NCBI GenBank assembly: GCA_963715985.1
Contig: CAVQSP010000013.1
Span: forward strand, 1-64,000
Direction: 5' to 3'
DNA from: an uncultured Thermoleophilia bacterium
Lineage (GTDB): Bacteria; Actinomycetota; Thermoleophilia; UBA2241
DNA: 64,000 nt
Shown: positions 1 to 64,000 of the stretch, piece after piece
How the letters are laid out: every line of letters starts with the position of its first letter
How positions within the stretch are numbered: position 1 is the stretch's first letter
Made by a program: the position numbers and the translations under genes
Notes under the pieces: model-generated
Seen by the model: the letters and a program-made list of their open reading frames with translations, nothing else
What the model was told of the DNA's origin: nothing
Databases searched by the model: none

Positions 1-1048
1 GGCGAAGGTGCCGAACAGCTGGTCGTCGAGGTCGTTGCGGTCGGTGAGGACGACCAGCGTGGGGTTCTGCCATCTCCGGGCCGCCGCAATCAGCTTTCCC
101 GAGTAGAAGGCCATTGAGAGGCTCTTGCCGCTGCCCTGCGTGTGCCAGACGACGCCGATGCGGTGGTCGCCCGGGGGTAACGGCGTCTCACTCGTGGCCT
201 GGCCACGGCCTTGTTGACCGCTCCAGTACTGGTGGTAGGCGGCCATTCTTCTTGAGGACGTGTGCGGCCCGTCGACCTCGAAGACGTTGAAGTGCCTCAC
301 GAGGTCGAGAAAGCGATCCTTCTCGAAGATGCCGTTGACGAGGGTCGCCAGCTCCGGCGTGCCCTTCTCTGAGCAGTTCCACCGTGCCGTTGACGGTGCG
401 CCACGGCATGAACCGCTCCCACGGAGCGGTCAGCGTGCCGTGGCGCGCCCCGATGCCGTCGCTCGCCACCAGCAGTTCATTGCAGGTGAACAGGCTCGGC
501 ACGGCCTGCTTGTACGTCTGCAACTGGTGGAACGCCTTCTTGGTGGGTGGCGTTCACGTCGGCTGGGTTCTTCAGCTCGATCACGGCCAGCGGACGCCCG
601 TCGACGAAGACCACGACGTCCGGCCGCTTCTTTTCGTCTTGCCCTCGATGACCGGCGTGGTGGTCGATGGCCAGCCAGTCGTTGGCCTCCAGGTGTTCGT
701 AGTCCACGAGCCAGGCCTTGTCGCCGGCGATGGCTGCCGTCGCGCCGCTGATACTCGACGTCGATGCCGTCGACCAGCATGCGGTGGAAGCGGTGGTTGC
801 TCTCGATGAGGCTCGGCGTGTCGGGGACGAGCGACCTTCTTCAGCGCATCGTCAATGGCGGACGCCGGAAGACCGGGGTTGATGCGCTCGAGCGCGGAGC
901 GCAGACGCCGAGAGAGGACGACTTCGGTGAAGTCTTCACGCTCGGCCGCCAGCTTCTCCGGCTCGACGTCCGGGCCGCAGGCCACCTCGTAGCCGAGTCC
1001 GGCCAGCCATGCCATCGTGGCTTCTTCCATGTGCGACTCGGCGATCAC
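1..1048 (-). CDS. hsdR: Type I restriction enzyme R subunit, N-terminal part (runs off window; several frameshifts)
   Basis: Split ORFs 581-1048, 477-707 and 188-523 give the HsdR N-terminus, the nuclease motif [21 protein letters not shown] and [13 protein letters not shown]. Positions 1-160 read [14 protein letters not shown] and [18 protein letters not shown] (helicase motifs I/Ia). Confidence 0.93.
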
Positions 1049-2066
1049 AGCCCCCGGAAGTCACGAACGCACCTCGCTCGGCGGTGGTGGCCCCATCGGG
1101 CGGCCATCGTACACCCGAGCGGTGACGCTTCAGCGACGCGGTCCGCCACGTCGCCGTCAGAAAGCCGCAGCCACGGCCCACCGGGTGACCACTTCTTCAG
1201 GAACTCGCTGTCGGCCGCCAGGGCTGCCCACGGCTCGAGCACGAAGGCGCGGAGGCGGTCGCCGGCAGTCGCGAGAGCGACCGGCTCCAGCCGGTTCCGC
1301 CGCAGGAAGCCGGCCCAGCGCTGAAGCACGACCTGGTCGCTGGCGAACGCGGGGGTGAGCGGCGCGGGCAGCAGCACAGCGTCAATCGTCCGCTCGCGAC
1401 GTTCGAACGTCAGCCGGATGGCCTCGGCGAGCCTGCGGGCCGTCGAACTCGAGCCTCGCCGCCAGAGCCTCTACGTCGTAGAAGTCCTTCATGCGGCTGT
1501 TCAGCAGGCCGAGGGGGCCATCGCGTGGAGCTTCTCGGCCACGACGGCCTCCGCCGGGTAGGCCAGCAGCCGAGGCGCCGGGAATCGAGCAGCGTCGGCA
1601 GAGCCACCTCTGACCCGAGCGGGAGCGCGTCCCCGAAGCCGATGTTGACCTGCACCCTAACCCGCGCAGTGCCGAGCTTCGCCGCCAGCCGGACCCGCTT
1701 GCCCTGATAGGCCTGCCCCTTGCGGATGTCGCTCACGGCGACGCTGGCCGGATCGTAGGTCATGCCGTCGTCCGGCGCGGAGACGCGGCACAATCCGCAA
1801 ATACGTCTCTCAGCCTCTTGGCCGAGTCCTCACCGAAGCCCAGCAGGTCGATGTCGCGCGTGGCGCGATGCGGGTCTTCCTCCCAGACCGCGAACAGTGT
1901 CGCCCCCTTGAGCATGAAGGAGCGCGAGTGCGGAGCATGCGGAGGCGGTGCAGCAGCCGTTCGACGCGAACTGGGTCAGCGACAGACTGACGTCCTCGCC
2001 GGGCGTACGGGCGACGTTGACGCGCCTGAATGCTGATGCCCCCATGTCGCTCGGCGGCCTGGTCAC
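1045..2066 (-). CDS. abiEii: AbiEii-family nucleotidyltransferase toxin (type IV TA/Abi), frameshifted
   Basis: Fragments give MLKG, YQGKRVRLAAKLGTARVRVQVNIGFGDA, SRMKDFYDV and QRWAGFLRRNRL. Its GTG overlaps the abiEi stop and its stop overlaps the hsdR GTG. Confidence 0.85.
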
Positions 2067-2663
2067 ACCATCGACTCCATATAGGGGCGCATGACGGCGC
2101 CAGCGCGCAGCTGATGCGCGCAGTCCCGCAGCCGGTCGACGTCGCCGGCGCAGCCGGTAGAGTCGCGGAGCGCCTCGAGCGCGACGTCGAAGCCGATCTT
2201 GTTGCGGAAGCGGAAGCAATCGACCACGGTCTTCGCCGGCCCGAACATGCGCACGCACACCATCGATGACGTGCTCCTCGACGCCGGTCGTGAGCGCGAG
2301 GACCGGAGAAGCGCATCACCCGTACTTGCGGCGTCATCACCTTGGGGACACGCGCCTTGCGGTCGATGGCCAGCCACACTTCAAAGGGAAGCTGGGTTGT
2401 CAGGTCGTGGAACTGAAGCGCAGAGAGCAGGCAGATGACTCCGGCGGGTGCCTGTCGCGCGACTTCCGCGAGGCTGTGGTGTTCGGTCCAGTCATCGTCC
2501 ACGGCACTGTAGAGACCGCGTTGCACGCGGTCTCCATGAGTCCGCGTCGCTGGAGCCGGGTGAGCCACATCCTGCTGAACCCGGCTGTCTGGATGTCTGC
2601 CGGCCGAACGGCGCCATGCGCACGAATGAAGGCGAGTACCTCGTCTGACGTATGCTTCGACAC
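2063..2663 (-). CDS. abiEi: AbiEi-family antitoxin / transcriptional regulator, frameshifted
   Basis: N-terminal wHTH (GAVRPADIQTAGFSRMWLTRL..RVQRGLY), then VICLLSALQFHDLTTQLPFEVWLAI and AKTVVDCFRFRNKIGFDVALEALRD. Confidence 0.88.
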
Positions 2664-2672
2664 GCGCTGATT

Positions 2673-2718
2673 GTTACAAAACGTCGGCACTTGTCAATAA
2701 GTGCCGACGAATTGTAAC
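2673..2718 (-). promoter_or_regulatory. abiE promoter/operator: 20-bp inverted repeat around a TTGACA -35 box
   Basis: Arms gttacaaaacgtcggcactt (2673-2692) and aagtgccgacgaattgtaac (2699-2718) pair at 18/20 positions. TTGACA lies on the minus strand at 2697-2692. The repeat is 10 nt upstream of the abiEi GTG; AbiEi proteins are known to bind promoter inverted repeats. Confidence 0.75.
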
Positions 2719-2744
2719 CCGGCAGAGCTGCAATGTGAGCGACC

Positions 2745-2900
2745 TCAGAAGCCGCCTGCCGCCGCCTCCACGGGCAGGAACAACTCGTGCACGCGGTGCC
2801 CGAGCGGTCCCTGCCCCGGGCGCCAGCCCATGCGAGCGTGGAGCCCGTCCAGCACGCTCGCGCGCCAATTGGCTTCGTCGCAGGGGCAGTACACGCCCGA
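2745..2900 (-). pseudogene. Orphan C-terminal fragment resembling the end of the 4220-4981 protein
   Basis: CPCDEANWRASVLDGLHARMGWRPGQGPLGHRVHELFLPV compared with DAGEW..GGLDAMDRWFGRPFAAPIESRLHVLFVPA; protein-level similarity only. Confidence 0.5.
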
Positions 2901-2977
2901 CCGCTCCTCCGCGGCGCGACCACGACGGGCACCACACTGCACGGTCCCCGCAGGAGTGACCGATGCGGGCGTGAGAA

Positions 2978-3492
2978 TCAGGCGAGACTGTCATCCTTGT
3001 CCGGTCGTCTCCGCCGCCCTAGCGTCAGACCGCCCTGCCCATTCTTGTCGCCTCCGACCGCGTCACGCCTCGGTCTGCGCCGAGGAGACTCGATGGCCGT
3101 ATGACCGATTTCCGCACTGTCCACAGAACAACGGATGACGTATCGCCCCGGCGAGCCGAACTGCGGCTGCGCGGGCACCGTGATCTGGAAGCGCTGTGGA
3201 GTCCCGGCGCGCAGACCGGGCGGTCGGCCGACCTCGAACTCGCCACCGACGAGATGCACCACCTCGCCGCCGTCTGCATCAGCACATCGATGCTGAAACG
3301 AGCTTCCGGTTGGTCAAGCTCCACGGCACATCGATACCGACCGCAACGGAAACGGAACAGCCGGCGGTCCGGCAATTGCGGCACCTTGAGACTGTCCCAG
3401 CCTCCGCCGAGCAGGTAGAGCTTGCCGTTCACGACGTCCGCGCTGTCGGCGACGAGAAGGTAGTCCAGGCTGATGCTGTCCAGGTCGCTCAT
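2978..3492 (-). CDS. DUF6941-like protein, frameshifted
   Basis: LDYLLVADSADVVNGKLYLLGGGWD, continuing in another frame as GRPPGLRAGTPQRFQITV..FGSPGRYVIRCSVD. Confidence 0.65.
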
Positions 3493-3513
3493 GGTTTGAC
3501 CTTCTTCGGCCGA

Positions 3514-3532
3514 TGTCATACTTTGTATGACA
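3514..3532. promoter_or_regulatory. Perfect 8-bp palindromic operator between divergent DUF6941 and TA genes
   Basis: tgtcatac-ttt-gtatgaca, AT-rich in a high-GC background. Confidence 0.55.
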
Positions 3533-3561
3533 CATCATACACGCAGACCCGAGGCTGACAA

Positions 3562-3860
3562 GTGGCCGTCGAAGTCCACGCCTCAGCTGGGACGACGAGA
3601 ACGAAGCAGCATATCACCAAGCATGGCGTGACTCCGCGAGGTCAACCAGAAGGTGGAGAACACGCACATCGTGGTGCGCGACCGGCGCAACAGACGCGCG
3701 CCTCTTCTGCTTATCGGTCGTACGCATGGCGGGCGAGTGCTCTGCGTGCCCATCAGGAAGACTAAGAGAACCCGACGTCTGGCGACCAGTCACCGCGCTT
3801 CCCGCGACCGAGGCGCAGACCTCGCTACTCGACAAGAACTCCTGAGGAGAGACCATGGCC
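3562..3860 (+). CDS. BrnT-like toxin, frameshifted
   Basis: Frame pieces WDDEN, HITKHGVT and LLLIGRTHGGRVLCVPI match the BrnT/DUF497 pattern. Confidence 0.55.
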
Positions 3861-4179
3861 AAGCGACGCGACAGTGAGAGCGACTACGAAGTCGTCGGCA
3901 CCGGTGGCGGTGCAGCGCCGGGCGGCATCGTGTCCGTGCGACTCAAGTCTGATGACATGGTATGCTCGTCGCGCTCTCGGAGGTGAGCGGACGTCGCTCT
4001 CCGAGACGCTGCGCCTCGGGTTGCGCTGCCTCGCGGACCAGCCGTCGCGAGCGACGGGTTCAGGAATGCTGAACCTTCGGCTCGACACTCGAGCCTCCGA
4101 GGCCGTGTCCGCTCTTCCGGGACAACCTCAGGAGCCGAGTGAGTCATCGTTGACGCACATCAAGGTCGTCTTGGCGTAG
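3854..4179 (+). CDS. Putative ribbon-helix-helix (CopG-like) antitoxin, frameshifted
   Basis: SD gaggag plus ATG; MAKRRDSESDYEVVG..IVSVRLKSDD then SLSETLRLGLRCL (RHH strand-helix-helix pattern); follows the toxin. Confidence 0.45.
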
Positions 4180-4219
4180 ACGCGCCACGTGGGTGACATG
4201 CATCCCCCGGAGTGCGGAG

Positions 4220-4981
4220 TCACCCGCGCTCGCGAGTCGGACCAGCCGCCGGGACGAAGAGCACGTGCAGCCGTGACTCGATGGGGGCCGCGAACGGCCG
4301 CCCGAACCAGCGGTCCATCGCGTCGAGGCCGCCCATTCGGCCCCGGCCCCTGTGCCACTCACCAGCATCATGTGCTGCGTCGGGGAAGTGGTCGTCGCCT
4401 AGGAAGCACAGGTGGAGCAGCCGAGCCTCGATGCCGTGCTCGAGCAAGAACCAGAGCGTCGCCAAGCGGTTGGCGAACTGGTAGTGGCGGGCGAGCCAAT
4501 CACTGCTGTTGCCGGGCGACACGGCGGCCTTGACTTCGTCGAGCCGCTCGCCGATCATCTCGCGAGACCCACCCACAGCTTGAGGCTTGGCGGCGCATGC
4601 TTGGTTAAGCTCTCGCAAGTGGGCCTTCGCCTCGACGAGTAGCCACTCCGGCCCAGCCGGAGTCTCCCGGCGGCCAATGAGGTCCCAGTTGGGAACGTTG
4701 CCGGTCGTCGGCCAGAACTCGGAGCGGTACGCGCGAACGACATCGGGCCGCTCGCTCAAGAGGAAGTCGATGCCACGCCACTCGATCTCGAATGGCGCGC
4801 GCTCGACGGCCCGCCCACCACCGGGACGCGCGGACGCTCCAGCATCGAGCCACTCGAAACCAGGATGGCCGATGCGCGGCTCAGAGGAGTCGGCGACCGC
4901 CAGCGAGAGCCGCTGCGAATCGGACTGCAGCCAGTCCAACAGCCGGCGCTGGCTGCCGTGGGACTTCGCCGGCCTGCTCAC
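4220..4981 (-). CDS. Hypothetical protein with PD-(D/E)xK-like nuclease motif
   Basis: Intact 253-aa ORF; PNWDLIG...WLLVEAKAH (D...ExK) and YQFANRLATL. Confidence 0.65.
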   Translation of the reverse strand: MSRPAKSHGSQRRLLDWLQSDSQRLSLAVADSSEPRIGHPGFEWLDAGASARPGGGRAVERAPFEIEWRGIDFLLSERPDVVRAYRSEFWPTTGNVPNWDLIGRRETPAGPEWLLVEAKAHLRELNQACAAKPQAVGGSREMIGERLDEVKAAVSPGNSSDWLARHYQFANRLATLWFLLEHGIEARLLHLCFLGDDHFPDAAHDAGEWHRGRGRMGGLDAMDRWFGRPFAAPIESRLHVLFVPAAGPTRERG

Positions 4982-5105
4982 GCGGGGCTCTCATCGCAGT
5001 AGTCGGGCGCCCGTGAATCAGAGGGACCACGATTGACGAACATGGGCTCACGGCCCCGCGAGCAGCTCAGGTGCCACTCACTTCCGTAGCCGTAGCCGAT
5101 CCGGC

Positions 5106-6053
5106 TCACGACGATTCCGTCTCGTCGTGGTCGTCATCGTCGTCATCTGGTTGGCTCAGGTCGGCTCCGAGCGCGGCGAGCTTCGCATCTTGCCACTGGC
5201 GATAGCTCTGCCCGGTGGCCTCGTCCTTCCAGGCCTTGGGTCCGTTGGTAGCCAGGCCAACGACAACCGACGCGGCCGCGCTCGGGCTGTTGAACGCGAC
5301 GTCTTCCGGGAAGACGAGCAGGTCGAGGTCGCCAGCGTCCGGGATGATCAGGCCGTCGGCGACCATCCGCTCGCGCAGCTTGCGGTACGACTTCCAGGAG
5401 GCTGGGTGCTTCAGCCGGGCCGTGGATCCGGCGAACACCACGAACTGTCCGTCGATCTCCTGCGCCTTCGCCAGGGTACCGACCTTGTCCAGCACGAAGA
5501 CAGGCGACTTCTCCTTCGCTGATGAAGCCTGGTTCGAGGTGGGCTTCGGCTGCGTGAAGTCGAAGCCGAGCACGGGCAGGATCATCTGCACCTCGGCGAG
5601 GAAGGCCTCCATGTCGGCCTCGTCCGGCTCCGGCAGCTTGGTCGGGTCCGGCGCCGTGTCGTTGGTGAGCTTGGCGCGGTGGGCGTCCTGCGCCAGCTTG
5701 ATGAGGCGGCACTCCAGGTACCTCACATGGGACTTGGTGAGGTTCTCGTCCTTGCTCACGATAACGACGGTGCGCTCCCAGAAGTCCTTGGCCTCGCTCT
5801 TGTTGTGGCGAACCAGCCGCTTGAGGACGTTGTCGCCCTCACCGATGTAGGCCAGCGCCCGCGATGGGTCGTCTGGGTCTGGGCCGACGAGCAGGTAGAC
5901 GCCGGTGCGCCGGACCTCCTCCCTCTTGCTGAGCTGGTCGAGCTGCGAGCGCGGCGCGACCAGCACCTTGCCGGTCCAGTTGCTGATCTCGGCGAGGAGG
6001 ATGCCGGTGGGCTCGCCGTCGGCGAGAAAGATGCGGATGGCCTTGCCGGTCAT
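5106..6053 (-). CDS. GIY-YIG nuclease with C-terminal DUF4357 (RAMA-like) domain
   Basis: GVYLLVG...AYIGEGDNVLKRLVRH, YLECRLI and C-terminal FNSPSAAASVVVGLATNGPKAWKD; SD ggag upstream. Confidence 0.9.
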   Translation of the reverse strand: MTGKAIRIFLADGEPTGILLAEISNWTGKVLVAPRSQLDQLSKREEVRRTGVYLLVGPDPDDPSRALAYIGEGDNVLKRLVRHNKSEAKDFWERTVVIVSKDENLTKSHVRYLECRLIKLAQDAHRAKLTNDTAPDPTKLPEPDEADMEAFLAEVQMILPVLGFDFTQPKPTSNQASSAKEKSPVFVLDKVGTLAKAQEIDGQFVVFAGSTARLKHPASWKSYRKLRERMVADGLIIPDAGDLDLLVFPEDVAFNSPSAAASVVVGLATNGPKAWKDEATGQSYRQWQDAKLAALGADLSQPDDDDDDHDETESS

Positions 6054-6090
6054 TGTGAGACTCCCAAGTTAGGGGGACATCCCCATCATC

Positions 6091-6660
6091 CTATCCGGCA
6101 CGGATGTTGGAGAGACCCGCTTCGAAGCGATCCCGGCCGACACCGTCGGGAGTAGCGGCGTCGAAGACGAGAAAGCCGTCCTCCCTGCTGAGAGCGTCCG
6201 CCGCGACCATCTCCAGAATGAGGCGAGCGGTCGACATCACCCGCAGGCCACGGCCTTTCGCAAGACCCGCCCCCCAGCTATCATCCATCAGCACGAGATC
6301 GGCCCCACGATGCTCGGCGATCAGGACCGTCGCGATCTCGCCCGTGTGCGCCCAGGCGTGCTCGCCGATGGCGTGCTTCAGGGCGAGCAAGTTCGCGAAG
6401 TCGGTCTTGAGGGCATCGGGAATCGGCTTGGTCGTCTTTGGCCAGGCGCCTCCGGCCTCACCGGTCTGCGTGCGAAGGTGCGCGGCGAGCGAAGAGAAGG
6501 CGTCTTGTTCAGCAAGCCGCAGCAGCTCGCGTTCGACCTCGCGGGTGATTCGAGCGCGAGAGCCCAAATACTCACGCAGTGCCCCCAAGAGAGAGCACTC
6601 GGCGAACCGGCACAGCGGACTCGCGTCGAGCAGCACAAGTTGCGCCGTGCGTGACAGCAC
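6091..6660 (-). CDS. PIN-domain (VapC/DUF3368-like) protein
   Basis: VLLDASPL, ITREVERELL, HTGEIATV, LVLMDD and RVMSTARL match the PIN acidic pattern. Confidence 0.75.
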   Translation of the reverse strand: MLSRTAQLVLLDASPLCRFAECSLLGALREYLGSRARITREVERELLRLAEQDAFSSLAAHLRTQTGEAGGAWPKTTKPIPDALKTDFANLLALKHAIGEHAWAHTGEIATVLIAEHRGADLVLMDDSWGAGLAKGRGLRVMSTARLILEMVAADALSREDGFLVFDAATPDGVGRDRFEAGLSNIRAG

Positions 6661-6672
6661 TTCTCCACGGCC

Positions 6673-7467
6673 TCAGTAGTCGTTCGCGGTGGCCGGAGCA
6701 ATCGCACCGCGAGCTTCGAATTCCGCGCGTATCCGGGTCTCGTCCACCTGCAGCAACGCAGCGATCTGCTCCACCGACAGCAGACCGCGCTCGTACGCGT
6801 TGACGCCATGGGTAAGCGTCGCGCGCGGCACGCGCGGCAGGTGGCCGCATGCGCGTGCGAGCGTATCGGCGTGAGGCAGAAGACCGAGCCGCTTCGCGAG
6901 CTCGTGATGCTCGCCACGGTCGATGGCCGCCTCGAGAGGCTGGTACTTGCTCTTGCTCAGCCGCCAGACAGCTTGCAGCCTGTACAGGGCAGCCTTGGCA
7001 CTCACGTGGAAGTGGTGCGCCAGGCGGACGACGGTCTCCAGACTCAAGTCGGGGCCGTGCATCAGGCTGATCCAGGTACCCACGCCATCGAGCGGCGCCA
7101 TGAACTCGGCGGCGAACCCGTCGGCCTGCACCTCGCGGGGCGCGCGACGAGAGGAGCCGAGGACGTTGTCCTCGTAGTCGACCGATCCGCAGTGGCCCAT
7201 CTCGATGTGGCCAAGCTCATGCGCAAGAGTGAAGCGTTGCCTTGAGACCGCCTGCGCTCCGTTGAGGAACACGAAGTGCCTGCCCTGCTTGCCGCCCTGC
7301 AGGCCGGCGATGCCTTGGGGCAGGCTCAGGACCGTCACGGGAACGGATGCGAGGTCTTCGACCACCTCGACGATATCGGCGAGCGGAGCCTCGAGACCCA
7401 GACCAAGTGTGGCGCGCGCACGACGAGCCGCTGCGTACCCAAACTCTTGTTCGTCGACGACCGTCAC
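6673..7467 (-). CDS. ImmA/IrrE family Zn metallopeptidase
   Basis: RQRFTLAHELGH (HExxH), EVQADGFAAEFMAP and FHVSAKAALYRL. Confidence 0.92.
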   Translation of the reverse strand: MTVVDEQEFGYAAARRARATLGLGLEAPLADIVEVVEDLASVPVTVLSLPQGIAGLQGGKQGRHFVFLNGAQAVSRQRFTLAHELGHIEMGHCGSVDYEDNVLGSSRRAPREVQADGFAAEFMAPLDGVGTWISLMHGPDLSLETVVRLAHHFHVSAKAALYRLQAVWRLSKSKYQPLEAAIDRGEHHELAKRLGLLPHADTLARACGHLPRVPRATLTHGVNAYERGLLSVEQIAALLQVDETRIRAEFEARGAIAPATANDY

Positions 7468-7784
7468 CGACCGACGGCTTCAAGCTGGAGCATCGCGTCA
7501 ATGAGCTCGGAGCACCGAGCGACGGTCTCACGAGCGACCTCGTCGTCCGCGCCGCCTCGCATCGCGAAGGCCGGCTGCTCGTCGAACAGGAGGTCCTCGA
7601 CGCTTACACCGAGGTAGTCGGCGATGTCCGCGATCTCGGACATGTTGAAGGCCCGCTCGCCGGCGAGCGCGCGACTCAGCACCGACGGCTGCAGCGCGAT
7701 CGCATCCGCCAATTCGCGCTGCGATCGTGAACCCAAGGCCTCGAGGATGCGCTTGCCGACCTCGATGTCGGAACGAATCTTCAC
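7464..7784 (-). CDS. XRE-family HTH transcriptional regulator
   Basis: SQRELADAIALQPSVLSRALAGERAFNMSEIADIADYLGVSVEDLL; GTGA overlap with the peptidase gene. Confidence 0.88.
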   Translation of the reverse strand: MKIRSDIEVGKRILEALGSRSQRELADAIALQPSVLSRALAGERAFNMSEIADIADYLGVSVEDLLFDEQPAFAMRGGADDEVARETVARCSELIDAMLQLEAVGR

Positions 7785-7978
7785 GGGTGCCCTCCCACGC
7801 TGGTGACGTTGTTATTATCGCACGCTAGAGCGCATCTTCAACAGTAGTCTTGCGGTTTACGACTGACTGGACTCGCCAACCACGGGGCACTCAGCCGACC
7901 AGGAGGCCCAGGACCACCGACGTCGGGAGGTCACGCCGCGGTGGGCAAGCCTCTCAGCACAGGCAGCGAAGGGGACGG

Positions 7979-8256
7979 ACGACGGTGCGCTCCCAGAAGT
8001 CCTTGGCCTCGTTCCAGCTCCGGCGGAGCAGCGGCTTGAGGACGTTGTCGCCCTCGCCGATGGAGGCCGGCGCCCGCAACGGGTCATCCGGGTCGGGACC
8101 GACGAGCAGGTGGACGCCGGTGCGCCGGACCTCCTCCCTCTTGCTGCGCTGGTCGAGCTGGGAGCGCGGCGCGACCAGCACCTTGCCGGTCCAGTTGCTG
8201 ATCTCGGCGAGGAGGATGCCGGTGGGCTCGCGGTCGGCGAGGAAGATGCGGATGGC
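7979..8256 (-). repeat. Truncated copy 2 of the GIY-YIG gene 5' end
   Basis: Colinear with 5764-6041; translates AIRIFLADREPTGILLAEISNWTGKVLVAPRSQLDQ...DFWERTVV; no native ATG. Confidence 0.95.
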
Positions 8257-8290
8257 GCTTGAAGGCCCTCCGACGAACCGCTCGCGACGC

Positions 8291-8920
8291 CTACGCGCGC
8301 TCAAGCTGGTTCAGATGCGGGCGCAGGTCCAGCGACCCCCAGCACTTGGCGGCCAGCTCGCGGCTTCGAGGCGGAAAGCCCGCGGGCAGGACCTTTCGGC
8401 CTTCGCCGCCGAGGAACTCCACGGCCGGGACGAAGTCGCGGTCGGACAAGACGAGGATGGCCCAGTCGTGCGGGTCTTCCCAGGCAAGCTTGATCATGTC
8501 GGTGGCGATAGCCACATCGACGCCTTTCTCCTCGGTGAGCCCTGGGGCGCCGAGCAGTGACAGCAGATGCCGACAGGGCGATGGCAACTCTGGCACACGG
8601 GCGGTGCTTCTTGACCAATCCTTAAGCACGACAGAGACGCCGGCGACCCTGTCGAGGAACCGCGTTGCCCACTCGCGCAGCCTGACGTCGCTGGCGCCGT
8701 TGCCGACGGCAGATAGACCGTGCAACCCTCGAACTGGAGATCGCTCGCGGCGACGCCGGAGATCATCGCGGCAGCTTCGACACCGAGCCACCGGGAGAGG
8801 GTGTTCCAGTCCGGTCTGAAGTTCCTCCAGCACATCGTTGGCGCTGAGCTGGAAGTTCCAGAAGTCGACGAACACACGGACTCGCTGAAGGCGCACGATC
8901 GGTCCTTCTCGGGTGCCCAC
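8291..8920 (-). CDS. NYN-domain (LabA/DUF88, PIN-like) ribonuclease, internal frameshifts
   Basis: VRVFVDFWNFQL, EEKGVDVAIATDMI and ILVLSDRDFVPAVEFL; SD gaggagg before the GTG. Confidence 0.85.
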   Translation of the reverse strand: MGTREGPIVRLQRVRVFVDFWNFQLSANDVLEELQTGLEHPLPVARCRSCRDDLRRRRERSPVRGLHGLSAVGNGASDVRLREWATRFLDRVAGVSVVLKDWSRSTARVPELPSPCRHLLSLLGAPGLTEEKGVDVAIATDMIKLAWEDPHDWAILVLSDRDFVPAVEFLGGEGRKVLPAGFPPRSRELAAKCWGSLDLRPHLNQLERA

Positions 8921-9202
8921 CGTCACCTCCTCGGTCGACAATGACCCCAGAACGCAGACAGGGAGCCCGAAGGCTCCCTGGCGTTCTAGTAACGAGCGTC
9001 GACCCGACCGGGTCGCGCGGCGCTCGTGGGTCTGCAGTGCAGGGAGTGTGCCCGATTCCCTGTGCCGGTCAATCGCCGCGCGGTCGTGGGGAGGGTCACA
9101 TTGACCGTCGCGATGGTCGAGAAGCCAACTGCGTCTGGCCGAATCATCTGCGGCACAGACGAACGTCACCTGCCGTCGATGGCGGTCGCGCACGGCAAAG
9201 TC

Positions 9203-9490
9203 ACGACGACGCTGCGCTCCCAGAATCCTTGGCCTCATCCCAGCTCCGGCAGAGCAGCCGCTTGAGGACGTTGTCGCCCTCGCCGAGCGAGGCCAGCGCC
9301 CGTGACGGGTCGTCCGGGTGGGGACCGACGAGCAGGGAGACGCCGGTGCGCCGGACCTCCTCCCTCTTGCTGAGCTGGTCGAGCTGGGAGCGCGGCGCGA
9401 CCAGCACCTTGCCGGTCCAGTCGCTGATCTCGGCGAGGAGGATGCCGGTGGGCTCGCCGTCGGCGAGGAAGATGCGGATGGTCTTGCCGG
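9203..9490 (-). repeat. Truncated copy 3 of the GIY-YIG gene 5' end
   Basis: Colinear with ~5760-6050; GKTIRIFLADGEPTGILLAEISDWTGKVLVAPRSQLDQLSKREEVRRTGVSLL. Confidence 0.95.
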
Positions 9491-9588
9491 CGACCCGCAC
9501 AAATGTCCACCTGTGCGGACGTGGCTCCGACAGCTCCCCTGTGTATGCTCGCTCCCATGCCGCGCACGAAGCGACTCCTCCCCGTCAC

Positions 9589-9616
9589 TTGCCAATCATA
9601 ACTTGTGAGTTATGAT
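9589..9616 (+). promoter_or_regulatory. TAC operon operator/promoter with perfect 9-bp inverted repeat
   Basis: atcataact-tgtg-agttatgat at 9595-9616; TTGCCA (9589) - 16 nt - TATGAT (9611); overlaps the toxin start. Confidence 0.6.
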
Positions 9617-10019
9617 GAAGCTGCGGTACGTTCAGCGCGGCATATGGACGATCCTGGCCATCTGCGACGATCGCGGCGGCTGCCCGGTGCAGGAGTTCAT
9701 CGACCGCCTCGAGACCACCAGCCAGTCGGACTACGATCAGGTCATGGCCCAGCTGGGTTGGGCGGCCGTGAATGGCCCGCCAAGAAGCGACAAGAAGTCG
9801 CGGCCCCTCGCGGACAAGATCTTCGAGCTCAAGACCAGAGCCGGCATCCGCATCCCGTACTTCTATGATCAGGACCGCTTTGTCATCTGCACAGAAGCTC
9901 TAAGAAAGCCGAAGAAGACCGAATTGCGCGCCGTGATCGCACGAGCGCTCGCGACGCGCGAACGATACTTCGAAGCCAAGCGCCGCGGGGCCGTCGAGAT
10001 GATGCAGGAGGAATCGTGA
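9612..10019 (+). CDS. RelE/HigB-family toxin of a TAC module
   Basis: CPVQEFIDRL, KSRPLADKIFELKTRAGIRIPYFY and KPKKTELRAVIARA. Confidence 0.85.
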   Translation: MMKLRYVQRGIWTILAICDDRGGCPVQEFIDRLETTSQSDYDQVMAQLGWAAVNGPPRSDKKSRPLADKIFELKTRAGIRIPYFYDQDRFVICTEALRKPKKTELRAVIARALATRERYFEAKRRGAVEMMQEES

Positions 10020-10480
10020 GCACCAGATCGTTCAGGGAGCTGTTCGCTGAGGCCGAGAGGCACCCCGACTTCCACAAGGAGCTGGCGATCCTTGAGTTCA
10101 CCGAGGAGCTCTCGCGCGTGATGCAGGACAAGGGTGTCTCGGGCACAGAGCTGGGGCGCCGCATCGGCAGCTCGCAGGCTTACATCTCGCGCGTGCTCAG
10201 CGGGGGCGCGAACTTCACGCTCGGCAGCATGACCAAGCTGGCGATGGCGCTCGGCATGGAGCTGAAGATGCACCTCGCGCCCGCCCGTGCCGCCACCGCG
10301 TGGCGGGACTTCTACCCCGCCGCCACAGTGACCGACGCGGGCGCCAGAGTCATCGAAGTTAGTTTCGCCCAGACCTCCAGAGAATCGGCACGCTTCGCCG
10401 CGGCGGCCACCACGCCGCATGGCACACTCGCGATCACGGACGAGGGAATGAGGGATGGCGCAGCCGCCTCTGCAGCTTGA
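10016..10480 (+). CDS. HigA-like HTH antitoxin with C-terminal extension (putative chaperone-addiction tail)
   Basis: MQDKGVSGTELGRRIGSSQAYISRVLSGGANFTLGSMTKLAMALG plus a ~60-aa tail; GTGA coupling to the toxin. Confidence 0.85.
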   Translation: MSTRSFRELFAEAERHPDFHKELAILEFTEELSRVMQDKGVSGTELGRRIGSSQAYISRVLSGGANFTLGSMTKLAMALGMELKMHLAPARAATAWRDFYPAATVTDAGARVIEVSFAQTSRESARFAAAATTPHGTLAITDEGMRDGAAASAA

Positions 10481-10883
10481 GGAGTCCTACTTCGACGTCG
10501 TCAGCGTGGAGGCTGCCGCGGAGTACGCCCCCGACGCCGAAGCGCGACCGCGGCGCCACGGGGTCCAGATGCAGCTCGGGCTCGCCACGGTCGACGACAG
10601 CCCCGGCGTCTGGCGAGTGTCGCTGGACATCAGACACAAGGACATCGACGAAGAGGCGCCGCGCTACCGCTTTCGCCTGCGCATCGTCGGCTTCTTCCGC
10701 TGGTGTTCCGAGGAGCAGCCTGAGGACGAGGTAGCGCGTATCGTCGCCGTCAACGGAGCGTCGATCCTCTACTCCTCGGCGCGCGAGTATCTGCTGATGA
10801 TCACGAGCCGAGCGCCGTGGGGCCAGCTCAGTCTGCCGACCATGAACTTCTCTGATGTGGCGGTGACACCAGCGTCAGAGTGA
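10455..10883 (+). CDS. SecB-like chaperone of a TAC module
   Basis: PLQLEESYF, YRFRLRIVGFF and VNGASILYSSAREYLLMITSRAPWGQLSLPTMNF (SecB C-terminal pattern). Confidence 0.85.
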   Translation: MAQPPLQLEESYFDVVSVEAAAEYAPDAEARPRRHGVQMQLGLATVDDSPGVWRVSLDIRHKDIDEEAPRYRFRLRIVGFFRWCSEEQPEDEVARIVAVNGASILYSSAREYLLMITSRAPWGQLSLPTMNFSDVAVTPASE

Positions 10884-11008
10884 CGCCGTCAGCCGTCGGC
10901 AGCAGCTTGGTCGGCTTCGGAGAGCGAGCGGCCTCGGCGTCTTCGTACGGTCATGAAGCCGCCTTCGGGCCTGAGAAGCGCCGTGGACGAACGCCACAGA
11001 GCGGTGCG

Positions 11009-11280
11009 TGGGACTCGGCGAGGTTCTCGTTCTCGTCGTGGCGTAGCACGCGCATGAGGACGTTGTCGCCCTCGCCGATGGAGGCCAGCGCCCGCGACGG
11101 GTCGTCCGGGTCGGGGCCGATAAGCAGGTAGAGGCCGGTGCGCCGGACCTCCTCCCTCTTGCTGAGCTGGTCGAGCTGGGAGCGCGACGCGACCAGCACC
11201 TTGCCGGTCGAGTTGCTGATCTCGGCGAGGAGGATGCCGGTGGGCTCACCGTCGGCGAGGAAGATGCGGATGGTTCTGCC
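11009..11280 (-). repeat. Truncated copy 4 of the GIY-YIG gene 5' end, with internal deletion
   Basis: Homologous to ~5805-6048, then jumps to ~5727-5747 (ENL..SH); starts just after the AlbA_2 stop. Confidence 0.92.
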
Positions 11281-11292
11281 TGTGGGCGCTGC

Positions 11293-12739
11293 TCAGACCT
11301 CCTCGGACGCCCTGTCCCACCTATCCTCCAGGGGGTGGCCTATCGCCCTGTAGGCCACGGAAATCAAGCGGAGCGTCACGGCATTGGCATCCGCACCCTC
11401 TGAGACAAGATGATCCAGCACGCCCAGCGCGCGCAGGGCGTCAATCGCAATCTCGATCGAGGATGGAACGATTGGTCTGCTTGGCGCTGCTTTTCGCCAG
11501 TCCTTTGGTTCGGTGCGCAAGAGGGTGTCCGGTTCCATGCCGGGAGGCACCAGGATTGACGACTCCTCGATGAACGGCAGTCCGAATCTCCTGATTCCGT
11601 CAATGTAGTCGCTGGTGTCGACGTAGGGAATGCGACGCCACATGTTCCCGAAACGCATCTTGACGAAGACAGGCGGCCGCACCCGCTCGCGCTCCAACAG
11701 TGTCCGATGCTTGGCCATGAACCCAACGAGCAGCAGCATCAGGTAGTTGACGTCGATGACATGCGCCCCCACTGCAGCCCTCTCGGGCTGAAGCAGCTCG
11801 AGAAACGCCGACGTATGCTCGTAGTGGGAGAGGCCCTGACGCAGTTCGCCATGGTCGTCTGTGACCGGCCAACCGTTGATTGGCGCCGTCACCAATGTGG
11901 AGCAGTCGGGGCGGTAGGCGAGACTGGGAAGAAGCACGTAGGGCGTGTTGCCCGTAGTCATTCGAGCCACGTAGGAATCGCCCACCTGGTAGGTGCTGTC
12001 CAAGCGGATGTCGAGTAGATTCGCCTCGCTCGTCGACTCCATGACCTGACGAAACTCTCCAAAGCTGATCTTGGACTTCATGCCTCGTTCTCCGAAGGGA
12101 TCGGCCAACAAGAAGAGCTGCGCGTAGCTCAAGTTGTTCTCCGAGTCACTCAGCCTGGGGGTTTCCGACAGCCGTTCGGAGAGACGGAGCCGCTCTCTCC
12201 GACCTCGCTCCCAGAGCATGTCCAGTCGGGCGCGGTCAGTCTCAAGGACAGGGTCTGATTCATCAGCTTTTGCGCCGGTACACAAGGCCTCTACTGTGAA
12301 TGTAGGGGGCGTCGTGGCCGAATGGAACGAGAACCACCACAACGGCCCGATCGCTGGACAGCCCAATCTCGCTGCAAGGGCCTCTAAGCGTTCTGACCTC
12401 GTAGAACGGCGTCGGAGTGACGTGGTGATTTGCGGCAGTGCGGATATCGTTGCGGAGGGCGGCCACGCTGGTCAGAGATACTCCGTTGAATGAGCCCGCG
12501 CGTTTCTCGCCGTCGACCTCGTCTTCATCTATGCCGTAGAAGAGCCATCCGCCCTCGCTGTTGGCGAAGGCGCTGATGGACATGGCAATCCCCAGTTTGC
12601 CATTGGACTCCCGCTTGTACTCGACCCACCATCCCTCTGGCACCCCTCGCAGCGCAGCGAGATCACGGGGTCTCAGTCTCGCAAGGGCTCTGCGAAATGG
12701 ACTGAATCGAACCCCACTTGAAGAACCCTCACCAGTCAC
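11293..12739 (-). CDS. AlbA_2 (Schlafen-like) domain protein, one frameshift near 12270
   Basis: EGWWVEYKRE..ISAFANSEGGWLFYGIDE..APYIHSRGLVYRR, continuing into ORF 11293-12366; overlaps the hsdS stop; visibly lower GC. Confidence 0.8.
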
Positions 12740-14000
12740 TGGGGCCTCCCAGGGGGAGCGGAGCCTTGAGAAGCCTGGGCATGATGGTGTCGCGCGTCGA
12801 AACGAGCAGGCGCGATGTCGTGTCGTTCCTGGCTAGAATCTGCAGCACGGGCGCGAGGATCGTCTCAAACGCTTCGATCACGCTCGGCGGTGGCACGATA
12901 ACGCGAAGCTCTCTGAAATCCTTGCTGTTGATGGATCCGAAGACGGTTCCGCCTGACTCGAAGTCGTCGAATCGTCGCCTCAGCGAGCGCATCATCTCGT
13001 ATGTGTAGGCCGTGGCGCCGGACACGTGTCGAACTGCCGCCAGTCCGCGACCGATGCAGCATTCTTCACGGGCCATGTTGACATCACCCACAGGTGCGCG
13101 CACCGATACGAGCGTGTCGCCTGATCGGGCGCAACGGGAGGGTGCCACGCAATAGACCCGGCGCGTAGGGTAACGACGGCCGAAGTCCCGACGACCTTGG
13201 TAGAACGGCAGCCCCCGGCCGGCCTCATTGTAGGTACTTCCCGGCGGAGACTGTCCCATCGTGATCATGAAGCTCTCGTGACATGGACCGACGTGCCAGC
13301 CCAGGGGAACTTCGTCGTCCCCAACAGCGGTCAGAGTCGATGGGAAGAGGGCGGCGAGGTCGGGCGGTAGCCCGACCTCGCCGCCCTCCATCTTCTTGCG
13401 CACAGGGTCAAAGTCGATGAACCAAGACCCGAAGATGGCGCGGGCGATCGACTCGAGGGTGCGGTTCATGCGGCGGTTGAGTTCGATCCTGTCGTCCAGA
13501 GCACGAAGGGCCGATGTTGCCTTGTCGCGCTCGTGCCTGTCGGGAAGCGGAATGGGCAACTCGCGAAGGTCCTGCAGGTTCAGCGTCGCCTGCACGGTGG
13601 TCGTAGCGCGGGTGCGCATATGGTGCCGTAGCGTCGGACTCCTGAGAACATAGGCAATCCAGTCTGCCCCGATGTCATCGCGCACTGGTACGACGGCCAC
13701 AGCGCGTGCGACGTTTCAGCCCCGGAGACCAACGGGTACGACGGCGGTCTCGCCGAGAGATCCGACCAGCGAGACCAGGACCTCTCCGCCGCGGAGGCGC
13801 GTACGACCGTACCTAGCCTCAACATCGGCGGCGACTCGTTTGACGTCGTCAGTCACTATGCGTCCGTCTTGCAGGTTGTTGACGCGGATGATTGGCACTC
13901 CCTCTTCGCACAGATAGCCGGGCTGAACGATACCGTAGGTGATTCCGCGCTCGTCGACGAGGTCGCCCAGTCGGACTTCGGGCCAGTCGTCAGAGCTCAT
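12729..14000 (-). CDS. hsdS: Type I R-M specificity subunit, frameshift near 13715
   Basis: [59 protein letters not shown] and RDTIMPRLL. Confidence 0.93.
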
Positions 14001-15614
14001 AGCCCAACCGGCCGAGGTTCGCTCTGATGACCTGCTCCAGCCTTGACGACTCGGCGAATTGCTCGCGCGAGTTCCGACGTCAGCCGCTCCATCTTCTTGT
14101 CGAACGGCTCGACGTCGTCTTCGGCGTCGGCGGCGCCGACGTAGCGGCCGGGCGTCAGGACGTAACCGTGCTCGGCAATGCGCTCGGTCGTCGCGCTCGC
14201 GCAGAATCCGGGCACGTCGGCGTAGCCGGACGTGCCCGGCTCGCTCCGCTTCGCCGCGCCACGCGTGATACGTCCCGGCGATGCGCGCGATGTCCTCGTC
14301 ACTCAGCTCCTTGTGCGTGCGGTCGACGAGGGCGCCCATCTGGCGCGCGTCGATGAACAGCGTCTCGCGACGGCGGTCGCGGCAGCGGCCGCCGCTCCCC
14401 GGTCCGTCGCCCTTGTCGCGCGCCAGGAACCACAGGCACACGGGGATCTGCGTCTGGTAGAAGAGCTGGCCGGGCAGGGCGATCATGCAGTCGACGAGGT
14501 CGGCCTCCACGAGCTGCTTGCGGATCTCGCCCTCCCCGCTCTGCTGCGAGCTCATCGAGCCGTTGGCGAGCACGAAGCCGGCCACGCCCTGCGGCGCCAG
14601 GTGGTGGACCATGTGCTGCACCCAGGCGAAGTTGGCGTTGCCCGCCGGCGGCGGGCCGTACTTCCAGCGCACGTCATCGCGCAGGCGGTCGCCGCCCCAG
14701 TCGCTCACGTTGAAGGGCGGGTTGGCGAGGATGAAGTCGGCCTTGAGGTCCAGGTGCTGGTCGGCGTGGAAGGTGTCGGCGTTGTGCGGCCCCAGGTCGC
14801 CCTCGAGCCCGCGGATGGCGAGGTTCATCTTGGCGAGGCGCCAAGTGGTGGGGTTGCTCTCCTGTCCGTAGATGGCGATGTCGCCGAGGCGGCCGCCGTG
14901 CTCCTCCACGAAGCGCTCGCTCTGCACGAACATGCCGCCGGAGCCGCAGCAGGGGTCGTAGACGCGGCCCTCGTAGGGCTCGATCATCTCGACCAGCAGC
15001 TTGACCACGCAGCGCGGCGTGTAGAACTCGCCGCCGCCCTTGCCCTCGGCGCTGGCGAAGCGCCCGAGGAAGTACTCGTAGACGCGCCCGAGGATGTCCT
15101 TCGAGCGACTGTCCTCGTCACCCATGGCGATCGTGCCGATGAGGTCGATGAGCTCGCCGAGCTGCGTCTTGTCGATGTCCGGGCGCGCGTAGTTCTTGCT
15201 GAGCACGCCCTTGAACTGCGGGTTCTCGCGCTCGATGGCGACCATGGCGTCGTCGATCGTCTTGCCGATCTCGGGCTGGCGCGCACCGGCCTGCAGGTGC
15301 TCCCAGCGCGCCTCGCGCGGCACCCAGAAGACGTTGTCGGCGCGGTACTCGTCGCGGTCCTCGGGGTCGAGGCCGGACTCGCCGGGGCCGCCGGCCGCAA
15401 GACTCGTGGCGGCCTCCGCCTCGGCCTCCGCAACCAGGGCCGAGTGCTTCTCCTCGAAGGCGTCCGAGATGTACTTGAGGAAGATGAGGCCGAGCACCAC
15501 ATGCTTGTACTCGGCCGGGTCCATGTGGCCGCGCATCTTGTCGGCCGCGGCCCACAGCTTCTGCTCGAAGCCGAGGGGCTCGTTGCCGTTGGTGGTCTTC
15601 CTACTCCGTGCCAT
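13997..15614 (-). CDS. hsdM: Type I R-M N6-adenine methyltransferase, C-terminal frameshifts
   Basis: [52 protein letters not shown]; C-terminal [10 protein letters not shown] in ORF 13997-14302. Confidence 0.96.
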
Positions 15615-15899
15615 AGCCCACAGGTGCTTGTGCGAGTGTTGCCATGTGCCCCTCCACGAGTGTGTTGGTTGGCATTGTAGTCCCCGGGTCGGACGGTCGG
15701 GTGACGATCAGGGGCTCGGCGCCGTGTTCCGTCTGTGCCGTCTTGGGAGAGAATCCGCACGAGGAGGGTGTCGGACGGCCGTGGACGGCCGCCCGCGGGC
15801 CGACGAGGAGGAGCGAGATGGGCAGCACGTCGGGTGCCAAGGGACCGAGCGGCGAGGGCGGCGCGTCCGCGAAGAAGGCGCCGAAGGTGACGCCGCGAT

Positions 15900-17357
15900 G
15901 TGACGCCCGCGCCGCGGGCCCGGCGTTCCACCCTGCCCGGCGCCGAGGAGATGCGCCGGCACACCCGCGAGGAGCGCATGCTCATCGGCCGGGCGGCGCG
16001 GCAGGGTACTCCGCGCGAGGCGCACGGCGCCTGGCGGCCCGCTGCCGACCGCCCCGACCCCATCGCCTTGCTCGAGGATCAGGCCGCGTCCCGGGTCGCG
16101 GAGCTCATCCCCATCCGCCACGGGCGCATGGCCGCCTCGCCGTTCGCGTTCTACCGCGGCGGCGCGCTCACCATGGCGGCCGATCTCGCCGCGACACCTG
16201 ACTCGGGCATCCCCGTGCAGCTGTGCGGCGACGCGCACCTCTCCAACTTCGGCCTGTTCGCGTCGCCCGAGCGCCAGATGCTCTTCGACATCAACGACTT
16301 TGACGAGACGCTGCCGGGCCCGTGGGAGTGGGACGTCAAGCGCCTTGCGGCGAGCTTCGAAGTCGCCGGCCGCGAGCTCGGCCACTCCGCGGCGGACAGG
16401 CGCGCCGTGGTGCTCACCGCCGTGGGCGAGTACCGGCGCGCCATGCTCCGCGCCTCCGAGATGGGGGTCCTCGAGGCCTGGTACGCGCACCTCACGGCCT
16501 CCGACGTGATGCGCATGGTGGAGGAGGAGGCGACCGAAGGCCGCCTGGGCCGCAAGGAGGCCAAGGCTGCGCAGAAGGTGGTGGACAAGGCGCGCTCCCG
16601 CGTCCACCGGCGCGCCTTCGACAGGCTGGTACGCGTCGTGAACGGCGAGCTGCGTATCGCTCCCGACCCCCCGCTGATCGTGCCCATCGACGACCTCGTG
16701 GCTCCGGGTGCGCGGCGCGAGGACACAGAGGACTGGGCGATGCTCCTCGTCGACGCCTACCGCCAGTCGCTGGCCGACGAGCACCACCCCCTGGAGGAGT
16801 TCCGCTACGTCGACTCAGCGCGCAAGGTCGTGGGCGTGGGCAGCGTGGGGACCCGCTGCTGGATCGACCTCTTCCTCGGCCGGGACATGGGCAACCCCCT
16901 GATCCTGCAGACCAAGGAAGCCCCGCCGTCGGTGCTGGAGCGCTTCCTGGGGCGCAGCGAGTTCAGTCACTGCGGCCGGCGTGTGGTGGCGGGTCAGCGG
17001 CTCATGCAGGCGGCCAGCGACATCTTCCTCGGCTGGCTGCGCTTCAAGGACCTGGACGGCCAGATGCGCGACTTCTACGTGCGCCAGTTGCACGACTGGA
17101 AGGGCGCCGTGGAGATCGAGAGCCTGCGCGTGAATGGGGCCACGCTATACGCGCGGCTGTGCGGCGGGACCCTGGCCCGCGCGCATGCGCGCGCTTGCGA
17201 CAGGGTCGCCATCGCCTCGTACCTGGGCAAGGGCGACGCCTTCGACGAGGCGGTGGCCGACTTCTCGGCCGCCTACGCCGACCAGAACGAGCGCGACTAC
17301 ACGACCTTCATGAAGGCCATCAAGTCCGGCCGGCTGCAGGCCGAGACCGGCGTGTAG
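15900..17357 (+). CDS. DUF2252 family protein
   Basis: RHGRMAASPFAFYRG, CGDAHLSNFG, FDINDFDE, KVVGVGSVGTR and FYVRQLHDWKG. Confidence 0.92.
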   Translation: MTPAPRARRSTLPGAEEMRRHTREERMLIGRAARQGTPREAHGAWRPAADRPDPIALLEDQAASRVAELIPIRHGRMAASPFAFYRGGALTMAADLAATPDSGIPVQLCGDAHLSNFGLFASPERQMLFDINDFDETLPGPWEWDVKRLAASFEVAGRELGHSAADRRAVVLTAVGEYRRAMLRASEMGVLEAWYAHLTASDVMRMVEEEATEGRLGRKEAKAAQKVVDKARSRVHRRAFDRLVRVVNGELRIAPDPPLIVPIDDLVAPGARREDTEDWAMLLVDAYRQSLADEHHPLEEFRYVDSARKVVGVGSVGTRCWIDLFLGRDMGNPLILQTKEAPPSVLERFLGRSEFSHCGRRVVAGQRLMQAASDIFLGWLRFKDLDGQMRDFYVRQLHDWKGAVEIESLRVNGATLYARLCGGTLARAHARACDRVAIASYLGKGDAFDEAVADFSAAYADQNERDYTTFMKAIKSGRLQAETGV

Positions 17358-17361
17358 TGCC

Positions 17362-17706
17362 CTACGCCAGCACGACGGCGGTGCCGTAAGCGACGATCTC
17401 CGCCAGGTTGCCCTCGCCCATCTCCGTGGAGTCGAAGCGCATACTGACCACGGCGTTGGCCCCCATGGCCTGGGCGTGCTCCACGAGCCGCTGCACGGCC
17501 GTGTGGCGCGCCTCCTCCACCGTCATCGTGAACTCCGGGATCTCACCCTTCTTGAGGGACCGGATGCCGCCCGTGAGCCCGCGCGTGAAGCCCATGGAGC
17601 GGGCGATGACGCCGAAGGCCGGGCCTACGTAGTGCGCTATCTCCCGGCCGGCGATCGTGGGACTCGTTGCCACCGGGATCGCGTACGGTTCGTTGAGCAT
17701 CGCCAT
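17362..17706 (-). CDS. YbjQ/UPF0145 family protein
   Basis: GEIPEFTMTVEEARHTAVQRLVEHAQAMGANAVVSMRFD..EIVAYGTAV. Confidence 0.9.
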   Translation of the reverse strand: MAMLNEPYAIPVATSPTIAGREIAHYVGPAFGVIARSMGFTRGLTGGIRSLKKGEIPEFTMTVEEARHTAVQRLVEHAQAMGANAVVSMRFDSTEMGEGNLAEIVAYGTAVVLA

Positions 17707-17708
17707 GG

Positions 17709-17942
17709 TCAGTCCTCCTCCGCTCGCTGGGAACGGCGCCGCAGCCACACGACGATGGCCGCGCCGCTGATGGCGACGATGGCGACGAGGGCCCACGTCG
17801 CTGTCGAGGTGCCGCCGTCGCTCACGGTGCTGGTCGTCGCGTCCGGCGCGGGCGAAGCCGACGAGGCCGGCACCGCCAACGGCGCCACCAGCAGTACCAG
17901 CAGCGTCAGGACAAGTACGGCCACCAGGATCGTGCGTCTCAT
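17709..17942 (-). CDS. Small membrane/secreted protein
   Basis: Signal-like N-terminus, Ser/Thr linker, C-terminal TM helix and RRR; SD ggaggag. Confidence 0.7.
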   Translation of the reverse strand: MRRTILVAVLVLTLLVLLVAPLAVPASSASPAPDATTSTVSDGGTSTATWALVAIVAISGAAIVVWLRRRSQRAEED

Positions 17943-18143
17943 GCGGTCAGCTCCTCCTCCGGTTTGCCAAGAGCATCGCGGCGCAAGGGCCCTGCGGTCT
18001 CCGCTTCGCCCCGTGTGTCATCCTATCCCGCCGGCAGCGCGTCAACGGTTTGCCCTGTGTTGATAGGGGAAACCACACACGCAGGGCGGCGACGCGGCGG
18101 GCCTGCGATGCGGGCGGCGTCCTGCCTCCCGAGAGGTGGAACG

Positions 18144-18443
18144 ATGGACCTCATCCTTCAGCACACGGTCCGCGACTTCGACGCGTGGAAGCCGGTCTTC
18201 GACGAACATGAGGCTGTACGCGCCAAGTACGGGTGCCTCGGCCACACCATCTATCGCAGCAAGGACGACCCTAACGACGTGACGATCGTCACGTCCTGGG
18301 AGTCTCGCGAGCGCGCCGAGGAGTTCACCCGCGACCCGTCCCTGCGCGAGGCCATGGAGCGCGGCGGCGTGATAGGCGAGCCGCGCATCACGTGGGTCGA
18401 CAGCGTCGAGACGGTGCCGTATGCGGCGCGGCGGGCGGCATAG
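18144..18443 (+). CDS. ABM/cyclase-like dimeric alpha-beta barrel protein
   Basis: HTVRDFDAWKPVFDEH..IYRSKDDPNDV..LREAMERGGVIGEP; SD gaggtgg. Confidence 0.75.
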   Translation: MDLILQHTVRDFDAWKPVFDEHEAVRAKYGCLGHTIYRSKDDPNDVTIVTSWESRERAEEFTRDPSLREAMERGGVIGEPRITWVDSVETVPYAARRAA

Positions 18444-18515
18444 CCGGCACTGCGTCTACTGCGTGAGCGCCGCGGGCCGCCCGGAGGGGCAGCCCACGGC
18501 GCTCTGCGTTTCGAG

Positions 18516-18597
18516 GCCCCCTCGTTGACTCGCCTTCGATGGTCAGTGAGGAGTGCGCCTTCGGCGCCCCCCTCGTTGACCCGCCTTCGGCGGTCAA
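18516..18597. repeat. Tandem ~30-bp repeat with TTCG-loop hairpin between convergent genes
   Basis: cccctcgttgactcgccttcgatggtca and cccctcgttgacccgccttcggcggtca. Confidence 0.5.
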
Positions 18598-20613
18598 TCA
18601 GCGCCGCCGCCTCCTCCCCCGCCGCCTCCCCCGCCTCCACCGGAGAAGCCGCTCGAGCCGCCGAATGAGCTGCTCGACGAGCTCCCGCTGCCGGACGAGG
18701 GCGGGGAGGCGGCGACCACGGCGGCGCTCAGGCCCTCCGAGAACGACGACACGGCTCCGAACGCGCCGCCGAAGGCGACCGCGTTCGACGGCGATGTGAA
18801 CCAGAAGACGTCCTGATAGGCGGCGTCTTCCATGACTTCGGGTACGTGGATCAGCATCTGCGCCAGCACCTTGTCGGCGATACCGAAGACCACGGCCATG
18901 ACCAGGTACTGCTCCCACAGCACGACGGCGTCCGGCGGCTTCTCCTGCAGGCGGCCGAAGTCGCGCAGGTACCGGTAGAGCGCCCGGTACTGCGCGTAGA
19001 GCTCGGCCGCCTCCCGCGAGCGCCGCCGCATCACACCCGAGAGGGACGCGAGGACGACGAGGCCGAGCACCGGCAGGAGCATCCACCACTCCGCGCTCCA
19101 CACCGCCGCGCCGAAGGCGACGGCGGCTGCAAGACCCGCGGCAAGGGCGGCGAGGGCGACGTGCCTGCCGCCGCCCTTCTCGGTGAAGCCGAGCTCCTGG
19201 GCGCGCTTCTCCACGCCCGCGCGCCAGGCCCCGACGCCTCTCCTGAACTTCGAGGGGTGCTTCTTCGCCCACTTCTGCAGCTCAGCCAGGGTCAGAGAGT
19301 CGTTCTCAGCCACCTCGCCGAACAGGAGGTCGACCAGCGGCTCGTTGAGCGTGTCGACCCGGTCCAGCTTGTCCACCTGGAGGGTCATCCTGAAGCCGGG
19401 CGCGTCCGCTGCGCCGTCGCCGTTGCGCGCGCCGCGCCGCCGGTCGTGCGAGGGCGTCTGGCTCCAGGCGCACGACCCCGTCCACGGCCAGTCCCAGCAG
19501 CGTGGCGGTGAGGTCGGCGTCGTTCACCGGGCCCATGCGCCACAGCACGCCGACCAGCGCCGGCGGCAACCCCTCCGGCACCTCCCGGAGGTAGCGCGCG
19601 CGAAAGCGGGGGCGGTACTCGCGCCCGTTGCGCACGAAGATGAAGAGCCACACGGCCAACGCCAGGGCCGCGGCCACGACGGTCACCTTCCACGCGGTCC
19701 TGTCGATGCGGTGCTCCATCGCGACTTGGGCGCGGGCGGCGGCGCGCACGGCGTTGGCCGCCGCCGCCAGCCGCTGCTCTGTCGCGAGGCGGATGTCGAC
19801 CACCTCGATGGGGACCTGGTCCTCCTCCGATAGGAGGTCCGGCGGGAAGAGCTCGTGCACCTCCACGAAGGTCTCCGGCGGCAGGTCGTCTACAGAGAGC
19901 GCGACGGAGCCGTCTGCGCGCACCGTCAGGACGCCGTTCAAGGGGCCGTGACCCCAGGCCCGCACGTTCGCCCTGCTCGCCCCCTCAGGCAGACCGACGA
20001 CGGCGCGGACCTTGGCGATCGGCACCGTCCAGTCTCGTCCGACCAGCTGCCACTCGAGCTCTCCGGCGTCCTTCCAGCGCTCCGCGGCTCCCCCCGCGGT
20101 CCAGCGGAAGGTGAAGTCGGCCGTGGTGTCGCGCAGGTCCGCGAAGGCTTCGATGCGCGTCACGGTGCCGAGGCTCGGGGCGAACGCCGAGGTGACGCGG
20201 TAGTAGCCGGGCGGCCGCTCCTCGGGGGCGATCGATGTCCACGGCGAGGGGGTGGCCTCGGCGCCGGGGGTGATGGAAGCGGGTGGTCCCATGGCCGGCG
20301 TCCAGCCGGACGGCATGCGCCGCAGCTCTCCCTGCGGTCCGTCGACGCCCAGCACCGTGATCGGGTGTCCGTCCCAGGGGATGTCGCGGTACACGCGCGT
20401 GAACCGACCGTGGAAGGTGTACGTGAAGCGCTCGACCGTGGACAGCGTCCCGTCGGTGAGGACTACGTCCTGGATGTGCAGCGCGTCGATGGAGTAGGAC
20501 TTGCGCTGCGACGGCACGATCCAGGCGAACACGGCGACGAGGATCACCGCGATCGTCACGACCACGATGATGGTCCATCCCAGGCATCCGAGTCCCGACT
20601 TGGCGCCGCGCAC
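18594..20613 (-). CDS. DUF2207 family membrane protein, frameshift near 19400-19450
   Basis: YSIDALHIQDVVLTDGTLSTVERFTYTF, VRAWGHGPLNG, LWEQYLVMAVVFG and a Gly/Ser-rich tail. Confidence 0.88.
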
Positions 20614-20693
20614 GCCGTCCCCCGCCGCGAGTCCGCCCGGCCCTGCCCGCGGCCGGTCCGCCGAATACTACAGTGCCAGGGGGCTGCCCCCGG

Positions 20694-21934
20694 TCAGGTG
20701 ACGTCCGGGAAGGCGAACACCGCCTTGACCGCCTGGTTCCTGCCCTTCTGGTGTGCCAGCAGCAGCGCCTCGCGGTAGTCCTCGAGGGCGAAGCGGTGCG
20801 TCACCACACGTGGCAGGTCGAGGCGGCCGGCGGCGAGCAGGTCCAGGAAGTGCTCGAAGGCGTGCTTGCGCTCCCCCTCGAACTCCTCCACGCCGAAGGC
20901 GTTGGAGCCGACGAGCTCGATCTCCTTGAAGTACTGCGGCGTCCACTCGAAGCGCTTCGGCTTGCTCACGCCGGTGATGACGATGCGCGACAGGGGGCGG
21001 GCCACGCGCAGGCCGGCGGCCAGCGTGCCGGCCGACCCGACGCTGTCGTAGATGACGTCGACGCCGCCGTGCAGCCACGGCGGGCCGAAGCGAGGCTTGA
21101 TCGGGCTTCTCGCCGGTGATGCGCGCGACGTCCCGGACGAGGTCCTCCGTCGAGCCCGACGGGCAGCACCCAGCGGGCGCCCATCGTCTGGGCAAGCTCC
21201 CGCTGGAACGGGTAGCGGGCGACGGCGATGACGTCGGCCTTGGGATACGCCGCGCGCAGGAAGCCGATGGCCAGCAGGCCCAGCGTGCCGCAGCCGTACA
21301 CGAGCGCCTTGGCTCCGTCGGCCGGCGGCGCCTTGAGCACGGCGTGCATGCTCACCGAGAACGGGTCGGCGACCACGGCCTGCTCGAACGTGACCCCGTC
21401 CGGGATCGGGAACAGCTGCGACTCGTGGGCGGGCAGCAGCGGCGCGAACCCGCCCCCGGCGTCGCGGCAGTTGCCGGTGTGCAGCGCCGGGGCCAGCCTG
21501 CCGTCGGAGAAGTGCTCGCAGAGGTAGTAGTGGCCCTCGGCACAGGCAGGGCACACCGGGTCGATGCCACGCGGCGCGCAGGAGAGCCACGGGTTGAGGG
21601 CGACGCGGTCGCCGGGCTTCACTCGCGTGACTTTGGCACCGACCTTCTCCACCACGCCCACGACCTCGTGGCCGGGGATGCACGGGAAGGAGACGAGGCC
21701 GCTGAGCGGGTTGTCCATCTCGGCGTCCAGGAAGATGAGCTTGGTGTCGCTGCCGCAGATGCCGCACAAGGCCGTGCGCACCACCGTCCAGTCCTCGGCG
21801 ATCAACCCAGGCTCCGGCACGTCGAGCAGTCGTGTGGGGGCGGTCGCGGCGAGATAGGCCTTGGGGTTCACCTTGCCGGCCGCCATGGTGGCGACGATGC
21901 GGGGGAGGTCGTAGTCGAAGACCACCGCTTTCAT
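20694..21934 (-). CDS. Zn-dependent alcohol dehydrogenase (MDR), frameshifted near 21110-21165
   Basis: CGICGSD, GHEVVG, CxxxxxxxxCxxCxxxxxxxC Zn site, VYGCGTLG; C-terminus in ORF 20694-23015; SD aaggagg. Confidence 0.9.
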
Positions 21935-21949
21935 GGTCCCCTCCTTGCT

Positions 21950-22996
21950 TGGGGATGGGGCGGACGCCGAGGGTGCCGCGGCGCCGCCTGTGAGCTTCCC
22001 GGACGTGGGCGGCGCGTACCCGTTGGCGCGATACCACTCCACGGCTTTCGTCAGCGCCTCCCTGGCCGGGGTCTGCGGGAAGCCCAGCTCGCGCACCGCC
22101 TTGGCCGAGGAGTACGCCTCGCGGCGCCGCGAGAGCCGGGCGCTGGTCGGGGTGGCGACCGGTGTGTGACGAGGGTCGACCGTCGCGCGGGCCACATCGG
22201 CGTAGCCCCAGCCGATGGCCACGGCGTGCGGGATGCGCAGGCGAGGCGCCTGCAGGCCCGAGACGTCGGCGAGCAGCTCCAGCATGGCCTTCAGCGTGAG
22301 GGTCTCGCCGCCGAGGATGTAGCGCTCGCCGATCCTGCCCTTGCGGGCGGCGAGCACATGACCCTCGGCGACGTCGTCCACGTCGACCAGCGTCAGGCAG
22401 GTGTCGACGTAGGCCGGCATGCGCCCGTTGAGGAAGTCGATGACCATGCGTCCCGTGGGCGTGGGCTTGTAGTCGCCGATGCCGACGGGCGCGGCGGGGT
22501 TCACGATGACGATCGGCGCGCCCTCCGCCACCAGGCGGCGCGCCTCCTCCTCGGCCATGAACTTGGAGCGCTTGTAGTGGCCGAGCATGTCGGCCAGCGA
22601 CACCGGCGTCTCCTCGTCCCCCGGGGAGCCGTCCGCCGGCTGGCCCAGCGTGGCGATGGAGCTCGTGTACACGATGCGCGGGACGCCGGACTTCCAGGCC
22701 ATGCGCAGGGCGTTGTGGGTGCCGTCCACGTTGGTGGTGAAGAACTCGTTCCAGGTGTGGCCCCAGAAGCTGTAGAGGGCGGCCACGTGGTAGACCTCGT
22801 CGCAGCCCTCGCAGCCGCGCTGCAGGGCATCGGGGTCGGCGAGGTCGCCGGTGACGATCTGCACGGGCAGCCCGGCGAGCATGCGCAGGTCGCTGCCATC
22901 GCGCACCAGCACTCGCACCTCGCACTCCTCCGCCAGCAGGCGGCGCACGACGGCGCTGCCCACGAAGCCGTTGCCGCCGGTCACGAACGCACGCAT
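21950..22996 (-). CDS. HpnA-like NAD-dependent epimerase/dehydratase (3' end uncertain)
   Basis: VTGGNGFVG, YHVAALYSFW, YTSS, HYKRSK and DYKPTPTGRMVIDFLNGRMPAYVDT; reads in frame into the ADH in this assembly. Confidence 0.85.
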
Positions 22997-24284
22997 TCGG
23001 CCTCCTCTCGGGCATGGCCCGCGACTGCGGACCGCTCGGGCACCAGGTCGGGCCCGTCGATCTCCTCGAGCACGGCGCGCACGTAGCCGGACGCGCGCCG
23101 CAGGAACGTCGCCGACACGGTGTCGGCCGTGTCGTCGGTGCGATGCCAGTGGGGGAGCGATCCCGTGCCCGGGTCGACGCCGGCGATGCAGATCGCGCGG
23201 TAGCCCCGGCGCCTCAGAGTGGTGACCTCGTCCTCGAGGGTCATCTCGCCTTCCGTGACACCGAGCTCCGGCCGCCGTGCCGCGGCGCGCGCGGCGGCGC
23301 CGAGCAGAGCCGCGTCCGCGCGCACGTGGTCGCAGAGGCCTTCGCGCGCGAGGTACGTGAGGCGGCCGCTGCCCAGGCCTTCCAGGCCGACGAAGGCAGC
23401 CGCCCGCATGGCCGCCGGCTCGTCGCGCAGCAGCGCGTACAGGCCGGCGTGGTCGGTCTCTTCGGCGCCGGTGAACGCCAGCACCACCTCGGTGCGCCGC
23501 AGCGGCCGCGCGGCGAGCGTACGCGCCGTGTCGAGCGCCACCGCCACGCTGGCGGCGTTGTCGTGGGCGCCGGGCGAGAACGGCGTGACGCTCGTCGCGG
23601 ACCAGGGTGACCAGCATGGCCACGGCGTAGGCGGCAGGCACCAGCGAGATCCGCCAGAGACGGCGGGCGGCCACGCGTGACCTCGTCGCCGCGCCCGCCG
23701 CGTACAGCCCTCCCAGCAGGCCGAGCATGCCGAGCGTGAGCCAGGTCATCGGCTCCAGCCAGCGGACGGCGCCAGAGCGCCAGGCCAGGCGGGCACGGTT
23801 GGTGTCGAGGTGGGCGAGCAGCACCACCCGCTGCTCGGAGCGCTCGCGCGGTGCCACCGTCGCAACGACGTTGCCGCTCCGCACGCTCGGGCAGCAGCCG
23901 GTGGAGCGGGTTGGTGGAGAGGCGGATGGCGCGCCACAGGAGCGGCGCCGTGGGGAGGGCGAGGGCGGCCGCGGCGCGGCGGCCGGCCGCCCCTCCGCGC
24001 GGGTAGACGGCGACGGCCAGCAGCGCCAGCGCCACGCTGGCCAGCGGGAACGCGTTCTGGCTGTGCGTGGCGCGGAACTCCCGGCGCGCCACGGGCAGGC
24101 CGAGCGCGGCGAGGCGGGCGGCGACGTAGTCGCGCGCCGCCCCTTCCGCGCTCGTCCCCGTGCCGCGCGGCCCGATCCTTCCGGCCAGCTCCTGCACGTC
24201 CTCGAAGAGCAGCTGCCCCGCCGGCTGCGTCCGGGAGCGCCGCGGCGGACTCACGGATCGCTCTGCCGGAGCCTCGCCGGTCAC
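22981..24284 (-). CDS. Membrane-bound M28-family peptidase/amidohydrolase, frameshifted
   Basis: IGPRGTGTSAE, LLAHLDT, PGAHDNAASV, FTGAEE and PHWHRTDD across three frames; TM segments. Confidence 0.8.
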
Positions 24285-25711
24285 TGCGAGAGCGCCTGCT
24301 TGATGAGGTGGCCGCTCTGCCGCCACACCTTGCCGCGCACGCGCCCGGCCTCGGTCATCACCTCGTCGAAGGCGGCCACGATGGCGTCCACTTCCTCGTC
24401 GCCTATGGTGAGCGGCGGCAGCAGCTTGATGATGTTCACGTCGGGGCCGCCGACCTGGGTGAGGATGTGGTGGTCGCGCATCAGCGACATCACGACAAGC
24501 TGCGCGAAGAGTCCCTTCTGGGCCGCCTCCGCCGCCGCCCACGCGGCCTTCAGCGTCAAGCTTCGGGGCGGGCGGAACTCGATGCCGATCATGAGGCCCT
24601 TGCCACGCACATCGGCCATCATCTCGTGGCGGCTCTGCAGGGCGGCGAGCCCGGCGAGCAGCCGCTCGCCCGCCGCCGCCGCCCGCTCCACCAGCTTCTC
24701 GTCGTCCATCGCCGCCAGCGTGGCGAGCCCTGCCGCCATGGCGAGCTCGTTCTCCCCGAACGTGGTGGTGTGCACCTGGCAGCGGTCGAGCCGGCAGAAC
24801 ACCTTGTCGTAGATGGAGCGCCGCATCAGCAGCGCCCCGATGGGCATGAACCCGCCGCCCAGCGACTTGGCCAGCGTGACCATGTCGGGTTCCAGACCCC
24901 AGTGCTCGCAGGAGAGAAACCGCCCCGTGCGGCCCATCCCCACCTGCACCTCGTCGCAGACGAACACGGTGCCGTTCTCGCGGCACAGACGCTGCGCCTC
25001 CGGCAGGTAGTCGTCCGCCGGCACGTACACGCCCTTGCCCTGGATGGGCTCCACCACCAGCGCCGCCACATCGCCCTTGCGCAGCTCCCACTGCAGCACG
25101 TCGGTGTCGCCCACCGGCACGCAGTCGAAGCCCGGCATCAGCGGCCCGAAGCCCTTGCGGAACTGGTCGCCGCCGTTGCACGACAGCGTGCCGAGCATGA
25201 CCCCGTGGAAGGCGTGCTCCAGGTACAGCACACGCGGCCGGCCGGTGGCGCCGCGCGCGAACTTGAGCGCCGTGTCCACCACGTCGGAACCGTCGTTGCC
25301 GAAGAAGGCGATGTCCAGACCGGGCGGCATCCGCTTGACCAGCTCCTCGGCGAGCAGGCCGGCGAGCAGCGGCGCGTCCATCTCCACCATGTTGGGGCGC
25401 TGCAGCGCCAGCGCCTCCTCGAGCGCCGCGCGGACGACAGGGTGGTCACGGCCCAGGTTGTACACGCTGTAGCCGGCGATCAGGTCGAGGTACCGCTCGC
25501 CGTCCACGTCCCACAGGTACGCGCCCTCGCCGCGCGCCCAGGCCTTGTCGAAGCCGATGATCGGCAGCACCCGCGCCAGCGCCGGATTGACGTGCTTCGC
25601 ATACAGTGCGTATTGGTCGGCCTGCCGCCGCGCGATGGTGTCGGCCAGTGAGAAACCCATAGCGCCCCCAGTGCCGTCGGTACCCGTCGTGTCAGCCGCC
25701 GGATGGCTCAC
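24281..25711 (-). CDS. Class III PLP aminotransferase, HpnO-like
   Basis: YLWDVDGERYLD, FHG, VEPIQGKG, CDEVQVGMGRTG, LAKSLGGG and HTTTFGEN. Confidence 0.92.
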   Translation of the reverse strand: MSHPAADTTGTDGTGGAMGFSLADTIARRQADQYALYAKHVNPALARVLPIIGFDKAWARGEGAYLWDVDGERYLDLIAGYSVYNLGRDHPVVRAALEEALALQRPNMVEMDAPLLAGLLAEELVKRMPPGLDIAFFGNDGSDVVDTALKFARGATGRPRVLYLEHAFHGVMLGTLSCNGGDQFRKGFGPLMPGFDCVPVGDTDVLQWELRKGDVAALVVEPIQGKGVYVPADDYLPEAQRLCRENGTVFVCDEVQVGMGRTGRFLSCEHWGLEPDMVTLAKSLGGGFMPIGALLMRRSIYDKVFCRLDRCQVHTTTFGENELAMAAGLATLAAMDDEKLVERAAAAGERLLAGLAALQSRHEMMADVRGKGLMIGIEFRPPRSLTLKAAWAAAEAAQKGLFAQLVVMSLMRDHHILTQVGGPDVNIIKLLPPLTIGDEEVDAIVAAFDEVMTEAGRVRGKVWRQSGHLIKQALSQ

Positions 25712-28700
25712 GCCATCATCCGCCCGATCTCGCGCAGCGTGCCGAGCACATCCTCGGGGAGGATGGGAGCCTCCCGGCCCGCCACGTGACAGCTCCAGAT
25801 GAGGTGCGAGACGCGCTCGATGACTTCGGCCGCGTTGGCCGCCTGCCGCAGGCTGCTGGCGGCCACCACCAGCCCGTGGTTCTGCAGCAGCACGGCGCTG
25901 CCGTCGCCGAGCGCGTCGCGCGCGGCCGTCGCAAGCGCCTCGCTGCCCGGCATGATGAACGGCACGCGGGGGATGTCGCCGAAGAAGGCGGCCTCCGTGG
26001 TCACGGGAGTGAACGGGATGCCCGCCATCCCCAGGATGGTGGCGTAGGCTGCGTGCGCGTGCACCACGGCCTCCACGTCAGGCCGGGCCCGGTAGATGGC
26101 GCAGTGCAGCACGCGCTCGGTGGACGGCGCCGCTGCTTCCGGGTCGGCCGCGTTGCCGTCCAGGTCCACGCGGACCATGATGTCCGGCGTCAGCCGGCCT
26201 TTGAACAGCTGGCTCGGAGTGATCCACAGCTCGTCGGTCCCGGGGATGCGCGCGCTCACGTTGCCGCCGGTAGCAGTGAGCAACTCGGCGGCGAACAGCT
26301 CCTCGGCCGTCCGTGTGACTTCCTCCCGCACGGCCGCGGAGACAGGGTCGAGGCCGCCGCCGGCGGCCGGCGGTGGGGCGGCCGTCTGCGAGGCGGATGC
26401 GCCGCTGGAGGCCACGGGGGCGGTGACGGGGGCGGCGGGCGCACCGGCCGTTCCCGATGCGGCCGCCGCCCCCGCCCCTGCGGCCGCTGCCGGCCGTGCC
26501 CGTGGCGCCTGAGGGCGCTGCGGCGGCCACGGCGGTGAAATCGATGCCGCCGGTCTCGGCGCGGGCGGCGCCGTACAGGCGCACGAAGTCCTTCTGCACT
26601 CGCTGTGCGCCCATCGCCGTGCGCACGTCGCCGCTGAAGGAGAGCTTGCCTGTCATGGCCGCCTTGTTCCCGTTCAGTCGTCCGTCGAGGATGGCGTCCA
26701 GCACTTCGCCTTTGGCCTTGAGCCGCATCTTGGCCGGCTCCGGCGGCGCGCCGAAGCCGGTGAGCACGCGGCCGTCGCCAAAGCCGATGAAGAACTCCAG
26801 CCCGAGGTCGCTGACGACGTAGTGAGAGACCAGCGACTTCTTCGCGGCGAACGCCTGCAGCGCACCATCGGCGGCCGCCCGCTCGAGGAACAGGCGCAGC
26901 ACGCGTTCCATCTGGGCGGCCGGGACGGCGCCCGGTCGCGCCCCTCCCGCCGGTGTGGCTGCGTCCGGTGGCACAGTGGCCTGCGCGGCCGCCTCCTGCG
27001 CCGCGACGCTGACTGCGGCCTCGCGCGGCCGTTCCGCCGCCGCCGGCCGCGCGGCCGTCGCGGCGTCTGGTCGCACGTCCGTGACGTCCGGTGCGGGACC
27101 CGACGTGAGGGCGGCGATGGTCGCAGCGTCCGGCGCCACCCGCGGCCGGTCCCACGAAAAGCCGGCCAGCGACTCCGGGTTGAGCACGTGCCGCGGCGCC
27201 TGCCCGGCCACCATGCGGCGCAGGTCGGCGGCGCAGATGCGGCCCTGGTGGGCGCCGACCTCCACCGTGTTGCCGCCGACGTGCGGCGTGGCGATCACAT
27301 TGGGTAGGGCCAGGAGCGGGTCGTCGGCGGCGGGGGGCTCGACGGAGAACACGTCGAGCGCCGCGCCGCCCAGCCTGCCCTCACGCAGGGCCCAGAGCAG
27401 CGCGCCGTCGTCCACCAGCCCGGCGCGGGCGGTGTTCACGAGGAACGCGCCGGGCTTCATCTGGGCGAGTCGAGCGGCGTCGATGAGCCCGCGCGTCTCG
27501 TCGGTCACGGGCGCGTGGAGGCTCACGATGTCGCCGGCCGCGAGCAGCTCGTCGAGCGTCGCCGGCTCGGCGTCCGCCAGACGGATCTCGGCCTCGCTGA
27601 GCAGCGGGTCGTACACCAGCACTCTGGCGCCGAAGGGCGTGAGGCGCCGCGCGACGGCGCGTCCGACGGCGCCCAGCCCGACGAGGCCGACCGTCTTCTC
27701 CCACAGCTCGTGGCCGAGCAGCTCCCCGTGCGCGTGGCCCATGCGGCCCATGTCCCCGGCCTCTCCGCCCGGGGTGCGCAGGAAGGCGTTGGCCGCCACC
27801 AGCCCGCGCGAGAGCATCAGCATGAACGCCAGGGCGAGGTCGGCGACCGCCTCCGCGTTGCGCCCCGGCGCGAACAGCACGGGGATGCCGAGCGCCGTGC
27901 AGGCGGTCAGATCCACGTTCACGGCCTGGCCGCGGCAGGCGGCGATCACGCGCAGCCTGGGGAGGCGCACCAGCGCCTCGGCGTCGGCGATGTCCACCTC
28001 GGTGATGAAGACGTCGCAGCCCTCGAGCGCTTCCACGAGGTCGTCGCCGGTGAGCAGGCGCAGCTCCTCGCGATAGCCGGCGTGGGTGACATCGCCGAGC
28101 GCGCGCAGCTCCGCCAGGGCGACGTCGTCGAGGTCGGCGGTCGCGAGGATGCGCAGCCGCCGGCGCGTCGGGGCCGGGCCGGAGGCCGCCGTGGGCCGGC
28201 CCCCGGCCGCGCCCGTCGGCCTCGCTCCGTCCGTGGCCGCCCGCGCGCGGTCCATCATGTCGCGCAGGGCGATGGCCGAGGCCGCGCGGTCGGCGGGCGC
28301 ACGGACCTCCTGAAGCTGTTTCCACTCGGCGTAGAGCTCGCGGTAGACGGCCGCCCGGGCAGGATCCGGTTCCAGGCGCCGCGTCCGTACCAGGGCGCCG
28401 GCGCCGGCGGCCAGGTCCGCGTAGACGCCGGCGGCGACGCCGGCGCACGCGGCGGCGCCCAGCACGCTCGCCTCGGGCGCCTGCGAGACCTCGATCGGCG
28501 TGTCGGCGACGTCGCAGACCAGCTGCGTCCACAGCTCCGAGCGCGTCATGCCGCCGGTCATTCGGACCTCCGGCGCGCCGCTCTGGGCGCCGGCGGCGGC
28601 GGGCGTGTGGAAGAGCCGTTCGCCGTTCGCCGTGACGGCGAACGCCATCCCCTCGAGCACGGCACGGGCGACGTTACCGCGGCCGTCCGCAACGCCGCCC

Positions 28701-29815
28701 TCCAGCCCGCTCGCGGCCAGATGCGACAGCGACAGCGAGCCGGTCGGCAGCGCCAGCATGTCGCGCGCGTCCATCACCTGCGCGCCCAGCGACGACACCA
28801 TGCCGCCCGCCCCGGGTGCCGCGAGTGACGCCTCCGCGAGGAAGTGCGCCAGCGGGTCCGGCGCGCCGGGGCAGAGCAGGCCGGCGAGCCAGACGAGCGC
28901 GTCGCCGGTGGCCCCCGCGTTGCTCTCCAGCACGGCGAGGCCGGGCATCACGTGACGCCCCGCCCAGGCACGCCCTTCGGGGTCAACGTGCGGCGGGACC
29001 GTGACCAGCTGCAGCGGGGCGGTGCTGCCGGCCACGACGCAGAGCTGCCCGGGGCGGATCGCGCCGGTCCCCAGGAGGCCGCACTGGGTGTCGGCGCCGC
29101 CGACAGCCACGGGGACGCCCGCCTGGAGACCGAGGGCGGCCGCCGCGGCGGCGGTCAGAGGGCCGAGCAGCGACCCCGATGCGCGCACCGGTGGAAGGAG
29201 CTCGCGCGGCAGGCCAAGCCGCTGGACAAGGTCCCAGGCCCAGTCGCCGGCGGCCACGTCGTACAGCAGCGTCTCCGCCGCCTGCGAGGGGTCCGTCGCG
29301 AGCACCCCAGTGAGCCGCGCGCCGAGCCAGTCGCTCAAGCTGAAGGCACAGGCGGCACGCGCCAGCAGGTCGGGTCGCTCGGCCGCGAGCCACTGCAGCC
29401 GCGGCGCCAGGAAGATGGGAGCCGGCCAGTGCCCGGTGCGCGCCGCCAGAGTCCCGCCCAGATCCTCGGCGAGGGCGATGCCCTGCGCGGCGGCGCGGGC
29501 GTCGTGGTTGGGGACCGCGAACAGTACTGCGCCCGCGCGGTCCACGATCACGGCGCTGAAGCGCATGCCGGTGACGGCGACGCCGATGACGTCGGCCGCC
29601 GCCGCGCCGGCCTGCCGCAGCGCCGCTGCCGCGGCCTCCTGCACGAGGCGCCAGCACAGCTCGGTGTCGATGTCGAAGGCGAAGAAGCCGGCCTCGGGGG
29701 CGGGCGCCTGACGCCACGGGCGCGAAGCCGTGGATCGGCGCCCGCCCCGCGGGTCGACGAGCGAGCAGCGGACGCTGCTCCCTCCACAGTCCACGCCCAT
29801 CAAGAACTGGCCCAT
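25708..29815 (-). CDS. Fusion: FGGY carbohydrate kinase + D-2-hydroxyacid dehydrogenase + SCP2 + class II aldolase (frameshift near 26450)
   Basis: FGGY: GVDCGGSSVR, GGADTQ, RAVLEG, TGGMTRS. Dehydrogenase: GLVGLGAVG, VNTARAG, ATPHVGG. SCP2: AAMTGKLSFSGD. Aldolase: GGNVSAR, VVHAHA, LLQNHG. The aldolase ORF follows an Ala-rich linker. Confidence 0.85.
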
Positions 29816-30106
29816 GGCGGCCCCTTGTCTGCCCGACCCGCGGGATTGAGGACGACGTCACTATAGTCCAGGGCGCGGAAGCGGAGCCAGAGCCGCCGGA
29901 GCGCCCGCGCAGCCGCCGCACGGGCCGGTCTGCGGCGTTCGACGCTTGTACTGCGACGACACTATGCGCGCTTCTTGACTGCGGCCTGTAGCATGGGTGT
30001 GCGGAGCGCGAATGCGGCCGGAGAACCGTTCGGACCACAGGCGTCCGGATCGCGACCACGCCACGCGATTCACGACGGCGGCCGGCGAGCTGGAGGCGAT
30101 TCTGGG

Positions 30107-31501
30107 ATGGCTCTCGAGACGTCCACCGAGATGGTGCGCGTGACCTCGACTGCAGGGGCGGCGCGGCCTTCCACAAGCCCCCCTGACCTGGACGCCTTCG
30201 TCGCCCTGTCGGCCGCGCAGCGAGGCCCGCTCCTCGTGCGGGCCATCCTCGACGCGCACCGCTATCACTTCGCCCGCAACGCGGCCTACCGGCGGACCGT
30301 GAGCGCCCGCGGCGCGGGCGGCGCAACGGGTGCGGACGGACTCCATCTGCTGCTGAGGCCGGCCTCCCTCACCTTCAAGAGCTACCTCGAGACCATCGGG
30401 CCGTTTCCCCAGGACGACCCCCGCGCCTTCCTCGCCTGGCTCAGCGACCAGCTCTCGATCTCCCTGCCGGTGGATCGGGGGCGGACGCTGCCGCGGCGCT
30501 ACGTGACGATGGAGGGACTGCTCGCCGGCCTGGAGCGCGTCTACGCCGACCTCGGACTGGAGATGGTGACCTCCAGCGGGACCTCGGGCGTGGCGAGCGT
30601 GGTGGCCCGCGATGCCGCCACCACGGATCTCGCCGTCCGGTCGTTCTTCACGGGTATCCGTCGCGCCTGGGGCGTCGACCGCGGCGCGGCCATGGTGTTC
30701 GTCATGCCCGCGCGCACGCGGGTGGCCATGGCCCGCTCGGCGCACATCGGCGTCCGGCAGATGGATTGGGCGGCCGGCACGGCCGTTTACTACACGATGC
30801 CGTTCACGGCGACGCCGGACCGGATCCGGCTGCGAGCGGGCCGCACGTACCACCCCGGCGCACGGGGCGTGATGGAACGGCGGGTGCTGCACCCGACGAT
30901 GGTCTGGGCGGACAGGCGCTGGGTGGCGCGCCGCTACGTGGCTTGTACGCTGGCGCGACTGCGAGAGCTAAGCGCGGCCGGCCGTCCGCTCATGTTGCTG
31001 GGCGGGTCGACGCAGCTCCACGCGGTCGCTCTGGCAGCCCGCGTCGACCTCCCGGCGGGGAGTCGCGTGGCCACCGGCGGAGGGAGCAAGGAGCAGTATC
31101 CCTTCACGCCTGCCCAGATCCGCGGCGATCTCGAGGCGGCGTTCGGAGGCGCGCCCGTGGCCGACGTCTACGGGATGGCTGAGGCCGACTGGGCCGCGTT
31201 CGAGTGTCCTCGCGGCAACCACCACATTCCTCCTTGGGTCTTCGCGGTCGTGACCGACGGCGCCGACCACATCGTCCCGGGACCGGAAGCTACCGGCATG
31301 CTTGCGTTTTTCGATCCCGTGGCCGGTGGGGACGTCTATCCGCCGTTCTTTCAGACCGCGGACCGCGTGACCCTCGTGAACGGAGGCGCGTCCTGGGATC
31401 CCGCGCTGGTCTGTGGGTGCGGGGACGACAGCGCGTACATCGCCGGCGACATCCGGCGCGCCGACCTCATGGACGAAGCCGGCTGCGCGGCTCAGTTGTG
31501 A
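30107..31501 (+). CDS. LuxE-like acyl-protein synthetase
   Basis: VTSSGTSG, TGGGSK, DVYGMAE, HIPPWV, LAFFDP, PFFQTAD and terminal GCA. Confidence 0.85.
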   Translation: MALETSTEMVRVTSTAGAARPSTSPPDLDAFVALSAAQRGPLLVRAILDAHRYHFARNAAYRRTVSARGAGGATGADGLHLLLRPASLTFKSYLETIGPFPQDDPRAFLAWLSDQLSISLPVDRGRTLPRRYVTMEGLLAGLERVYADLGLEMVTSSGTSGVASVVARDAATTDLAVRSFFTGIRRAWGVDRGAAMVFVMPARTRVAMARSAHIGVRQMDWAAGTAVYYTMPFTATPDRIRLRAGRTYHPGARGVMERRVLHPTMVWADRRWVARRYVACTLARLRELSAAGRPLMLLGGSTQLHAVALAARVDLPAGSRVATGGGSKEQYPFTPAQIRGDLEAAFGGAPVADVYGMAEADWAAFECPRGNHHIPPWVFAVVTDGADHIVPGPEATGMLAFFDPVAGGDVYPPFFQTADRVTLVNGGASWDPALVCGCGDDSAYIAGDIRRADLMDEAGCAAQL

Positions 31502-33120
31502 ACGGCGGCGTTCCGCAGTGGCCGGTGGGCGAGGGATTCTGGCTCCCGCAGGGGTTGCGCGAGCGCATCCTCCGCGACGCGGACTGGGAGACCGTCGAGC
31601 TTCGAGGAGGGGCTCTCTCCGCTGCGGGAGCGGGCGGGACGGGCGCCGGCGCTCCCGAGGGGAACGGAGCCGTGGCTGTCCGCTGGCCGCGACTGAACGC
31701 GACGCAGTTGGGCGCGCTGCTTGCCGGACTGCAGGCTGCCCGCCGCATCGGCGGCGCCGAGGCGGCGGGCCGCTGGGAGGCGGCGCTCGGAGGGATCGCC
31801 GCCGGCCTTGCGGCCGAGCTGCCCGCCCGTCTCCCGCTGCTCGCGGCCGCCACCGGCTACACGCCGGAGATGCTCGCCGCGGCGCTCGCCGGCGGCGATC
31901 TGGTGGACCCGCGCTCGCTCACGGCGGCCATGGACTTCCTGCCCACTTGGGAGGCCGCCTCCACATGGGTGAAGCACCCGCTGCTGGGAGGCCGCGTGCG
32001 CTTCTACCCGGCCGGCCTTCGGGGGCGGGCTGGGGCCGCGCGGCGCCGGGACGCGGCCCTCTTCCGCGCGGCCCCGCCGGTCGACCTCACGCTGGGCTTC
32101 GCGGCCGGCAACGTGCCCGGGACGGCGCTGATCATGGCTCTCATGGGCAGCCTGGCCGGTCACGCGGCCGGCGGTACTGCGCGGGCCCCTGCTGTGCTGG
32201 TGCGCAACAGCCGGCACGAGCCGCTCTTCACGCCCTGGGTGCTCTCAGCCGTGGAGCGCGTGGACCCCGATCTCGTGGCGGCCGTCGCGGTGATGGTCTG
32301 GGACTTCGGCGATGCGTCGCTGCAGCGACTCCTCCTGCGCGCCGCGGGCCTCATGATGGCGGCGGCCGACGACGGCACCATCGCTGCCCTCGAGGAGCGG
32401 CGCAGGCGCGAGGCGCCACGGCTCCGCTTCCACCGCCACGGGCACAAGGTGAGTTTCGCGACGCTCGGCGCCGACTGGGTCTCGCGGGCCGAGGCCCCTC
32501 GCCTGGCGGCGCTCGATTCCTGCTTCTGGGACCAGAACGGCTGTCTGTCGGCGCGGGTGCACTTCGTGGAGGGGGACGCCGCCTCCTACGCGGAGGCGCT
32601 CGCCGGGGAGATGCGGGGCTTGAGCGACGACCTGCCGCGCGGCACGACCCCGCGGCGCTGGGCTCATCGGGCGTTCGACACGTACGCCGCGCTGGCCGCT
32701 GGAGGAGACGTGCGCCTCTTCTCCACCTACGGCGACGACTTCGTCGTCGCCCTCGACGGGCGCGCCTGGCGTCCCGACCTGCTGCACCGCGCCGTCAACG
32801 CCTGTCAAGGACGGGTCGTCGTGGTGCGGCCGGTCCGGGACGTGATGGACGTGCCGCATCTTCTGCACGCCCTGCCGCCCGCCAACCTGCAGTCGATGAG
32901 CCTGCTGCTCGACGAGCCGCGTGTCGAGCCCTTCGCCCAGGCGGTCGGCTCCTGCGGCGTGACGGCCCTGCGCGGCCTGGGGCGCGGCGCGTTCCCCCAG
33001 CTCGCCTGGTCATGGGACGGCCTGCTCCCGGCGGATGCGTGCTGCGTGCGTCCTCCGGGGTACTTCACCACCATCGAGCCTCATCGTCCGGCAAGCCAGT
33101 CACCTGGGGGTAGGGAATGA
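31498..33120 (+). CDS. LuxC-like acyl-CoA reductase
   Basis: AGNVPG, HGHKVSF and DSCFWDQNGCLS (catalytic Cys motif); GTGA coupling to luxE-like gene. Confidence 0.85.
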   Translation: MNGGVPQWPVGEGFWLPQGLRERILRDADWETVELRGGALSAAGAGGTGAGAPEGNGAVAVRWPRLNATQLGALLAGLQAARRIGGAEAAGRWEAALGGIAAGLAAELPARLPLLAAATGYTPEMLAAALAGGDLVDPRSLTAAMDFLPTWEAASTWVKHPLLGGRVRFYPAGLRGRAGAARRRDAALFRAAPPVDLTLGFAAGNVPGTALIMALMGSLAGHAAGGTARAPAVLVRNSRHEPLFTPWVLSAVERVDPDLVAAVAVMVWDFGDASLQRLLLRAAGLMMAAADDGTIAALEERRRREAPRLRFHRHGHKVSFATLGADWVSRAEAPRLAALDSCFWDQNGCLSARVHFVEGDAASYAEALAGEMRGLSDDLPRGTTPRRWAHRAFDTYAALAAGGDVRLFSTYGDDFVVALDGRAWRPDLLHRAVNACQGRVVVVRPVRDVMDVPHLLHALPPANLQSMSLLLDEPRVEPFAQAVGSCGVTALRGLGRGAFPQLAWSWDGLLPADACCVRPPGYFTTIEPHRPASQSPGGRE

Positions 33121-33608
33121 GACGCATACACGTAGACGCGATCGGCCTGGCCTGTGTGGTGATGCTGGCAGTCCTCCTGTCGGCGCTCGCAGGCTGCGGC
33201 TCGGGGAGCTCGTCCTCCGGGTCGCCGGCCGGCACGCCGGCCGCATCCGCGTCTCCATCGGCGGCGTACTCCGGCGCCCCGATATCCGAGGCCGAGGCAC
33301 AGGCCGTGCGCGACAGGGCGCTCGGCTACTGGGCCGCGTACAACGCCTACGACGCGGACAAGGCCATCGCGTACCTCGCCGACACCATCAAGTCCGCCAA
33401 GGCGGAGGTGATCCGCAGCGAGGTGGGCCGCATCAAGACCTTCGGCGTCCAGCTCGGGGTGAGCCAGAAGACGCCGCCCGAGCTCATCGGCCAGGACCAG
33501 GCGCAGATGTATCTGAAGATGAAGACGCCCACGGGGATGCGCACGGTGCTGATGAAGTTCGCCAAGCAGGGCGGCGTCTGGATGGTGACGTACTCCGAAG
33601 AGATCTAG
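33117..33608 (+). CDS. Putative lipoprotein
   Basis: Lipobox LAGC after a hydrophobic stretch; Ser-rich linker; ATGA overlap with luxC-like gene. Confidence 0.75.
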   Translation: MRRIHVDAIGLACVVMLAVLLSALAGCGSGSSSSGSPAGTPAASASPSAAYSGAPISEAEAQAVRDRALGYWAAYNAYDADKAIAYLADTIKSAKAEVIRSEVGRIKTFGVQLGVSQKTPPELIGQDQAQMYLKMKTPTGMRTVLMKFAKQGGVWMVTYSEEI

Positions 33609-33649
33609 GAGCGCGGCACAGACAGGCGCGGTCCTCGGGCCCCCTCCGG

Positions 33650-34701
33650 CTACGCCGCGCCGCGCCGCAGCACCACCCGCACCAGTACGCAGGCCAGGGC
33701 CGCCGCGACGGCGGCGATGAGCACGCTCCACGCCCAGCCGCGGAGGCTCGTCGTCATCACGTCGAAGACGGCGGCGGAAGCAGCCTTCGGGATGTGCGAC
33801 TTCGCGGCGGCGTCCAGGTAGCGTGCCCGCGCCGCCCACAGCCCGACCTGGAGCCCGGCCATGGCCAGCGCCAGCCCAGCACCCACGTAGACCCCCGCCC
33901 GCAGGCGGTCGCGCGCCGCCACCACGCCGGCGGCGAAGGCGGCCACGGCCACGAGCACCAGCGCCAGATAGGCGCGGTCGAGGGCGAGGATGACCCGGCC
34001 GGCCTGGGCCAGCGGCAGCGAGTCGAGCAGCGGCACCTTGCCCGTGCGGAGGGCCTCCGGCAAGGGGTCGGGCAGCGAAACGCCGGCGCCCGCCAGCAGG
34101 TCGGTGATGGCGGTCGTGACCGCCGAGAGGTCCAGGCCGACCGGAGCGGTGTCTTTGCCGTGGCCGCTCTTGCTCTCGATGGCGTCGATGAGCAGCGGGT
34201 GGACTCGCCGGTTGGCCTCGGCCCAGAACCCGGCGAACGCCTCGCTCGCAAGCGCCTGCTTCGTGAACTTGCGCGTCAGGTCCTCGAGCGGGAGGACGTC
34301 GCCGAGCTCGCCGGCGATGGAGCCGAGCTCCTCGGGGAGCGGCGACACGGAGCTCCCCGCCGCCTTCAGGCCCTTGGCGATCTGCGCGGCCAGCACGTCG
34401 GCGATGGCGTCCTGCACGGCGGGTTCGCGAGCCACCGGCGCGATCGTCGCCACGTAGCCGTCCACATCCATGAGGTCGGTGTGCACGTAGAAGCCGGCCA
34501 GCGCCAGGGGCGCGGCGATACAGCCGACGACGATGAGGGCGATGGAGAGCGGGCGCCGCCAGCCGGCTGTGCGTCGTGACGGCGCCCCGCCGACGTCCGG
34601 CGCTCTGGCGCCGGCCCACGGGGGCGCCGGGGGCACCGGGTCGTAGGAGCCGGAGCGGCCGTAAGGATCCTGCGCCGGCCCCGCGCCCGCCGCCACCACA
34701 C
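33650..34701 (-). CDS. Hypothetical integral membrane protein (start uncertain)
   Basis: Part of ORF 33650-34882; TM helix, YVATIAPVAREPAVQ, FAGFWAEANRRVH and three C-terminal TM helices. Confidence 0.7.
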
Positions 34702-34751
34702 CGTGACCCCTCTGCCCGTCCGTTCCCACGCTGCCTCCCGGGACGACGCTT

Positions 34752-37640
34752 GTGGTGTTTATCGTACTCGCCTTGTTGACACTAGTGATGCAGCGAGTCA
34801 CTGTGCGGGCAACGCATGAGGCGCCGACCACTGCGGGGGGTGGGCTGGTGTTCGGGTCCTTCACCATCGAGAGCCTCGACAAGACCGAGGAGTACCCGGT
34901 CGCTCAGGCTCGTATCGACGTCGGCCGCGGCGCCGACAACGACCTCACGCTGCCCTTCCCCACCGTCTCCACCCACCACGCGCGTCTGCTCGCCGACTCG
35001 TCGGGCTGCCGCATCCTCGACCTGGGCAGCGCCAACGGCACCTTCGTGAACGGCGACGAGTTGCCGGTCAAGGAGGAACGGGCGCTGCGCGAGGGCGACG
35101 TGGTGCAGATCGGACCCTTCACGCTCCGCTATCACGCGGTGACCGGCCCCGCGGGCGCCGCCGGGCCGACGCTCAGGCCCGGCCACACCGTCGTCCTCCC
35201 GCACGGCCTGCCGCCGCGCCTGACCGTGCGCACGCCGGACGGCTCGCGAGAGTTCCCGCTGGAGAAGGCCACGCTCACCCTGGGGCGCGACCCCGACAAC
35301 GACATCGTCGTGCCGGCGGAGGCGGTGTCGCGTCACCACGCGGCGCTCGAGCGCCGCGCAGGCGGCTTCGTCATCAAGGACCTGGGCAGCACCAACGGCC
35401 TCAGCGTCGACGGCCGCCTCGTACAGGAGAGGCAGCTCGAGCCCGGCGACAGCGTGGCGATCGGCAAGAGCGTCACGCTGACCTTCGTGGCGGGGGAGGA
35501 TTACGCCGCCGAGCTGCTGGGCGCGGCCGCCGGCCCGCCGGCGCCGGCGGTCCTGGATGTGCCCGAGGGCCAGGCGGTGAGCCTGGGTCGCGGCGCCGAG
35601 ACGAGCGTGCACCTCGTCCACCCGCAGGTGTCCGCGCTGCACGCCCAGGTGCGGCGCCGCGAGGGCCAGTACGTCATCCAGGACATGGGCAGCAGCGCCG
35701 GCACTTTCGTCAACGGCCAGCAGGTCGGCGAGCGGGAGCTGCACGAGGGCGACGTCGTCCGCATCGGGCCCAACCAGCTGGTCCTCAAGGACGGTCGCCT
35801 GCAGCTGATGAGCGAAGAAGGCCGCCTGCGCCTGGACGCCTTCCACCTCGGCAAGACGGTCGGCAAGGAGAAGAAGAAGATCCTGCGCGACGTCTCGCTC
35901 TCCATCAAGCCGCAGGAGTTCATCGCCGTGGTGGGCGGCAGCGGCGCCGGCAAGTCGACGCTGGTCACGGCCCTGTGCGGCTTCAAGCCGGCCACAGAGG
36001 GCGCGGTGCTGCTCAACAGCGTCGACCTGTACCGTAACTTCGACGCCTACCGCAACGAGATGGGCTACGTGCCGCAGGACGACATCATCCACGTCGACCT
36101 CACGGTCTACAAGGCCTTGGACTACGCGGCCCAGCTGCGCATGCCCGCCGACACCACGGCGACGGAGCGAGAGCAGCGCGTGCGCGAGGTCATCGACGAG
36201 CTCGACCTCAAGAGCGCCGCCGACACCACGATCCGCCAGCTCAGCGGCGGTCAGCGCAAGCGGGCCTCCATCGGCGTGGAGCTGCTCACGCGGCCGAGCC
36301 TCTTCTTCCTCGACGAGGCCACGTCGGGTCTGGATCCGGCCACCGAGAGCCAGATGATGAAGCTGCTGCGCAAGCTCGCCGACCAGGGGCGCACCATCGT
36401 CCTCATCACGCACGCCACCAAGAACGTGATGGTGTGCGACAAGGTGTGCTTCCTCGTGCGCGGCGGCCTGCTCGCCTTCTACGGGCCTCCCGAGGAAGCG
36501 CTGGGCTACTTCGGCGTCCAGGACTTCGACGAGATCTACGAGAAGCTCGAGAGCGGCGGCACCCCGGAGGAATGGGCGCAGCGATATCTCGCCTCGCCGC
36601 AGATCCAGGAGTACGTGGTGAAGCCGCTCACCGAGGTCGCCCAGTCGTGGACCGGCGGCAACGGCGGCGGCAACGGCGCCGGCGCCGGCCGCGGGACCCC
36701 GGCTCCCGGCGTGGCGGCCCCGGGCGGCTCCGCGGCGTCCGGCGCCAAGGTGGGCAGCACGTCCGGCTGGAGCCAGTTCCGCATCCTCTCCAGCCGGTAC
36801 CTGCACATCATCATGCGAGACAAGAAGACCCTGATCCTGCTGCTGGCGATCGCGCCGGTGCTGTCGGCGATGGACTTCGTCACCTGGAAGCGCGATCTGT
36901 TCGACCCCGTGACCGGCAGCGCCACCAAGGTGGTCACCATGCTGTTCATGGCCTGCCTGGTCGGCGTTCTCGTCGGGACCATCACCTCGGTGCGCGAGAT
37001 CGTCAAGGAGGACGCCATCTATCGCCGCGAGCGCATGGTGTGCGTCAAGGTCTTCCCCTATGTGGCCTCCAAGATCGCCGTGGGGTCTATCTTCGCTCTC
37101 TACAGCGCCTTCATCCTCTTCCTCTCCAAGGTCCTCGCCGTGGACTTCAGCCACCTGAGCCCCGCGGGGTACGCGGCGCTGCTCTTCACCTTCATCCTGT
37201 GCACGTTCGCGGGTCTGATGTGGGGGCTGCTGGTGTCCGCGGTGGCGCCGACTGAGGACAGGGCCATGTTGCTGGTCATCCTCGTGCTGGTGCCTCAGTT
37301 CATCTTCTCTGGCGGCATGCTGCCCGTCGCCGACCTGGGTGTCGCGGGCAAGTTCATCGGGGTGCTCACGTCGACGCGCTGGGGCCTCGGCGCAATGGCG
37401 ACCGTGGCCGAGATCAAGACCGGGGCGGGCAAGGCGGCGGACGTGTCGGACGTCAGCCTGCCGGGCATCAAGGGTCTCGAGACGGTGGGCGAGAAGGTGG
37501 CCATGGTGAGGAATCTCGACAGCCAGTACGGCGCCATCTTCCACGTCAACGTGGGCTTCTACTGGCTCATGTCACTGGTGCTCATCGTCGGCCTGGCGGG
37601 CATCATCTACGTACTGCAGAAGCGCAAGGACACGCTCTGA
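34752..37640 (+). CDS. ABC exporter with three FHA domains + ATPase + permease (Rv1747-like; start uncertain)
   Basis: Three GR..S..H..D..S.NG/AG FHA patterns; GGSGAGKST, LSGGQ, FLDE; C-terminal TM domain. Confidence 0.93.
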   Translation: MVFIVLALLTLVMQRVTVRATHEAPTTAGGGLVFGSFTIESLDKTEEYPVAQARIDVGRGADNDLTLPFPTVSTHHARLLADSSGCRILDLGSANGTFVNGDELPVKEERALREGDVVQIGPFTLRYHAVTGPAGAAGPTLRPGHTVVLPHGLPPRLTVRTPDGSREFPLEKATLTLGRDPDNDIVVPAEAVSRHHAALERRAGGFVIKDLGSTNGLSVDGRLVQERQLEPGDSVAIGKSVTLTFVAGEDYAAELLGAAAGPPAPAVLDVPEGQAVSLGRGAETSVHLVHPQVSALHAQVRRREGQYVIQDMGSSAGTFVNGQQVGERELHEGDVVRIGPNQLVLKDGRLQLMSEEGRLRLDAFHLGKTVGKEKKKILRDVSLSIKPQEFIAVVGGSGAGKSTLVTALCGFKPATEGAVLLNSVDLYRNFDAYRNEMGYVPQDDIIHVDLTVYKALDYAAQLRMPADTTATEREQRVREVIDELDLKSAADTTIRQLSGGQRKRASIGVELLTRPSLFFLDEATSGLDPATESQMMKLLRKLADQGRTIVLITHATKNVMVCDKVCFLVRGGLLAFYGPPEEALGYFGVQDFDEIYEKLESGGTPEEWAQRYLASPQIQEYVVKPLTEVAQSWTGGNGGGNGAGAGRGTPAPGVAAPGGSAASGAKVGSTSGWSQFRILSSRYLHIIMRDKKTLILLLAIAPVLSAMDFVTWKRDLFDPVTGSATKVVTMLFMACLVGVLVGTITSVREIVKEDAIYRRERMVCVKVFPYVASKIAVGSIFALYSAFILFLSKVLAVDFSHLSPAGYAALLFTFILCTFAGLMWGLLVSAVAPTEDRAMLLVILVLVPQFIFSGGMLPVADLGVAGKFIGVLTSTRWGLGAMATVAEIKTGAGKAADVSDVSLPGIKGLETVGEKVAMVRNLDSQYGAIFHVNVGFYWLMSLVLIVGLAGIIYVLQKRKDTL

Positions 37641-37738
37641 CACGCCCTTGTCTTTCCTCACCCGTGCGAGACAATGGGGCTCAGGAGGGGGCACGGACGT
37701 GACCACCGGCGGCCGTCCGTAGCCGGAAGGGACGAGGG

Positions 37739-40132
37739 GTGGATCGCGAAGACGAACTCATCGGTCGTTCTCTGGGGCGCTACAAGATCACCGCCCTGGT
37801 GGGCAAGGGCGGCATGGCCACCGTGTACAAGGCCACCCACCCCGGGCTGGGGCAGACCGTGGCCATCAAGGTCATGCACCCGCATATGGCCACCGACCCC
37901 GACATGCTGGGGCGCTTCCACAACGAGGCGCAGGCCGTCGCCAACCTCCGCCACCCCAACATCGTGCGCGTGCTCGACTTCGACGTGGTCGATGACCAGT
38001 ACTTCATGGTCATGGAGTACGTCGACGGCCCCACCCTCGCGGCTCAGCTCGGCGGCCTCGCGGGACAGGGGCGGCGCATGCCGCCCGATGAGGTCATCCG
38101 CATCTTCGACCCGCTGTGCTCCGCCGTGGACTATGCCCACAAGCAGGGCATGATCCACCGCGACATCAAGCCGTCCAACGTCCTCATGACGCCCCAGGGC
38201 GACCCGGTCCTCACCGACTACGGCATCGCCAAGATGGTCGGCGTCACCCAGCACACCGCCACCGGCACGGTGATGGGTTCCGCCTACTACATGTCGCCTG
38301 AGCAGGCGCAGGGCAGCGGCATGGACGGCCGCACGGACATCTACTCGCTCGGCGTCATGCTCTTCGAGATGCTCACGGGCCGCGTGCCGTACGACGGCGA
38401 CACGCTGGCCACGGTGCTGGTCAAGCACATCACTTCGCCGGTGCCGGCGGTGCGCTCCTTCAACGCCGATCTGCCGCCGCTGCTGGACGACGTGATGAAC
38501 GTGGCGCTGGCCAAAGACCCGGGGCAGCGCTTCCAGACGGGGCAGGCCCTGGCCGTCGCCCTGCGCCAGGGCCTCTCGCCTTCTGCGGGGGCCGCGGCCG
38601 GCGAGACGCGGCTGGAGCGCGGGCCCGGCGCTGCGCCCGTGCACGCGTACACACGCGTGGAGCCGGCGGCGCCCGGCGTGACCGGAGATCATGCTGCGGC
38701 GCGAACGGCCCAGCGCGACGTGTTCGTCAGCTATGCGGAACGCGACAAGGCCGCGGCCGACGCCGTGGTCACGCGGCTCGAGGCTGAGCGCTTCAGCTGC
38801 TGGATCGCGCCGCGCGACGTGCTGCCCGGGCGGAGCTTCGCGCAGTCCCTGGGCAGCGCCATCCACGCGGCGCGTGTCTTCGTGCTCGTCTTCTCCGAGG
38901 CCACCAACCAGTCGCACCAGGTCGAACGTGAGCTGGACATGGCCATCTCCTCCGGCCTGCCCATCATCCCACTGCGCGTCGAGGCCGTACGGCCGCGCGA
39001 GTCCATCGAGTACTACCTCGCCGGCCAGCACTGGCTGGACGCCTACACGCCCCCGCTCGACCAGCATCTGGGGCGTCTCGCCGAGGCGGTCTCGACGATC
39101 CTGCTGCAGGCGCCCGCGCCTGCCGCCGCGCACGATTCCACGGCCTACGAGGCGCCTGTCGCTGCGGCGCCCGTGGCAGCGGCGGCAGTGGCGGAGGCCA
39201 CCACCCTGGAGCCCTCACCCGTCGAGCCCGCGCCGGAGCCTGCGGCAGCCCCCGCCGCCACGACCCTCGAGCCGGCGGCGGACGCCGCCGCCGCCGTTGC
39301 AGTGGCCGCTGGGGCCGCCGCGGCCACGTCGTTCGAGCCGCCGCCCGCGACAGCCGAGGTGGTCGAGGTCGAGCCGGTCGCGGAGGCCGAAGCGGTCGCG
39401 GAGCCCGAACCGGTCGCCGAGGCCGAGCCGGTCGAAGAACCGGCACCGGAGCCGGAGGCAGAGGCCGCGCCCGCGGTCGAACCGGAGCTTGTCGCCGAGC
39501 CCGGGGCAGAGCCGATCGTCGAGACCGAGCCGGAACCGGCCGCGGAGTCTACGCCAGAAGTCATCGCGGCCGAACCGGTACCACTTGTCGTGCCCGAGCC
39601 GGCTCCGGTGGTCCCGGAGCCTGAGCCCGAGCCAGTCGCCGAGGAGCCCGAACCCGCCGCAGCTGAGCCGGAGCCGGAGCCGGCTGTCTCCGAGCCCGGA
39701 CCGGAGCTCGCCGCGGAGGTTGCGGCGGCCGCGGTGGTGGCGGAAGTCGTGACGTCCGAGGCCCCGGCGGCGACCACCTACGAGGTCCCGGAGCCTGAGC
39801 CCGCAGCAGCGGCAGCCACGGCCTTTGAGGCGGCCGAGGCGCCCGCCGCCGCGGCGACCACCTACGAGACTCCCGAACCTGCTGCAGCGGCGCCCACGAC
39901 CTACGAGAGGCCGGCGGCGGCTGCGACCGCCTACGAGGCGGCGGCGTCGGCAGGGGTCGCCGCCGCCGGGATGCCGGTGCAGCCCGTCGCGGTGCCCACC
40001 CCCGACACGCGCGCCAGAGCCGCCGCGGAGTTCCCCAAGCCGGCGTTCCACCGGCGCGCCATGGTCCTCGCCGGCGTGGTGGGGGTCGCCTGGATCGTGA
40101 TCCTGTTCGTGCTCGACCGGCTCGTCCTCTGA
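37739..40132 (+). CDS. Hanks-type Ser/Thr kinase fused to TIR domain, Pro/Glu/Ala-rich linker and C-terminal TM
   Basis: GKGGMATVY, VAIKV, HRDIKPSN, TDYGIAK, YMSPEQ; TIR DVFVSYA..CWIAPRDV..VERELDMA. Confidence 0.92.
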   Translation: MDREDELIGRSLGRYKITALVGKGGMATVYKATHPGLGQTVAIKVMHPHMATDPDMLGRFHNEAQAVANLRHPNIVRVLDFDVVDDQYFMVMEYVDGPTLAAQLGGLAGQGRRMPPDEVIRIFDPLCSAVDYAHKQGMIHRDIKPSNVLMTPQGDPVLTDYGIAKMVGVTQHTATGTVMGSAYYMSPEQAQGSGMDGRTDIYSLGVMLFEMLTGRVPYDGDTLATVLVKHITSPVPAVRSFNADLPPLLDDVMNVALAKDPGQRFQTGQALAVALRQGLSPSAGAAAGETRLERGPGAAPVHAYTRVEPAAPGVTGDHAAARTAQRDVFVSYAERDKAAADAVVTRLEAERFSCWIAPRDVLPGRSFAQSLGSAIHAARVFVLVFSEATNQSHQVERELDMAISSGLPIIPLRVEAVRPRESIEYYLAGQHWLDAYTPPLDQHLGRLAEAVSTILLQAPAPAAAHDSTAYEAPVAAAPVAAAAVAEATTLEPSPVEPAPEPAAAPAATTLEPAADAAAAVAVAAGAAAATSFEPPPATAEVVEVEPVAEAEAVAEPEPVAEAEPVEEPAPEPEAEAAPAVEPELVAEPGAEPIVETEPEPAAESTPEVIAAEPVPLVVPEPAPVVPEPEPEPVAEEPEPAAAEPEPEPAVSEPGPELAAEVAAAAVVAEVVTSEAPAATTYEVPEPEPAAAAATAFEAAEAPAAAATTYETPEPAAAAPTTYERPAAAATAYEAAASAGVAAAGMPVQPVAVPTPDTRARAAAEFPKPAFHRRAMVLAGVVGVAWIVILFVLDRLVL

Positions 40133-40156
40133 GCGCCGACCGACTCGCCCCCTGAC

Positions 40157-41416
40157 TCAGGCGGTCCTCGCGGCGCTGCGGCCCAGGGATGGGGCAGCCC
40201 AGGTCACCACTACGACCACGACGTCGATGCCCAGCGTAGCGAGCACATACGTGGTGTTGTCGAGGTTCCCGAAGTACGTCAGGGCGAAGACCGCGGCAGT
40301 GGCGATGCCCACCACTGTGCCGAGGGCGGCCATCGGCAGCGCCAACGGGCCTCGCGGACGCACCGCGGCGGCGCGCATGACGGCGTAGGTCTGGACCGCG
40401 AAGAGCAGGCCGCCTCCGATGAGCACCAGCCAGGAGAGCCAGCCCGTCTCACCGCCGCCACCGCCTCCTCCTCCGCCTCCGCCGCCCATGTCCTGCACGC
40501 GCGTGAGGTTGACGGCGGCGGCCTTGGCCAGTTGGGGGTCGTCCGCCGTCTTCTCGAGGTCCGCTAGGGTCGCCTTCGCGGCCCCAGTGTCGCCCTGCTC
40601 CGCGGAGACGAGTGCGAGCCCCATCTCCGCGTAGTCGTTCTTCACCTGTTCCTTGGATGCGGTGAAGTCGGCCTTGGCGCCCGTCACGTCCCCGTCATCG
40701 AGCTTGACCATGCCGCGCTGGTAGTACGCGGCGGCGAGATTCGTGGCGATGGCGTCGGCGAGATCCTGGTCGGGCTCCTGGCCCGCCGCCTTCTCAAAGG
40801 AGGCGATGCCCTGGTCGTAGTCGCCCTGTGCGCACTGTACACAGCCCAGCGCGACGTCGGTCCCCGCGCCGGGCATCACGGTGAGCGACTTCTCGAAGTC
40901 GGTCTGCGCCTTGGCGTACTCGCCGGCGTCCGCCTCGATGAGGCCGAGGTTGAGGTAGGCGGCGGATTCAACGATCTTGCCGTTGGGCGTCGGTGGTGAG
41001 TCGGTGGCCTTCTGCGTGGGGTCGCGGCCTGTAGCGGGCTCGCCGCTGACGATGTAGCCGGCGCCGATGTTGAGGTCGGCGCCGCGATACTTGGCGTTGA
41101 GGCGCAGCACCTTCTTCAGCAGGGGCTGGGCCTTGTCGAACTGCCCGCTCTCGATGTAGCAGACGGCGAGGTTGTTGAGGGCGTCGGTGTCGGCGGGCTC
41201 GAGCTTGACGGCCTCCTTGAAGAAGGCCGTCGCCTTGACGAGGTCGCCGGCGGCGAGCGCCTCGCAGCCCTTGTTGTACGGGTGAGACGTGGCAGCGGCG
41301 GCCGGGCCCGACAGCGCGATGCACGTCACCGCCGCAAGCAGCGCGAGCACGAGCGCGACAACGGCCACGCGGGTCGCTGCACGATGGGGAAGACCGGCTG
41401 GAAGCAGCGCGCTCAC
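40157..41416 (-). CDS. Exported TPR-repeat protein with three C-terminal TM helices
   Basis: Signal peptide; TPRs (DALNNLAVCY, AYLNLGLIEA, NLAAAYYQRG); poly-Gly linker; starts just after the precursor stop. Confidence 0.85.
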   Translation of the reverse strand: MSALLPAGLPHRAATRVAVVALVLALLAAVTCIALSGPAAAATSHPYNKGCEALAAGDLVKATAFFKEAVKLEPADTDALNNLAVCYIESGQFDKAQPLLKKVLRLNAKYRGADLNIGAGYIVSGEPATGRDPTQKATDSPPTPNGKIVESAAYLNLGLIEADAGEYAKAQTDFEKSLTVMPGAGTDVALGCVQCAQGDYDQGIASFEKAAGQEPDQDLADAIATNLAAAYYQRGMVKLDDGDVTGAKADFTASKEQVKNDYAEMGLALVSAEQGDTGAAKATLADLEKTADDPQLAKAAAVNLTRVQDMGGGGGGGGGGGGETGWLSWLVLIGGGLLFAVQTYAVMRAAAVRPRGPLALPMAALGTVVGIATAAVFALTYFGNLDNTTYVLATLGIDVVVVVVTWAAPSLGRSAARTA

Positions 41417-41417
41417 G

Positions 41418-41999
41418 TCAGTAGGGCTGCGCCTGGCAGGAGCAGCTGTCGGACTGGCACGAGCAGGAGGACACGCTCTGGCACGTGCACTGCGCGTTGC
41501 ACGAGCATGTGCCCCCTCCGCCGCCTCCCCCTCCGGAGTCGGACACGCAGCTGCACGCGGCCACCGCCTCGCAGGTGCACACCTGGTTGCAGGAGCACAC
41601 CAGGTTGCACGTGCAGATCGTACCTCCGAAGGCGTCCTTGCCGGTGAGCCTGGTCTTGGTGGTGTGGGCACGCGTGACCTTGCCGGGCTTGTCCGTCTTC
41701 TTGGGGACCTTCTTGGGGCCGGACACCCTCTTGGAGGGGTCCTCGGGCGCGATGAACACGCCCGGCTCAGGGTACTGGTACTCGGGCTCCGGAGCGCTCC
41801 AGTGCAGGACCTCGGGCGAGGCGTCAGAGCTGGGCGTCGCGCTCGCCGACGAGCCCAGGAGGTCGTCGGGGGCGCTCTCGCCGCTGCGCAGGGCCGCCCA
41901 CTCCACGGGAGCGTCGCTCTCGTAGATGGCGAGCTTGGGCGGCTCGTACTCTTGCGGGGCGGCCGCGCTCAGACCGTCGCCGGGCTGCTCGTCGGACAC
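41418..41999 (-). CDS. Cys-rich putative RiPP precursor (193 aa; eight C-[S/T]-C motifs)
   Basis: SD GGAGGAGGT before GTG 41999; leader YEPPKL; core after FGG is TICTCNLVCSCNQVCTCEAVAACSCVSDS-G8-TCSCNAQCTCQSVSSCSCQSDSCSCQAQPY. Confidence 0.8.
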   Translation of the reverse strand: MSDEQPGDGLSAAAPQEYEPPKLAIYESDAPVEWAALRSGESAPDDLLGSSASATPSSDASPEVLHWSAPEPEYQYPEPGVFIAPEDPSKRVSGPKKVPKKTDKPGKVTRAHTTKTRLTGKDAFGGTICTCNLVCSCNQVCTCEAVAACSCVSDSGGGGGGGGTCSCNAQCTCQSVSSCSCQSDSCSCQAQPY

Positions 42000-43345
42000 T
42001 GGATCACCTCCTCCAGCTGGTCCAGTGTGAGGCGCCGGTTGATGCCGCAGCGGGCCAGCACGGCCTCGTCGGCGCCGGCGTACATGCGCTTGGCCGGGCA
42101 GTCGCCGGCGCAGTGGTACTTGGCGAAGCAGCGCGAGCAACGCGGCGCCTCGTCGACCGTGAGGCGCCGCAGGGCGGCGACGCGGGCCGGGTCGAAGACG
42201 AAGGTGCGCGTCGCCGGGTCGTGGGCGCCGTAGATGAAGACGCCGGCGCGAGGGTCGTCACGGCCTGTGACTTCGTAACAGGCCGTCGCGTCGCCCTCGG
42301 TGGTGACGTTGAAGCTGGGCAGGCTGGCCTGGCAGAAGGTGCGGCAGAGCGAGCCCTGGTGGGCGCCGGAATAGGCGAGCTCGACGCCCAGGTCCGCGGC
42401 CTCGCGGCGGCAGGCCCGGAACGCCTCGACGAAGCGTGCCGCCGTGGGGGCCTGCAGCCCGCTGCCCACCGAGCGCCCGCACATGAACAGCGGCTCGAGG
42501 TGGATGGTGCGCAGGCGGTAGGTCGTGGCGAGGTGGTGCACGGTCTCGGCGGCGTGATCGAGGGCCTCGGCGGTGCAGGTGAGGCGCACGCCGAGGACGG
42601 CGTCGCTCTCCGACAGGCGGGCCAGCGTGCGCTCCACGGCAGCCGAGGAGGGGCCGCCGCCGGGGCGCGGCCGCAGGCGGTCCTGGACCTCCGGCGGTCC
42701 ATCCACCGACACCATCACCGAGGTCATGGTGGCGGCCAGGTAGTCGCGCATCTCGTCGTTCATCACGCCGTTGGTGGCAGTGCCGGTGCTGAGCCGCAAG
42801 CCCTGCGCGTCGCACGCCCGCCGGGCGTGATCCACGCTGCGCCGCAGCGTATCGCCGGCGAGGGTGGGCTCGCCGCCGCCGTGGAAGGAGAGGCGGACCT
42901 CGGGTCTGCCCTGCGCGACGGCGTTGGCGACGACCAGGTCGACGGCGTCGACGGCGACCTCGGGATCGAGGAAGCGGCTGTGATCGCCGCCCGAGGCGTA
43001 GCAGTACACGCAGCGCAGGTTGCAGGCGCTGGTGAGGAAGAGCGTGACCTCGGTGGGCGCCGGCACTTCCGGCGGCGAGCTCGTGCGGTCCGCCGCGCCC
43101 CCGCCCTGCTCCGCCGGCGCCTCCCCGTCCCCGGTCCTGCTGATGACCTCGAGGTCCTCCAGCAGGTCGAGGACCTCGCGGCTGCGCGCATCGCGTCTAA
43201 CGGTGCGCTCCGCGGCGATGTCGCTCAGCAGCGCCAGAGCCGCGTCGTTGACGACGACGCTGGTCTGAATGAGCGGTGCGTACACGAGGTGGCCCTCGGA
43301 GCGGGGCAGCGAGAAGACCTCGGTGGTGAGGTGGTACCTGGTCAC
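41969..43345 (-). CDS. Radical SAM/SPASM peptide maturase
   Basis: CNLRCVYC, FHGGGEPTL, SVDG; SPASM cysteines FCQAS..TACYE..CSRCFAKYHCAGDC..RC. Confidence 0.93.
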   Translation of the reverse strand: MTRYHLTTEVFSLPRSEGHLVYAPLIQTSVVVNDAALALLSDIAAERTVRRDARSREVLDLLEDLEVISRTGDGEAPAEQGGGAADRTSSPPEVPAPTEVTLFLTSACNLRCVYCYASGGDHSRFLDPEVAVDAVDLVVANAVAQGRPEVRLSFHGGGEPTLAGDTLRRSVDHARRACDAQGLRLSTGTATNGVMNDEMRDYLAATMTSVMVSVDGPPEVQDRLRPRPGGGPSSAAVERTLARLSESDAVLGVRLTCTAEALDHAAETVHHLATTYRLRTIHLEPLFMCGRSVGSGLQAPTAARFVEAFRACRREAADLGVELAYSGAHQGSLCRTFCQASLPSFNVTTEGDATACYEVTGRDDPRAGVFIYGAHDPATRTFVFDPARVAALRRLTVDEAPRCSRCFAKYHCAGDCPAKRMYAGADEAVLARCGINRRLTLDQLEEVIQCPTSSPATV

Positions 43346-43785
43346 GACTGCTCCTGCGAAGCGCCGGCGCGGGTGCCCGGCACGCCGCTCACCAGGCCCT
43401 GGGCGGCCAGCGTCGTGAGGCACGCGATGGCGTCGGTGCTGGCCGCGGCGGCGCGGAGGCCGTACGTCGTGCCGAGGACGCCGGCGATGTCGGTGACGGT
43501 GCGGCGTCCGTCGACGGCGCGCCACACCACGGCGGCCGAGCGGTTGAGGCGGAACACGGGGCCGTGCGGGTCCACGGGCATGGGGCGCAACTCGACGCCG
43601 CCGGCGCGTGCCACTTCGTGCAGGTTCTGGGCGCGGCGCGGACGCGCCGCGCCGACCGTCTGCACTCCGCCGGGCTGCCGGCTCCAGCCGCGCCCTAGCA
43701 GCGCGGCCGCCAGCACGCAGCCGCCGGCTACGATGAAGGTCTTCCTGGTGGTCCCCCAGCCTGCCCGCTCCATACCAGCGGCCAT
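43342..43785 (-). CDS. PqqD-family RiPP recognition element with N-terminal hydrophobic/Tat-like segment
   Basis: VFRLNRSAAVVWRAVDGRRTVTDIAGVL..DAIACLTTLAAQGLV; N-terminus TTRKTFIVAGGCVLAAALL; GTGA overlap with the rSAM gene. Confidence 0.85.
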   Translation of the reverse strand: MAAGMERAGWGTTRKTFIVAGGCVLAAALLGRGWSRQPGGVQTVGAARPRRAQNLHEVARAGGVELRPMPVDPHGPVFRLNRSAAVVWRAVDGRRTVTDIAGVLGTTYGLRAAAASTDAIACLTTLAAQGLVSGVPGTRAGASQEQS

Positions 43786-43992
43786 GCGTAACCCCCCGGT
43801 CCCTTGCGAGCGGGGCGATGACCCCGCGACTGCGACCAATCGTGGCCCCTGCCGCCTCTGGCGTCAAGGATTGCGAGACGGGGGACGATGAGAGTGATTG
43901 ACTTACGCTGGTCTTGGCGTAGAACGGGTATGCGAGTGTCAGTGAATGGGGTGCGACGCTCTGCCGTCGCTGAACAACGGGGGGTGGCGCTG

Positions 43993-45414
43993 ATGAGACC
44001 TCGATTCCGCAGTGAGGGCCTACTCGGCTCCGGCAGGCGCCGGCGGCCTCATCCTGAGGTGGCACTGGTCGCCGTGCTCGCGCTGGGGGTCCTCGCCTCA
44101 CTCATGGTGACGGCGGCTGCAGGGGCGGCGACCGTGTCGAGGACGACGAAGGGGGTGGCCGTCCACCTGCGCGCCGTGTCAGGTGCGGCAGTCGCGCACG
44201 GCGCGGAGACGAGGGCGCGCGTGGGCAGCCTGCCGCGCCCGGCGACCCCTGGCCCGGGGGTCTCGTGGCTGGGCGGAAGAGCCGCAGTCAACACCGTCTT
44301 CTACGACGGCTCCGAGGGCAGCACTTCGCCGTGGACGGTGACGGGCAACCCGACGTGGGCCATCACAACCTACCGCGCGGCGGCCGGCACGCGTTCGTCG
44401 TACTGTGCCGGCTCGGCCGTCTCTGCACCCGGGCCCTACTTCAACAACATGGACGGCTGGCGCGTGGCCGGGCCGTTCGACCTGTCCACGCTCTCGTCGG
44501 CGACATTGCAGTTCCAGATGTACGAGGACACTCAAAGGGACAAGGATTGGCTCTGGTCGTTCGTCTCCACCAACGGTAGCGACTTCTACGGCTGGGGCGA
44601 GTCCGGCACCACCAATGGCTGGGTCTCGCGGAGCCGAGACCTCACAGCGGTCCCGACGCTGGGCAACGTCTGCGGCAAGAGTCAGGTGTGGATCGCCTTC
44701 GAGTTCACCAGCGATGCGTCCATCGTCGCCGAGGGTGTCTATGTGGACGAGGTCAGTGTCACGGGCACCGGCGGTGGCGGCAGCGGCCAGGCGGGCCTCG
44801 TCCTGGCCGCCGACGCCGAGGTCGTGCCCTACAACGGGTCGGTGAACCTCATCGGCGCCATCCTGGACGCCAACACCGGATCGCTGATCCCGGGCAAGGC
44901 CGTCGACGTGTACGCGACCCAGGAGAACTCGCTCACCCCGGACATCGTCTTCCTCGAGACCCTCACGTCCGCCACCGGCGAGTACACCACGAGGTGGAGC
45001 GGCATCCGGAAGCGCACCTACTTCCTCACATCGTTCCCCGGCGACACGGCGTATCCGGGGGAGATCTACAGCAACCTCGTCAAGGTCATGGCGCGCGCCA
45101 AGATCACCCCGCCGGCGGTGCCGTCCACGGTGCGCGCGTACTCGCGCGTCACGAGCTGGGGGACGATCAAGCCGCCGCACACCACCGCGCAGAACAAGTC
45201 GAGCCACACCAAGGTCATCGCGGAGCACTACCTGGGCGGCAGGTGGCAGTCCGTTCTCACGCTCTTCGCCAACAAGTACAAGAACACGCGTGCGGAGACC
45301 ATGTACGCCGTCACGGTCAGGTGGGCCCCCGGCAAGTGGCGCATCATGGCGGTGCACCAGGACGACGACCACGCCAAGTCGACTTCGTCGTGGAGGACGT
45401 TCACAGCCCGTTGA
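43993..45414 (+). CDS. Secreted/surface protein with jelly-roll-like domain
   Basis: Signal peptide; FYDGSEG..W, FDLSTLSSATLQF, IAFEFTSDAS..EGVYVDEVSV; basic beta-rich C-terminal domain. Confidence 0.7.
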   Translation: MRPRFRSEGLLGSGRRRRPHPEVALVAVLALGVLASLMVTAAAGAATVSRTTKGVAVHLRAVSGAAVAHGAETRARVGSLPRPATPGPGVSWLGGRAAVNTVFYDGSEGSTSPWTVTGNPTWAITTYRAAAGTRSSYCAGSAVSAPGPYFNNMDGWRVAGPFDLSTLSSATLQFQMYEDTQRDKDWLWSFVSTNGSDFYGWGESGTTNGWVSRSRDLTAVPTLGNVCGKSQVWIAFEFTSDASIVAEGVYVDEVSVTGTGGGGSGQAGLVLAADAEVVPYNGSVNLIGAILDANTGSLIPGKAVDVYATQENSLTPDIVFLETLTSATGEYTTRWSGIRKRTYFLTSFPGDTAYPGEIYSNLVKVMARAKITPPAVPSTVRAYSRVTSWGTIKPPHTTAQNKSSHTKVIAEHYLGGRWQSVLTLFANKYKNTRAETMYAVTVRWAPGKWRIMAVHQDDDHAKSTSSWRTFTAR

Positions 45415-45495
45415 CGCCGACCCCGGAGACCACGGTCACGCGCTGTCCGCGGAGGCCCACGTGAAGCTCTGCGCAGGGCCCCGGACGCATTCGCG

Positions 45496-45900
45496 GTGCT
45501 GAAGACACGCGTCTCCCTGCTCAACGACCTCGGCGTGTTCGCCAGCGCCGCCTGGTCCGAGGCGCTGCTCGCCTTCAGCCTGCTGATGGTCAACCAGGCC
45601 GCCAACGTCGGCTGCTACACGCTGTTCGCGCTCTCCGGGCGCACCGACCGCTGGCGCACCTTCGTCATCCTGCAGATCCTGGGCGGCTTCTTCGGCCTGT
45701 TCACGCAGCTCAGCTTCGCCGGCATGGTGCGCTACGCCGGCCTGCCGTTCGCCAACGCCGCGGGCATCGGCCTGGCCTTCGTCTCCGCCCAGGTCTTCAG
45801 CGCGGCGCTGATCCTGCACGAGCCCTTCTCCACCCAGCAGTGGGTGGGCACCGGGCTCGTGTTCGCCGGCGTGCTGCTGATCGCCGCCGGCGCCAAGTAG
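45496..45900 (+). CDS. Small 4-TM DMT/EamA/SMR-like membrane protein
   Basis: Hydrophobic; ILHEPFSTQQWVGTGLVFAGVLLI. Confidence 0.7.
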   Translation: MLKTRVSLLNDLGVFASAAWSEALLAFSLLMVNQAANVGCYTLFALSGRTDRWRTFVILQILGGFFGLFTQLSFAGMVRYAGLPFANAAGIGLAFVSAQVFSAALILHEPFSTQQWVGTGLVFAGVLLIAAGAK

Positions 45901-45925
45901 CGGACGGCGGCGCTCGAGAGTCGCC

Positions 45926-47365
45926 TTAGCGTCGCCAGAAGGCCGGTGTGAGCATGATCATGAGCGTGACCAGCTCGAGCCGCCCGGCGAGCATGTCGAA
46001 GGTGAGCGTGAGTTTGGCCGCCGGCGCCATCCAGAGGAAGTTGTCGTACGGGCCGACGTCGCCCAGCCCCGGCCCTACGCCACCCATCGCGGTCGCGACC
46101 GCCGAGAGAGCTGTGGCGAAGTCCGGTCCGGTGAGAGACACCACGCTCACGGAGACCACGTAGACCGCCAGATAGAGGCCCATGAACGCGGACACCGAGC
46201 GCATCATCTCGTTGGTCACCGGGCCGCCGTTGAGGCGCAGCTTGGTCACCCCGTACGGGTGCATCGTGCGGAAGAACTCGTGCACGGCCTGCTTGCCGAA
46301 GAGCAGCACGCGGATCGCCTTCATGGCGCCGGCCGTGGAGCCGGCGCACCCACCCATGAACAACAACATGAACAGGATGAACTGCGCGGCCGGCAGCCAC
46401 TTCTCGTAGTCGGCGGTCACGAACCCCGTGGTCGAAGCAAGCGACACCACGGTGAAGAACGCGTCGCGTATGGCCTGGTTCGCCGACACGCTGGATGTGG
46501 CCCACACGAGCGCGGCGATGAAGAAGCTCGAGCACAGGAGGATGGTGGTGTAGAAGCGCCACTCCGCATCCCTGAGGAAGCGGCCCGGTCTGCCGATGAC
46601 CAGGAACCAGTACAGCGAGAAGTTGGTCGAGGACAGCCAGAGGAAGAGGACGATGACCCACTCGATGTAGGCGCTGTGCCACCAGGCGATGCTCGTGTTC
46701 TTCGTGGAGAACCCCCCCGTGCCGATGGCGCCGAACATCTGGCAGAGCGCGTCGTACCAGTCCATGCCGCCGAGCATCAGCAGCACGGTGAGCGACACCG
46801 ACAGCGTGAGGTAGATGGTCCAGAGGATCCGCGCCGTACTGCTGATGCGCGGCCGCAGACGGTCGACCTCGAGCCCCGGAGCCTCCGCGCGGTACAGCTG
46901 CATGGCGCCGACGCCGAGCAGCGGGAGCAGGGCGACGAAGGCGACGAGGAAGCCCATGGCGCCGAGCCAGTGGGTGAAGCAGCGCCAGAAGAGGAGGCCC
47001 CTGGACATGGCCTCCACGTCGGGGATCACGCTCGAGCCGGTGCCGGAGAAGCCGCTCACCGTCTCGAACCAGGCGTTGACCGGGCCGAGCTGCCCGTCCA
47101 GGACGTAGGGGACCGAGCCGATCAGGCACACCAGCAGCCATCCCAGGGCCACGACGGCCAGGCCGTCGTGGCGCGTGAGGCTCGAGAGGTCTGTGCGGAA
47201 GAGGAAGAAGCCCGTCGCACCCAGGGCGGCGCCGATGAACATGGTCGTGGCGAACGCCTCCACCGTCTGGCCCTCGCCGTAGCCGACGGCGACCACCAGC
47301 GGCGCCGTCATCGAGGCGGTCGCGCCGAGCAGCAGGATGCTGAGCAGATAGGCCACCCGCCGCAT
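45926..47365 (-). CDS. trkH: Trk K+ uptake membrane subunit
   Basis: FETVSGFSGTGSS, GTGGFS, STTGF, GGCAGSTAGAMK, GVGPG and GRLE. Confidence 0.93.
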   Translation of the reverse strand: MRRVAYLLSILLLGATASMTAPLVVAVGYGEGQTVEAFATTMFIGAALGATGFFLFRTDLSSLTRHDGLAVVALGWLLVCLIGSVPYVLDGQLGPVNAWFETVSGFSGTGSSVIPDVEAMSRGLLFWRCFTHWLGAMGFLVAFVALLPLLGVGAMQLYRAEAPGLEVDRLRPRISSTARILWTIYLTLSVSLTVLLMLGGMDWYDALCQMFGAIGTGGFSTKNTSIAWWHSAYIEWVIVLFLWLSSTNFSLYWFLVIGRPGRFLRDAEWRFYTTILLCSSFFIAALVWATSSVSANQAIRDAFFTVVSLASTTGFVTADYEKWLPAAQFILFMLLFMGGCAGSTAGAMKAIRVLLFGKQAVHEFFRTMHPYGVTKLRLNGGPVTNEMMRSVSAFMGLYLAVYVVSVSVVSLTGPDFATALSAVATAMGGVGPGLGDVGPYDNFLWMAPAAKLTLTFDMLAGRLELVTLMIMLTPAFWRR

Positions 47366-47448
47366 CCCTCCCACAGTGGCGGGATGCAGGCCGGTCAGGC
47401 CGGCGACGACGGACGACCTCGGCTGGGCTGCCACGCGAAGCTGGACCT

Positions 47449-48798
47449 TCAGGCGGGGGCCAGCAGGCGCTGCAGCCGCGGGATCAGGGCCGGCCGGGCG
47501 AAGAGGACGACGCGGTCGCCGACCTCGATCACGGTGCCGGCGTCGGGCATGATCAGCTCCTGCTCGCGGACGATGGCGCCGACCATGGAACCGTGGGGCA
47601 GGTGCAGGAGCGCCAGAGGGAGCCCCACAATGCCGGCGCCCTCGGCGGCGACGAACTCGATGCCCTCCACGAGGTTCTCGCGCAGCGTCCGGATCGCGAG
47701 CACCTGTCCATGGCGGGCGACCTGGGTGATGGGGTTGAGCGCCGCCAAGAGCGGGCTCAGGACCACGTCCACGCCGATGGTGGAGGCGAACGGCATGTAC
47801 TCCGGCGTGTCGACCAGCGCCGCCACGCGGCGGGCCCCAAGGCGCTTGGAGAGGAGTGCCGCGAAGATGTTGTCGGTCTCGTTGCCCAGTGCGGCGATCG
47901 TCAGCTCCGCGCGCTGCACGCCCTCGTCCAGGAGCAGGCGCTCGTCCATGGCCTGACCGTTGAGGACGAGGGTGTCGTCCAGCAGGCCTGTGATCTGCTC
48001 GCACACGGCCGGGTCGCGCTCGATGATCCTGGTGTGCATTCCCTCGGCGGCAAGCCGGCGGGCGATGGACACGCCCTCCCAGCCGCCGCCGGAGACGATC
48101 ACGTTCCTCGTGCGCACCCAGCGCTTGCCCAGTCGCGCCAGGGCCGGGCGCACGGAGTCCCGCCCGGCCACCAGGAAGAGCGTGTCGCCGGCCATCAGGC
48201 GGATGTCGGCGGAGGGGGCGCTCACCATCTCCCCTCGGTACACGCCGGCCACCAGCAGCTTCTCGCCGTCGCGCCGCAGGAGAGCCTTGATGGACTTGCC
48301 GATCATGGGCGAATCGGCGTCCAGCGTGACGCCCACGGCCCTGACGCGGCCGCCGGCGAAGTCGAGCACGTCGGTCGCGCCAGGAGTGCTCGCCAAAGCG
48401 ACCGCCGCCCTCGCCACCTCCTCCTCGGGACTGATCACGAGGTCGATGCTGAGCGAGCTCTTGTCGATGATCCCGCTCGAGCCCAGGTAGGCCGGATCGT
48501 GCAGGCGCGCGACGCGGATGATCTTCTGCGCGACAGTCTCCGCGATGAGGCAGGCGACGATGTTGGTCTCGTCACTGCCCGTGACCGCGACCAGGATCTC
48601 CGCCGAGCGCAGGCCGGCCTCGAGGAGGGTGGACGGCGTGCTCCCCTTGCCCACCACGGCGCCGACGTCCATGGCGTCCTGCGCCCGGCGCAGGGCGTCC
48701 TCGTCCTCGCCCACCAGCACCACGTCGTGTCGCTCCTCGGAGAACTTGCGGGCGACGTAGAACGCGAGCGTGCCCGTGCCGACGACGATGATCCTCAC
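47449..48798 (-). CDS. trkA: Trk K+ uptake regulatory subunit, two-RCK form
   Basis: IIVVGTGTL, AVTGSDETN, ISPE and a second NAD-binding/RCK repeat. Confidence 0.9.
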   Translation of the reverse strand: MRIIVVGTGTLAFYVARKFSEERHDVVLVGEDEDALRRAQDAMDVGAVVGKGSTPSTLLEAGLRSAEILVAVTGSDETNIVACLIAETVAQKIIRVARLHDPAYLGSSGIIDKSSLSIDLVISPEEEVARAAVALASTPGATDVLDFAGGRVRAVGVTLDADSPMIGKSIKALLRRDGEKLLVAGVYRGEMVSAPSADIRLMAGDTLFLVAGRDSVRPALARLGKRWVRTRNVIVSGGGWEGVSIARRLAAEGMHTRIIERDPAVCEQITGLLDDTLVLNGQAMDERLLLDEGVQRAELTIAALGNETDNIFAALLSKRLGARRVAALVDTPEYMPFASTIGVDVVLSPLLAALNPITQVARHGQVLAIRTLRENLVEGIEFVAAEGAGIVGLPLALLHLPHGSMVGAIVREQELIMPDAGTVIEVGDRVVLFARPALIPRLQRLLAPA

Positions 48799-48829
48799 GT
48801 GCCCAGCCTCTGTCCGCGTGCCTGGACGC

Positions 48830-49540
48830 TCACTCGCCGGTGACCTCGATGGTGGCCTGCCTCTGCACGTCCTCCGGCTTGCGGCTGGGGAGGAAGATGC
48901 GGATGAGGTCCTTCTCCCTGCCCGGCGGCAGGACGCACAGGATCTGGTCGCCGGGCAGCAGCACCAGGTCGTCCCGCGGCAGGAGGGCGCCGCCTCCGCG
49001 CAGGACCGCCGCCAGCAGCACCCCGGGAGGCATGCGCATGTCGCTGATGGTGAGGTGAGCCGACGGCGAATCATCGCTCACCTCGATCTCCACCAGCTCG
49101 AGCTTCTCGTGCTTGAGGGACAGCAGCGGGACGAACTGGTGCGAGGGCAGCTCGTGCTGGATCATCGAGATGGTCATGGTCGCCGCGCAGAGCGTGGAGT
49201 CGACCTCGAGCAGGTCGAAGGTGCGCTGGTTCCGCGGGTTGTTGACGCGCGCCACCACCTTGGGCACGCCGTACTCCAGCTTGGCGAGCTGTGAGATGAC
49301 GAGGTTGTCCTCGTCGTCGCCGGTCACGGCCACGACGAGGTCGGCGCGGGCGATGCCGGCCTTCTCCAGCACCCACATCTCGGTGCCGTCGCCGAACAGC
49401 AAGCGGTCCTCGAGCTCCCCACGGAGCAGGGCGTAGCGGGAACGGCGCTGTTCGATGACCAGGTACTCGTGTCCGAGTTTGCCCAGACTGAGCCCCACGT
49501 TGAGTCCCACCTTGCCGCCGCCGACGATGATGACGAACAT
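48830..49540 (-). CDS. TrkA-family RCK protein (N+C domains)
   Basis: IIVGGGKVG, GDGTE and AVTGDDEDNLV. Confidence 0.9.
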   Translation of the reverse strand: MFVIIVGGGKVGLNVGLSLGKLGHEYLVIEQRRSRYALLRGELEDRLLFGDGTEMWVLEKAGIARADLVVAVTGDDEDNLVISQLAKLEYGVPKVVARVNNPRNQRTFDLLEVDSTLCAATMTISMIQHELPSHQFVPLLSLKHEKLELVEIEVSDDSPSAHLTISDMRMPPGVLLAAVLRGGGALLPRDDLVLLPGDQILCVLPPGREKDLIRIFLPSRKPEDVQRQATIEVTGE

Positions 49541-49542
49541 GC

Positions 49543-49965
49543 TCACTCCCCCCGGCCGGGGACGGGACAGGAGTGGATCGCGTCGACCATCGTGACCTCG
49601 GCGTCGTCGGTCGGGCAGACGGTGCGCAGTCCGAGTCGTGCGAACGCACGCGCCCGTCGTGGGTCGTACACGCGGGCCACGGCGCACGGGACCTCGAACG
49701 CCTTCTGCGCGATGAGCGCGCAGACGATGTTCGTGTTGTCACCGTCGGTGACCGCGGCGAACGCATCTGCCCCCTCGATGCCGGCCTTGCGCAGGACGTC
49801 CCAATCGATGGCCGCGCCCACGACGCGCTCGCCCGCGAAGTCGTCGCCCAGGAGTGTGAACGAGCGGCGGTCCTCGTCGATGATCACGACGTTGTGCCCC
49901 TCGTCCACGAGGCGTTTGGCCATGCTCGACCCGACCCGCCCGCACCCTGCGATGATCACGTACAT
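49543..49965 (-). CDS. TrkA-family RCK N-domain protein
   Basis: IIAGCGRVG, AVTDGDNTN and ARVYDPRRA. Confidence 0.88.
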   Translation of the reverse strand: MYVIIAGCGRVGSSMAKRLVDEGHNVVIIDEDRRSFTLLGDDFAGERVVGAAIDWDVLRKAGIEGADAFAAVTDGDNTNIVCALIAQKAFEVPCAVARVYDPRRARAFARLGLRTVCPTDDAEVTMVDAIHSCPVPGRGE

Positions 49966-49973
49966 CGCCGCCC

Positions 49974-52123
49974 TCACACCTTCCCGGCGGTCGCCGCCGG
50001 GACGTCCGCGTGCACGGAGTCCTCGCCTCGGCGTCCAGCTCCGAGCCGGACCCCTGCATCGGGTAGTCCTCGGGGACGTAGTTGAGCAGCACCTCGCCGG
50101 GCGCGTGGCGCAAGACGTACGTCACCGCGCTGCCGAGCAGGTCGTCCGTGCGCAGCTTGCGCACCGCCCCCATGATGACGACGTCGCAGTTCCACTCTGT
50201 GGCGGTGTCGACGATGGCGCGCCCCCGGTGGCGCGAGAGCACGAGGTGCGGCCACGCCTCGACTCCGAACTCCTGCGCCACGAGCAGGGCCGCGTCGAGG
50301 ACCCGCTTGCCCCGCTGCCGCTCCGTCGGCATGGGCGCGTCGAGCGGGAGGTTCATGGGGACCTCGACGACGTACACGACGTCGATGACGGCCCCCTTGT
50401 CGGCGGCCAGCTGGCAGCCGAGGACCATCATCTCGTCGCTCAGGCGAGTGCCGAGCACGGGCACCAGGATGCGTTCGTAGTCGACGTCCGAGCGGGCCGC
50501 GGCGGGCAGCAGCGCCTCCCGTGGCTGGCGCAGGAGAGCCTGCCCGGCGCTGCGCCGGTAGATGACGTACATGAGCAGGCCGGCCGCCATCCAGGCGAAG
50601 CCGAGGATGCGGCCGGCGGGATGGGTGGCCACCATCACGACCCAGATCGTGGCCGTGGCCACGGCGCCGATCACCGCCGGCAGAGGCAGAGACGCTCCAC
50701 CCGACCTGACGCTGAACGGCACGACGAACGGCCGTGAGAGCGCAGGCTCGCGATAGCGCAACTTGATGACCGAGAGGTGGGTCGCCGTGAACGCGAGCAT
50801 CGCCCCGAATCCGAACAGGCCGAGCAGGATCAGCGGATCCTCAGGCACGAGCAGGACGGCGGCCGCGCACGCGAACAGCACGACGCCCACGAACGGCTCC
50901 ATGCGCGCGGCCAAGACGCGTCCGAGCACAGGCGGTGCCTGGCGGTGGCGGGCCAGCGAGTAGAGCACCCGGGAGGAACCTCCGATCACGCCGTTGGCCG
51001 CGAGCAGAAGGGCGACGGCGATGACGATGGCCACCCAGGGACGGAGCAGCCGCTGAAGCCACTGCAGGTCGCCGGGCAGGGCGGCCACGATGCCCATCAG
51101 GGGGTCCTCGAGGTAGGCGCTGCCGAGGAGCGTGCCGTGCAGGCGCGTGCCCTGCCCGCCGGGTACGGCGAAGACGTCGCCCTCCGGCTTCTGCGCGGGG
51201 ATCACGTGGCCCTCGCCCTGCGCGGCGACCGGCACCACGACGGTGACGGAGGGATCCGATTCGTACACGTAGACGCCCGTCTTGTCGCCGGGGACGACCG
51301 GGACCGGCACCGTCAGCCCGGTGGCGGTGTCCACCGGCACCACGTTGGCGGCCGTGGGCATGGCCGACAGGCCCACCACGGCCAGCGCCACGCTGAGGAT
51401 CACGATGAGCGGCAAGACGAGGTTGATGGTGAGGGGCACGTCGCGACCGGGGCGCAGGGCGCTCTCGGCGCGGCTGGACACGGCGTCGAGGCCCGTGAAC
51501 GCCGCCGCCGCGAGCGGCACGGCGAACAGCAGACGGCTCCAGGTGGGGGCGCTCCCCAGGTCGATCTGGCTCCAGGCGACCCCAGGGCGGAAGAGCACGA
51601 AGAGGCCGAGCAGGATGAGGAGCACGAGCGTGACCAGCCCGAGGACGGCCATCAGGGCGCCCAGGCGCGGCGACTCGTGCAGCCCGAGCAGGTTGAGGGC
51701 CACGAGCAGGACCAGCACCCCGACGCTCACGAGCAGATCGTAGGGCCGGCCCTCCAGCTGCGGCCAGACGGCGCCCAGGTAGGACGGGACGAACTTGCAG
51801 GCGATGGCCACCAGGATGATGGAGTCGAGCAGGAGGGCCCAGGCGGCGGCGAAGCCGGTCAGAGGGTCGAAGGCGCGACGCGCGAAGCTCGCCACGCCGC
51901 TGGCCTCCGGCATGGCCGCGGACGCCTCGGCGTAGGACCAGGCGGTCAGGATGAACACCAGGCCCACGACGAGGATGAGGATGGGCGTGACGCCGAGCGC
52001 ATAGAGGGCGATACCGCCGAGGACGAAGTAGATGGACGTGCCGATGTAGCTGTAGGCGTTGCCGAGGAGACCACCGACCCCGACAAGTCCGCCGAACGTC
52101 ACCTGCTGTCGTCTCTTCGCCAC
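49974..52123 (-). CDS. APC-family permease fused to USP domain (3' frameshift likely)
   Basis: GTSIYFVLG, SYAEASAAMPEASG, multiple TMs; C-terminal RILVPVLG...LLGSAVTYVLRHAPGEV. Confidence 0.88.
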
Positions 52124-52169
52124 GCGCCCACGCCTCCCGGCCGCCCCGGCTCGAGCCCCGTGCCGGGCC

Positions 52170-52198
52170 ACGCTAGCACCGCCGCCCGCCGCGCTCAA
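52170..52198 (-). promoter_or_regulatory. Putative sigma70-type promoter of the APC-trk operon
   Basis: TTGAGC - 17 nt - TAGCGT with extended TG, ~45 nt upstream of the GTG. Confidence 0.4.
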
Positions 52199-52409
52199 GT
52201 GCCTTCCCTCCTCGTTCCGACGAATGAGGGGACTCTCATCCGCAGGATGGAGACGGCTCTCGTTCTCCGGATACGTCTCCGGCCTTTTCCTGACGGCAGG
52301 GCACGGAGTATCCTTGCCGTCAGTCGAGGTCGTGCGAGGCGGCGACGTTGGGAGGGCCGGCGTCCGTCGCATCGACGGCCGTCATGAGTGGCCCCGACGC
52401 GAGGTGCCC

Positions 52410-53033
52410 GTGGACGAACAACTCCAGAGCCTGCTGGACCGCATCCAGCGCGAGGGTGTGGAGCGCGCCGAGGCGGAGGCCGCGCGCATCGTCGCGGAGG
52501 CGGACCAGCAGGCGCGACGCATCGTGTCGGCGGCCGAGACGGAGGCGGCGGAGGTCCGCGCCCGCGCCGAGGTGGACACGGCGGCGAGCGTCGCGCGCGC
52601 CGAGAAGGCCCTCGAACAGGCGGCGCGCGACTTCCTGCTCTCCCTGCGGAACAGCATCGAGGCCCTCCTGCGCGAAAGCCTCTGCGGCGCGCTCGCCGAC
52701 GCGCTCGCGCCCACCGTGGTCGCCGAGATGCTGGTCCGTCTGGCGGACGCATACGCCGCCCACGACATGAACGAGAGCCGCGTGGACGTGCTGCTCTCCG
52801 CCGAGGACCAGGATGCCGTGGCCGCGGTCGTCATGGAGAAGTACCGGGCCCTGGTCTCACAGGGGCTGACTCTTCGGCCCGACGAGCGCATCGACAAGGG
52901 CTTCAAAGTGTCGTTCGTGGACGACAACCTGTACCACGACTTCACGGCGGAGGCGCTCGCCGACGCGCTCGCCCCGGTCCTCAAACCCCCGCTGTGCGAC
53001 ATCGTCCGGCGGGCCGCGGCGGAGCTCGGCTGA
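52410..53033 (+). CDS. atpE: V/A-type ATPase subunit E
   Basis: DEQLQSLLDRIQREGVERAEAEA..GFKVSF..YHDFTAEALA. Confidence 0.88.
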   Translation: MDEQLQSLLDRIQREGVERAEAEAARIVAEADQQARRIVSAAETEAAEVRARAEVDTAASVARAEKALEQAARDFLLSLRNSIEALLRESLCGALADALAPTVVAEMLVRLADAYAAHDMNESRVDVLLSAEDQDAVAAVVMEKYRALVSQGLTLRPDERIDKGFKVSFVDDNLYHDFTAEALADALAPVLKPPLCDIVRRAAAELG

Positions 53034-53570
53034 GTGGAGTACGTCTACCTCCTGGCCGGATTGCCTCGCCTGGAACTGACCGATTCGCCGCCCCTCACCT
53101 CCGCCGGGCTTCTGGCCGCGATGGACGGCGTGGTGCGGCCGGACCATCGCGAGGAGGTCCGGGCGATCCTCCAGGGCAGGTTCGACGACGTGCGCCACAC
53201 CGAGGCCCGGAGGTACCTGGACCTGGACATTCAGCTCCGCAATGCCCTGGCCCGCCTGCGCGCGCGCCGCGCCGGCGCCGAGTACGATGCGCGGGCGCAT
53301 ACGCATCAAGGCTACGACCTGCGCTGCGAGGCCACCGCCGCTCACGCCGGCGCTCTGCAGGACCCGCTGGCGCGCGAGCTCGCCCTCGACCGCTTCCGCT
53401 GGGCCCTGCTCGACGAGATCGCGACGATGCCGGCCTTCGGCGTCCAGGCCCTCTTCGCCTACGCGTTCAAGCTGCGTCTCAGCGAGAAGTGGGCGGCGAT
53501 GAGCGACGAGCGCGGCCTGGAGCTGACGGCCGAGATCGTGGAACGTGAGCTCGCGGGGAGAGTGTCGTGA
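53034..53570 (+). CDS. DUF2764 family V-ATPase-associated (subunit C-like) protein
   Basis: YVYLLAGLPRL, LRNALARLRA, DPLARELALDRFRW; lies between subunits E and A. Confidence 0.8.
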   Translation: MEYVYLLAGLPRLELTDSPPLTSAGLLAAMDGVVRPDHREEVRAILQGRFDDVRHTEARRYLDLDIQLRNALARLRARRAGAEYDARAHTHQGYDLRCEATAAHAGALQDPLARELALDRFRWALLDEIATMPAFGVQALFAYAFKLRLSEKWAAMSDERGLELTAEIVERELAGRVS

Positions 53571-55301
53571 GCGTGCGCAGCGGTCGCGTGATGGGGGTCA
53601 ACGGCAACCTCGTCACAGTGGAGTTCGACGCCGCCGTGACCCAGAACGAGGTCGCTTACGTCCTGCAGGACGACGTGCGGCTCATCGCCGAGGTCATCCG
53701 CGTGCGCGGTCGCTATGCCGACGCGCAGGTGTTCGAGAGCACTGCCGGCGTCAGGGTCGGCGACCCCGTGGAGCTCATGGGCGACCTGCTCTCGGTCGAG
53801 CTCGGCCCCGGGCTGCTCGCCGAGGTGTACGACGGCCTGCAGAACCCGCTCAACGTCATCGCCGAGCGGCACGGCTTCTTCCTGCCGCGAGGCGTGCAGG
53901 TCGAGGCGCTGCCTCGCGACCGCGCCTGGGAGTTCCGGCCGCGCGCCGACCGCAGGCGACCTCGTACGCGCCGGCGACACGCTGGGCGTGGTCCCCGAGG
54001 GCATCTTCGAGCACCGCATCATGGCGCCCTTCGCGCTCGAAGGGGTGGCGGAGGTGGTCGAGGTCGCCTCCGCCGGCGAGCACACGGTCAGCGACCGGAT
54101 CGCCGTGCTGCGCGACCGCACCGGCGACCTGCGTGACGTGACCATGCTGCAGACGTGGCCGGTCAAGCGGCCCATCCGCTGTTATGCGGAGCGGCTGCGC
54201 CCCACGGAGCAGCTGGTGACCAGCATGCGCATCCTCGACACGTTCTTCCCGGTGGCCAAGGGCGGCACCTACTGCATCCCCGGCCCGTTCGGCGCCGGCA
54301 AGACGGTGCTGCAGCAACTCACCAGCCGCCACGCCGAGGTGGATGTGGTGGTCGTGGCGGCCTGTGGGGAGCGCGCCGGCGAGGTGGTGGAGACGCTGCG
54401 CGAGTTCCCGATGCTCACCGACCCGCGCACCGGCCGCAGCCTCATGGAGCGCACGGTCATCATCTGCAATACCAGCTCCATGCCGGTGGCGGCTCGCGAG
54501 GCGTCCGTGTACACGGCCGTGACCATCGCCGAGTACTACCGCCAGATGGGCCTGCACGTGCTGCTGCTCGCCGACTCCACCTCGCGCTGGGCACAGGCGC
54601 TGCGCGAGATGTCGGGGCGGCTGGAGGAGATCCCGGGCGAGGAGGCGTTCCCGGCCTACCTCGAATCGGTGATCGCCGCCTTCTACGAGCGCGCCGCCCT
54701 CGTGCGCCTCAACGACGGCTCGTTCGGCTCCGTGACCATCGGCGGCACCGTGAGCCCCGCCGGCGGAGACTTCGAAGAACCGGTCACGCAGTCCACCCTC
54801 AAGGTGGTCGGCGCCTTCCACGGCCTCTCCCGGCAGCGCTCGGACGCACGCAGGTACCCTGCCATCGACCCGCTCGACAGCTGGAGCAAGTACCCGAGCA
54901 TCGTGCCCGACCGCGAGATAGCCCTGGCGCGGGACGTGCTCACGAAGGGCCACGAGGTCCAGGAGATGATGAAGGTGGTCGAGGAGGAGGGCACGGCGAT
55001 GGCCGACTTCGTCGTGTACCTCAAGGCCGAGTACCTGGACGCCGTATACCTGCAGCAGGATGCGTTCGACCCCGTTGACGGCGCGTCGCCCGCCGAGCGC
55101 CAGCGGCACGTGTTCGCGCACGTGGCCGGCGTGCTGGCGGCGGACGTGGACTTCGTCGACAAGGACGCCGCGCGCTCGTTCTTCCAGGCGCTGACGCAGG
55201 CCACCAAAGACTGGAACCGGGCGGCGATGGACGACGAGTCCTTTGCCGCCGCTGAGGCCCGGCTCAGGGCCATGCTCTCGGAAGTGATGGCCGATGCGTA
55301 A
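53567..55301 (+). CDS. atpA: V/A-type ATPase subunit A, frameshift near 53945
   Basis: [34 protein letters not shown] and [31 protein letters not shown]. Confidence 0.95.
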
Positions 55302-56592
55302 GGTGTACCAGCAGATCGCGCAGATCGCCGGCAACGTCGTCACCGTGCGCGCGACGGGCGTGGGCAACCAGGAGCTGGCGCAGATCGAGGCGCCCGGCTT
55401 CTCCTCGCTGGCCCAGGTGATCCGCATCGAGGGCGACAGTGTGACGATGCAGGTGTTCTCGGGCACGCGAGGGGTGCCCACCGACGCCGAGATCCGCTTC
55501 CTCGGGCGCCAGGCCCTGACGCCCTACTCCGAGGCGCTTCTGGGACGCGTGTTCACCGGCGGAGGCACGCCGCGTGACGGCGGGCCGTCGCTGGAGGAGG
55601 ACCTCATCCCCATCACCGGCCCCACCGTGAACCCGGCGCGGCGCATCGTCCCGAGCAAGATGATCCGCACCGGCATCCCGATGATCGACGTGTTCAACAG
55701 CCTCGTGGAGTCGCAGAAGCTGCCGATCTTCTCCGTCGCCGGCGAGCCCTACAACCAGCTGCTGGCGCGCATCGCCCTGAACGCCGAGGTCGACATCATC
55801 GTGCTCGGTGGTATGGGTCTGAAGTACGACGACTACCTGTACTTCCGCGACACGCTCGAGGAGCGAGGCGCTCTCTCCCGCGCCATCATGTACGTGCACA
55901 CGGCCGCCGACCCCGTGGTCGAGTGCCTGCTGGTGCCGGACACGTGCCTCGCGGTCGCGGAGCGCTTCGCCCTCGAGGGCAAGCGCGTGCTGGTCCTGCT
56001 CACCGACATGACCAACTTCGCCGACTCCCTCAAGGAGGTGGCGATCACCATGGAGCAGATCCCCTCCACGCGCGGATATCCGGGCGACCTGTACAGCCAG
56101 CTCGCCGCGCGCTACGAGAAGGCGGTGGACTTCGAGGGCGCCGGCTCCGTGACCGTGCTGGCCGTGACCACCATGCCCGGCGACGACGTCACGCACCCGA
56201 TCCCCGACAACACCGGCTACATCACCGAGGGCCAGTTCTACCTGAGGAACGGTCGCATCGAGCCGTTCGGCTCCCTGAGCCGCCTCAAGCAGCAGGTCAA
56301 CGCCCGCACGCGCGACGACCATCGCACGATCATGAACACGATGATCCAGCTGTACGCGGGGTTCAAGGAGAGCCAGGAGAAGCAGTCCATGGGCTTTCGC
56401 ATGAGCTCCTGGGACGAGAAGCTGCTCAAGTACGGCGCCCTCTTCGAGGGGCACATGATGGACCTCGGCGTGACCATGTCGCTCGAGGAGGCGCTGGACC
56501 TCGGCTGGCGCATCCTGGCGGACTGCTTCACGCCGCAGGAGACCGGCATCCCCACCAGCCTGGTCGAGCGGTTCTGGCCGGCGCCGGGGTGA
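55294..56592 (+). CDS. atpB: V/A-type ATPase subunit B
   Basis: [25 protein letters not shown] and [15 protein letters not shown]. Confidence 0.96.
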
Positions 56593-56595
56593 GTC

Positions 56596-57210
56596 ATGGC
56601 CAAGGTCAAGAAGACCAAGAACGAGCTCAAGGCGCAGCGCGAGGCGCTGCGCCGGTACGAGCGTTTTCTGCCCACGCTGGAGCTCAAGAAGCAGCAGCTC
56701 CAGCGTGAGGTGCGGCGCGCCGAGGCCGAGCTGCAGCGCTGTGTGGCGCGCCGCGAGGAGCTGCTCGGCGACGTGCGCCCGTGGGTCAAGCTCCTGCCGC
56801 TGCTCCCGGACCTCGGCGAGTACGTGCGCCTCGAGGGCGTCGAGCTGGACACGGTCAATGTGGCCGGCGTGAACGTCCCAGTGCTCGCCGGCCTCAGCTT
56901 CGCCCGCGTGGAGATCGACTACTTCGCCACGCCGGCGTGGCTCGACGACGCCGTCGAGGCGCTCGGCGAGCTGGTCCGGCTGCGCGCGGAGCAGCTCGTG
57001 CTGGGGCGCCGGCGCGACCTTCTCGCCGAGGAGCTCCGCCTCACCTCCCAGCGCGTGAACCTCTTCGAGAAGGTGATGATCCCGCGGGCCCTGGAGAACA
57101 TCCGCATCATCCGTATCGCCCAGGGTGACGCGCAGACGGCGGCCGTGGCGCGCGCCAAGCTGGCCAAGAGCAAGGCCGTGAGCGTGCTGTCCGGGAGCGC
57201 GGCGCAGTGA
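56596..57210 (+). CDS. atpD: V/A-type ATPase subunit D
   Basis: TKNELK..LPTLELKK and TSQRVNLFEKVMIP. Confidence 0.93.
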   Translation: MAKVKKTKNELKAQREALRRYERFLPTLELKKQQLQREVRRAEAELQRCVARREELLGDVRPWVKLLPLLPDLGEYVRLEGVELDTVNVAGVNVPVLAGLSFARVEIDYFATPAWLDDAVEALGELVRLRAEQLVLGRRRDLLAEELRLTSQRVNLFEKVMIPRALENIRIIRIAQGDAQTAAVARAKLAKSKAVSVLSGSAAQ

Positions 57211-59009
57211 TCGTGCGCATGAAACGTCTCACGCTGCTGTGCCTCGCGGCCCGGCGGGAGGAGGCCCTGGAGGCGCTGCGCGACGTGGGCGTCGTCCACG
57301 TCACGGACGTGCGCCCGCCCGAGGGCGAGGAGCTGGACGCGCTGCGCGCGCGCATGGCGGACGCGCAGCGCGCCGTCGATGCGCTCCCAGCGAAGACGAC
57401 GTCCGCCGCCGCGGCGGACGAGCTTGGGCAGCGTCCGCCCTCCGAGCTCGTCGCAGAGGTGCTCCAGGTACTCGGCCGGCGGCGTGAGGTGGAAGAGGCC
57501 GCGGCGAGATTGCGCGGCGAGCTCGCCCGGTACGACGGCTTCGGGGAGTTCGACCTTGCCTCAGTGCAGGGGCTCGGCGCGGCCGGCGTCACCGTGGTCC
57601 TCGGTACGGCACCCCCGGCGGCGGAGCTGACGGCGCCGCCGGGTGTCGTTCTCACCACCCTGCGCCTCGACCGGCGAGGCCGGCTGTTCACGCTGGCGAT
57701 GCGCAATGATCTGGCGCCCGAGACGATGGACCTGGGCGCGCACTACGACCTCGTTCCGTGGCCGGACGTGTCTCCGAGCCAGATGAGGGACGAGCTCGCC
57801 GGCTGCGACGCGGAATCTGCGCGGGTCCACGCCGAGCTGGAGTCGCTCGCCGCGGCCAGACCGGCCCTCGAGCGGTACGTGGCGGAGACCGCCGACGTCG
57901 TCCGCTTCGCCGAGGTCCGCGCCGGCATGGGCGACGCCGACACGCTGGCGGTGCTGCAGGGCTACGTGCCGGCGGCCGACGGCGACGCGGTCAGAGCGGC
58001 GGCCTCTGCACATGGCTGGGGGGTGGTCTTCGCCGACCCCCAGCCGGGCGAGGACGTGCCCACGCTCCTGCATCAGTCACGCTGGGTGAAGCCGGTGCGC
58101 ACGGTGTTCGACTTCCTGCACATCTACCCCGGCTACTGGGAGGCCGACGCGGGCTGGGTCTTCCTGCCCTTCTTCAGCCTGTTCTTCGCGATGATCGTCG
58201 GCGACGCCGGGTACGCCTGCCTCCTGCTGTTGCTCACGGGCGTGCTGCAGTGGCGCGTCAAGAGGATCCCCCGGAACGTGCTCCACATGATGTACATCGC
58301 CGGCGGCGCCACCCTGGTCTGGGGCGTGCTCACGGGCAGCTACTTCGGCATCCCCACGCTGCCGCCGGCGCTGGAGGCGCTGTCGGTCCCCTGGCTCTCC
58401 GACCGCGACAACCTCATCGACCTCTGCTTCTTCATCGGCGCCGTGCACCTCTCGTTCGCGCACGTGTGGAACCTGGTCTCGCTCGTCTCCACGAGGTCGT
58501 GGTTCAGGGTCCCCTCGCAGGTCGGCTGGCTGCTCGTGGTGTGGTCGATGTTCTTTCTCGCCCGAGGGGCCGTGCTCGGGCGCGGCGCGCCGTCGTACCT
58601 CCTCTACCTGCTGGGCGCGGGTATCCTCCTGGTCGCGGTGTTCATGAAGACGCCCCGGGAGGTCAGGGCGGAGTGGATCGACCACGCCATGCTGCCGCTG
58701 ACCATGGTCGGCAACTTCGTGGACATCCTCTCGTACATCCGCCTGTTCGCCGTGGGCTACGCGTCGGTGGCCGTGCTCGCGGCGTTCAACGGCATGGCCG
58801 CGTCCATCGGCTTCGACAGCGTGCTCACGGCCGTTGCCGCGAGCATCCTGCTGCTCTTCGCCAACGCGCTCAACATCGTGCTCGCGGGGCTCGGCGTGCT
58901 GGTCCACGCCGTGCGTCTCAACACGCTCGAGTTCTCCACGCACAAAGGCCTTGCCTGGCAGGGCCACACCTTGTACACCCCGTTCGCCAGACGCCGCGAG
59001 GCGGCGTGA
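57207..59009 (+). CDS. atpI: V/A-type ATPase subunit I
   Basis: FFAMIVGDAGY, DILSYIRLFAVG and VHAVRLNTLEF. Confidence 0.94.
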   Translation: MIVRMKRLTLLCLAARREEALEALRDVGVVHVTDVRPPEGEELDALRARMADAQRAVDALPAKTTSAAAADELGQRPPSELVAEVLQVLGRRREVEEAAARLRGELARYDGFGEFDLASVQGLGAAGVTVVLGTAPPAAELTAPPGVVLTTLRLDRRGRLFTLAMRNDLAPETMDLGAHYDLVPWPDVSPSQMRDELAGCDAESARVHAELESLAAARPALERYVAETADVVRFAEVRAGMGDADTLAVLQGYVPAADGDAVRAAASAHGWGVVFADPQPGEDVPTLLHQSRWVKPVRTVFDFLHIYPGYWEADAGWVFLPFFSLFFAMIVGDAGYACLLLLLTGVLQWRVKRIPRNVLHMMYIAGGATLVWGVLTGSYFGIPTLPPALEALSVPWLSDRDNLIDLCFFIGAVHLSFAHVWNLVSLVSTRSWFRVPSQVGWLLVVWSMFFLARGAVLGRGAPSYLLYLLGAGILLVAVFMKTPREVRAEWIDHAMLPLTMVGNFVDILSYIRLFAVGYASVAVLAAFNGMAASIGFDSVLTAVAASILLLFANALNIVLAGLGVLVHAVRLNTLEFSTHKGLAWQGHTLYTPFARRREAA

Positions 59010-59037
59010 CCGCCGGGCGGACCGGACAGAGGAAGGG

Positions 59038-59496
59038 ATGTCGATGAGTCCTGAAGCCGCAGCCGAGATGGGGCGCATCGGTGCCGTGGCCGCCATGGCA
59101 CTGGCGGCCGTGGGGTCCGGGATCGGCACCTACTACGGCGGCGCCGGCGCGGTGGGCGCCTGGAAGAAGCTGATGGCCCAAGGCAAGCCGGCGCCGTTCA
59201 CGATGATCACGTTCGTGGGCGCGCCGCTGTCGCAGACCATCTACGGCATGATCCTGATGATCACCATGACGGGCAAGGCCGACGCGGGCTACGACCCCTG
59301 GGCACTGCTCGGCATCGGCATCGCCGCCGGCCTGGCCATCGGCGTGTCGGCCTACGGCCAAGGCAAGGCCGGCGCTCACTGCGCCGACGCCCTCGCCGAG
59401 ACCGGCCAGGGGTTCAGCAACTACCTGGCCGTGATCGGCATCATCGAGACGGTGGCGATCTTCGTGCTGGTCTTCACCATCCTGGCGCTGGGCTGA
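59038..59496 (+). CDS. atpK: V/A-type ATPase subunit K (4-TM proteolipid)
   Basis: GAPLSQTIYG, SAYGQG and GIIETVAIF; 152 aa. Confidence 0.93.
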   Translation: MSMSPEAAAEMGRIGAVAAMALAAVGSGIGTYYGGAGAVGAWKKLMAQGKPAPFTMITFVGAPLSQTIYGMILMITMTGKADAGYDPWALLGIGIAAGLAIGVSAYGQGKAGAHCADALAETGQGFSNYLAVIGIIETVAIFVLVFTILALG

Positions 59497-59505
59497 CGCC
59501 GTCGC

Positions 59506-60264
59506 TCACTGCGCCGTCATCGCGCCGTCGGCGACCAGCACGGTGCCGGTGACGAACGACGACTCGTCCGAGGCCAGGAAGAGCGCGCAGTTGGCGATCT
59601 CGCGCGGCTCGCCGGGCCGGCCGATGGGCTGGAACGAGTCGATGGTCGCGTACACGTGCTCGAGGCCGCCGAGCATCTCGGCGTGTGCGTAGTTGACCGG
59701 CGTGTCCACCCAGCCGGGGGCGATGGCGTTGCAGCGGATGCCCTTCTTCACGTAGTCGAGGGCGATGCCCTTGGACAGCATCACGATGGCGCCCTTGGAG
59801 GCGGCGTACACGGTGAGGAAGGGCTCGGCGACGATGCCGTTCACCGAGGTGGTGTTGATGAGCGAGCCGCCGCCTTGCTCGAGCATGTACGGGATGGCGT
59901 AGCGGCACCCGTACATGGTGCCCTTGACGTTGACGTCCAGCGTGCGGTCGATGACGTCGTCGGGCACCTCGTGGAACACGCCCGGCAGGTTGACGCCGGC
60001 GTTCTGGAAGGCGACGTCGAGCCTGCCCCAGCGGCGCACCGTGTCGTCGGTGTAGCTCTGCACCTCGCCGGGGTCGGCGATGTCGCAGGTGACGGCGAAG
60101 GCGGCGTCCCCGATCATCGCCACCGTCTCCTCCACCGTGGCGGCGTTGATGTCCACGCAGGTGACGAGCGCGCCCTCCTCCGCGAACCTGATGGCCGTGG
60201 CCCTGCCGATGCCGGACCCCGCCCCGGTGACGATGGTCACTTTGCCGTCCAGGCGTCCGCTCAT
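59506..60264 (-). CDS. Short-chain dehydrogenase/reductase
   Basis: TGAGSGIG, NAG, YAASKG and NAIAPG; SD ggagg. Confidence 0.93.
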   Translation of the reverse strand: MSGRLDGKVTIVTGAGSGIGRATAIRFAEEGALVTCVDINAATVEETVAMIGDAAFAVTCDIADPGEVQSYTDDTVRRWGRLDVAFQNAGVNLPGVFHEVPDDVIDRTLDVNVKGTMYGCRYAIPYMLEQGGGSLINTTSVNGIVAEPFLTVYAASKGAIVMLSKGIALDYVKKGIRCNAIAPGWVDTPVNYAHAEMLGGLEHVYATIDSFQPIGRPGEPREIANCALFLASDESSFVTGTVLVADGAMTAQ

Positions 60265-60448
60265 GAGATCCTCCCGTGGTCGTCGCTGCGCCGGCGCCCT
60301 CGCGGGCCGCGAGTGGCTCAGCCCCGCTTCCGGGCACAAGTGAATCCCACTGGGGCGGCGGCGACAATCCCGGGCGGCCGCCCGGGCCGATAGTCGCTGT
60401 GGCCAGGGGCAAGCGGGGCAGGAGGGGCGCGGGTGATGGCTGGTCACT

Positions 60449-60567
60449 ACTGCGCCGACGCGCTCGCCGAGACGGGCAAGGGGTTCAGCGACTATCTCGC
60501 CGTCATCGGCATCGTCGAGACGGTGGCCATCTTCGTGCTCGTCTCCACGCTGCTGGCGCTGGGCTGA
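60449..60567 (+). repeat. Diverged direct-repeat copy of the atpK 3' end (59378-59496)
   Basis: 119 bp colinear, including the stop codon; 14 mismatches by manual comparison. Confidence 0.92.
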
Positions 60568-60905
60568 GGACGGCGGGGCTCGGGGCCCTACCCGCCCGCC
60601 GGGCGCGGACGGTATGGAGGCCGCGCGGCGCACATAAACGACGGCATGCGCATGACCGATCCGTCGTGAGGGAACCCACATGGATGTGGAGGGGTTCGCG
60701 CGGTCTTGCGGGCCCGAAAGGATGACGGCCCGGCCGACCGAACAGATTCGACATGGCCCATCCGAGGTCCTCCGGGGCGGGCGCCAGGCCCCTGGGGAGC
60801 AGGGAGGAGGTACATGGAAGCGCGTAGCGGTGGTGCTCGGCGCCTGATCGGAAGGGACGCCCGAGATTCACGACTCTTCCGATCCCGGATCGAAGGGGGG
60901 GAGTA

Positions 60906-62537
60906 GTGACAAGTCTCATTGCCGCAACGACTGAGACGGCGGGCGATCAGGCCATCTGGTTCTGGGTGGCCATGGTCCTGTACTTCGTCGTCATCCTATG
61001 GATCGGCGCGACCATCTTCCGCATGCTCAGGCGCAAGGCAGCAGGCGAGCAGGCGAAGGACTACTGGCTGGCGAGCCGTTCCAACAACGCGCTGCTCGTG
61101 GGCTGCAGCATCGCCGCCGGGTGGCTGCTCATCGGCTTCATCACGTGGGCCATCTACAGCACCTACATGTACGGCATCGGCGGAATCTGGGTGATGGTCG
61201 TGCCCTGGTCCATCCTCCTGTTCTGCATGGTGATCCTGGTGCCCAAGGTGCGCTCCATCAAGGCCATCTCGCAGCCACAGATGCTGCAGAACCGCTTCGG
61301 ACTGCCGCTGCGAGTACTGGTCAGCCCGTTCAACATCTTCACCTTCATCATCTGGTCGGCGGCCGAAGTGTGGACGATCGCTCACATCGTCGCCCCGGAG
61401 TTCGGCGTCGAGCCATGGGTCATGTATCTGGCCTTCAGCATCCCCATCGCCGTCTACATGTGGATGGGCGGCTTCCACTCGGTGATCAACTCCAACGTCA
61501 TGCAGTTCTTCATGGCCATCATCTTCGTGACCGTCGTGACGGTCGCCATGGTGGTCGTCGCCTACCGCGACCTGCCCAGCGGCGTGAGTATGGGCACCTA
61601 CTTGAGCAGAGTGGTTCCACCCGGCAGCGGCGAGGGGTACAACGCCTGGAACCTCATACCGCTGGGCGTGCCCTTCATCTTCATCTCCATCGTCGCCCTG
61701 CTGCCCGGCTGGGTGATCGAGGAGGACTGGTGGCTCAAGGCGCAGTCGGCCAACAGCACGCGTCAGGCGCGCAAGGGCATCTGGGCCAACCTCGTGTTCA
61801 ACTACATCTGGGTGCTCATCCTGCCGAGCATCTTCGGCCTGTTCGCGCTCGTCGTGTACCCGCCGGCGACGGCCTACGAGTCGGAGCTCGGCGGCGACGC
61901 GTACTCCATCATGACCACGTTCCTCACGGGCCACTTCCCATTCTGGGCCCTGGTCGTCCTGTTCCCGATGCTGGCGGCGCTGTCGATGTCGACGATGGCG
62001 ACCTTCACTAACGTGTGCGCCCTCAACATCAGCTACGACATCCTGCAGCCTCTGGTGTACCGCAAGCGCGGCTGGAGCGACGACAGGATCATGGCCTGGA
62101 GCCGGGCCTGGTCGCTGATCGTGTGCGGCGTGATGATCGGGGTCGCCTTCGGCATCGACTTCCTCCCGAGGGGCCTGTGGGACGCCTACTACCTGTCCAG
62201 TGGGGTGCTGACCGCCGGCGTGGCTGTGCCGGTGCTCGCCATGTTCTGGAAGCGCGCCAACCTGCCCGGCGCCTTCGCGGGCTCGCTGGTCGGCGGCCTC
62301 ACCGCCTTCATCGGCTACTTCGTCGAGAAATACGTGTTCGAGTTCGACTACTGGCCGTCCTGGCTGGCGGCGAGCGCCCTCGGCTACGCCGTCTGGGGCG
62401 CCATCGCCGGCGTCGTCACACTGATCGTGGTGACACTGCTCACCGCGCCGCCGTCGCAGGAGAAGCTCGACGCCATCTCGGCGCAGCCGGTCGACGACCA
62501 CGCCGAGTTCTTCGCCGGGGCCCGCGAGACGGGCTGA
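60906..62537 (+). CDS. Sodium:solute symporter family protein
   Basis: DYWLASRS, MWMGGFHSVINSNVMQF, AALSMST, FWKRANLPGA and VTLLTAPPS; many TMs. Confidence 0.9.
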   Translation: MTSLIAATTETAGDQAIWFWVAMVLYFVVILWIGATIFRMLRRKAAGEQAKDYWLASRSNNALLVGCSIAAGWLLIGFITWAIYSTYMYGIGGIWVMVVPWSILLFCMVILVPKVRSIKAISQPQMLQNRFGLPLRVLVSPFNIFTFIIWSAAEVWTIAHIVAPEFGVEPWVMYLAFSIPIAVYMWMGGFHSVINSNVMQFFMAIIFVTVVTVAMVVVAYRDLPSGVSMGTYLSRVVPPGSGEGYNAWNLIPLGVPFIFISIVALLPGWVIEEDWWLKAQSANSTRQARKGIWANLVFNYIWVLILPSIFGLFALVVYPPATAYESELGGDAYSIMTTFLTGHFPFWALVVLFPMLAALSMSTMATFTNVCALNISYDILQPLVYRKRGWSDDRIMAWSRAWSLIVCGVMIGVAFGIDFLPRGLWDAYYLSSGVLTAGVAVPVLAMFWKRANLPGAFAGSLVGGLTAFIGYFVEKYVFEFDYWPSWLAASALGYAVWGAIAGVVTLIVVTLLTAPPSQEKLDAISAQPVDDHAEFFAGARETG

Positions 62538-62562
62538 CGACGCGGCAGGAAGGGAGGGCGAA

Positions 62563-63012
62563 ATGGCCGACACCATCGTAGTCGGGTACGACGGCTCGAA
62601 CGCGGCAAAGGCGGCGCTGGGAGAGGCCATCGATCTCGCGAAGGGCATGCCGGACGGCGAGATCGTGATCGCCTGCGGTCACGATCGCACCCCGGGATGG
62701 CTGGGCTACGAGCCGCTGTGGAAGGCGGCCATCGAGATGGAGAGGCTCTGGGACGAGATGGAGGCCAAGATCGTCGCGGATCTCGAAGAAGCCGCGGCCA
62801 CGGTGCGTGCCGCCGGGCTCGCGGCCGCGACCGCCTGCAGTCGCGGCAAGCCGGCGGCGATCGTGGCCGGCGTGGCTCGAGACGCCGGCGCGCGGATGAT
62901 CGTCGTGGGTGCCAGGGGAGCCGGAGCCGGGGAGGAGACGACGGTCCTGGGGTCGACGACCACAGAGCTTCTGCACACGGCCCGCGTGCCCGTCCTGGTC
63001 GTGCCTGCCTGA
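62563..63012 (+). CDS. Universal stress protein
   Basis: IVVGYDGS..IVVGARG..LGSTTTELLHTARVPVLVVP. Confidence 0.92.
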   Translation: MADTIVVGYDGSNAAKAALGEAIDLAKGMPDGEIVIACGHDRTPGWLGYEPLWKAAIEMERLWDEMEAKIVADLEEAAATVRAAGLAAATACSRGKPAAIVAGVARDAGARMIVVGARGAGAGEETTVLGSTTTELLHTARVPVLVVPA

Positions 63013-63309
63013 AGACGCTCGCCGGCGCTGCTCGAGAGAGGAAGACCGGTGAGCCGCTGGTCCTGCGGCCGGCGACGGGCCCTGCGGCGCGTCGCCGGCC
63101 GCGGCTTGGACCGGCCGGATCAGGTCCACAGCCGCGTGTGACGGGCCGCGCTCCGTTGGCACCCGGACGGTCATTCTGTTGGCCGGCGCGGCGCACCCGC
63201 GTACCATCGACGGCATGATCACGATGACTGAGGGGGCAGGCGCGGGCGACGACTCCTACGGCCGCGGAAATGGCCTCGGGCTGAGGCAGGGAGCGTGAAC
63301 GCCGGCGTC

Positions 63310-63976
63310 ATGGGGAGCGAGACGGTGTACGACGCGGTGATCTTCGACCTCGACGGCACCCTCGTGGACACGCTGGAGGACATCGGCGACGCCATGAACA
63401 GGGTGCTGGCGGCGGAAGACGCGCCGCCGCACAGCTACCAGGAGTATCGCTATCTCGTGGGCCGGGGGCTCTGGAACCTGGCGGAGGAGTCGCTCCCCCC
63501 GCAGCTGCGCGACGAAGAGACCGTGGCACGGTGCTACGAGCGCATGATCGCCGACTACGGCGAGCACGCCCTCATCAAGACACACGTGTACGAGGGCGTG
63601 CCGACGCTGGTGCGCGGTCTGCGGCACGCCGGCCTGCCACTGGCCGTGTTCTCCAACAAGTCGGACGAGCTCACGCGCCGCGTCGTGGAGGCGCTTCTGG
63701 ACCCGCGCGACTTCACGGCCGTGGTCGGGCGCCCGCGCGGGCGTCCCGCTCAAGCCGGACCCGGCGGTGGCGCTGGAGCTGGCCGGCCGGATGCGCGTGC
63801 CGCCGGAGCGCATCGCGTACCTCGGCGACTCGCTGGTGGACATGCAGACCGCCACGGCGGCCGGCATGGTCGCCGTGGGCGCCTCTTGGGGTTTCCGCAC
63901 CACGGCGGAGCTCATGGAGAGCGGCGCCCGGGTGGTGATCGACGATCCGAGGGAGCTGCTCGAGCTGCGCGGGTAG
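63310..63976 (+). CDS. HAD-family hydrolase (phosphoglycolate phosphatase-like), frameshift near 63735
   Basis: IFDLDGTLVDT, FSNK, KPDP, YLGDSLVD and WGFR. Confidence 0.88.
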
Positions 63977-64000
63977 GGCGGCGGTCGGGCCCGCGCGGCG

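Follow-up and report, generated by a model that had tools for sequence, protein, structure and literature searches.

Truncated 5' heads of a GIY-YIG/DUF4357 gene at the boundaries of defence cassettes in a type I restriction-modification locus

Repeated heads of a putative nuclease gene, found at the boundaries between defence cassettes in a type I restriction-modification (R-M) locus of an uncultured Thermoleophilia bacterium, likely mark recombination-based collecting and swapping of defence genes. The locus lies in the window, by which we mean the whole stretch of 64,000 nucleotides that was analysed (GCA_963715985.1 CAVQSP010000013.1:1-64000). A repeat search of the window returned one family of direct repeats with four copies of 278 nt: a reference copy at 5764-6041, inside the intact gene (5106-6053, minus strand), and copies at 7979-8256 (92% identity to the reference), 9205-9482 (85%), and 10997-11274 (85%). 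These spans match, within a few bases, the copy coordinates given in the preliminary description. The unit comprises the first ~250 to 290 nt of the 315-amino-acid gene; one copy belongs to the intact gene, and the other three have lost their 3' part. Across the whole genome, blastn with the gene detected only the four array sites and one 38-nt match at chance level.

The type I R-M frame and its cargo

The array occupies the interval between the hsdS and hsdR genes of a type I R-M locus, as judged from Pfam, PADLOC, and nucleotide comparison. The preliminary description had overlooked both this setting and the status of the intact gene as a defence candidate (PDC-S14). The features are as follows, with q positions denoting the numbering along the intact GIY-YIG/DUF4357 gene.

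1-1045, minus: 5' third of hsdR, cut by the contig start; frame change near 380
1171-4149: run of frameshifted remnants (tblastn with relatives' proteins, each over two to three frames)
1171-1921: AbiEii remnant (tblastn)
2066-2690: AbiEi remnant (tblastn)
2754-2927: C-terminal piece of a 254-aa protein (tblastn)
3025-3519: DUF6941 remnant (tblastn; partial Pfam DUF6941)
3562-4149, plus: remnant of a BrnT/110-aa pair (tblastn)
4220-4981, minus: 253-aa ORF of no known family, next after the intact nuclease gene
5106-6053, minus: GIY-YIG/DUF4357 gene, 315 aa (PADLOC PDC-S14, E 7e-119, full length)
5764-6053, minus: copy 1, the first 290 nt of the intact gene
6091-7784, minus: XRE-ImmA-PIN-like cassette (Pfam HTH_3, Peptidase_M78; PADLOC PDC-M69A/B)
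6091-6660, minus: gene for a 189-aa PIN-like protein (language-model features)
6673-7467, minus: ImmA/IrrE metalloprotease gene (Peptidase_M78)
7464-7784, minus: XRE gene (HTH_3)
7979-8261, minus: copy 2 (junction class A), q9-290, with 1 nt inserted near its start
8291-9100, minus: NYN-domain cassette (Pfam NYN, E 7e-11); start codon uncertain
9206-9490, minus: copy 3, q5-290, with a 1-nt deletion near q270
9612-10883, plus: TAC cassette (Pfam), on the strand opposite to the copies
9612-10019, plus: HigB/Gp49-like toxin (Pfam Gp49)
10016-10480, plus: HTH antitoxin (Pfam HTH_3)
10455-10883, plus: SecB-like chaperone (Pfam SecB)
11009-11283, minus: copy 4, no start codon; its junction class also in L092, L110, and L148
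11293-12739, minus: AlbA_2/Schlafen-type gene (Pfam SLFN_AlbA_2); frameshift near 12266
12756-14000, minus: hsdS (Pfam Methylase_S); in-frame stop near 13716
~13993-15650, minus: hsdM (Pfam N6_Mtase, HsdM_N); two frameshifts between 14030 and 14254

The cargo is situated between hsdM/hsdS (12729-15650, typed as type I by PADLOC) and hsdR (1-1045), with the same flanks in relatives. hsdM is 85 to 90% identical at the nucleotide level to that of relatives and the hsdR piece 80 to 83% to hsdR of five relatives, where tblastn with a relative's HsdR matches two frames. The first cargo after hsdS, the AlbA_2 gene, is 63 to 74% identical at the amino acid level, over two frames, to an intact homolog of 480 aa. 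The TAC cassette, with a HigB-type toxin, an HTH antitoxin, and a SecB-like chaperone on three overlapping ORFs, recurs at 93.4% nucleotide identity over 1409 nt in L104 and L110; TIGR00809 (secB) scores weakly on the chaperone (30 bits versus a cut-off of 103). The NYN cassette had no counterpart in any other locus compared. The region of the XRE cassette is found at 86 to 89% identity over 1.87 to 1.91 kb in six other loci. Its 189-aa protein matched nothing in Pfam or NCBIfam; its closest neighbours by protein-language-model (Atlas) features belong to "PIN domain-containing protein/DUF3368" clusters (score 0.96, 30 of 30 hits), a lead rather than an alignment, and its AF2 model has a pLDDT of 45. 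The 253-aa ORF had no match in Pfam, PADLOC, or NCBIfam but is 31% identical, over its full length, to a 254-aa protein in the same place after the gene in L144, a locus with a single intact gene and no fragments.

By its motif residues and its modelled fold, the product of the intact gene is a predicted GIY-YIG superfamily member. Residues G51, Y53, Y69, G71, R79, H83, E114, and N131 are invariant across 17 homologs. In the model of the protein (pLDDT 79.6), amino acids 34 to 133 superpose on UvrC GIY-YIG domains with middling Z scores of 6.3 to 6.5 (rmsd 2.3 to 2.6 Å over 81 to 84 of ~90 residues); a plant glutaredoxin, through its N-terminal domain, provides the top structural match (Z 8.1), and Foldseek gives probabilities of 0.87 to 0.96 (E 0.05 to 0.07). 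Pfam detected DUF4357 (E 7e-15) and nothing else, so that no curated GIY-YIG sequence model matched; NCBIfam and a PDB sequence search were both empty. The truncated heads, which stop at or before approximately codon 101 and lack the invariant E114 and N131, cannot encode an active nuclease.

Ends of the copies and the module that travels

Alignment of the window's copies places the start of homology at approximately codons 2 to 5 in all of them, with unconserved sequence upstream, as expected from the earlier claim that all begin within a few codons of the gene start. Copies 2 and 3 both stop at q290 (DFWERTVV) and have the LLxRSWxE variant in common, also as first described, whereas copy 4 covers q~5-261 and then q~319-345 beyond a 57-nt internal deletion. 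The three truncated copies lack between q1-4 and q1-13; in copy 3, a deletion relative to L104/L110 took the start codon and ~115 nt upstream. The copies are 8 to 15% divergent and so derive from different alleles rather than from in situ duplication. Pairs of copies also contain runs of 37 to 70 identical bases, which, with their 85 to 92% alikeness, would make them usable as RecA substrates. The heads have a core-like GC3 of 0.88 to 0.98 and the cassettes one of 0.74 to 0.85.

Among 53 other genomes of the genus, five carry the unit at 87 to 97% nucleotide identity, as do two further MAGs and dozens of metagenome contigs. Every occurrence is in a type I R-M locus, and the defence or toxin-antitoxin (TA) cargo varies. 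The hsdS-array-hsdR layout recurs in G033, G019, G070, G067, G005, L061, and L063 and in 22 annotated metagenome contigs; arrays with several copies number seven in other genome loci and at least 14 in metagenome contigs. The comparison with relatives that had been proposed as a check of the array finds that both copy number and cargo differ. The copies are real cassette boundaries.

All sources together yield 90 copies at ≥84% identity. Of 88 copies, 68 are homologous from the start codon onward. Upstream, 81 flanks sort into 49 classes, and any native sequence is kept in only 1 of 47 non-hairpin contexts; the edge is sharp in ~45 unrelated contexts, and positions -1 to -4 show no conservation. 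SD-like signals are present in 29 of 49 contexts, compared with 9 of 49 control windows. The 3' ends, in contrast, range from q40 to q402 (75 of the 78 copies that run clear of contig ends stop at or before q402), and the 72 downstream flanks sort into 43 junction classes with a single end point apiece. After correction for ascertainment, the 5' end was kept in 21 of 25 cases and the 3' end was missing in 20 of 20. On the 3' side, many ends result from secondary deletion: the heads in front of AlbA_2-HATPase cassettes stop variously at q287, q236-242, or q44, and the spacer shrinks accordingly, a q66 head in G070 is joined to the middle of AbiEi, and copy 4 and a copy in G019 (G019_d) carry internal deletions at microhomologies. 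Heads of only 40 to 69 nt are still found at cassette boundaries, and three independent deletion variants between AlbA_2 and the unit all end at ~q1.

Head sequence tracks the downstream cassette and not the upstream one. Copies with a downstream but not an upstream junction in common are 94.7/94.1% alike (33 pairs), whereas those with the upstream context alone in common (92.3/91.8%, 17 pairs) resemble the background (91.9/91.0%, 845 pairs). The module is therefore the gene head plus its downstream cassette. In junction class A, the XRE cassette follows in every locus where the class occurs; the downstream junction of copy 2 is also found in L085, L095, L101, and L112, and in a deleted form in G019. 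This module (A-head plus XRE) has at least five different upstream neighbours, including NYN, HATPase_c_4, DUF7014, an IS, and a hairpin element, and seven different downstream neighbours: the intact gene in the window's genome (G000), a head plus AbiEi (L095), another head (L112, L096), a head plus a divergent GIY gene (G067), hsdR (L085), and DUF488 (L101). TAC is followed by a head plus NYN in G000 and by a head plus AbiE in L104; an E-type head precedes TAC in G000 and DUF3800 in G019. Copy 3 and the G067 copy have 26 nt past q290 in common.

A five-site patch at q248-256 is scattered over many backgrounds and even divides individual junction classes (present in 3 of 5 copies of one and 3 of 6 of another), a distribution that requires a crossover or conversion event within the unit. 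In full-length genes, identity to the window's gene at third codon positions (L144/L130) falls from 0.885/0.896 (q1-290) through 0.76/0.81 (q291-600) to 0.58/0.48 (q601-900); this 5'-to-3' gradient fits repeated overwriting of the 5' end, and the head evolves in concert across loci. In a PHI-type test over q5-216, incompatibility did not depend on distance (observed, 0.212; permuted, 0.193; p 0.90), and copies within a locus (0.929, 12 pairs) are about as alike as copies from different loci (0.920, 1366 pairs), so that recent conversion within arrays has left no sign. Since related samples supplied many of the copies, these are not independent (53 copies represent 47 distinct sequences).

Explanations for the array

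We give about even credence to a history in which homologous recombination, with the shared gene heads serving as portable homology, built the array and reshuffles it between genomes, the heads being shortened afterwards by frequent deletions. We infer that RecA-type recombination would move modules, either by double crossover of incoming linear DNA or by loop-out and subsequent re-integration of circles of head plus cassette. A single illegitimate event would have created each new joint of head 3' end and cassette, and redundant heads would decay through deletion. The preliminary description had proposed serial integration of cassettes carrying a replacement 5' end; the different-allele copies and the 5' overwriting gradient speak for it, but linkage indicates that the travelling unit is the truncated head with the cassette downstream. 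Its further proposal, a gene restored downstream, does not always hold: in at least one relative, G033, no intact gene follows the array.

Some observations run against homologous recombination. It moves junctions and does not create them, leaving the start-codon edge unaccounted for. The 5' part of the head is unlinked to upstream context (17 pairs), whereas spread crossovers should give linkage. The PHI-type result and the lack of any sign of recent intra-array conversion point the same way, and RecA efficiency would be lowered by 8 to 10% divergence.

The unexplained edge in ~45 unrelated contexts keeps alive a second explanation, possible but on the doubtful side: exchange acting right at the 5' end of PDC-S14, either site-specific or one-sided and initiated by a nuclease. 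In this view, an attachment site formed by the first ~40 bases would be recognised by the nuclease or by some factor whose gene lies elsewhere. Head plus cassette, as the DNA from one such site to the next, would correspond to an integron cassette or a dif module, and the remainder of the head would be dispensable and decay from its 3' side. Such a process would account for the sharp edge with unconserved -1 to -4 positions, the kept 5' and missing 3' ends, the link of the whole head to the downstream cassette and not the upstream one, the deletion variants stopping at ~q1, and the survival of 40- to 69-nt heads at boundaries. However, a profile search of the window's contig found no Phage_integrase, Resolvase, or RVT_1, as the preliminary description had claimed of integrases and reverse transcriptases; the seven Phage_integrase matches above cut-off in the genome are all on other contigs; and ~230 ORFs around arrays likewise include none of the three families and only four IS transposases; no recombinase gene stands in or beside any locus examined. 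Tyrosine and serine recombinases require arms on both sides of the crossover, and the left side is unconserved; the window's truncated copies, lacking q1-4 to q1-13, would be dead sites; the full-length-gene gradient and the q248-256 patch require recombination inside the unit; and the excess of SD-like signals suggests that the edge is partly due to translational selection.

Passive decay is improbable. Under this explanation, an ancestral island of several full PDC-S14 genes and their neighbours would have undergone lineage-specific deletions with no ongoing exchange. The secondary 3' deletions (AlbA_2-HATPase heads, the q66 head in AbiEi), the microhomology deletions in copy 4 and G019_d, and the many pseudogenes of the window's locus are in keeping with it. 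Against it, modules are not arranged collinearly from genome to genome (the neighbours of A-head plus XRE, of the E-type head, and of TAC), divergence among the copies of one locus is as large as that between species, and cassette GC3 below that of core genes and heads suggests import. A false array chained by assembly from strain variants, each with one cassette beside the gene, is very improbable: although the source is a MAG (22 contigs, 88.8% complete, 7.3% contamination), short contigs of G005 break inside repeats, and the two NYN-flanking junctions are without independent support, copies 8 to 15% apart with unique flanks are not collapsed repeats, the jump from ~q290 into a cassette requires a real junction molecule, four of the six window junctions (head 4-TAC, TAC-head, head 2-XRE, and PIN-like-gene) recur in independent assemblies, and multi-copy arrays exist elsewhere.

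Comparison with known systems

Integrons and CALINs hold serial cassettes with a repeated element, and their arrays may exist without a nearby integrase. The label "integron-like" used earlier serves as an analogy: here there is no IntI on the contig, the repeated element is 5' coding sequence rather than an attC hairpin, and orientations are mixed. Unlike promoterless integron cassettes in one orientation, TAC lies on the opposite strand and cassettes carry their own HTH regulators. The dif modules of Acinetobacter plasmids, as described in PMC6449649 and PMC13141974, are likewise arrays of small modules, including TA pairs, with no recombinase of their own, shuffled between replicons by a trans-acting host function. 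Their borders are 28-bp XerC/XerD sites in alternating orientation, whereas here they are direct coding-sequence repeats of 40 to 350 nt.

Orphan Rhs/CdiA toxin-immunity arrays (e.g., PMC3967940) also consist of modules headed by a fragment of a conserved gene, which provides the homology for recombining with the full-length copy, and have no dedicated recombinase. Those fragments are 3' core pieces in frame with a new toxin domain, so that recombination changes the expressed protein; the heads described here are 5', unfused, and followed by independent genes as cargo. The two are, in our comparison, mirror images in polarity.

Insertion with long target duplication is described by Furuta, Abe and Kobayashi 2010 (PMC2853133) for units without mobility genes between long direct target repeats of 46 to ~420 bp, with a proposed cycle of insertion, repeat-mediated amplification, and release. 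The present cassettes similarly lack integrase, resolvase, or RT genes and are flanked by 248- to 290-nt direct repeats (longer than 30 bp) whose sequence occurs only once at L144. In those cases, repeats are near-identical (e.g., 417/423), insertions single, and the cargo R-M; here repeats are 85 to 92% identical, and about as alike within as between loci, rather than near-identical products of one duplication, and insertion is serial, with the same target reused, TA/defence cargo, and a start-codon edge. Classic small-scale target duplications occur in relatives (54 nt in L147 and 15 nt in L061).

The closest setting is that of defence genes embedded in type I R-M operons, such as PrrC, the Campylobacter Rlo genes, and TgvAB of Vibrio cholerae VPI-2 (passages of PMC11411939), and of "guilt-by-embedding" defence candidates (Payne et al. 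2024, bioRxiv 10.1101/2024.01.29.577857). The passages of both sources give no exchange mechanism, and the text of the latter contains no "recombination," "truncated," "hotspot," "GIY-YIG," or "DUF4357." As in those operons, cargo here lies between hsd genes and the intact gene is a PADLOC candidate (PDC-S14); GmrSD is near, and the cargo families AbiE, Fic, AlbA_2, and AAA_13 are typical of R-M-embedded genes. Position within a type I R-M locus is thus a known kind of setting, from which the array differs in its stacked cassettes, up to three or four, with a truncated head of one embedded gene at each boundary.

Copies of a nuclease gene head within a type I restriction-modification locus

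From the sequence alone, the preliminary description had claimed a family of repeats that start near the beginning of one gene, copies 2 and 3 with a common stop and variant, one functional module between each pair of copies, and no integrase or reverse transcriptase. The repeat family is real: a repeat search recovered four direct copies of 278 nt, one of them within an intact 315-amino-acid (aa) open reading frame (ORF) and three that are truncated at their 3′ ends. When the whole assembly (4.35 Mb, 22 contigs) was searched with the nuclease gene, matches fell in these four places only. Positions in the intact gene, referred to below as PDC-S14, are numbered from its start (q1), and its repeated first part is called the unit or gene head.

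Features of the locus in the window
1-1045: 5′ part of hsdR, cut by the contig start; 80 to 83% nucleotide identity to five relatives
1171-4149: frameshifted remnants (BrnT pair, DUF6941, 254-aa C-terminal piece, AbiEi, AbiEii)
5106-6053, minus strand: intact PDC-S14 gene, containing the repeat 5764-6041
Between the intact gene and head 2: XRE-ImmA pair, then a 189-aa protein
7979-8256: head 2 (A-type), 92% identity to the repeat 5764-6041
8262-9205: cassette with an NYN-domain gene, including both junctions, between heads 3 and 2
9205-9482: head 3, 85% identity to the repeat 5764-6041
Between heads 3 and 4, strand opposite to the heads: toxin-antitoxin-chaperone (TAC) cassette with HigB/Gp49-like toxin, HTH antitoxin and SecB-like chaperone
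10997-11274: head 4, 85% identity to the repeat 5764-6041
12729-15650: hsdS and hsdM

In the gene direction, the order is hsdM, hsdS, AlbA_2, head 4 with TAC, head 3 with NYN, head 2 with the XRE-ImmA-PIN-like module, the intact gene, a 253-aa ORF, the frameshifted remnants and hsdR; all 11.7 kb between hsdS-hsdM and hsdR is cargo. Pfam annotation placed a single cassette between each pair of copies (TAC, NYN and XRE-ImmA-189-aa), as described. For the 189-aa protein, protein-language-model likeness to PIN/DUF3368 clusters is the sole lead, its AF2 model (pLDDT 45) being too poor for use. Alignment bore out the claims on the repeats: homology begins at q5-14 in all three truncated copies, and q290 is the end point of copies 2 and 3 alike, which also have a 5-site variant at q248-256 in common. 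No sequence upstream of the start codon is common to the four copies. Copy 4 ends at q261, has a 57-nt deletion between short repeats, resumes at about q319 and runs to about q345; copy 2 carries a 1-nt insertion and copy 3 a 1-nt deletion. The start codon is absent from copies 3 and 4; in copy 3 it was lost, together with a hairpin element (described below), through a deletion of about 115 nt relative to the related loci L104 and L110. Profiles for Phage_integrase, Resolvase and RVT_1 gave 0 matches on the window's contig, in agreement with the preliminary description; elsewhere, the genome encodes seven tyrosine recombinases (on other contigs), no serine recombinase and one reverse transcriptase.

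The type I restriction-modification (R-M) genes look broken, with a reading-frame change near 380 in hsdR, two frameshifts in hsdM (14030-14254) and an in-frame stop near 13716 in hsdS; the AlbA_2 gene, in the stretch 11293-15650, is also frameshifted. Either genuine decay or indel errors in a long-read metagenome-assembled genome (MAG) could account for these lesions. The cassettes between heads consist of intact ORFs with lengths as in relatives, and the occurrence of intact cassettes and broken flanks within 15 kb favors real decay.

On the nuclease, Pfam recognized only DUF4357, in the C-terminal half, and NCBIfam and PDB sequence searches returned no match and no name; PADLOC matched the whole protein to the candidate family PDC-S14 (E = 7e-119). 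Residues G51, Y53, Y69, G71, R79, H83, E114 and N131 of the GIY-YIG motif are invariant among 17 full-length homologs aligned from the fetched loci. In the AF2 model (pLDDT 79.6), residues 34-133 superimpose on UvrC GIY-YIG domains with Z of 6.3 to 6.5 and rmsd of 2.3 to 2.6 Å over 81 to 84 of about 90 residues (Foldseek probability against UvrC domains, 0.87 to 0.96); the best structural match was a plant glutaredoxin N-terminal domain (Z 8.1). The top whole-protein Foldseek matches were rejected as spurious (TM 0.1). Motif and predicted fold agree on a GIY-YIG identity, with middling Z values. The truncated copies end at or before about codon 101 and thus miss E114 and N131, which rules out an active nuclease as their product. 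The DUF4357 half (window 5169-5525, aa 177-295) resembles the mouse MPND DNA-binding domain (Z 6.3 to 6.4 over 72 to 74 residues), and, judging by the model, DNA recognition by the nuclease may reside there. A distant second paralog of the N-terminal half (40% aa identity, residues 5-172) lies on another contig of this genome (G000:C10:304305-304808).

Recurrence and reshuffling in related loci

Of 53 other genomes of the genus, 5 gave strong matches to the 290-nt unit (87 to 97% nucleotide identity over at least 60 nt), in most cases with more than one copy; the remaining matches were stretches shorter than 60 nt and were taken as chance level. Full-length nuclease homologs within the genus share just 37 to 43% protein identity. 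All fetched genus regions are the same conserved locus, hsdM-hsdS ... hsdR-dnaE-hisS, with different cargo. The preliminary description had proposed examining relatives for variation, and copy number and cargo do differ between related loci.

Heads and cargo in genomes of the genus
G033: head with AlbA_2-HATPase_c_4, then head with AbiEi/AbiEii; intact gene absent
G067: XRE-ImmA-PIN-like, then head, then a divergent "type-2" GIY gene
G019: four heads of 44 to 261 nt; cargo AlbA_2, DUF488, AbiE and DUF3800
G070 and G005: 262-aa + DUF488 cassette flanked by heads

Beyond the genus, a search with an exact 21-nt pattern from the unit (q17-37) recovered two more arrays in other Actinomycetota/Thermoleophilia MAGs (one adjoining SIR2 and GmrSD genes), one full-length gene at 76% identity, and 78 metagenome loci. 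The pooled sources hold 90 copies at 84% identity or more, and at least 14 metagenome contigs carry two or three copies; several of these contigs are near-duplicates from related samples (53 long copies reduce to 47 distinct sequences), so the copy counts overstate independence. Type I R-M flanks appeared again on 22 metagenome contigs (135 ORFs annotated), where the cargo is typical of defense islands: AAA_13, UvrD, HEPN, TIR, deaminase, Fic, BrnT, DUF3800, DUF488, AbiE, TAC and XRE-ImmA. The annotated loci contain no integrase or resolvase, and all loci together just four IS transposases. Across 401 evenly sampled genomes of the phylum, the gene occurred in 23 and several N-terminal-only pieces occurred only in the window's genome, which indicates that the arrays belong to this lineage and not to the gene family at large. 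No public sequencing run held more than 0.09 of the locus's words; four runs that were assembled yielded short contigs of relatives, in which the unit's 5′ end adjoins several different sequences. On contigs of three public runs, TAC meets the unit at about q229: 7 other letters stand where the window has 156 nt (10901 joined to 11058); this joint is a further junction variant of the unit-TAC module.

The cassettes keep their heads while changing their neighbors. The A-type head with the XRE cassette recurs at 86 to 89% nucleotide identity over about 1.9 kb in six other loci, and its neighbors differ from locus to locus, numbering at least five upstream and seven downstream. TAC recurs at 93.4% over 1.4 kb in L104 and L110, and is followed by head and NYN in the window and by head and AbiE in L104. 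Modules are thus reshuffled between loci. For 53 copies reaching q216, we compared identity within two parts of the head.

Head identity by shared context (pairs; identity over q5-100; identity over q101-216)
Downstream junction in common, upstream context different: 33; 94.7%; 94.1%
Upstream context alone in common: 17; 92.3%; 91.8%
Background: 845; 91.9%; 91.0%

The higher identity with a shared downstream junction defines the module as a head plus its downstream cassette, and the 5′ part of the head showed no linkage to upstream context. This reverses the unit of movement first proposed, a cassette carrying a replacement 5′ end; as a circle, both are the same object.

Boundary anatomy and possible mechanisms

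Among copies uncut by a contig end, the 5′ end lies at q1-2 in 68 of 88 and at or before q5 in 75 of 88, and the 3′ end lies between q40 and q402 in 75 of 78, just 3 being full length (modes at q287-293, 19 copies; q227-236, 9; q66-69, 6; q261, 5; q348, 5). Because the search pattern itself sits at q17-37, the recount was limited to 25 secondary copies of multicopy loci: 18 start at q1-5, 3 at q6-18 and 4 later, and all 20 with a visible 3′ end are 3′ truncated. The flanks are diverse, with 49 classes among 81 on the upstream side and 43 among 72 on the downstream side, and with one end point per downstream junction class (copies with the same flank beyond the head). Positions −1 to −4 of the unit show no conservation; a G-rich Shine-Dalgarno-like signal at −12 to −8 is present in 29/49 contexts versus 9/49 control windows. 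A codirectional ORF ends within 60 nt of the unit in 26/44 contexts, and the unit's own TGA (q2-4) is the stop codon of six unrelated ORFs. Three junctions of AlbA_2 with the unit represent separate deletions that arose independently, each with its right end at q1 or close to it. Retained native upstream sequence was rejected as the source of an apparent edge, as it exceeded shuffled controls in only 1 of 47 nonhairpin contexts.

Many 3′ end points are secondary deletions. Heads before AlbA_2-HATPase cassettes end at q287, q236-242 or q44, with spacers shortened to match, and one q66 head runs into the middle of AbiEi as a fusion. Two loci are plain split-unit insertions, textbook cases of "insertion with long target duplication" within the gene head: L147:4914-7054, a cassette between head q2-236 and piece q183-238 (54-nt duplication), and L061:9987-11193, between q2-218 and q204-327 (15-nt duplication).

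About 19 of 81 copies in relatives have an element of about 72 nt some 20 nt upstream of the PDC-S14 gene or head. It contains a 17-bp inverted repeat (arm type TTATGA...TCATAA) in which two stem pairs show compensatory changes from GC to CG, and its start frequently coincides with the stop codon of a regulator gene (AlbA_2/HATPase_c_4). A covariance model gave at least 25 matches in the fetched loci (L112:2665-2736, L053:1647-1718, L053:5123-5193 and about 20 more), including sites before the divergent type-2 GIY genes and after HATPase_c_4 genes; hybrids in L122, L148 and L146 combine the left arm of one type with the right arm of another. The model found no match in the window or its genome. 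Given these placements and this absence, the hairpin was rejected as an exchange site; it is probably the native regulatory region of the PDC-S14 gene.

Three observations favor recombination within the unit. The q248-256 patch occurs on many backgrounds and inside single junction classes (3/5 and 3/6), a distribution for which recurrent point mutation cannot account. Full-length PDC-S14 genes show a steep 5′-to-3′ divergence gradient (window 5106-6053 versus L144, L130, L088 and L105): third-position identity to the window's gene falls from 0.885 (L144) and 0.896 (L130) over q1-290 to 0.76 and 0.81 over q291-600 and 0.58 and 0.48 over q601-900. Sequence comparison thus indicates that the gene head evolves in concert across loci. 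Third, identical-base runs between pairs of window copies measure 37 to 70. Three results speak against such recombination: a PHI-type permutation test over q5-216 was not significant (19% incompatible site pairs; observed 0.212 versus 0.193, P = 0.90), intra-array homogenization was not seen (identity 0.929 within versus 0.920 between loci), and the 5′ part of a head is, as noted above, not linked to its upstream context.

Our preferred reading, at about even odds, is that the arrays are built and rearranged by homologous recombination between gene heads. The substrate would be incoming linear DNA of related loci or looped-out head-plus-cassette circles that reintegrate; each head-to-cassette junction would have been made once, by a rare illegitimate join, and redundant heads would later have been trimmed by deletions. 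Such recombination would account for the absence of a recombinase gene, the fixed end point per junction class, the reshuffling of modules, the q248-256 patch and the divergence gradient. It does not explain the approximately 45 different upstream junctions at the start codon or the one-sided linkage, and these two features keep alive a site-specific or nuclease-initiated exchange at the PDC-S14 gene start. We consider that exchange possible but doubtful: it lacks both a recombinase and a conserved left half-site, and the uneven 5′ ends of the copies in the window do not fit it. Slightly more doubtful still is a recombinase-free or trans-served defense cassette system with the first ~40 bases of the PDC-S14 gene as attachment site; DNA would be cut or exchanged exactly at the start codon, maybe by the nuclease itself, and whatever DNA lies between two heads would move as a cassette within type I R-M operons. 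The noncollinear module orders contradict passive decay from an ancestral array, which is improbable. The NYN cassette with both junctions (window 8262-9205) had no counterpart among about 100 related loci, and it alone within the array lacks independent support; 4 of the 6 window junctions recur in independent assemblies, which makes an assembly chimera very improbable.

Relation to known systems

The boundaries form a readable record, in that a truncated head tags each cassette and travels with it, and loci from different species and environmental samples are linked by these shared tags. If recombination between heads moves the cassettes, a short piece of a conserved gene would make any neighboring gene exchangeable without an integrase, a simple route to the turnover of defense islands. 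Searches for gene-head repeats could also reveal new defense cargo, the cassettes here including several ORFs of no known family. Should the start-codon edge come from a site-specific cut, it would represent a new kind of cassette system.

Integrons are a functional analogue of the array, and an attachment-site system, if true, would be analogous to them in function and different in principle. Defense genes sit inside type I R-M, BREX and DISARM operons. Embedding in type I R-M operons is established for defense genes by TgvAB (PMC11411939) and Payne et al. 2024. The filling and exchange of such embedded slots is undescribed in the literature searched, where PDC-S14 appears only within the system lists of three papers; in that search, confined to literature outside subscription journals and supplements, no account of truncated gene heads as cassette boundaries in R-M-embedded islands came up. 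Orphan Rhs/CdiA modules and Acinetobacter dif modules are further functional analogues. The closest structural precedent is the "insertion with long target duplication" of R-M genes (PMC2853133); its repeats are near-identical products of single events, unlike the gene-head repeats here. The start-codon edge is the unexplained feature that could lift the array beyond a variation on known systems.

Follow-up and report, generated by a model that had tools for sequence, protein, structure and literature searches.

Four intact genes occupy positions 40157-43785 of the minus strand of the window, by which we mean the whole 64,000-nucleotide stretch of DNA analysed here. In order, they encode a PqqD-like (RRE) protein of 147 aa (43342..43785, minus strand; Pfam PqqD match), a radical SAM/SPASM maturase of 458 aa with an N-terminal RRE-like domain (41969..43345, minus; Pfam Radical_SAM match), a precursor or substrate protein of 193 aa (41418..41999, minus; recognised from its sequence and its orthologues) and a TPR membrane protein of 419 aa (40157..41416, minus; Pfam TPR_2 match). 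Each gene overlaps or abuts the next: the GTG start of the maturase gene overlaps the TGA stop of its predecessor (GTGA); the precursor gene, whose GTG start is preceded by GGAGGAGG at a distance of a few bases, overlaps the 3' end of the maturase gene by 31 nt; and the GTG start of the TPR gene lies one base past the precursor stop. A preliminary description of this DNA had proposed a coupled operon of these four genes, and all of the features that it reported are indeed present where it placed them.

The same gene order is found in 2 of 24 other genomes of the genus (G019 and G014) and at the metagenome loci L093-L095. Orthologues of the PqqD-like protein are encoded at L002, L003, L093, L094, L095 and L138, and those of the TPR protein follow the precursor at the first five of these loci. 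Among 400 other genomes sampled from the phylum, no cassette was detected at E 1e-80 or better. The four genes are a genuine conserved cassette, and this cassette is rare.

The Pfam model for PqqD/RRE domains (PF05402) matches residues 76-132 of the PqqD-like protein with 39.3 bits (cut-off 23.4), bearing out its earlier assignment, and dN/dS for this protein is 0.39-0.54. TPR_2 matches the membrane protein in four stretches (75.8 bits); its sequence suggests an N-terminal signal or anchor, TPR repeats, a run of twelve Gly and three C-terminal hydrophobic segments. TPR-like lipoproteins take its position at three further loci (L101, L102 and L119). On the opposite strand, a divergently transcribed gene for a secreted protein of 508 aa (43888..45414, plus) is a conserved neighbour, found by tblastn beside the cassette in L003, L093, L094 and L138; its sole Pfam match, to an InhA-like MAM domain, is sub-threshold (23.4 bits versus 26.9). 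An FHA-ABC transporter gene is located at 34752-37640, 4 kb from the cassette.

The precursor and its cysteine repeat

The precursor has a long conserved leader (126 residues), and C-[ST]-C-[NDQE]-x-[VI] units make up its tail of 65 residues. Within the leader, the motif Y-E-P-P-K-L (residues 18-23; 41931..41948, minus), of which Y18, P20, P21 and L23 are invariant in all six sequences compared, is accompanied by an acidic stretch followed by a Lys-rich one; F-G-G (residues 124-126; 41622..41630, minus), part of a D-A-F-G-G that is likewise invariant in 6/6, marks the leader/core junction and is a candidate cleavage site. The core (41421..41621, minus) holds 16 Cys as eight CxC pairs, with S or T as the middle residue of each; the pairs form two blocks of four, which exactly eight Gly (residues 156-163; 41511..41534, minus) separate, and the pattern CSCNxxCTCxxVxxCSCxSDS is found twice in the protein. 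Each of these elements had been named in the preliminary description and each is confirmed here. The consensus of the repeat, C-[TS]-C-[NDQE]-x-[VI], has two Cys in each unit, and units recur with a period of 6 or 8, most often 6.

Five orthologous precursors are 60-79% identical to the window copy, and their alignment with it has 15 of the 16 Cys, Y-x-P-P-x-L and DAFGG as invariant columns, a leader conserved to the same degree as the core, and a Gly linker that differs in length and composition. With dN/dS values of 0.21-0.41 against the window copy, the precursor is under purifying selection. It has no Pfam and no NCBIfam match at E up to 1, and a profile built from the six sequences picked up no more than 13 cluster representatives out of 1.84 billion. 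Within the 4.35-Mb assembly, 19 open reading frames contain at least two matches to the repeat motif, and only the precursor, with eight, exceeds three.

The maturase and its clade

The cluster-binding motif CxxxCxxC of radical SAM enzymes (C108, C112 and C115; 43001..43024, minus) and the seven auxiliary-cluster Cys of the SPASM region (C338, C356, C403, C406, C412, C416 and C433, in the pattern Cx12Gx4C ... Cx2Cx5Cx3C ... C; 42047..42334, minus) are conserved without exception in the 18 relatives aligned, in keeping with the earlier radical SAM/SPASM call. The enzyme matches Pfam Radical_SAM (PF04055; 47.9 bits, cut-off 29.5); the Pfam SPASM model gave no match at E up to 1. In NCBIfam, the enzyme stays below the cut-off of every family. 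The top matches are to PapB (NF047865; residues 100-423, 115.9 bits versus a cut-off of 340), the nif11 maturase, the SCIFF maturase (TIGR03974; 97.6 versus 425) and QhpD (TIGR03906; residues 57-419, E 4e-24, 85 versus 453), and the models for the CXXX-repeat maturase (43.2 versus 350) and the Cys-every-fifth (CefB) maturase (64.9 versus 600) also stay below theirs. Neither the enzyme nor the precursor is covered by a named NCBIfam or Pfam family, and the clade to which the enzyme belongs has no curated name. Searched against the PDB, the profile of the enzyme family found CteB (5wgg) as its best solved relative (E 6.2e-45) and the anaerobic sulfatase maturase anSME as the second best (E 1e-24); with an AF2 model of the enzyme (pLDDT 87.4), the top Foldseek match was 5why_A (TM 0.64/0.69, 468 columns), a CteB structure with which the model aligns from end to end. 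Judged by profile and by predicted fold, CteB is the nearest to the enzyme.

Clade members, defined as radical SAM enzymes with an HMM score of 340 or more, were surveyed for a neighbour encoded on the same strand with at least two matches to the repeat. The preliminary description had hinged on homologous enzymes having CxC-rich neighbours, and they do: a C-[ST]-C-[ND]-x-[VI] repeat protein is encoded at 32 of 51 clade loci versus 2 of 119 loci with lower-scoring radical SAM enzymes. A looser reading adds Cys-rich neighbours at five more of the 51, and at least four clade loci (L104, L105, L117 and L118, each flanked by at least 1 kb on either side) contain no candidate substrate. The substrates range from small peptides of ~110 aa through the ~190-aa type to whole WD40 proteins of ~500 aa with N-terminal twin-arginine signals, among them lipoproteins bearing the Cys-repeat tail. 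Across substrate types, the position after the first Cys of a unit (+1) is T or S in 45/50 and 84/124 units, and position +3 is N, D, Q or E in 39/50 and at least 75/124. Judged by eye, leaders of the other types contain a similar [KRP]-P-[EKQR]-[LIV] element, and G-G immediately precedes the first CxC in L101, L102 and L119 as well. The repeat is new to family libraries. The proposed label of a new RiPP class is too narrow because the clade also adjoins WD40 proteins and small peptides with the repeat.

Radical SAM maturases paired with Cys-rich peptides are already well known. Among the systems closest to the one described here is CteB/CteA (SCIFF, thermocellin; PDB 5WGG/5WHY), which also combines a radical SAM core, a full SPASM domain and an N-terminal RRE-like domain with a Cys-rich substrate encoded beside the enzyme; the window substrate differs in its 193 aa, its conserved 126-residue leader, its hexad CxC repeat and its failure to match the SCIFF model, and the window cassette also encodes a TPR membrane protein and, apart from the maturase, a PqqD protein whose signal is Tat-like. 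PapB acts on the repeated CX3D motifs of freyrasin, forming Cys-Asp thioethers, and here too many short repeats each couple a Cys to an acidic or amide residue close by; each unit of the window repeat has instead two Cys and recurs at a period of 6 or 8, and a long leader and a Tat link set it apart, as does the enzyme's score below the PapB cut-off. In quinohemoprotein amine dehydrogenase, QhpD installs Cys-to-Asp/Glu thioethers in QhpC, a subunit that ends up outside the cytoplasm; this is likewise a radical SAM/SPASM enzyme cross-linking a whole protein, not just a peptide, before export, although the Cys pattern is another one and no dehydrogenase subunits are encoded nearby in the window.

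We consider it likely that the enzyme modifies the 193-aa precursor. That the modification is thioether cross-linking is suggested by family resemblance, and we consider it slightly more probable than not. The Cys tail might instead be mainly metal- or cluster-binding, like a metallothionein, with Tat employed because the protein is loaded in the cytoplasm and with the radical SAM enzyme performing different chemistry, such as Cys oxidation in the manner of the anaerobic sulfatase maturase, or carbon-carbon linkage. CxC pairs are typical metal ligands, Tat substrates are often cofactor proteins (PMC3712460), anSME ranks second among the solved relatives, and thioethers would need one acceptor residue class per repeat and would leave half of the Cys free. 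Yet the families nearest by sequence and fold (CteB, PapB and the SCIFF maturase) form thioethers, and Asn/Asp/Gln/Glu and Thr/Ser are fixed relative to Cys as in ranthipeptide donor-acceptor motifs, known examples of which are CX3D for PapB, NxxC for NxxcB and Cys-Asp/Glu for QhpC. We regard metal binding as the main role of the tail as improbable.

Lower still do we rate an ordinary secreted ranthipeptide antibiotic, in which G-G would be the site of leader removal, an ABC exporter would secrete the core of 65 residues, and both the TPR protein and the PqqD protein would have accessory roles. The layout of PqqD, radical SAM/SPASM enzyme and Cys-rich peptide is the classic one, and D-A-F-G-G just ahead of the core is invariant; but the conserved set (PqqD, radical SAM enzyme, precursor, TPR protein and divergent 508-aa protein) includes no C39 peptidase or exporter, a leader as conserved as its core is unusual for one that is discarded, and the clade also adjoins whole WD40 lipoproteins with the same tail. 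For the latter, small diffusible antibiotics are excluded because whole proteins carry the tail.

The Tat-like N-terminus of the PqqD-like protein

Residues 13-31 of the PqqD-like protein (43693..43749, minus) comprise T-R-K-T-F-I followed by an uncharged Gly/Ala-rich stretch. In an alignment of 11 PqqD-like partners, which come from several lineages, R14 and F17 never vary and T13 hardly does, and T-R-x-x-F is kept even in the four whose PqqD domain is only 15-26% identical to that of the window protein. The second motif position is R in five (L093, L095, L014, L102 and L096), K in five and S in one. The window protein thus has R-K where the consensus S/T-R-R-x-F-L-K needs R-R, as do five of the seven actinobacterial-type copies. 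Neither Pfam TAT_signal (PF10518) nor TIGR01409 matches it at E up to 1; these models also miss the PqqD-like proteins of L093, L095, L014, L002 and L101, and among the relatives the TIGR01409 cut-off is passed only by the L102 PqqD protein (17.3 versus 16.7) and the L128 and L106 substrates.

Where the substrate lacks a signal, a PqqD-like protein with T-R-[RKS]-x-F and an uncharged stretch is encoded at 10 of 12 assessable loci, whereas substrates with an R-R signal of their own are accompanied by a Tat-type PqqD-like protein at none of 13. These counts were scripted, with L014, L020 and L110 corrected by eye, and they overstate independence because examples had already been seen when the PqqD HMM and motif rule were made and because the loci are related. 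L015 and L121, both assessable, combine a signal-less Cys-rich neighbour with the absence of a PqqD-like protein, and L132 has a cis signal together with a PqqD-like open reading frame devoid of the uncharged stretch. Additionally, tatA and tatC directly adjoin the cassette in L101, L102 and L136, and TatC is encoded in the window's own genome (G000, contig C17; 227.8 bits).

After the uncharged stretch, the window protein has no clear A-x-A cleavage site and carries several Arg on the C-terminal side, so the N-terminus may simply anchor the protein in the membrane and leave the RRE domain on the cytoplasmic side. As an anchor or Sec-type signal, it would tether the RRE at the cytoplasmic face and bring precursor and enzyme to the membrane beside the TPR protein, and the modified product would stay inside the cell or use another transporter. 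The R-K pair and the missing Tat-signal HMM match fit such an anchor, as do the FHA-ABC transporter gene nearby and, according to a review, the poor tolerance of Tat for even a conservative Lys substitution (PMC7317946). A mere anchor, however, would not keep T-R-x-x-F invariant across such divergent PqqD domains; the close orthologues of L093 (radical SAM enzyme 72% identical) and L095 have R-R at this position; substrates have Tat signals exactly where the PqqD-like protein is missing; tat genes adjoin three loci; and the ABC gene was not seen in six close loci, whose flanks are too short to judge. We consider the anchor unlikely, and export probably Tat-linked instead of TPR-driven. For the family as a whole, the comparative data make Tat-linked export reasonably likely; for the R-K copy of the window, continued use of Tat has a little less than an even chance.

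Proposed cross-linking in the cytoplasm followed by export

Taken together, we give slightly better than even credence to a scheme in which the cassette cross-links a Cys-repeat protein by thioethers in the cytoplasm and then exports it by Tat on a PqqD carrier. The family and fold of the CteB-like enzyme suggest that it would bind the precursor leader through its own N-terminal RRE-like domain and install intramolecular cross-links on the Cys tail in the cytoplasm, the likeliest links being ranthipeptide-like thioethers that join Cys sulfur to a carbon of a neighbouring Asn/Asp/Gln/Glu or Thr/Ser. Comparative genomics points to a cross-linked product that, having no signal of its own, would leave via Tat while held by the PqqD-like RRE protein. 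With the N-terminus of the PqqD-like protein as a putative Tat-type signal and none on the product, the signal would act in trans ('hitchhiking'). More speculatively, the TPR membrane protein, its TPR domain facing outward, might receive or retain the exported product; the preliminary description had suggested that the product is perhaps displayed on the surface through this protein.

Tat hitchhikers such as the small and large subunits of hydrogenase similarly have the signal on one protein and the bound cargo in another, the cargo being finished first in the cytoplasm; the carrier in the window, unlike theirs, would be a leader-binding RRE domain and not another subunit of one enzyme. That partner proteins can leave together on a single signal is an accepted mode of Tat (PMC10924467), and our literature search found no description of an RRE domain as a Tat carrier.

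The clade is distinctive in the absence of a curated name, its new repeat, its ~110- to ~500-aa substrate range and its consistent Tat link. Only tentatively, and with more doubt than for the scheme above, do we propose a general 'cross-link in cytoplasm, then export folded' pathway that would serve peptides to full-size proteins in many phyla, with an RRE (PqqD) domain recruited as a Tat carrier that grips the leader of a signal-less cross-linked protein and draws it through the Tat pore, and with sister systems that cross-link the C-terminal tails of WD40 lipoproteins equipped with their own Tat signal. Should the PqqD-like protein really serve as a Tat carrier, the most widespread RiPP recognition domain would have a new task, and this would explain how a rigid cross-linked product leaves the cell without a signal.

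Gene layout and conservation of the cassette

Four open reading frames (ORFs) without frame breaks occupy the minus strand of the window from 43785 to 40157, encoding a PqqD-like protein of 147 aa (43785..43342), a radical SAM/SPASM (rSAM) protein of 458 aa (43345..41969), a Cys-repeat protein of 193 aa taken as the precursor (41999..41418), and a TPR membrane protein of 419 aa (41416..40157). The PqqD stop and the rSAM GTG start share bases as GTGA, the precursor begins at a GTG 31 nt within the rSAM gene with GGAGGAGG upstream, and the TPR GTG start is one base downstream of the precursor stop; these overlapping or abutting junctions point to translational coupling of the four genes. The precursor bears the features listed for it in the preliminary description: YEPPKL (residues 18–23), acidic and then Lys-rich segments, FGG (residues 124–126), 16 Cys arranged as eight C-S/T-C motifs in two blocks of four with Gly8 between them, and a 21-residue pattern that is seen twice.

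Two of the 24 other genomes of the genus (G019 and G014) have all four genes in unchanged order, with rSAM proteins ~68% identical to that of the window by tblastn and 69–70% identical in the genome search. Sixteen further genomes of the class gave a best match of E 2.5e-27, and 400 other genomes of the phylum, evenly drawn, yielded no match at E ≤1e-80. Relatives of the rSAM protein in the protein database comprise, among the matches listed, at least 53 cluster representatives with ≥50% identity over ≥90% of its length, metagenomic nearly throughout and one labelled Actinobacteria/Actinomycetota bacterium; of 1.84 billion cluster representatives, a profile of six precursors retrieved only 13 at E ≤0.001, four of these 13 reaching E ≤1e-30. 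Within the 4.35-Mb assembly, the window precursor has eight matches to the repeat motif and every other ORF at most three.

In the alignment of the six precursors, 15 of the 16 Cys, Y-x-P-P-x-L, and D-A-F-G-G are all invariant, and dN/dS relative to the window copy is 0.21–0.41 for the precursor and 0.39–0.54 for the PqqD protein. That the precursor is a chance ORF of a GC-rich genome is excluded by this conservation together with dN/dS; judged from these sequences, the cassette is a real gene set under selection. AlphaFold2 modelling of the precursor from the six-row alignment gave a pLDDT of 45.5 and a pTM of 0.17, values too low to assign a fold. An orthologous precursor (L095:2030-2650) has additional C-A-C-V-S-D-T units, with 10 CxC counted, so that repeat number differs among close relatives. 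About half of the sampled words from 40157-43785 occur in contigs of 20 runs labelled as wetland, soil, or freshwater-sediment metagenomes, one of which may be the source sample; the runs listed include no RNA data set.

The radical SAM clade and its substrates

Pfam detects a radical SAM core in the window enzyme. In the NCBIfam scan suggested by the preliminary description, the precursor matches nothing, and the enzyme falls below every family cut-off, its best matches being PapB (115.9 bits, cut-off 340), the nif11 maturase, the SCIFF maturase (97.6, cut-off 425), and QhpD (85, cut-off 453); membership of the SCIFF, PapB, CXXX-repeat, CefB, or QhpD families is rejected because each family's cut-off is missed. 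The CxxxCxxC motif and seven SPASM cysteines are invariant across 18 relatives with identity to the window enzyme down to 30%. Against solved structures, the family profile matches CteB best (5WGG/5WHY; E 6.2e-45), with the anaerobic sulfatase maturase second (E 1e-24). The AlphaFold2 model of the enzyme (pLDDT 87.4, pTM 0.86) aligns with CteB over 468 columns (TM 0.64/0.69), and residues 1–70 form an N-terminal beta/alpha domain at the place of the CteB peptide-binding domain. Given the invariant Cys motifs, the CteB profile match, and the CteB-like model, we assign the enzyme to an unnamed family of CteB-like maturases, predicted to act on a peptide or protein.

An rSAM/SPASM protein combined with an RRE and a Cys-rich substrate is of a known general kind, and the earlier proposal of a new RiPP class is too narrow, as the enzyme clade also adjoins whole WD40 proteins and small peptides bearing the repeat; the repeat is absent from NCBIfam release 20 and Pfam, as are the substrate range and the Tat link. 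We found no description of the cassette system in the literature covered, beyond which lie supplements and subscription journals, where a published mention is possible. As far as the accessible portions of three articles go, none concerns the same system: one treats another CxCxC motif in an MftC-like group (PMC10288494), one treats FxSxx systems (PMC7159879), and the third is PMC7470986.

Scans of genomes and metagenomes provided 160 loci and the search of the genus and class genomes 12 more. A hidden Markov model (HMM) of the enzyme clade was run against every ORF of these 172 loci, with clade membership defined as an rSAM score ≥340 and a substrate neighbour as a same-strand ORF with at least two C-x-C-[NDEQHVS] matches. 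A clade rSAM is present in 51 loci, of which 32 have a motif-bearing neighbour, versus 2 of 119 loci with lower-scoring rSAMs (one of the two being a truncated clade member), a contrast that is indicative, as the motif rule was chosen after examples had been seen and the loci are related. CxC-rich neighbours thus accompany homologous rSAMs, as expected for the system first described. On a looser reading, Cys-rich neighbours occur in five further clade loci (L018, L098, L124, L131, and L137); L104, L105, L117, and L118 have no candidate substrate within flanks of at least 1 kb on each side, and several remaining clade loci are nearly without flanking sequence.

Apart from a few singletons, the substrates are of three types: proteins of 176–207 aa, as in the window; proteins of 110–150 aa with leader motifs of the L-P-K-P-E-V and F-K-P-G-M-K-T types and the C-terminus C-S-C-V-P-V-H; and proteins of 450–1000 aa in which Pfam recognises WD40 propellers and which have the tail P-C-G-x-P-x-P-x-G-A-x-C-T-C-N-C-V ... 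C-T-C-N-x-I-C-T-C-[IV]-P-V. The cluster representatives P0127–P0129 are intermediate between the first two types, and the substrates of L014, L015, and L020 are singletons. A common unit, C-[TS]-C-[NDQE]-x-[VI], emerges from 174 CxC units, and its most frequent period is 6. The Cys tails of the L014, L015, L016, L017, L018, and L020 substrates match no NCBIfam or Pfam family, the WD40 domains alone being matched. On the strand opposite a distant cassette lies a 769-aa protein (L098:1609-3915, minus strand) with an internal CxC segment ending C-T-C-V-P-V.

The L014 cassette (Acidobacteria) runs on into a B12-binding radical SAM protein (7270-8943), which is related to ApyD (250.5 bits, under the cut-off of 750); its position suggests that a second modification may be added in some cassettes.

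Tat-like signals in cis and, as proposed, in trans

The N-terminus of the window PqqD-like protein reads M-A-A-G-M-E-R-A-G-W-G-T-T-R-K-T-F-I, and an uncharged stretch rich in Gly and Ala comes next. All 11 aligned PqqD-like partners, four of them only 15–26% identical to the window protein, have R14 and F17, and nearly all have T13. Five of them (L093, L095, L014, L102, and L096) continue R14 with R, five with K, and one with S, giving a conserved T-R-[RKS]-x-F-[LI] motif, the central part of the Tat consensus S/T-R-R-x-F-L-K. Several observations count against Tat for the window copy. It has R-K in place of R-R, and according to the accessible portion of a review, Tat signals tolerate Lys substitutions poorly (PMC7317946). 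Tat-signal HMMs do not match the PqqD-like proteins of the window, L093, L095, L014, L002, or L101, and the TIGR01409 cut-off is passed only by the L102 PqqD and the L128 and L106 substrates. In the window protein, moreover, the uncharged stretch gives way to basic residues, and an A-x-A site is not evident. A PqqD HMM from actinobacterial seeds alone missed L096, L101, L102, and L168, all four of which were recovered by an iterated HMM. Complex prediction for PqqD residues 50–147 with precursor leader residues 1–100 scored 0.16 (mark 0.32), which counts neither for nor against binding.

The large WD40 substrates, the L020 substrate, and P0132 have their own R-R motif and uncharged stretch, the motif standing behind a ~40-residue leader and the stretch often closing with a lipobox Cys. 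Where the substrate is without its own signal, a motif-bearing PqqD-like ORF is found in 10 of 12 assessable loci (exceptions L015 and L121), and where the substrate has one, in 0 of 13, as counted from a scripted table with three loci reassigned by eye (L014, whose scripted match is out-of-frame and spurious; L020, whose signal is near the tail; and L110, whose R-R-G-S-L falls outside the regular expression). L132, whose substrate has its own signal, has a PqqD-like ORF but one without the uncharged stretch.

TatC is encoded in the genome of the window, and tatA and tatC directly adjoin the cassette in L101, L102, and L136; in L102, tatA, tatC, PqqD, rSAM, and precursor genes follow in order on a single strand. 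The low-GC rows L101:2111-8765 and L102:2203-8926 hold tatA, tatC, a Tat-type PqqD, an rSAM, and a small precursor, along with a TPR-like lipoprotein, a B12-binding radical SAM protein, and a U32 peptidase. In L101, the strand of tatA and tatC is opposite to that of the other genes and the PqqD has a single Arg (T-R-S-E-F-L-K); in L102, tatC is in two reading frames.

Neighbouring proteins and the proposed pathway

Each of the six actinobacterial-type loci has a TPR protein after the precursor. TPR-like lipoproteins occupy this position in L101, L102, and L119 (weak matches under cut-offs, that of L102 judged by eye alone), and in L096 it is taken by a 404-aa protein with a signal, a C-terminal hydrophobic segment, and no Pfam match. 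The window TPR protein reads as a signal/anchor, TPR repeats, Gly12, and three hydrophobic segments with basic loops, an order from which we infer a topology that would place the TPR domain outside the cell.

A divergently transcribed 508-aa secreted protein of no clear family stands beside the cassette in four of the five close loci with sufficient upstream sequence (L003, L093, L094, and L138); in L002, a different protein is at its place. Convergent with the TPR gene, their stops 24 nt apart, is a gene (37739-40132, plus strand) for a 797-aa protein with a Ser/Thr kinase domain (165 bits), a TIR domain (73 bits), a ~330-residue Ala/Pro/Glu-rich stretch, and a C-terminal hydrophobic segment; this protein adjoins the cassette in L093 too (71% identity). 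The 769-aa protein of L098 has a C-terminus that is TIR-like by eye, a second TIR domain near such cassettes. One 962-aa ORF (34752-37640, plus strand) combines three FHA domains, an ABC ATPase, and an ABC-2 permease.

From the gene content, motifs, and co-occurrence observed in these loci we infer the chemistry, binding, and export as follows. The enzyme would bind the precursor leader and cross-link the Cys tail in the cytoplasm. Thioether donor–acceptor motifs are known from PapB, NxxcB, QhpD, and CteB, and thioether cross-links would fit the Asn/Asp/Gln/Glu and Thr/Ser at fixed offsets from Cys. The Tat signals would be accounted for if Sec is closed to a rigid cross-linked product; for a substrate without a signal, the PqqD-like protein would provide it in trans. 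Cytoplasmic cross-linking followed by Tat export, with the signal in cis or via PqqD, is thus the most likely course suggested by the sequences, and outside the cell the TPR protein may receive the product.
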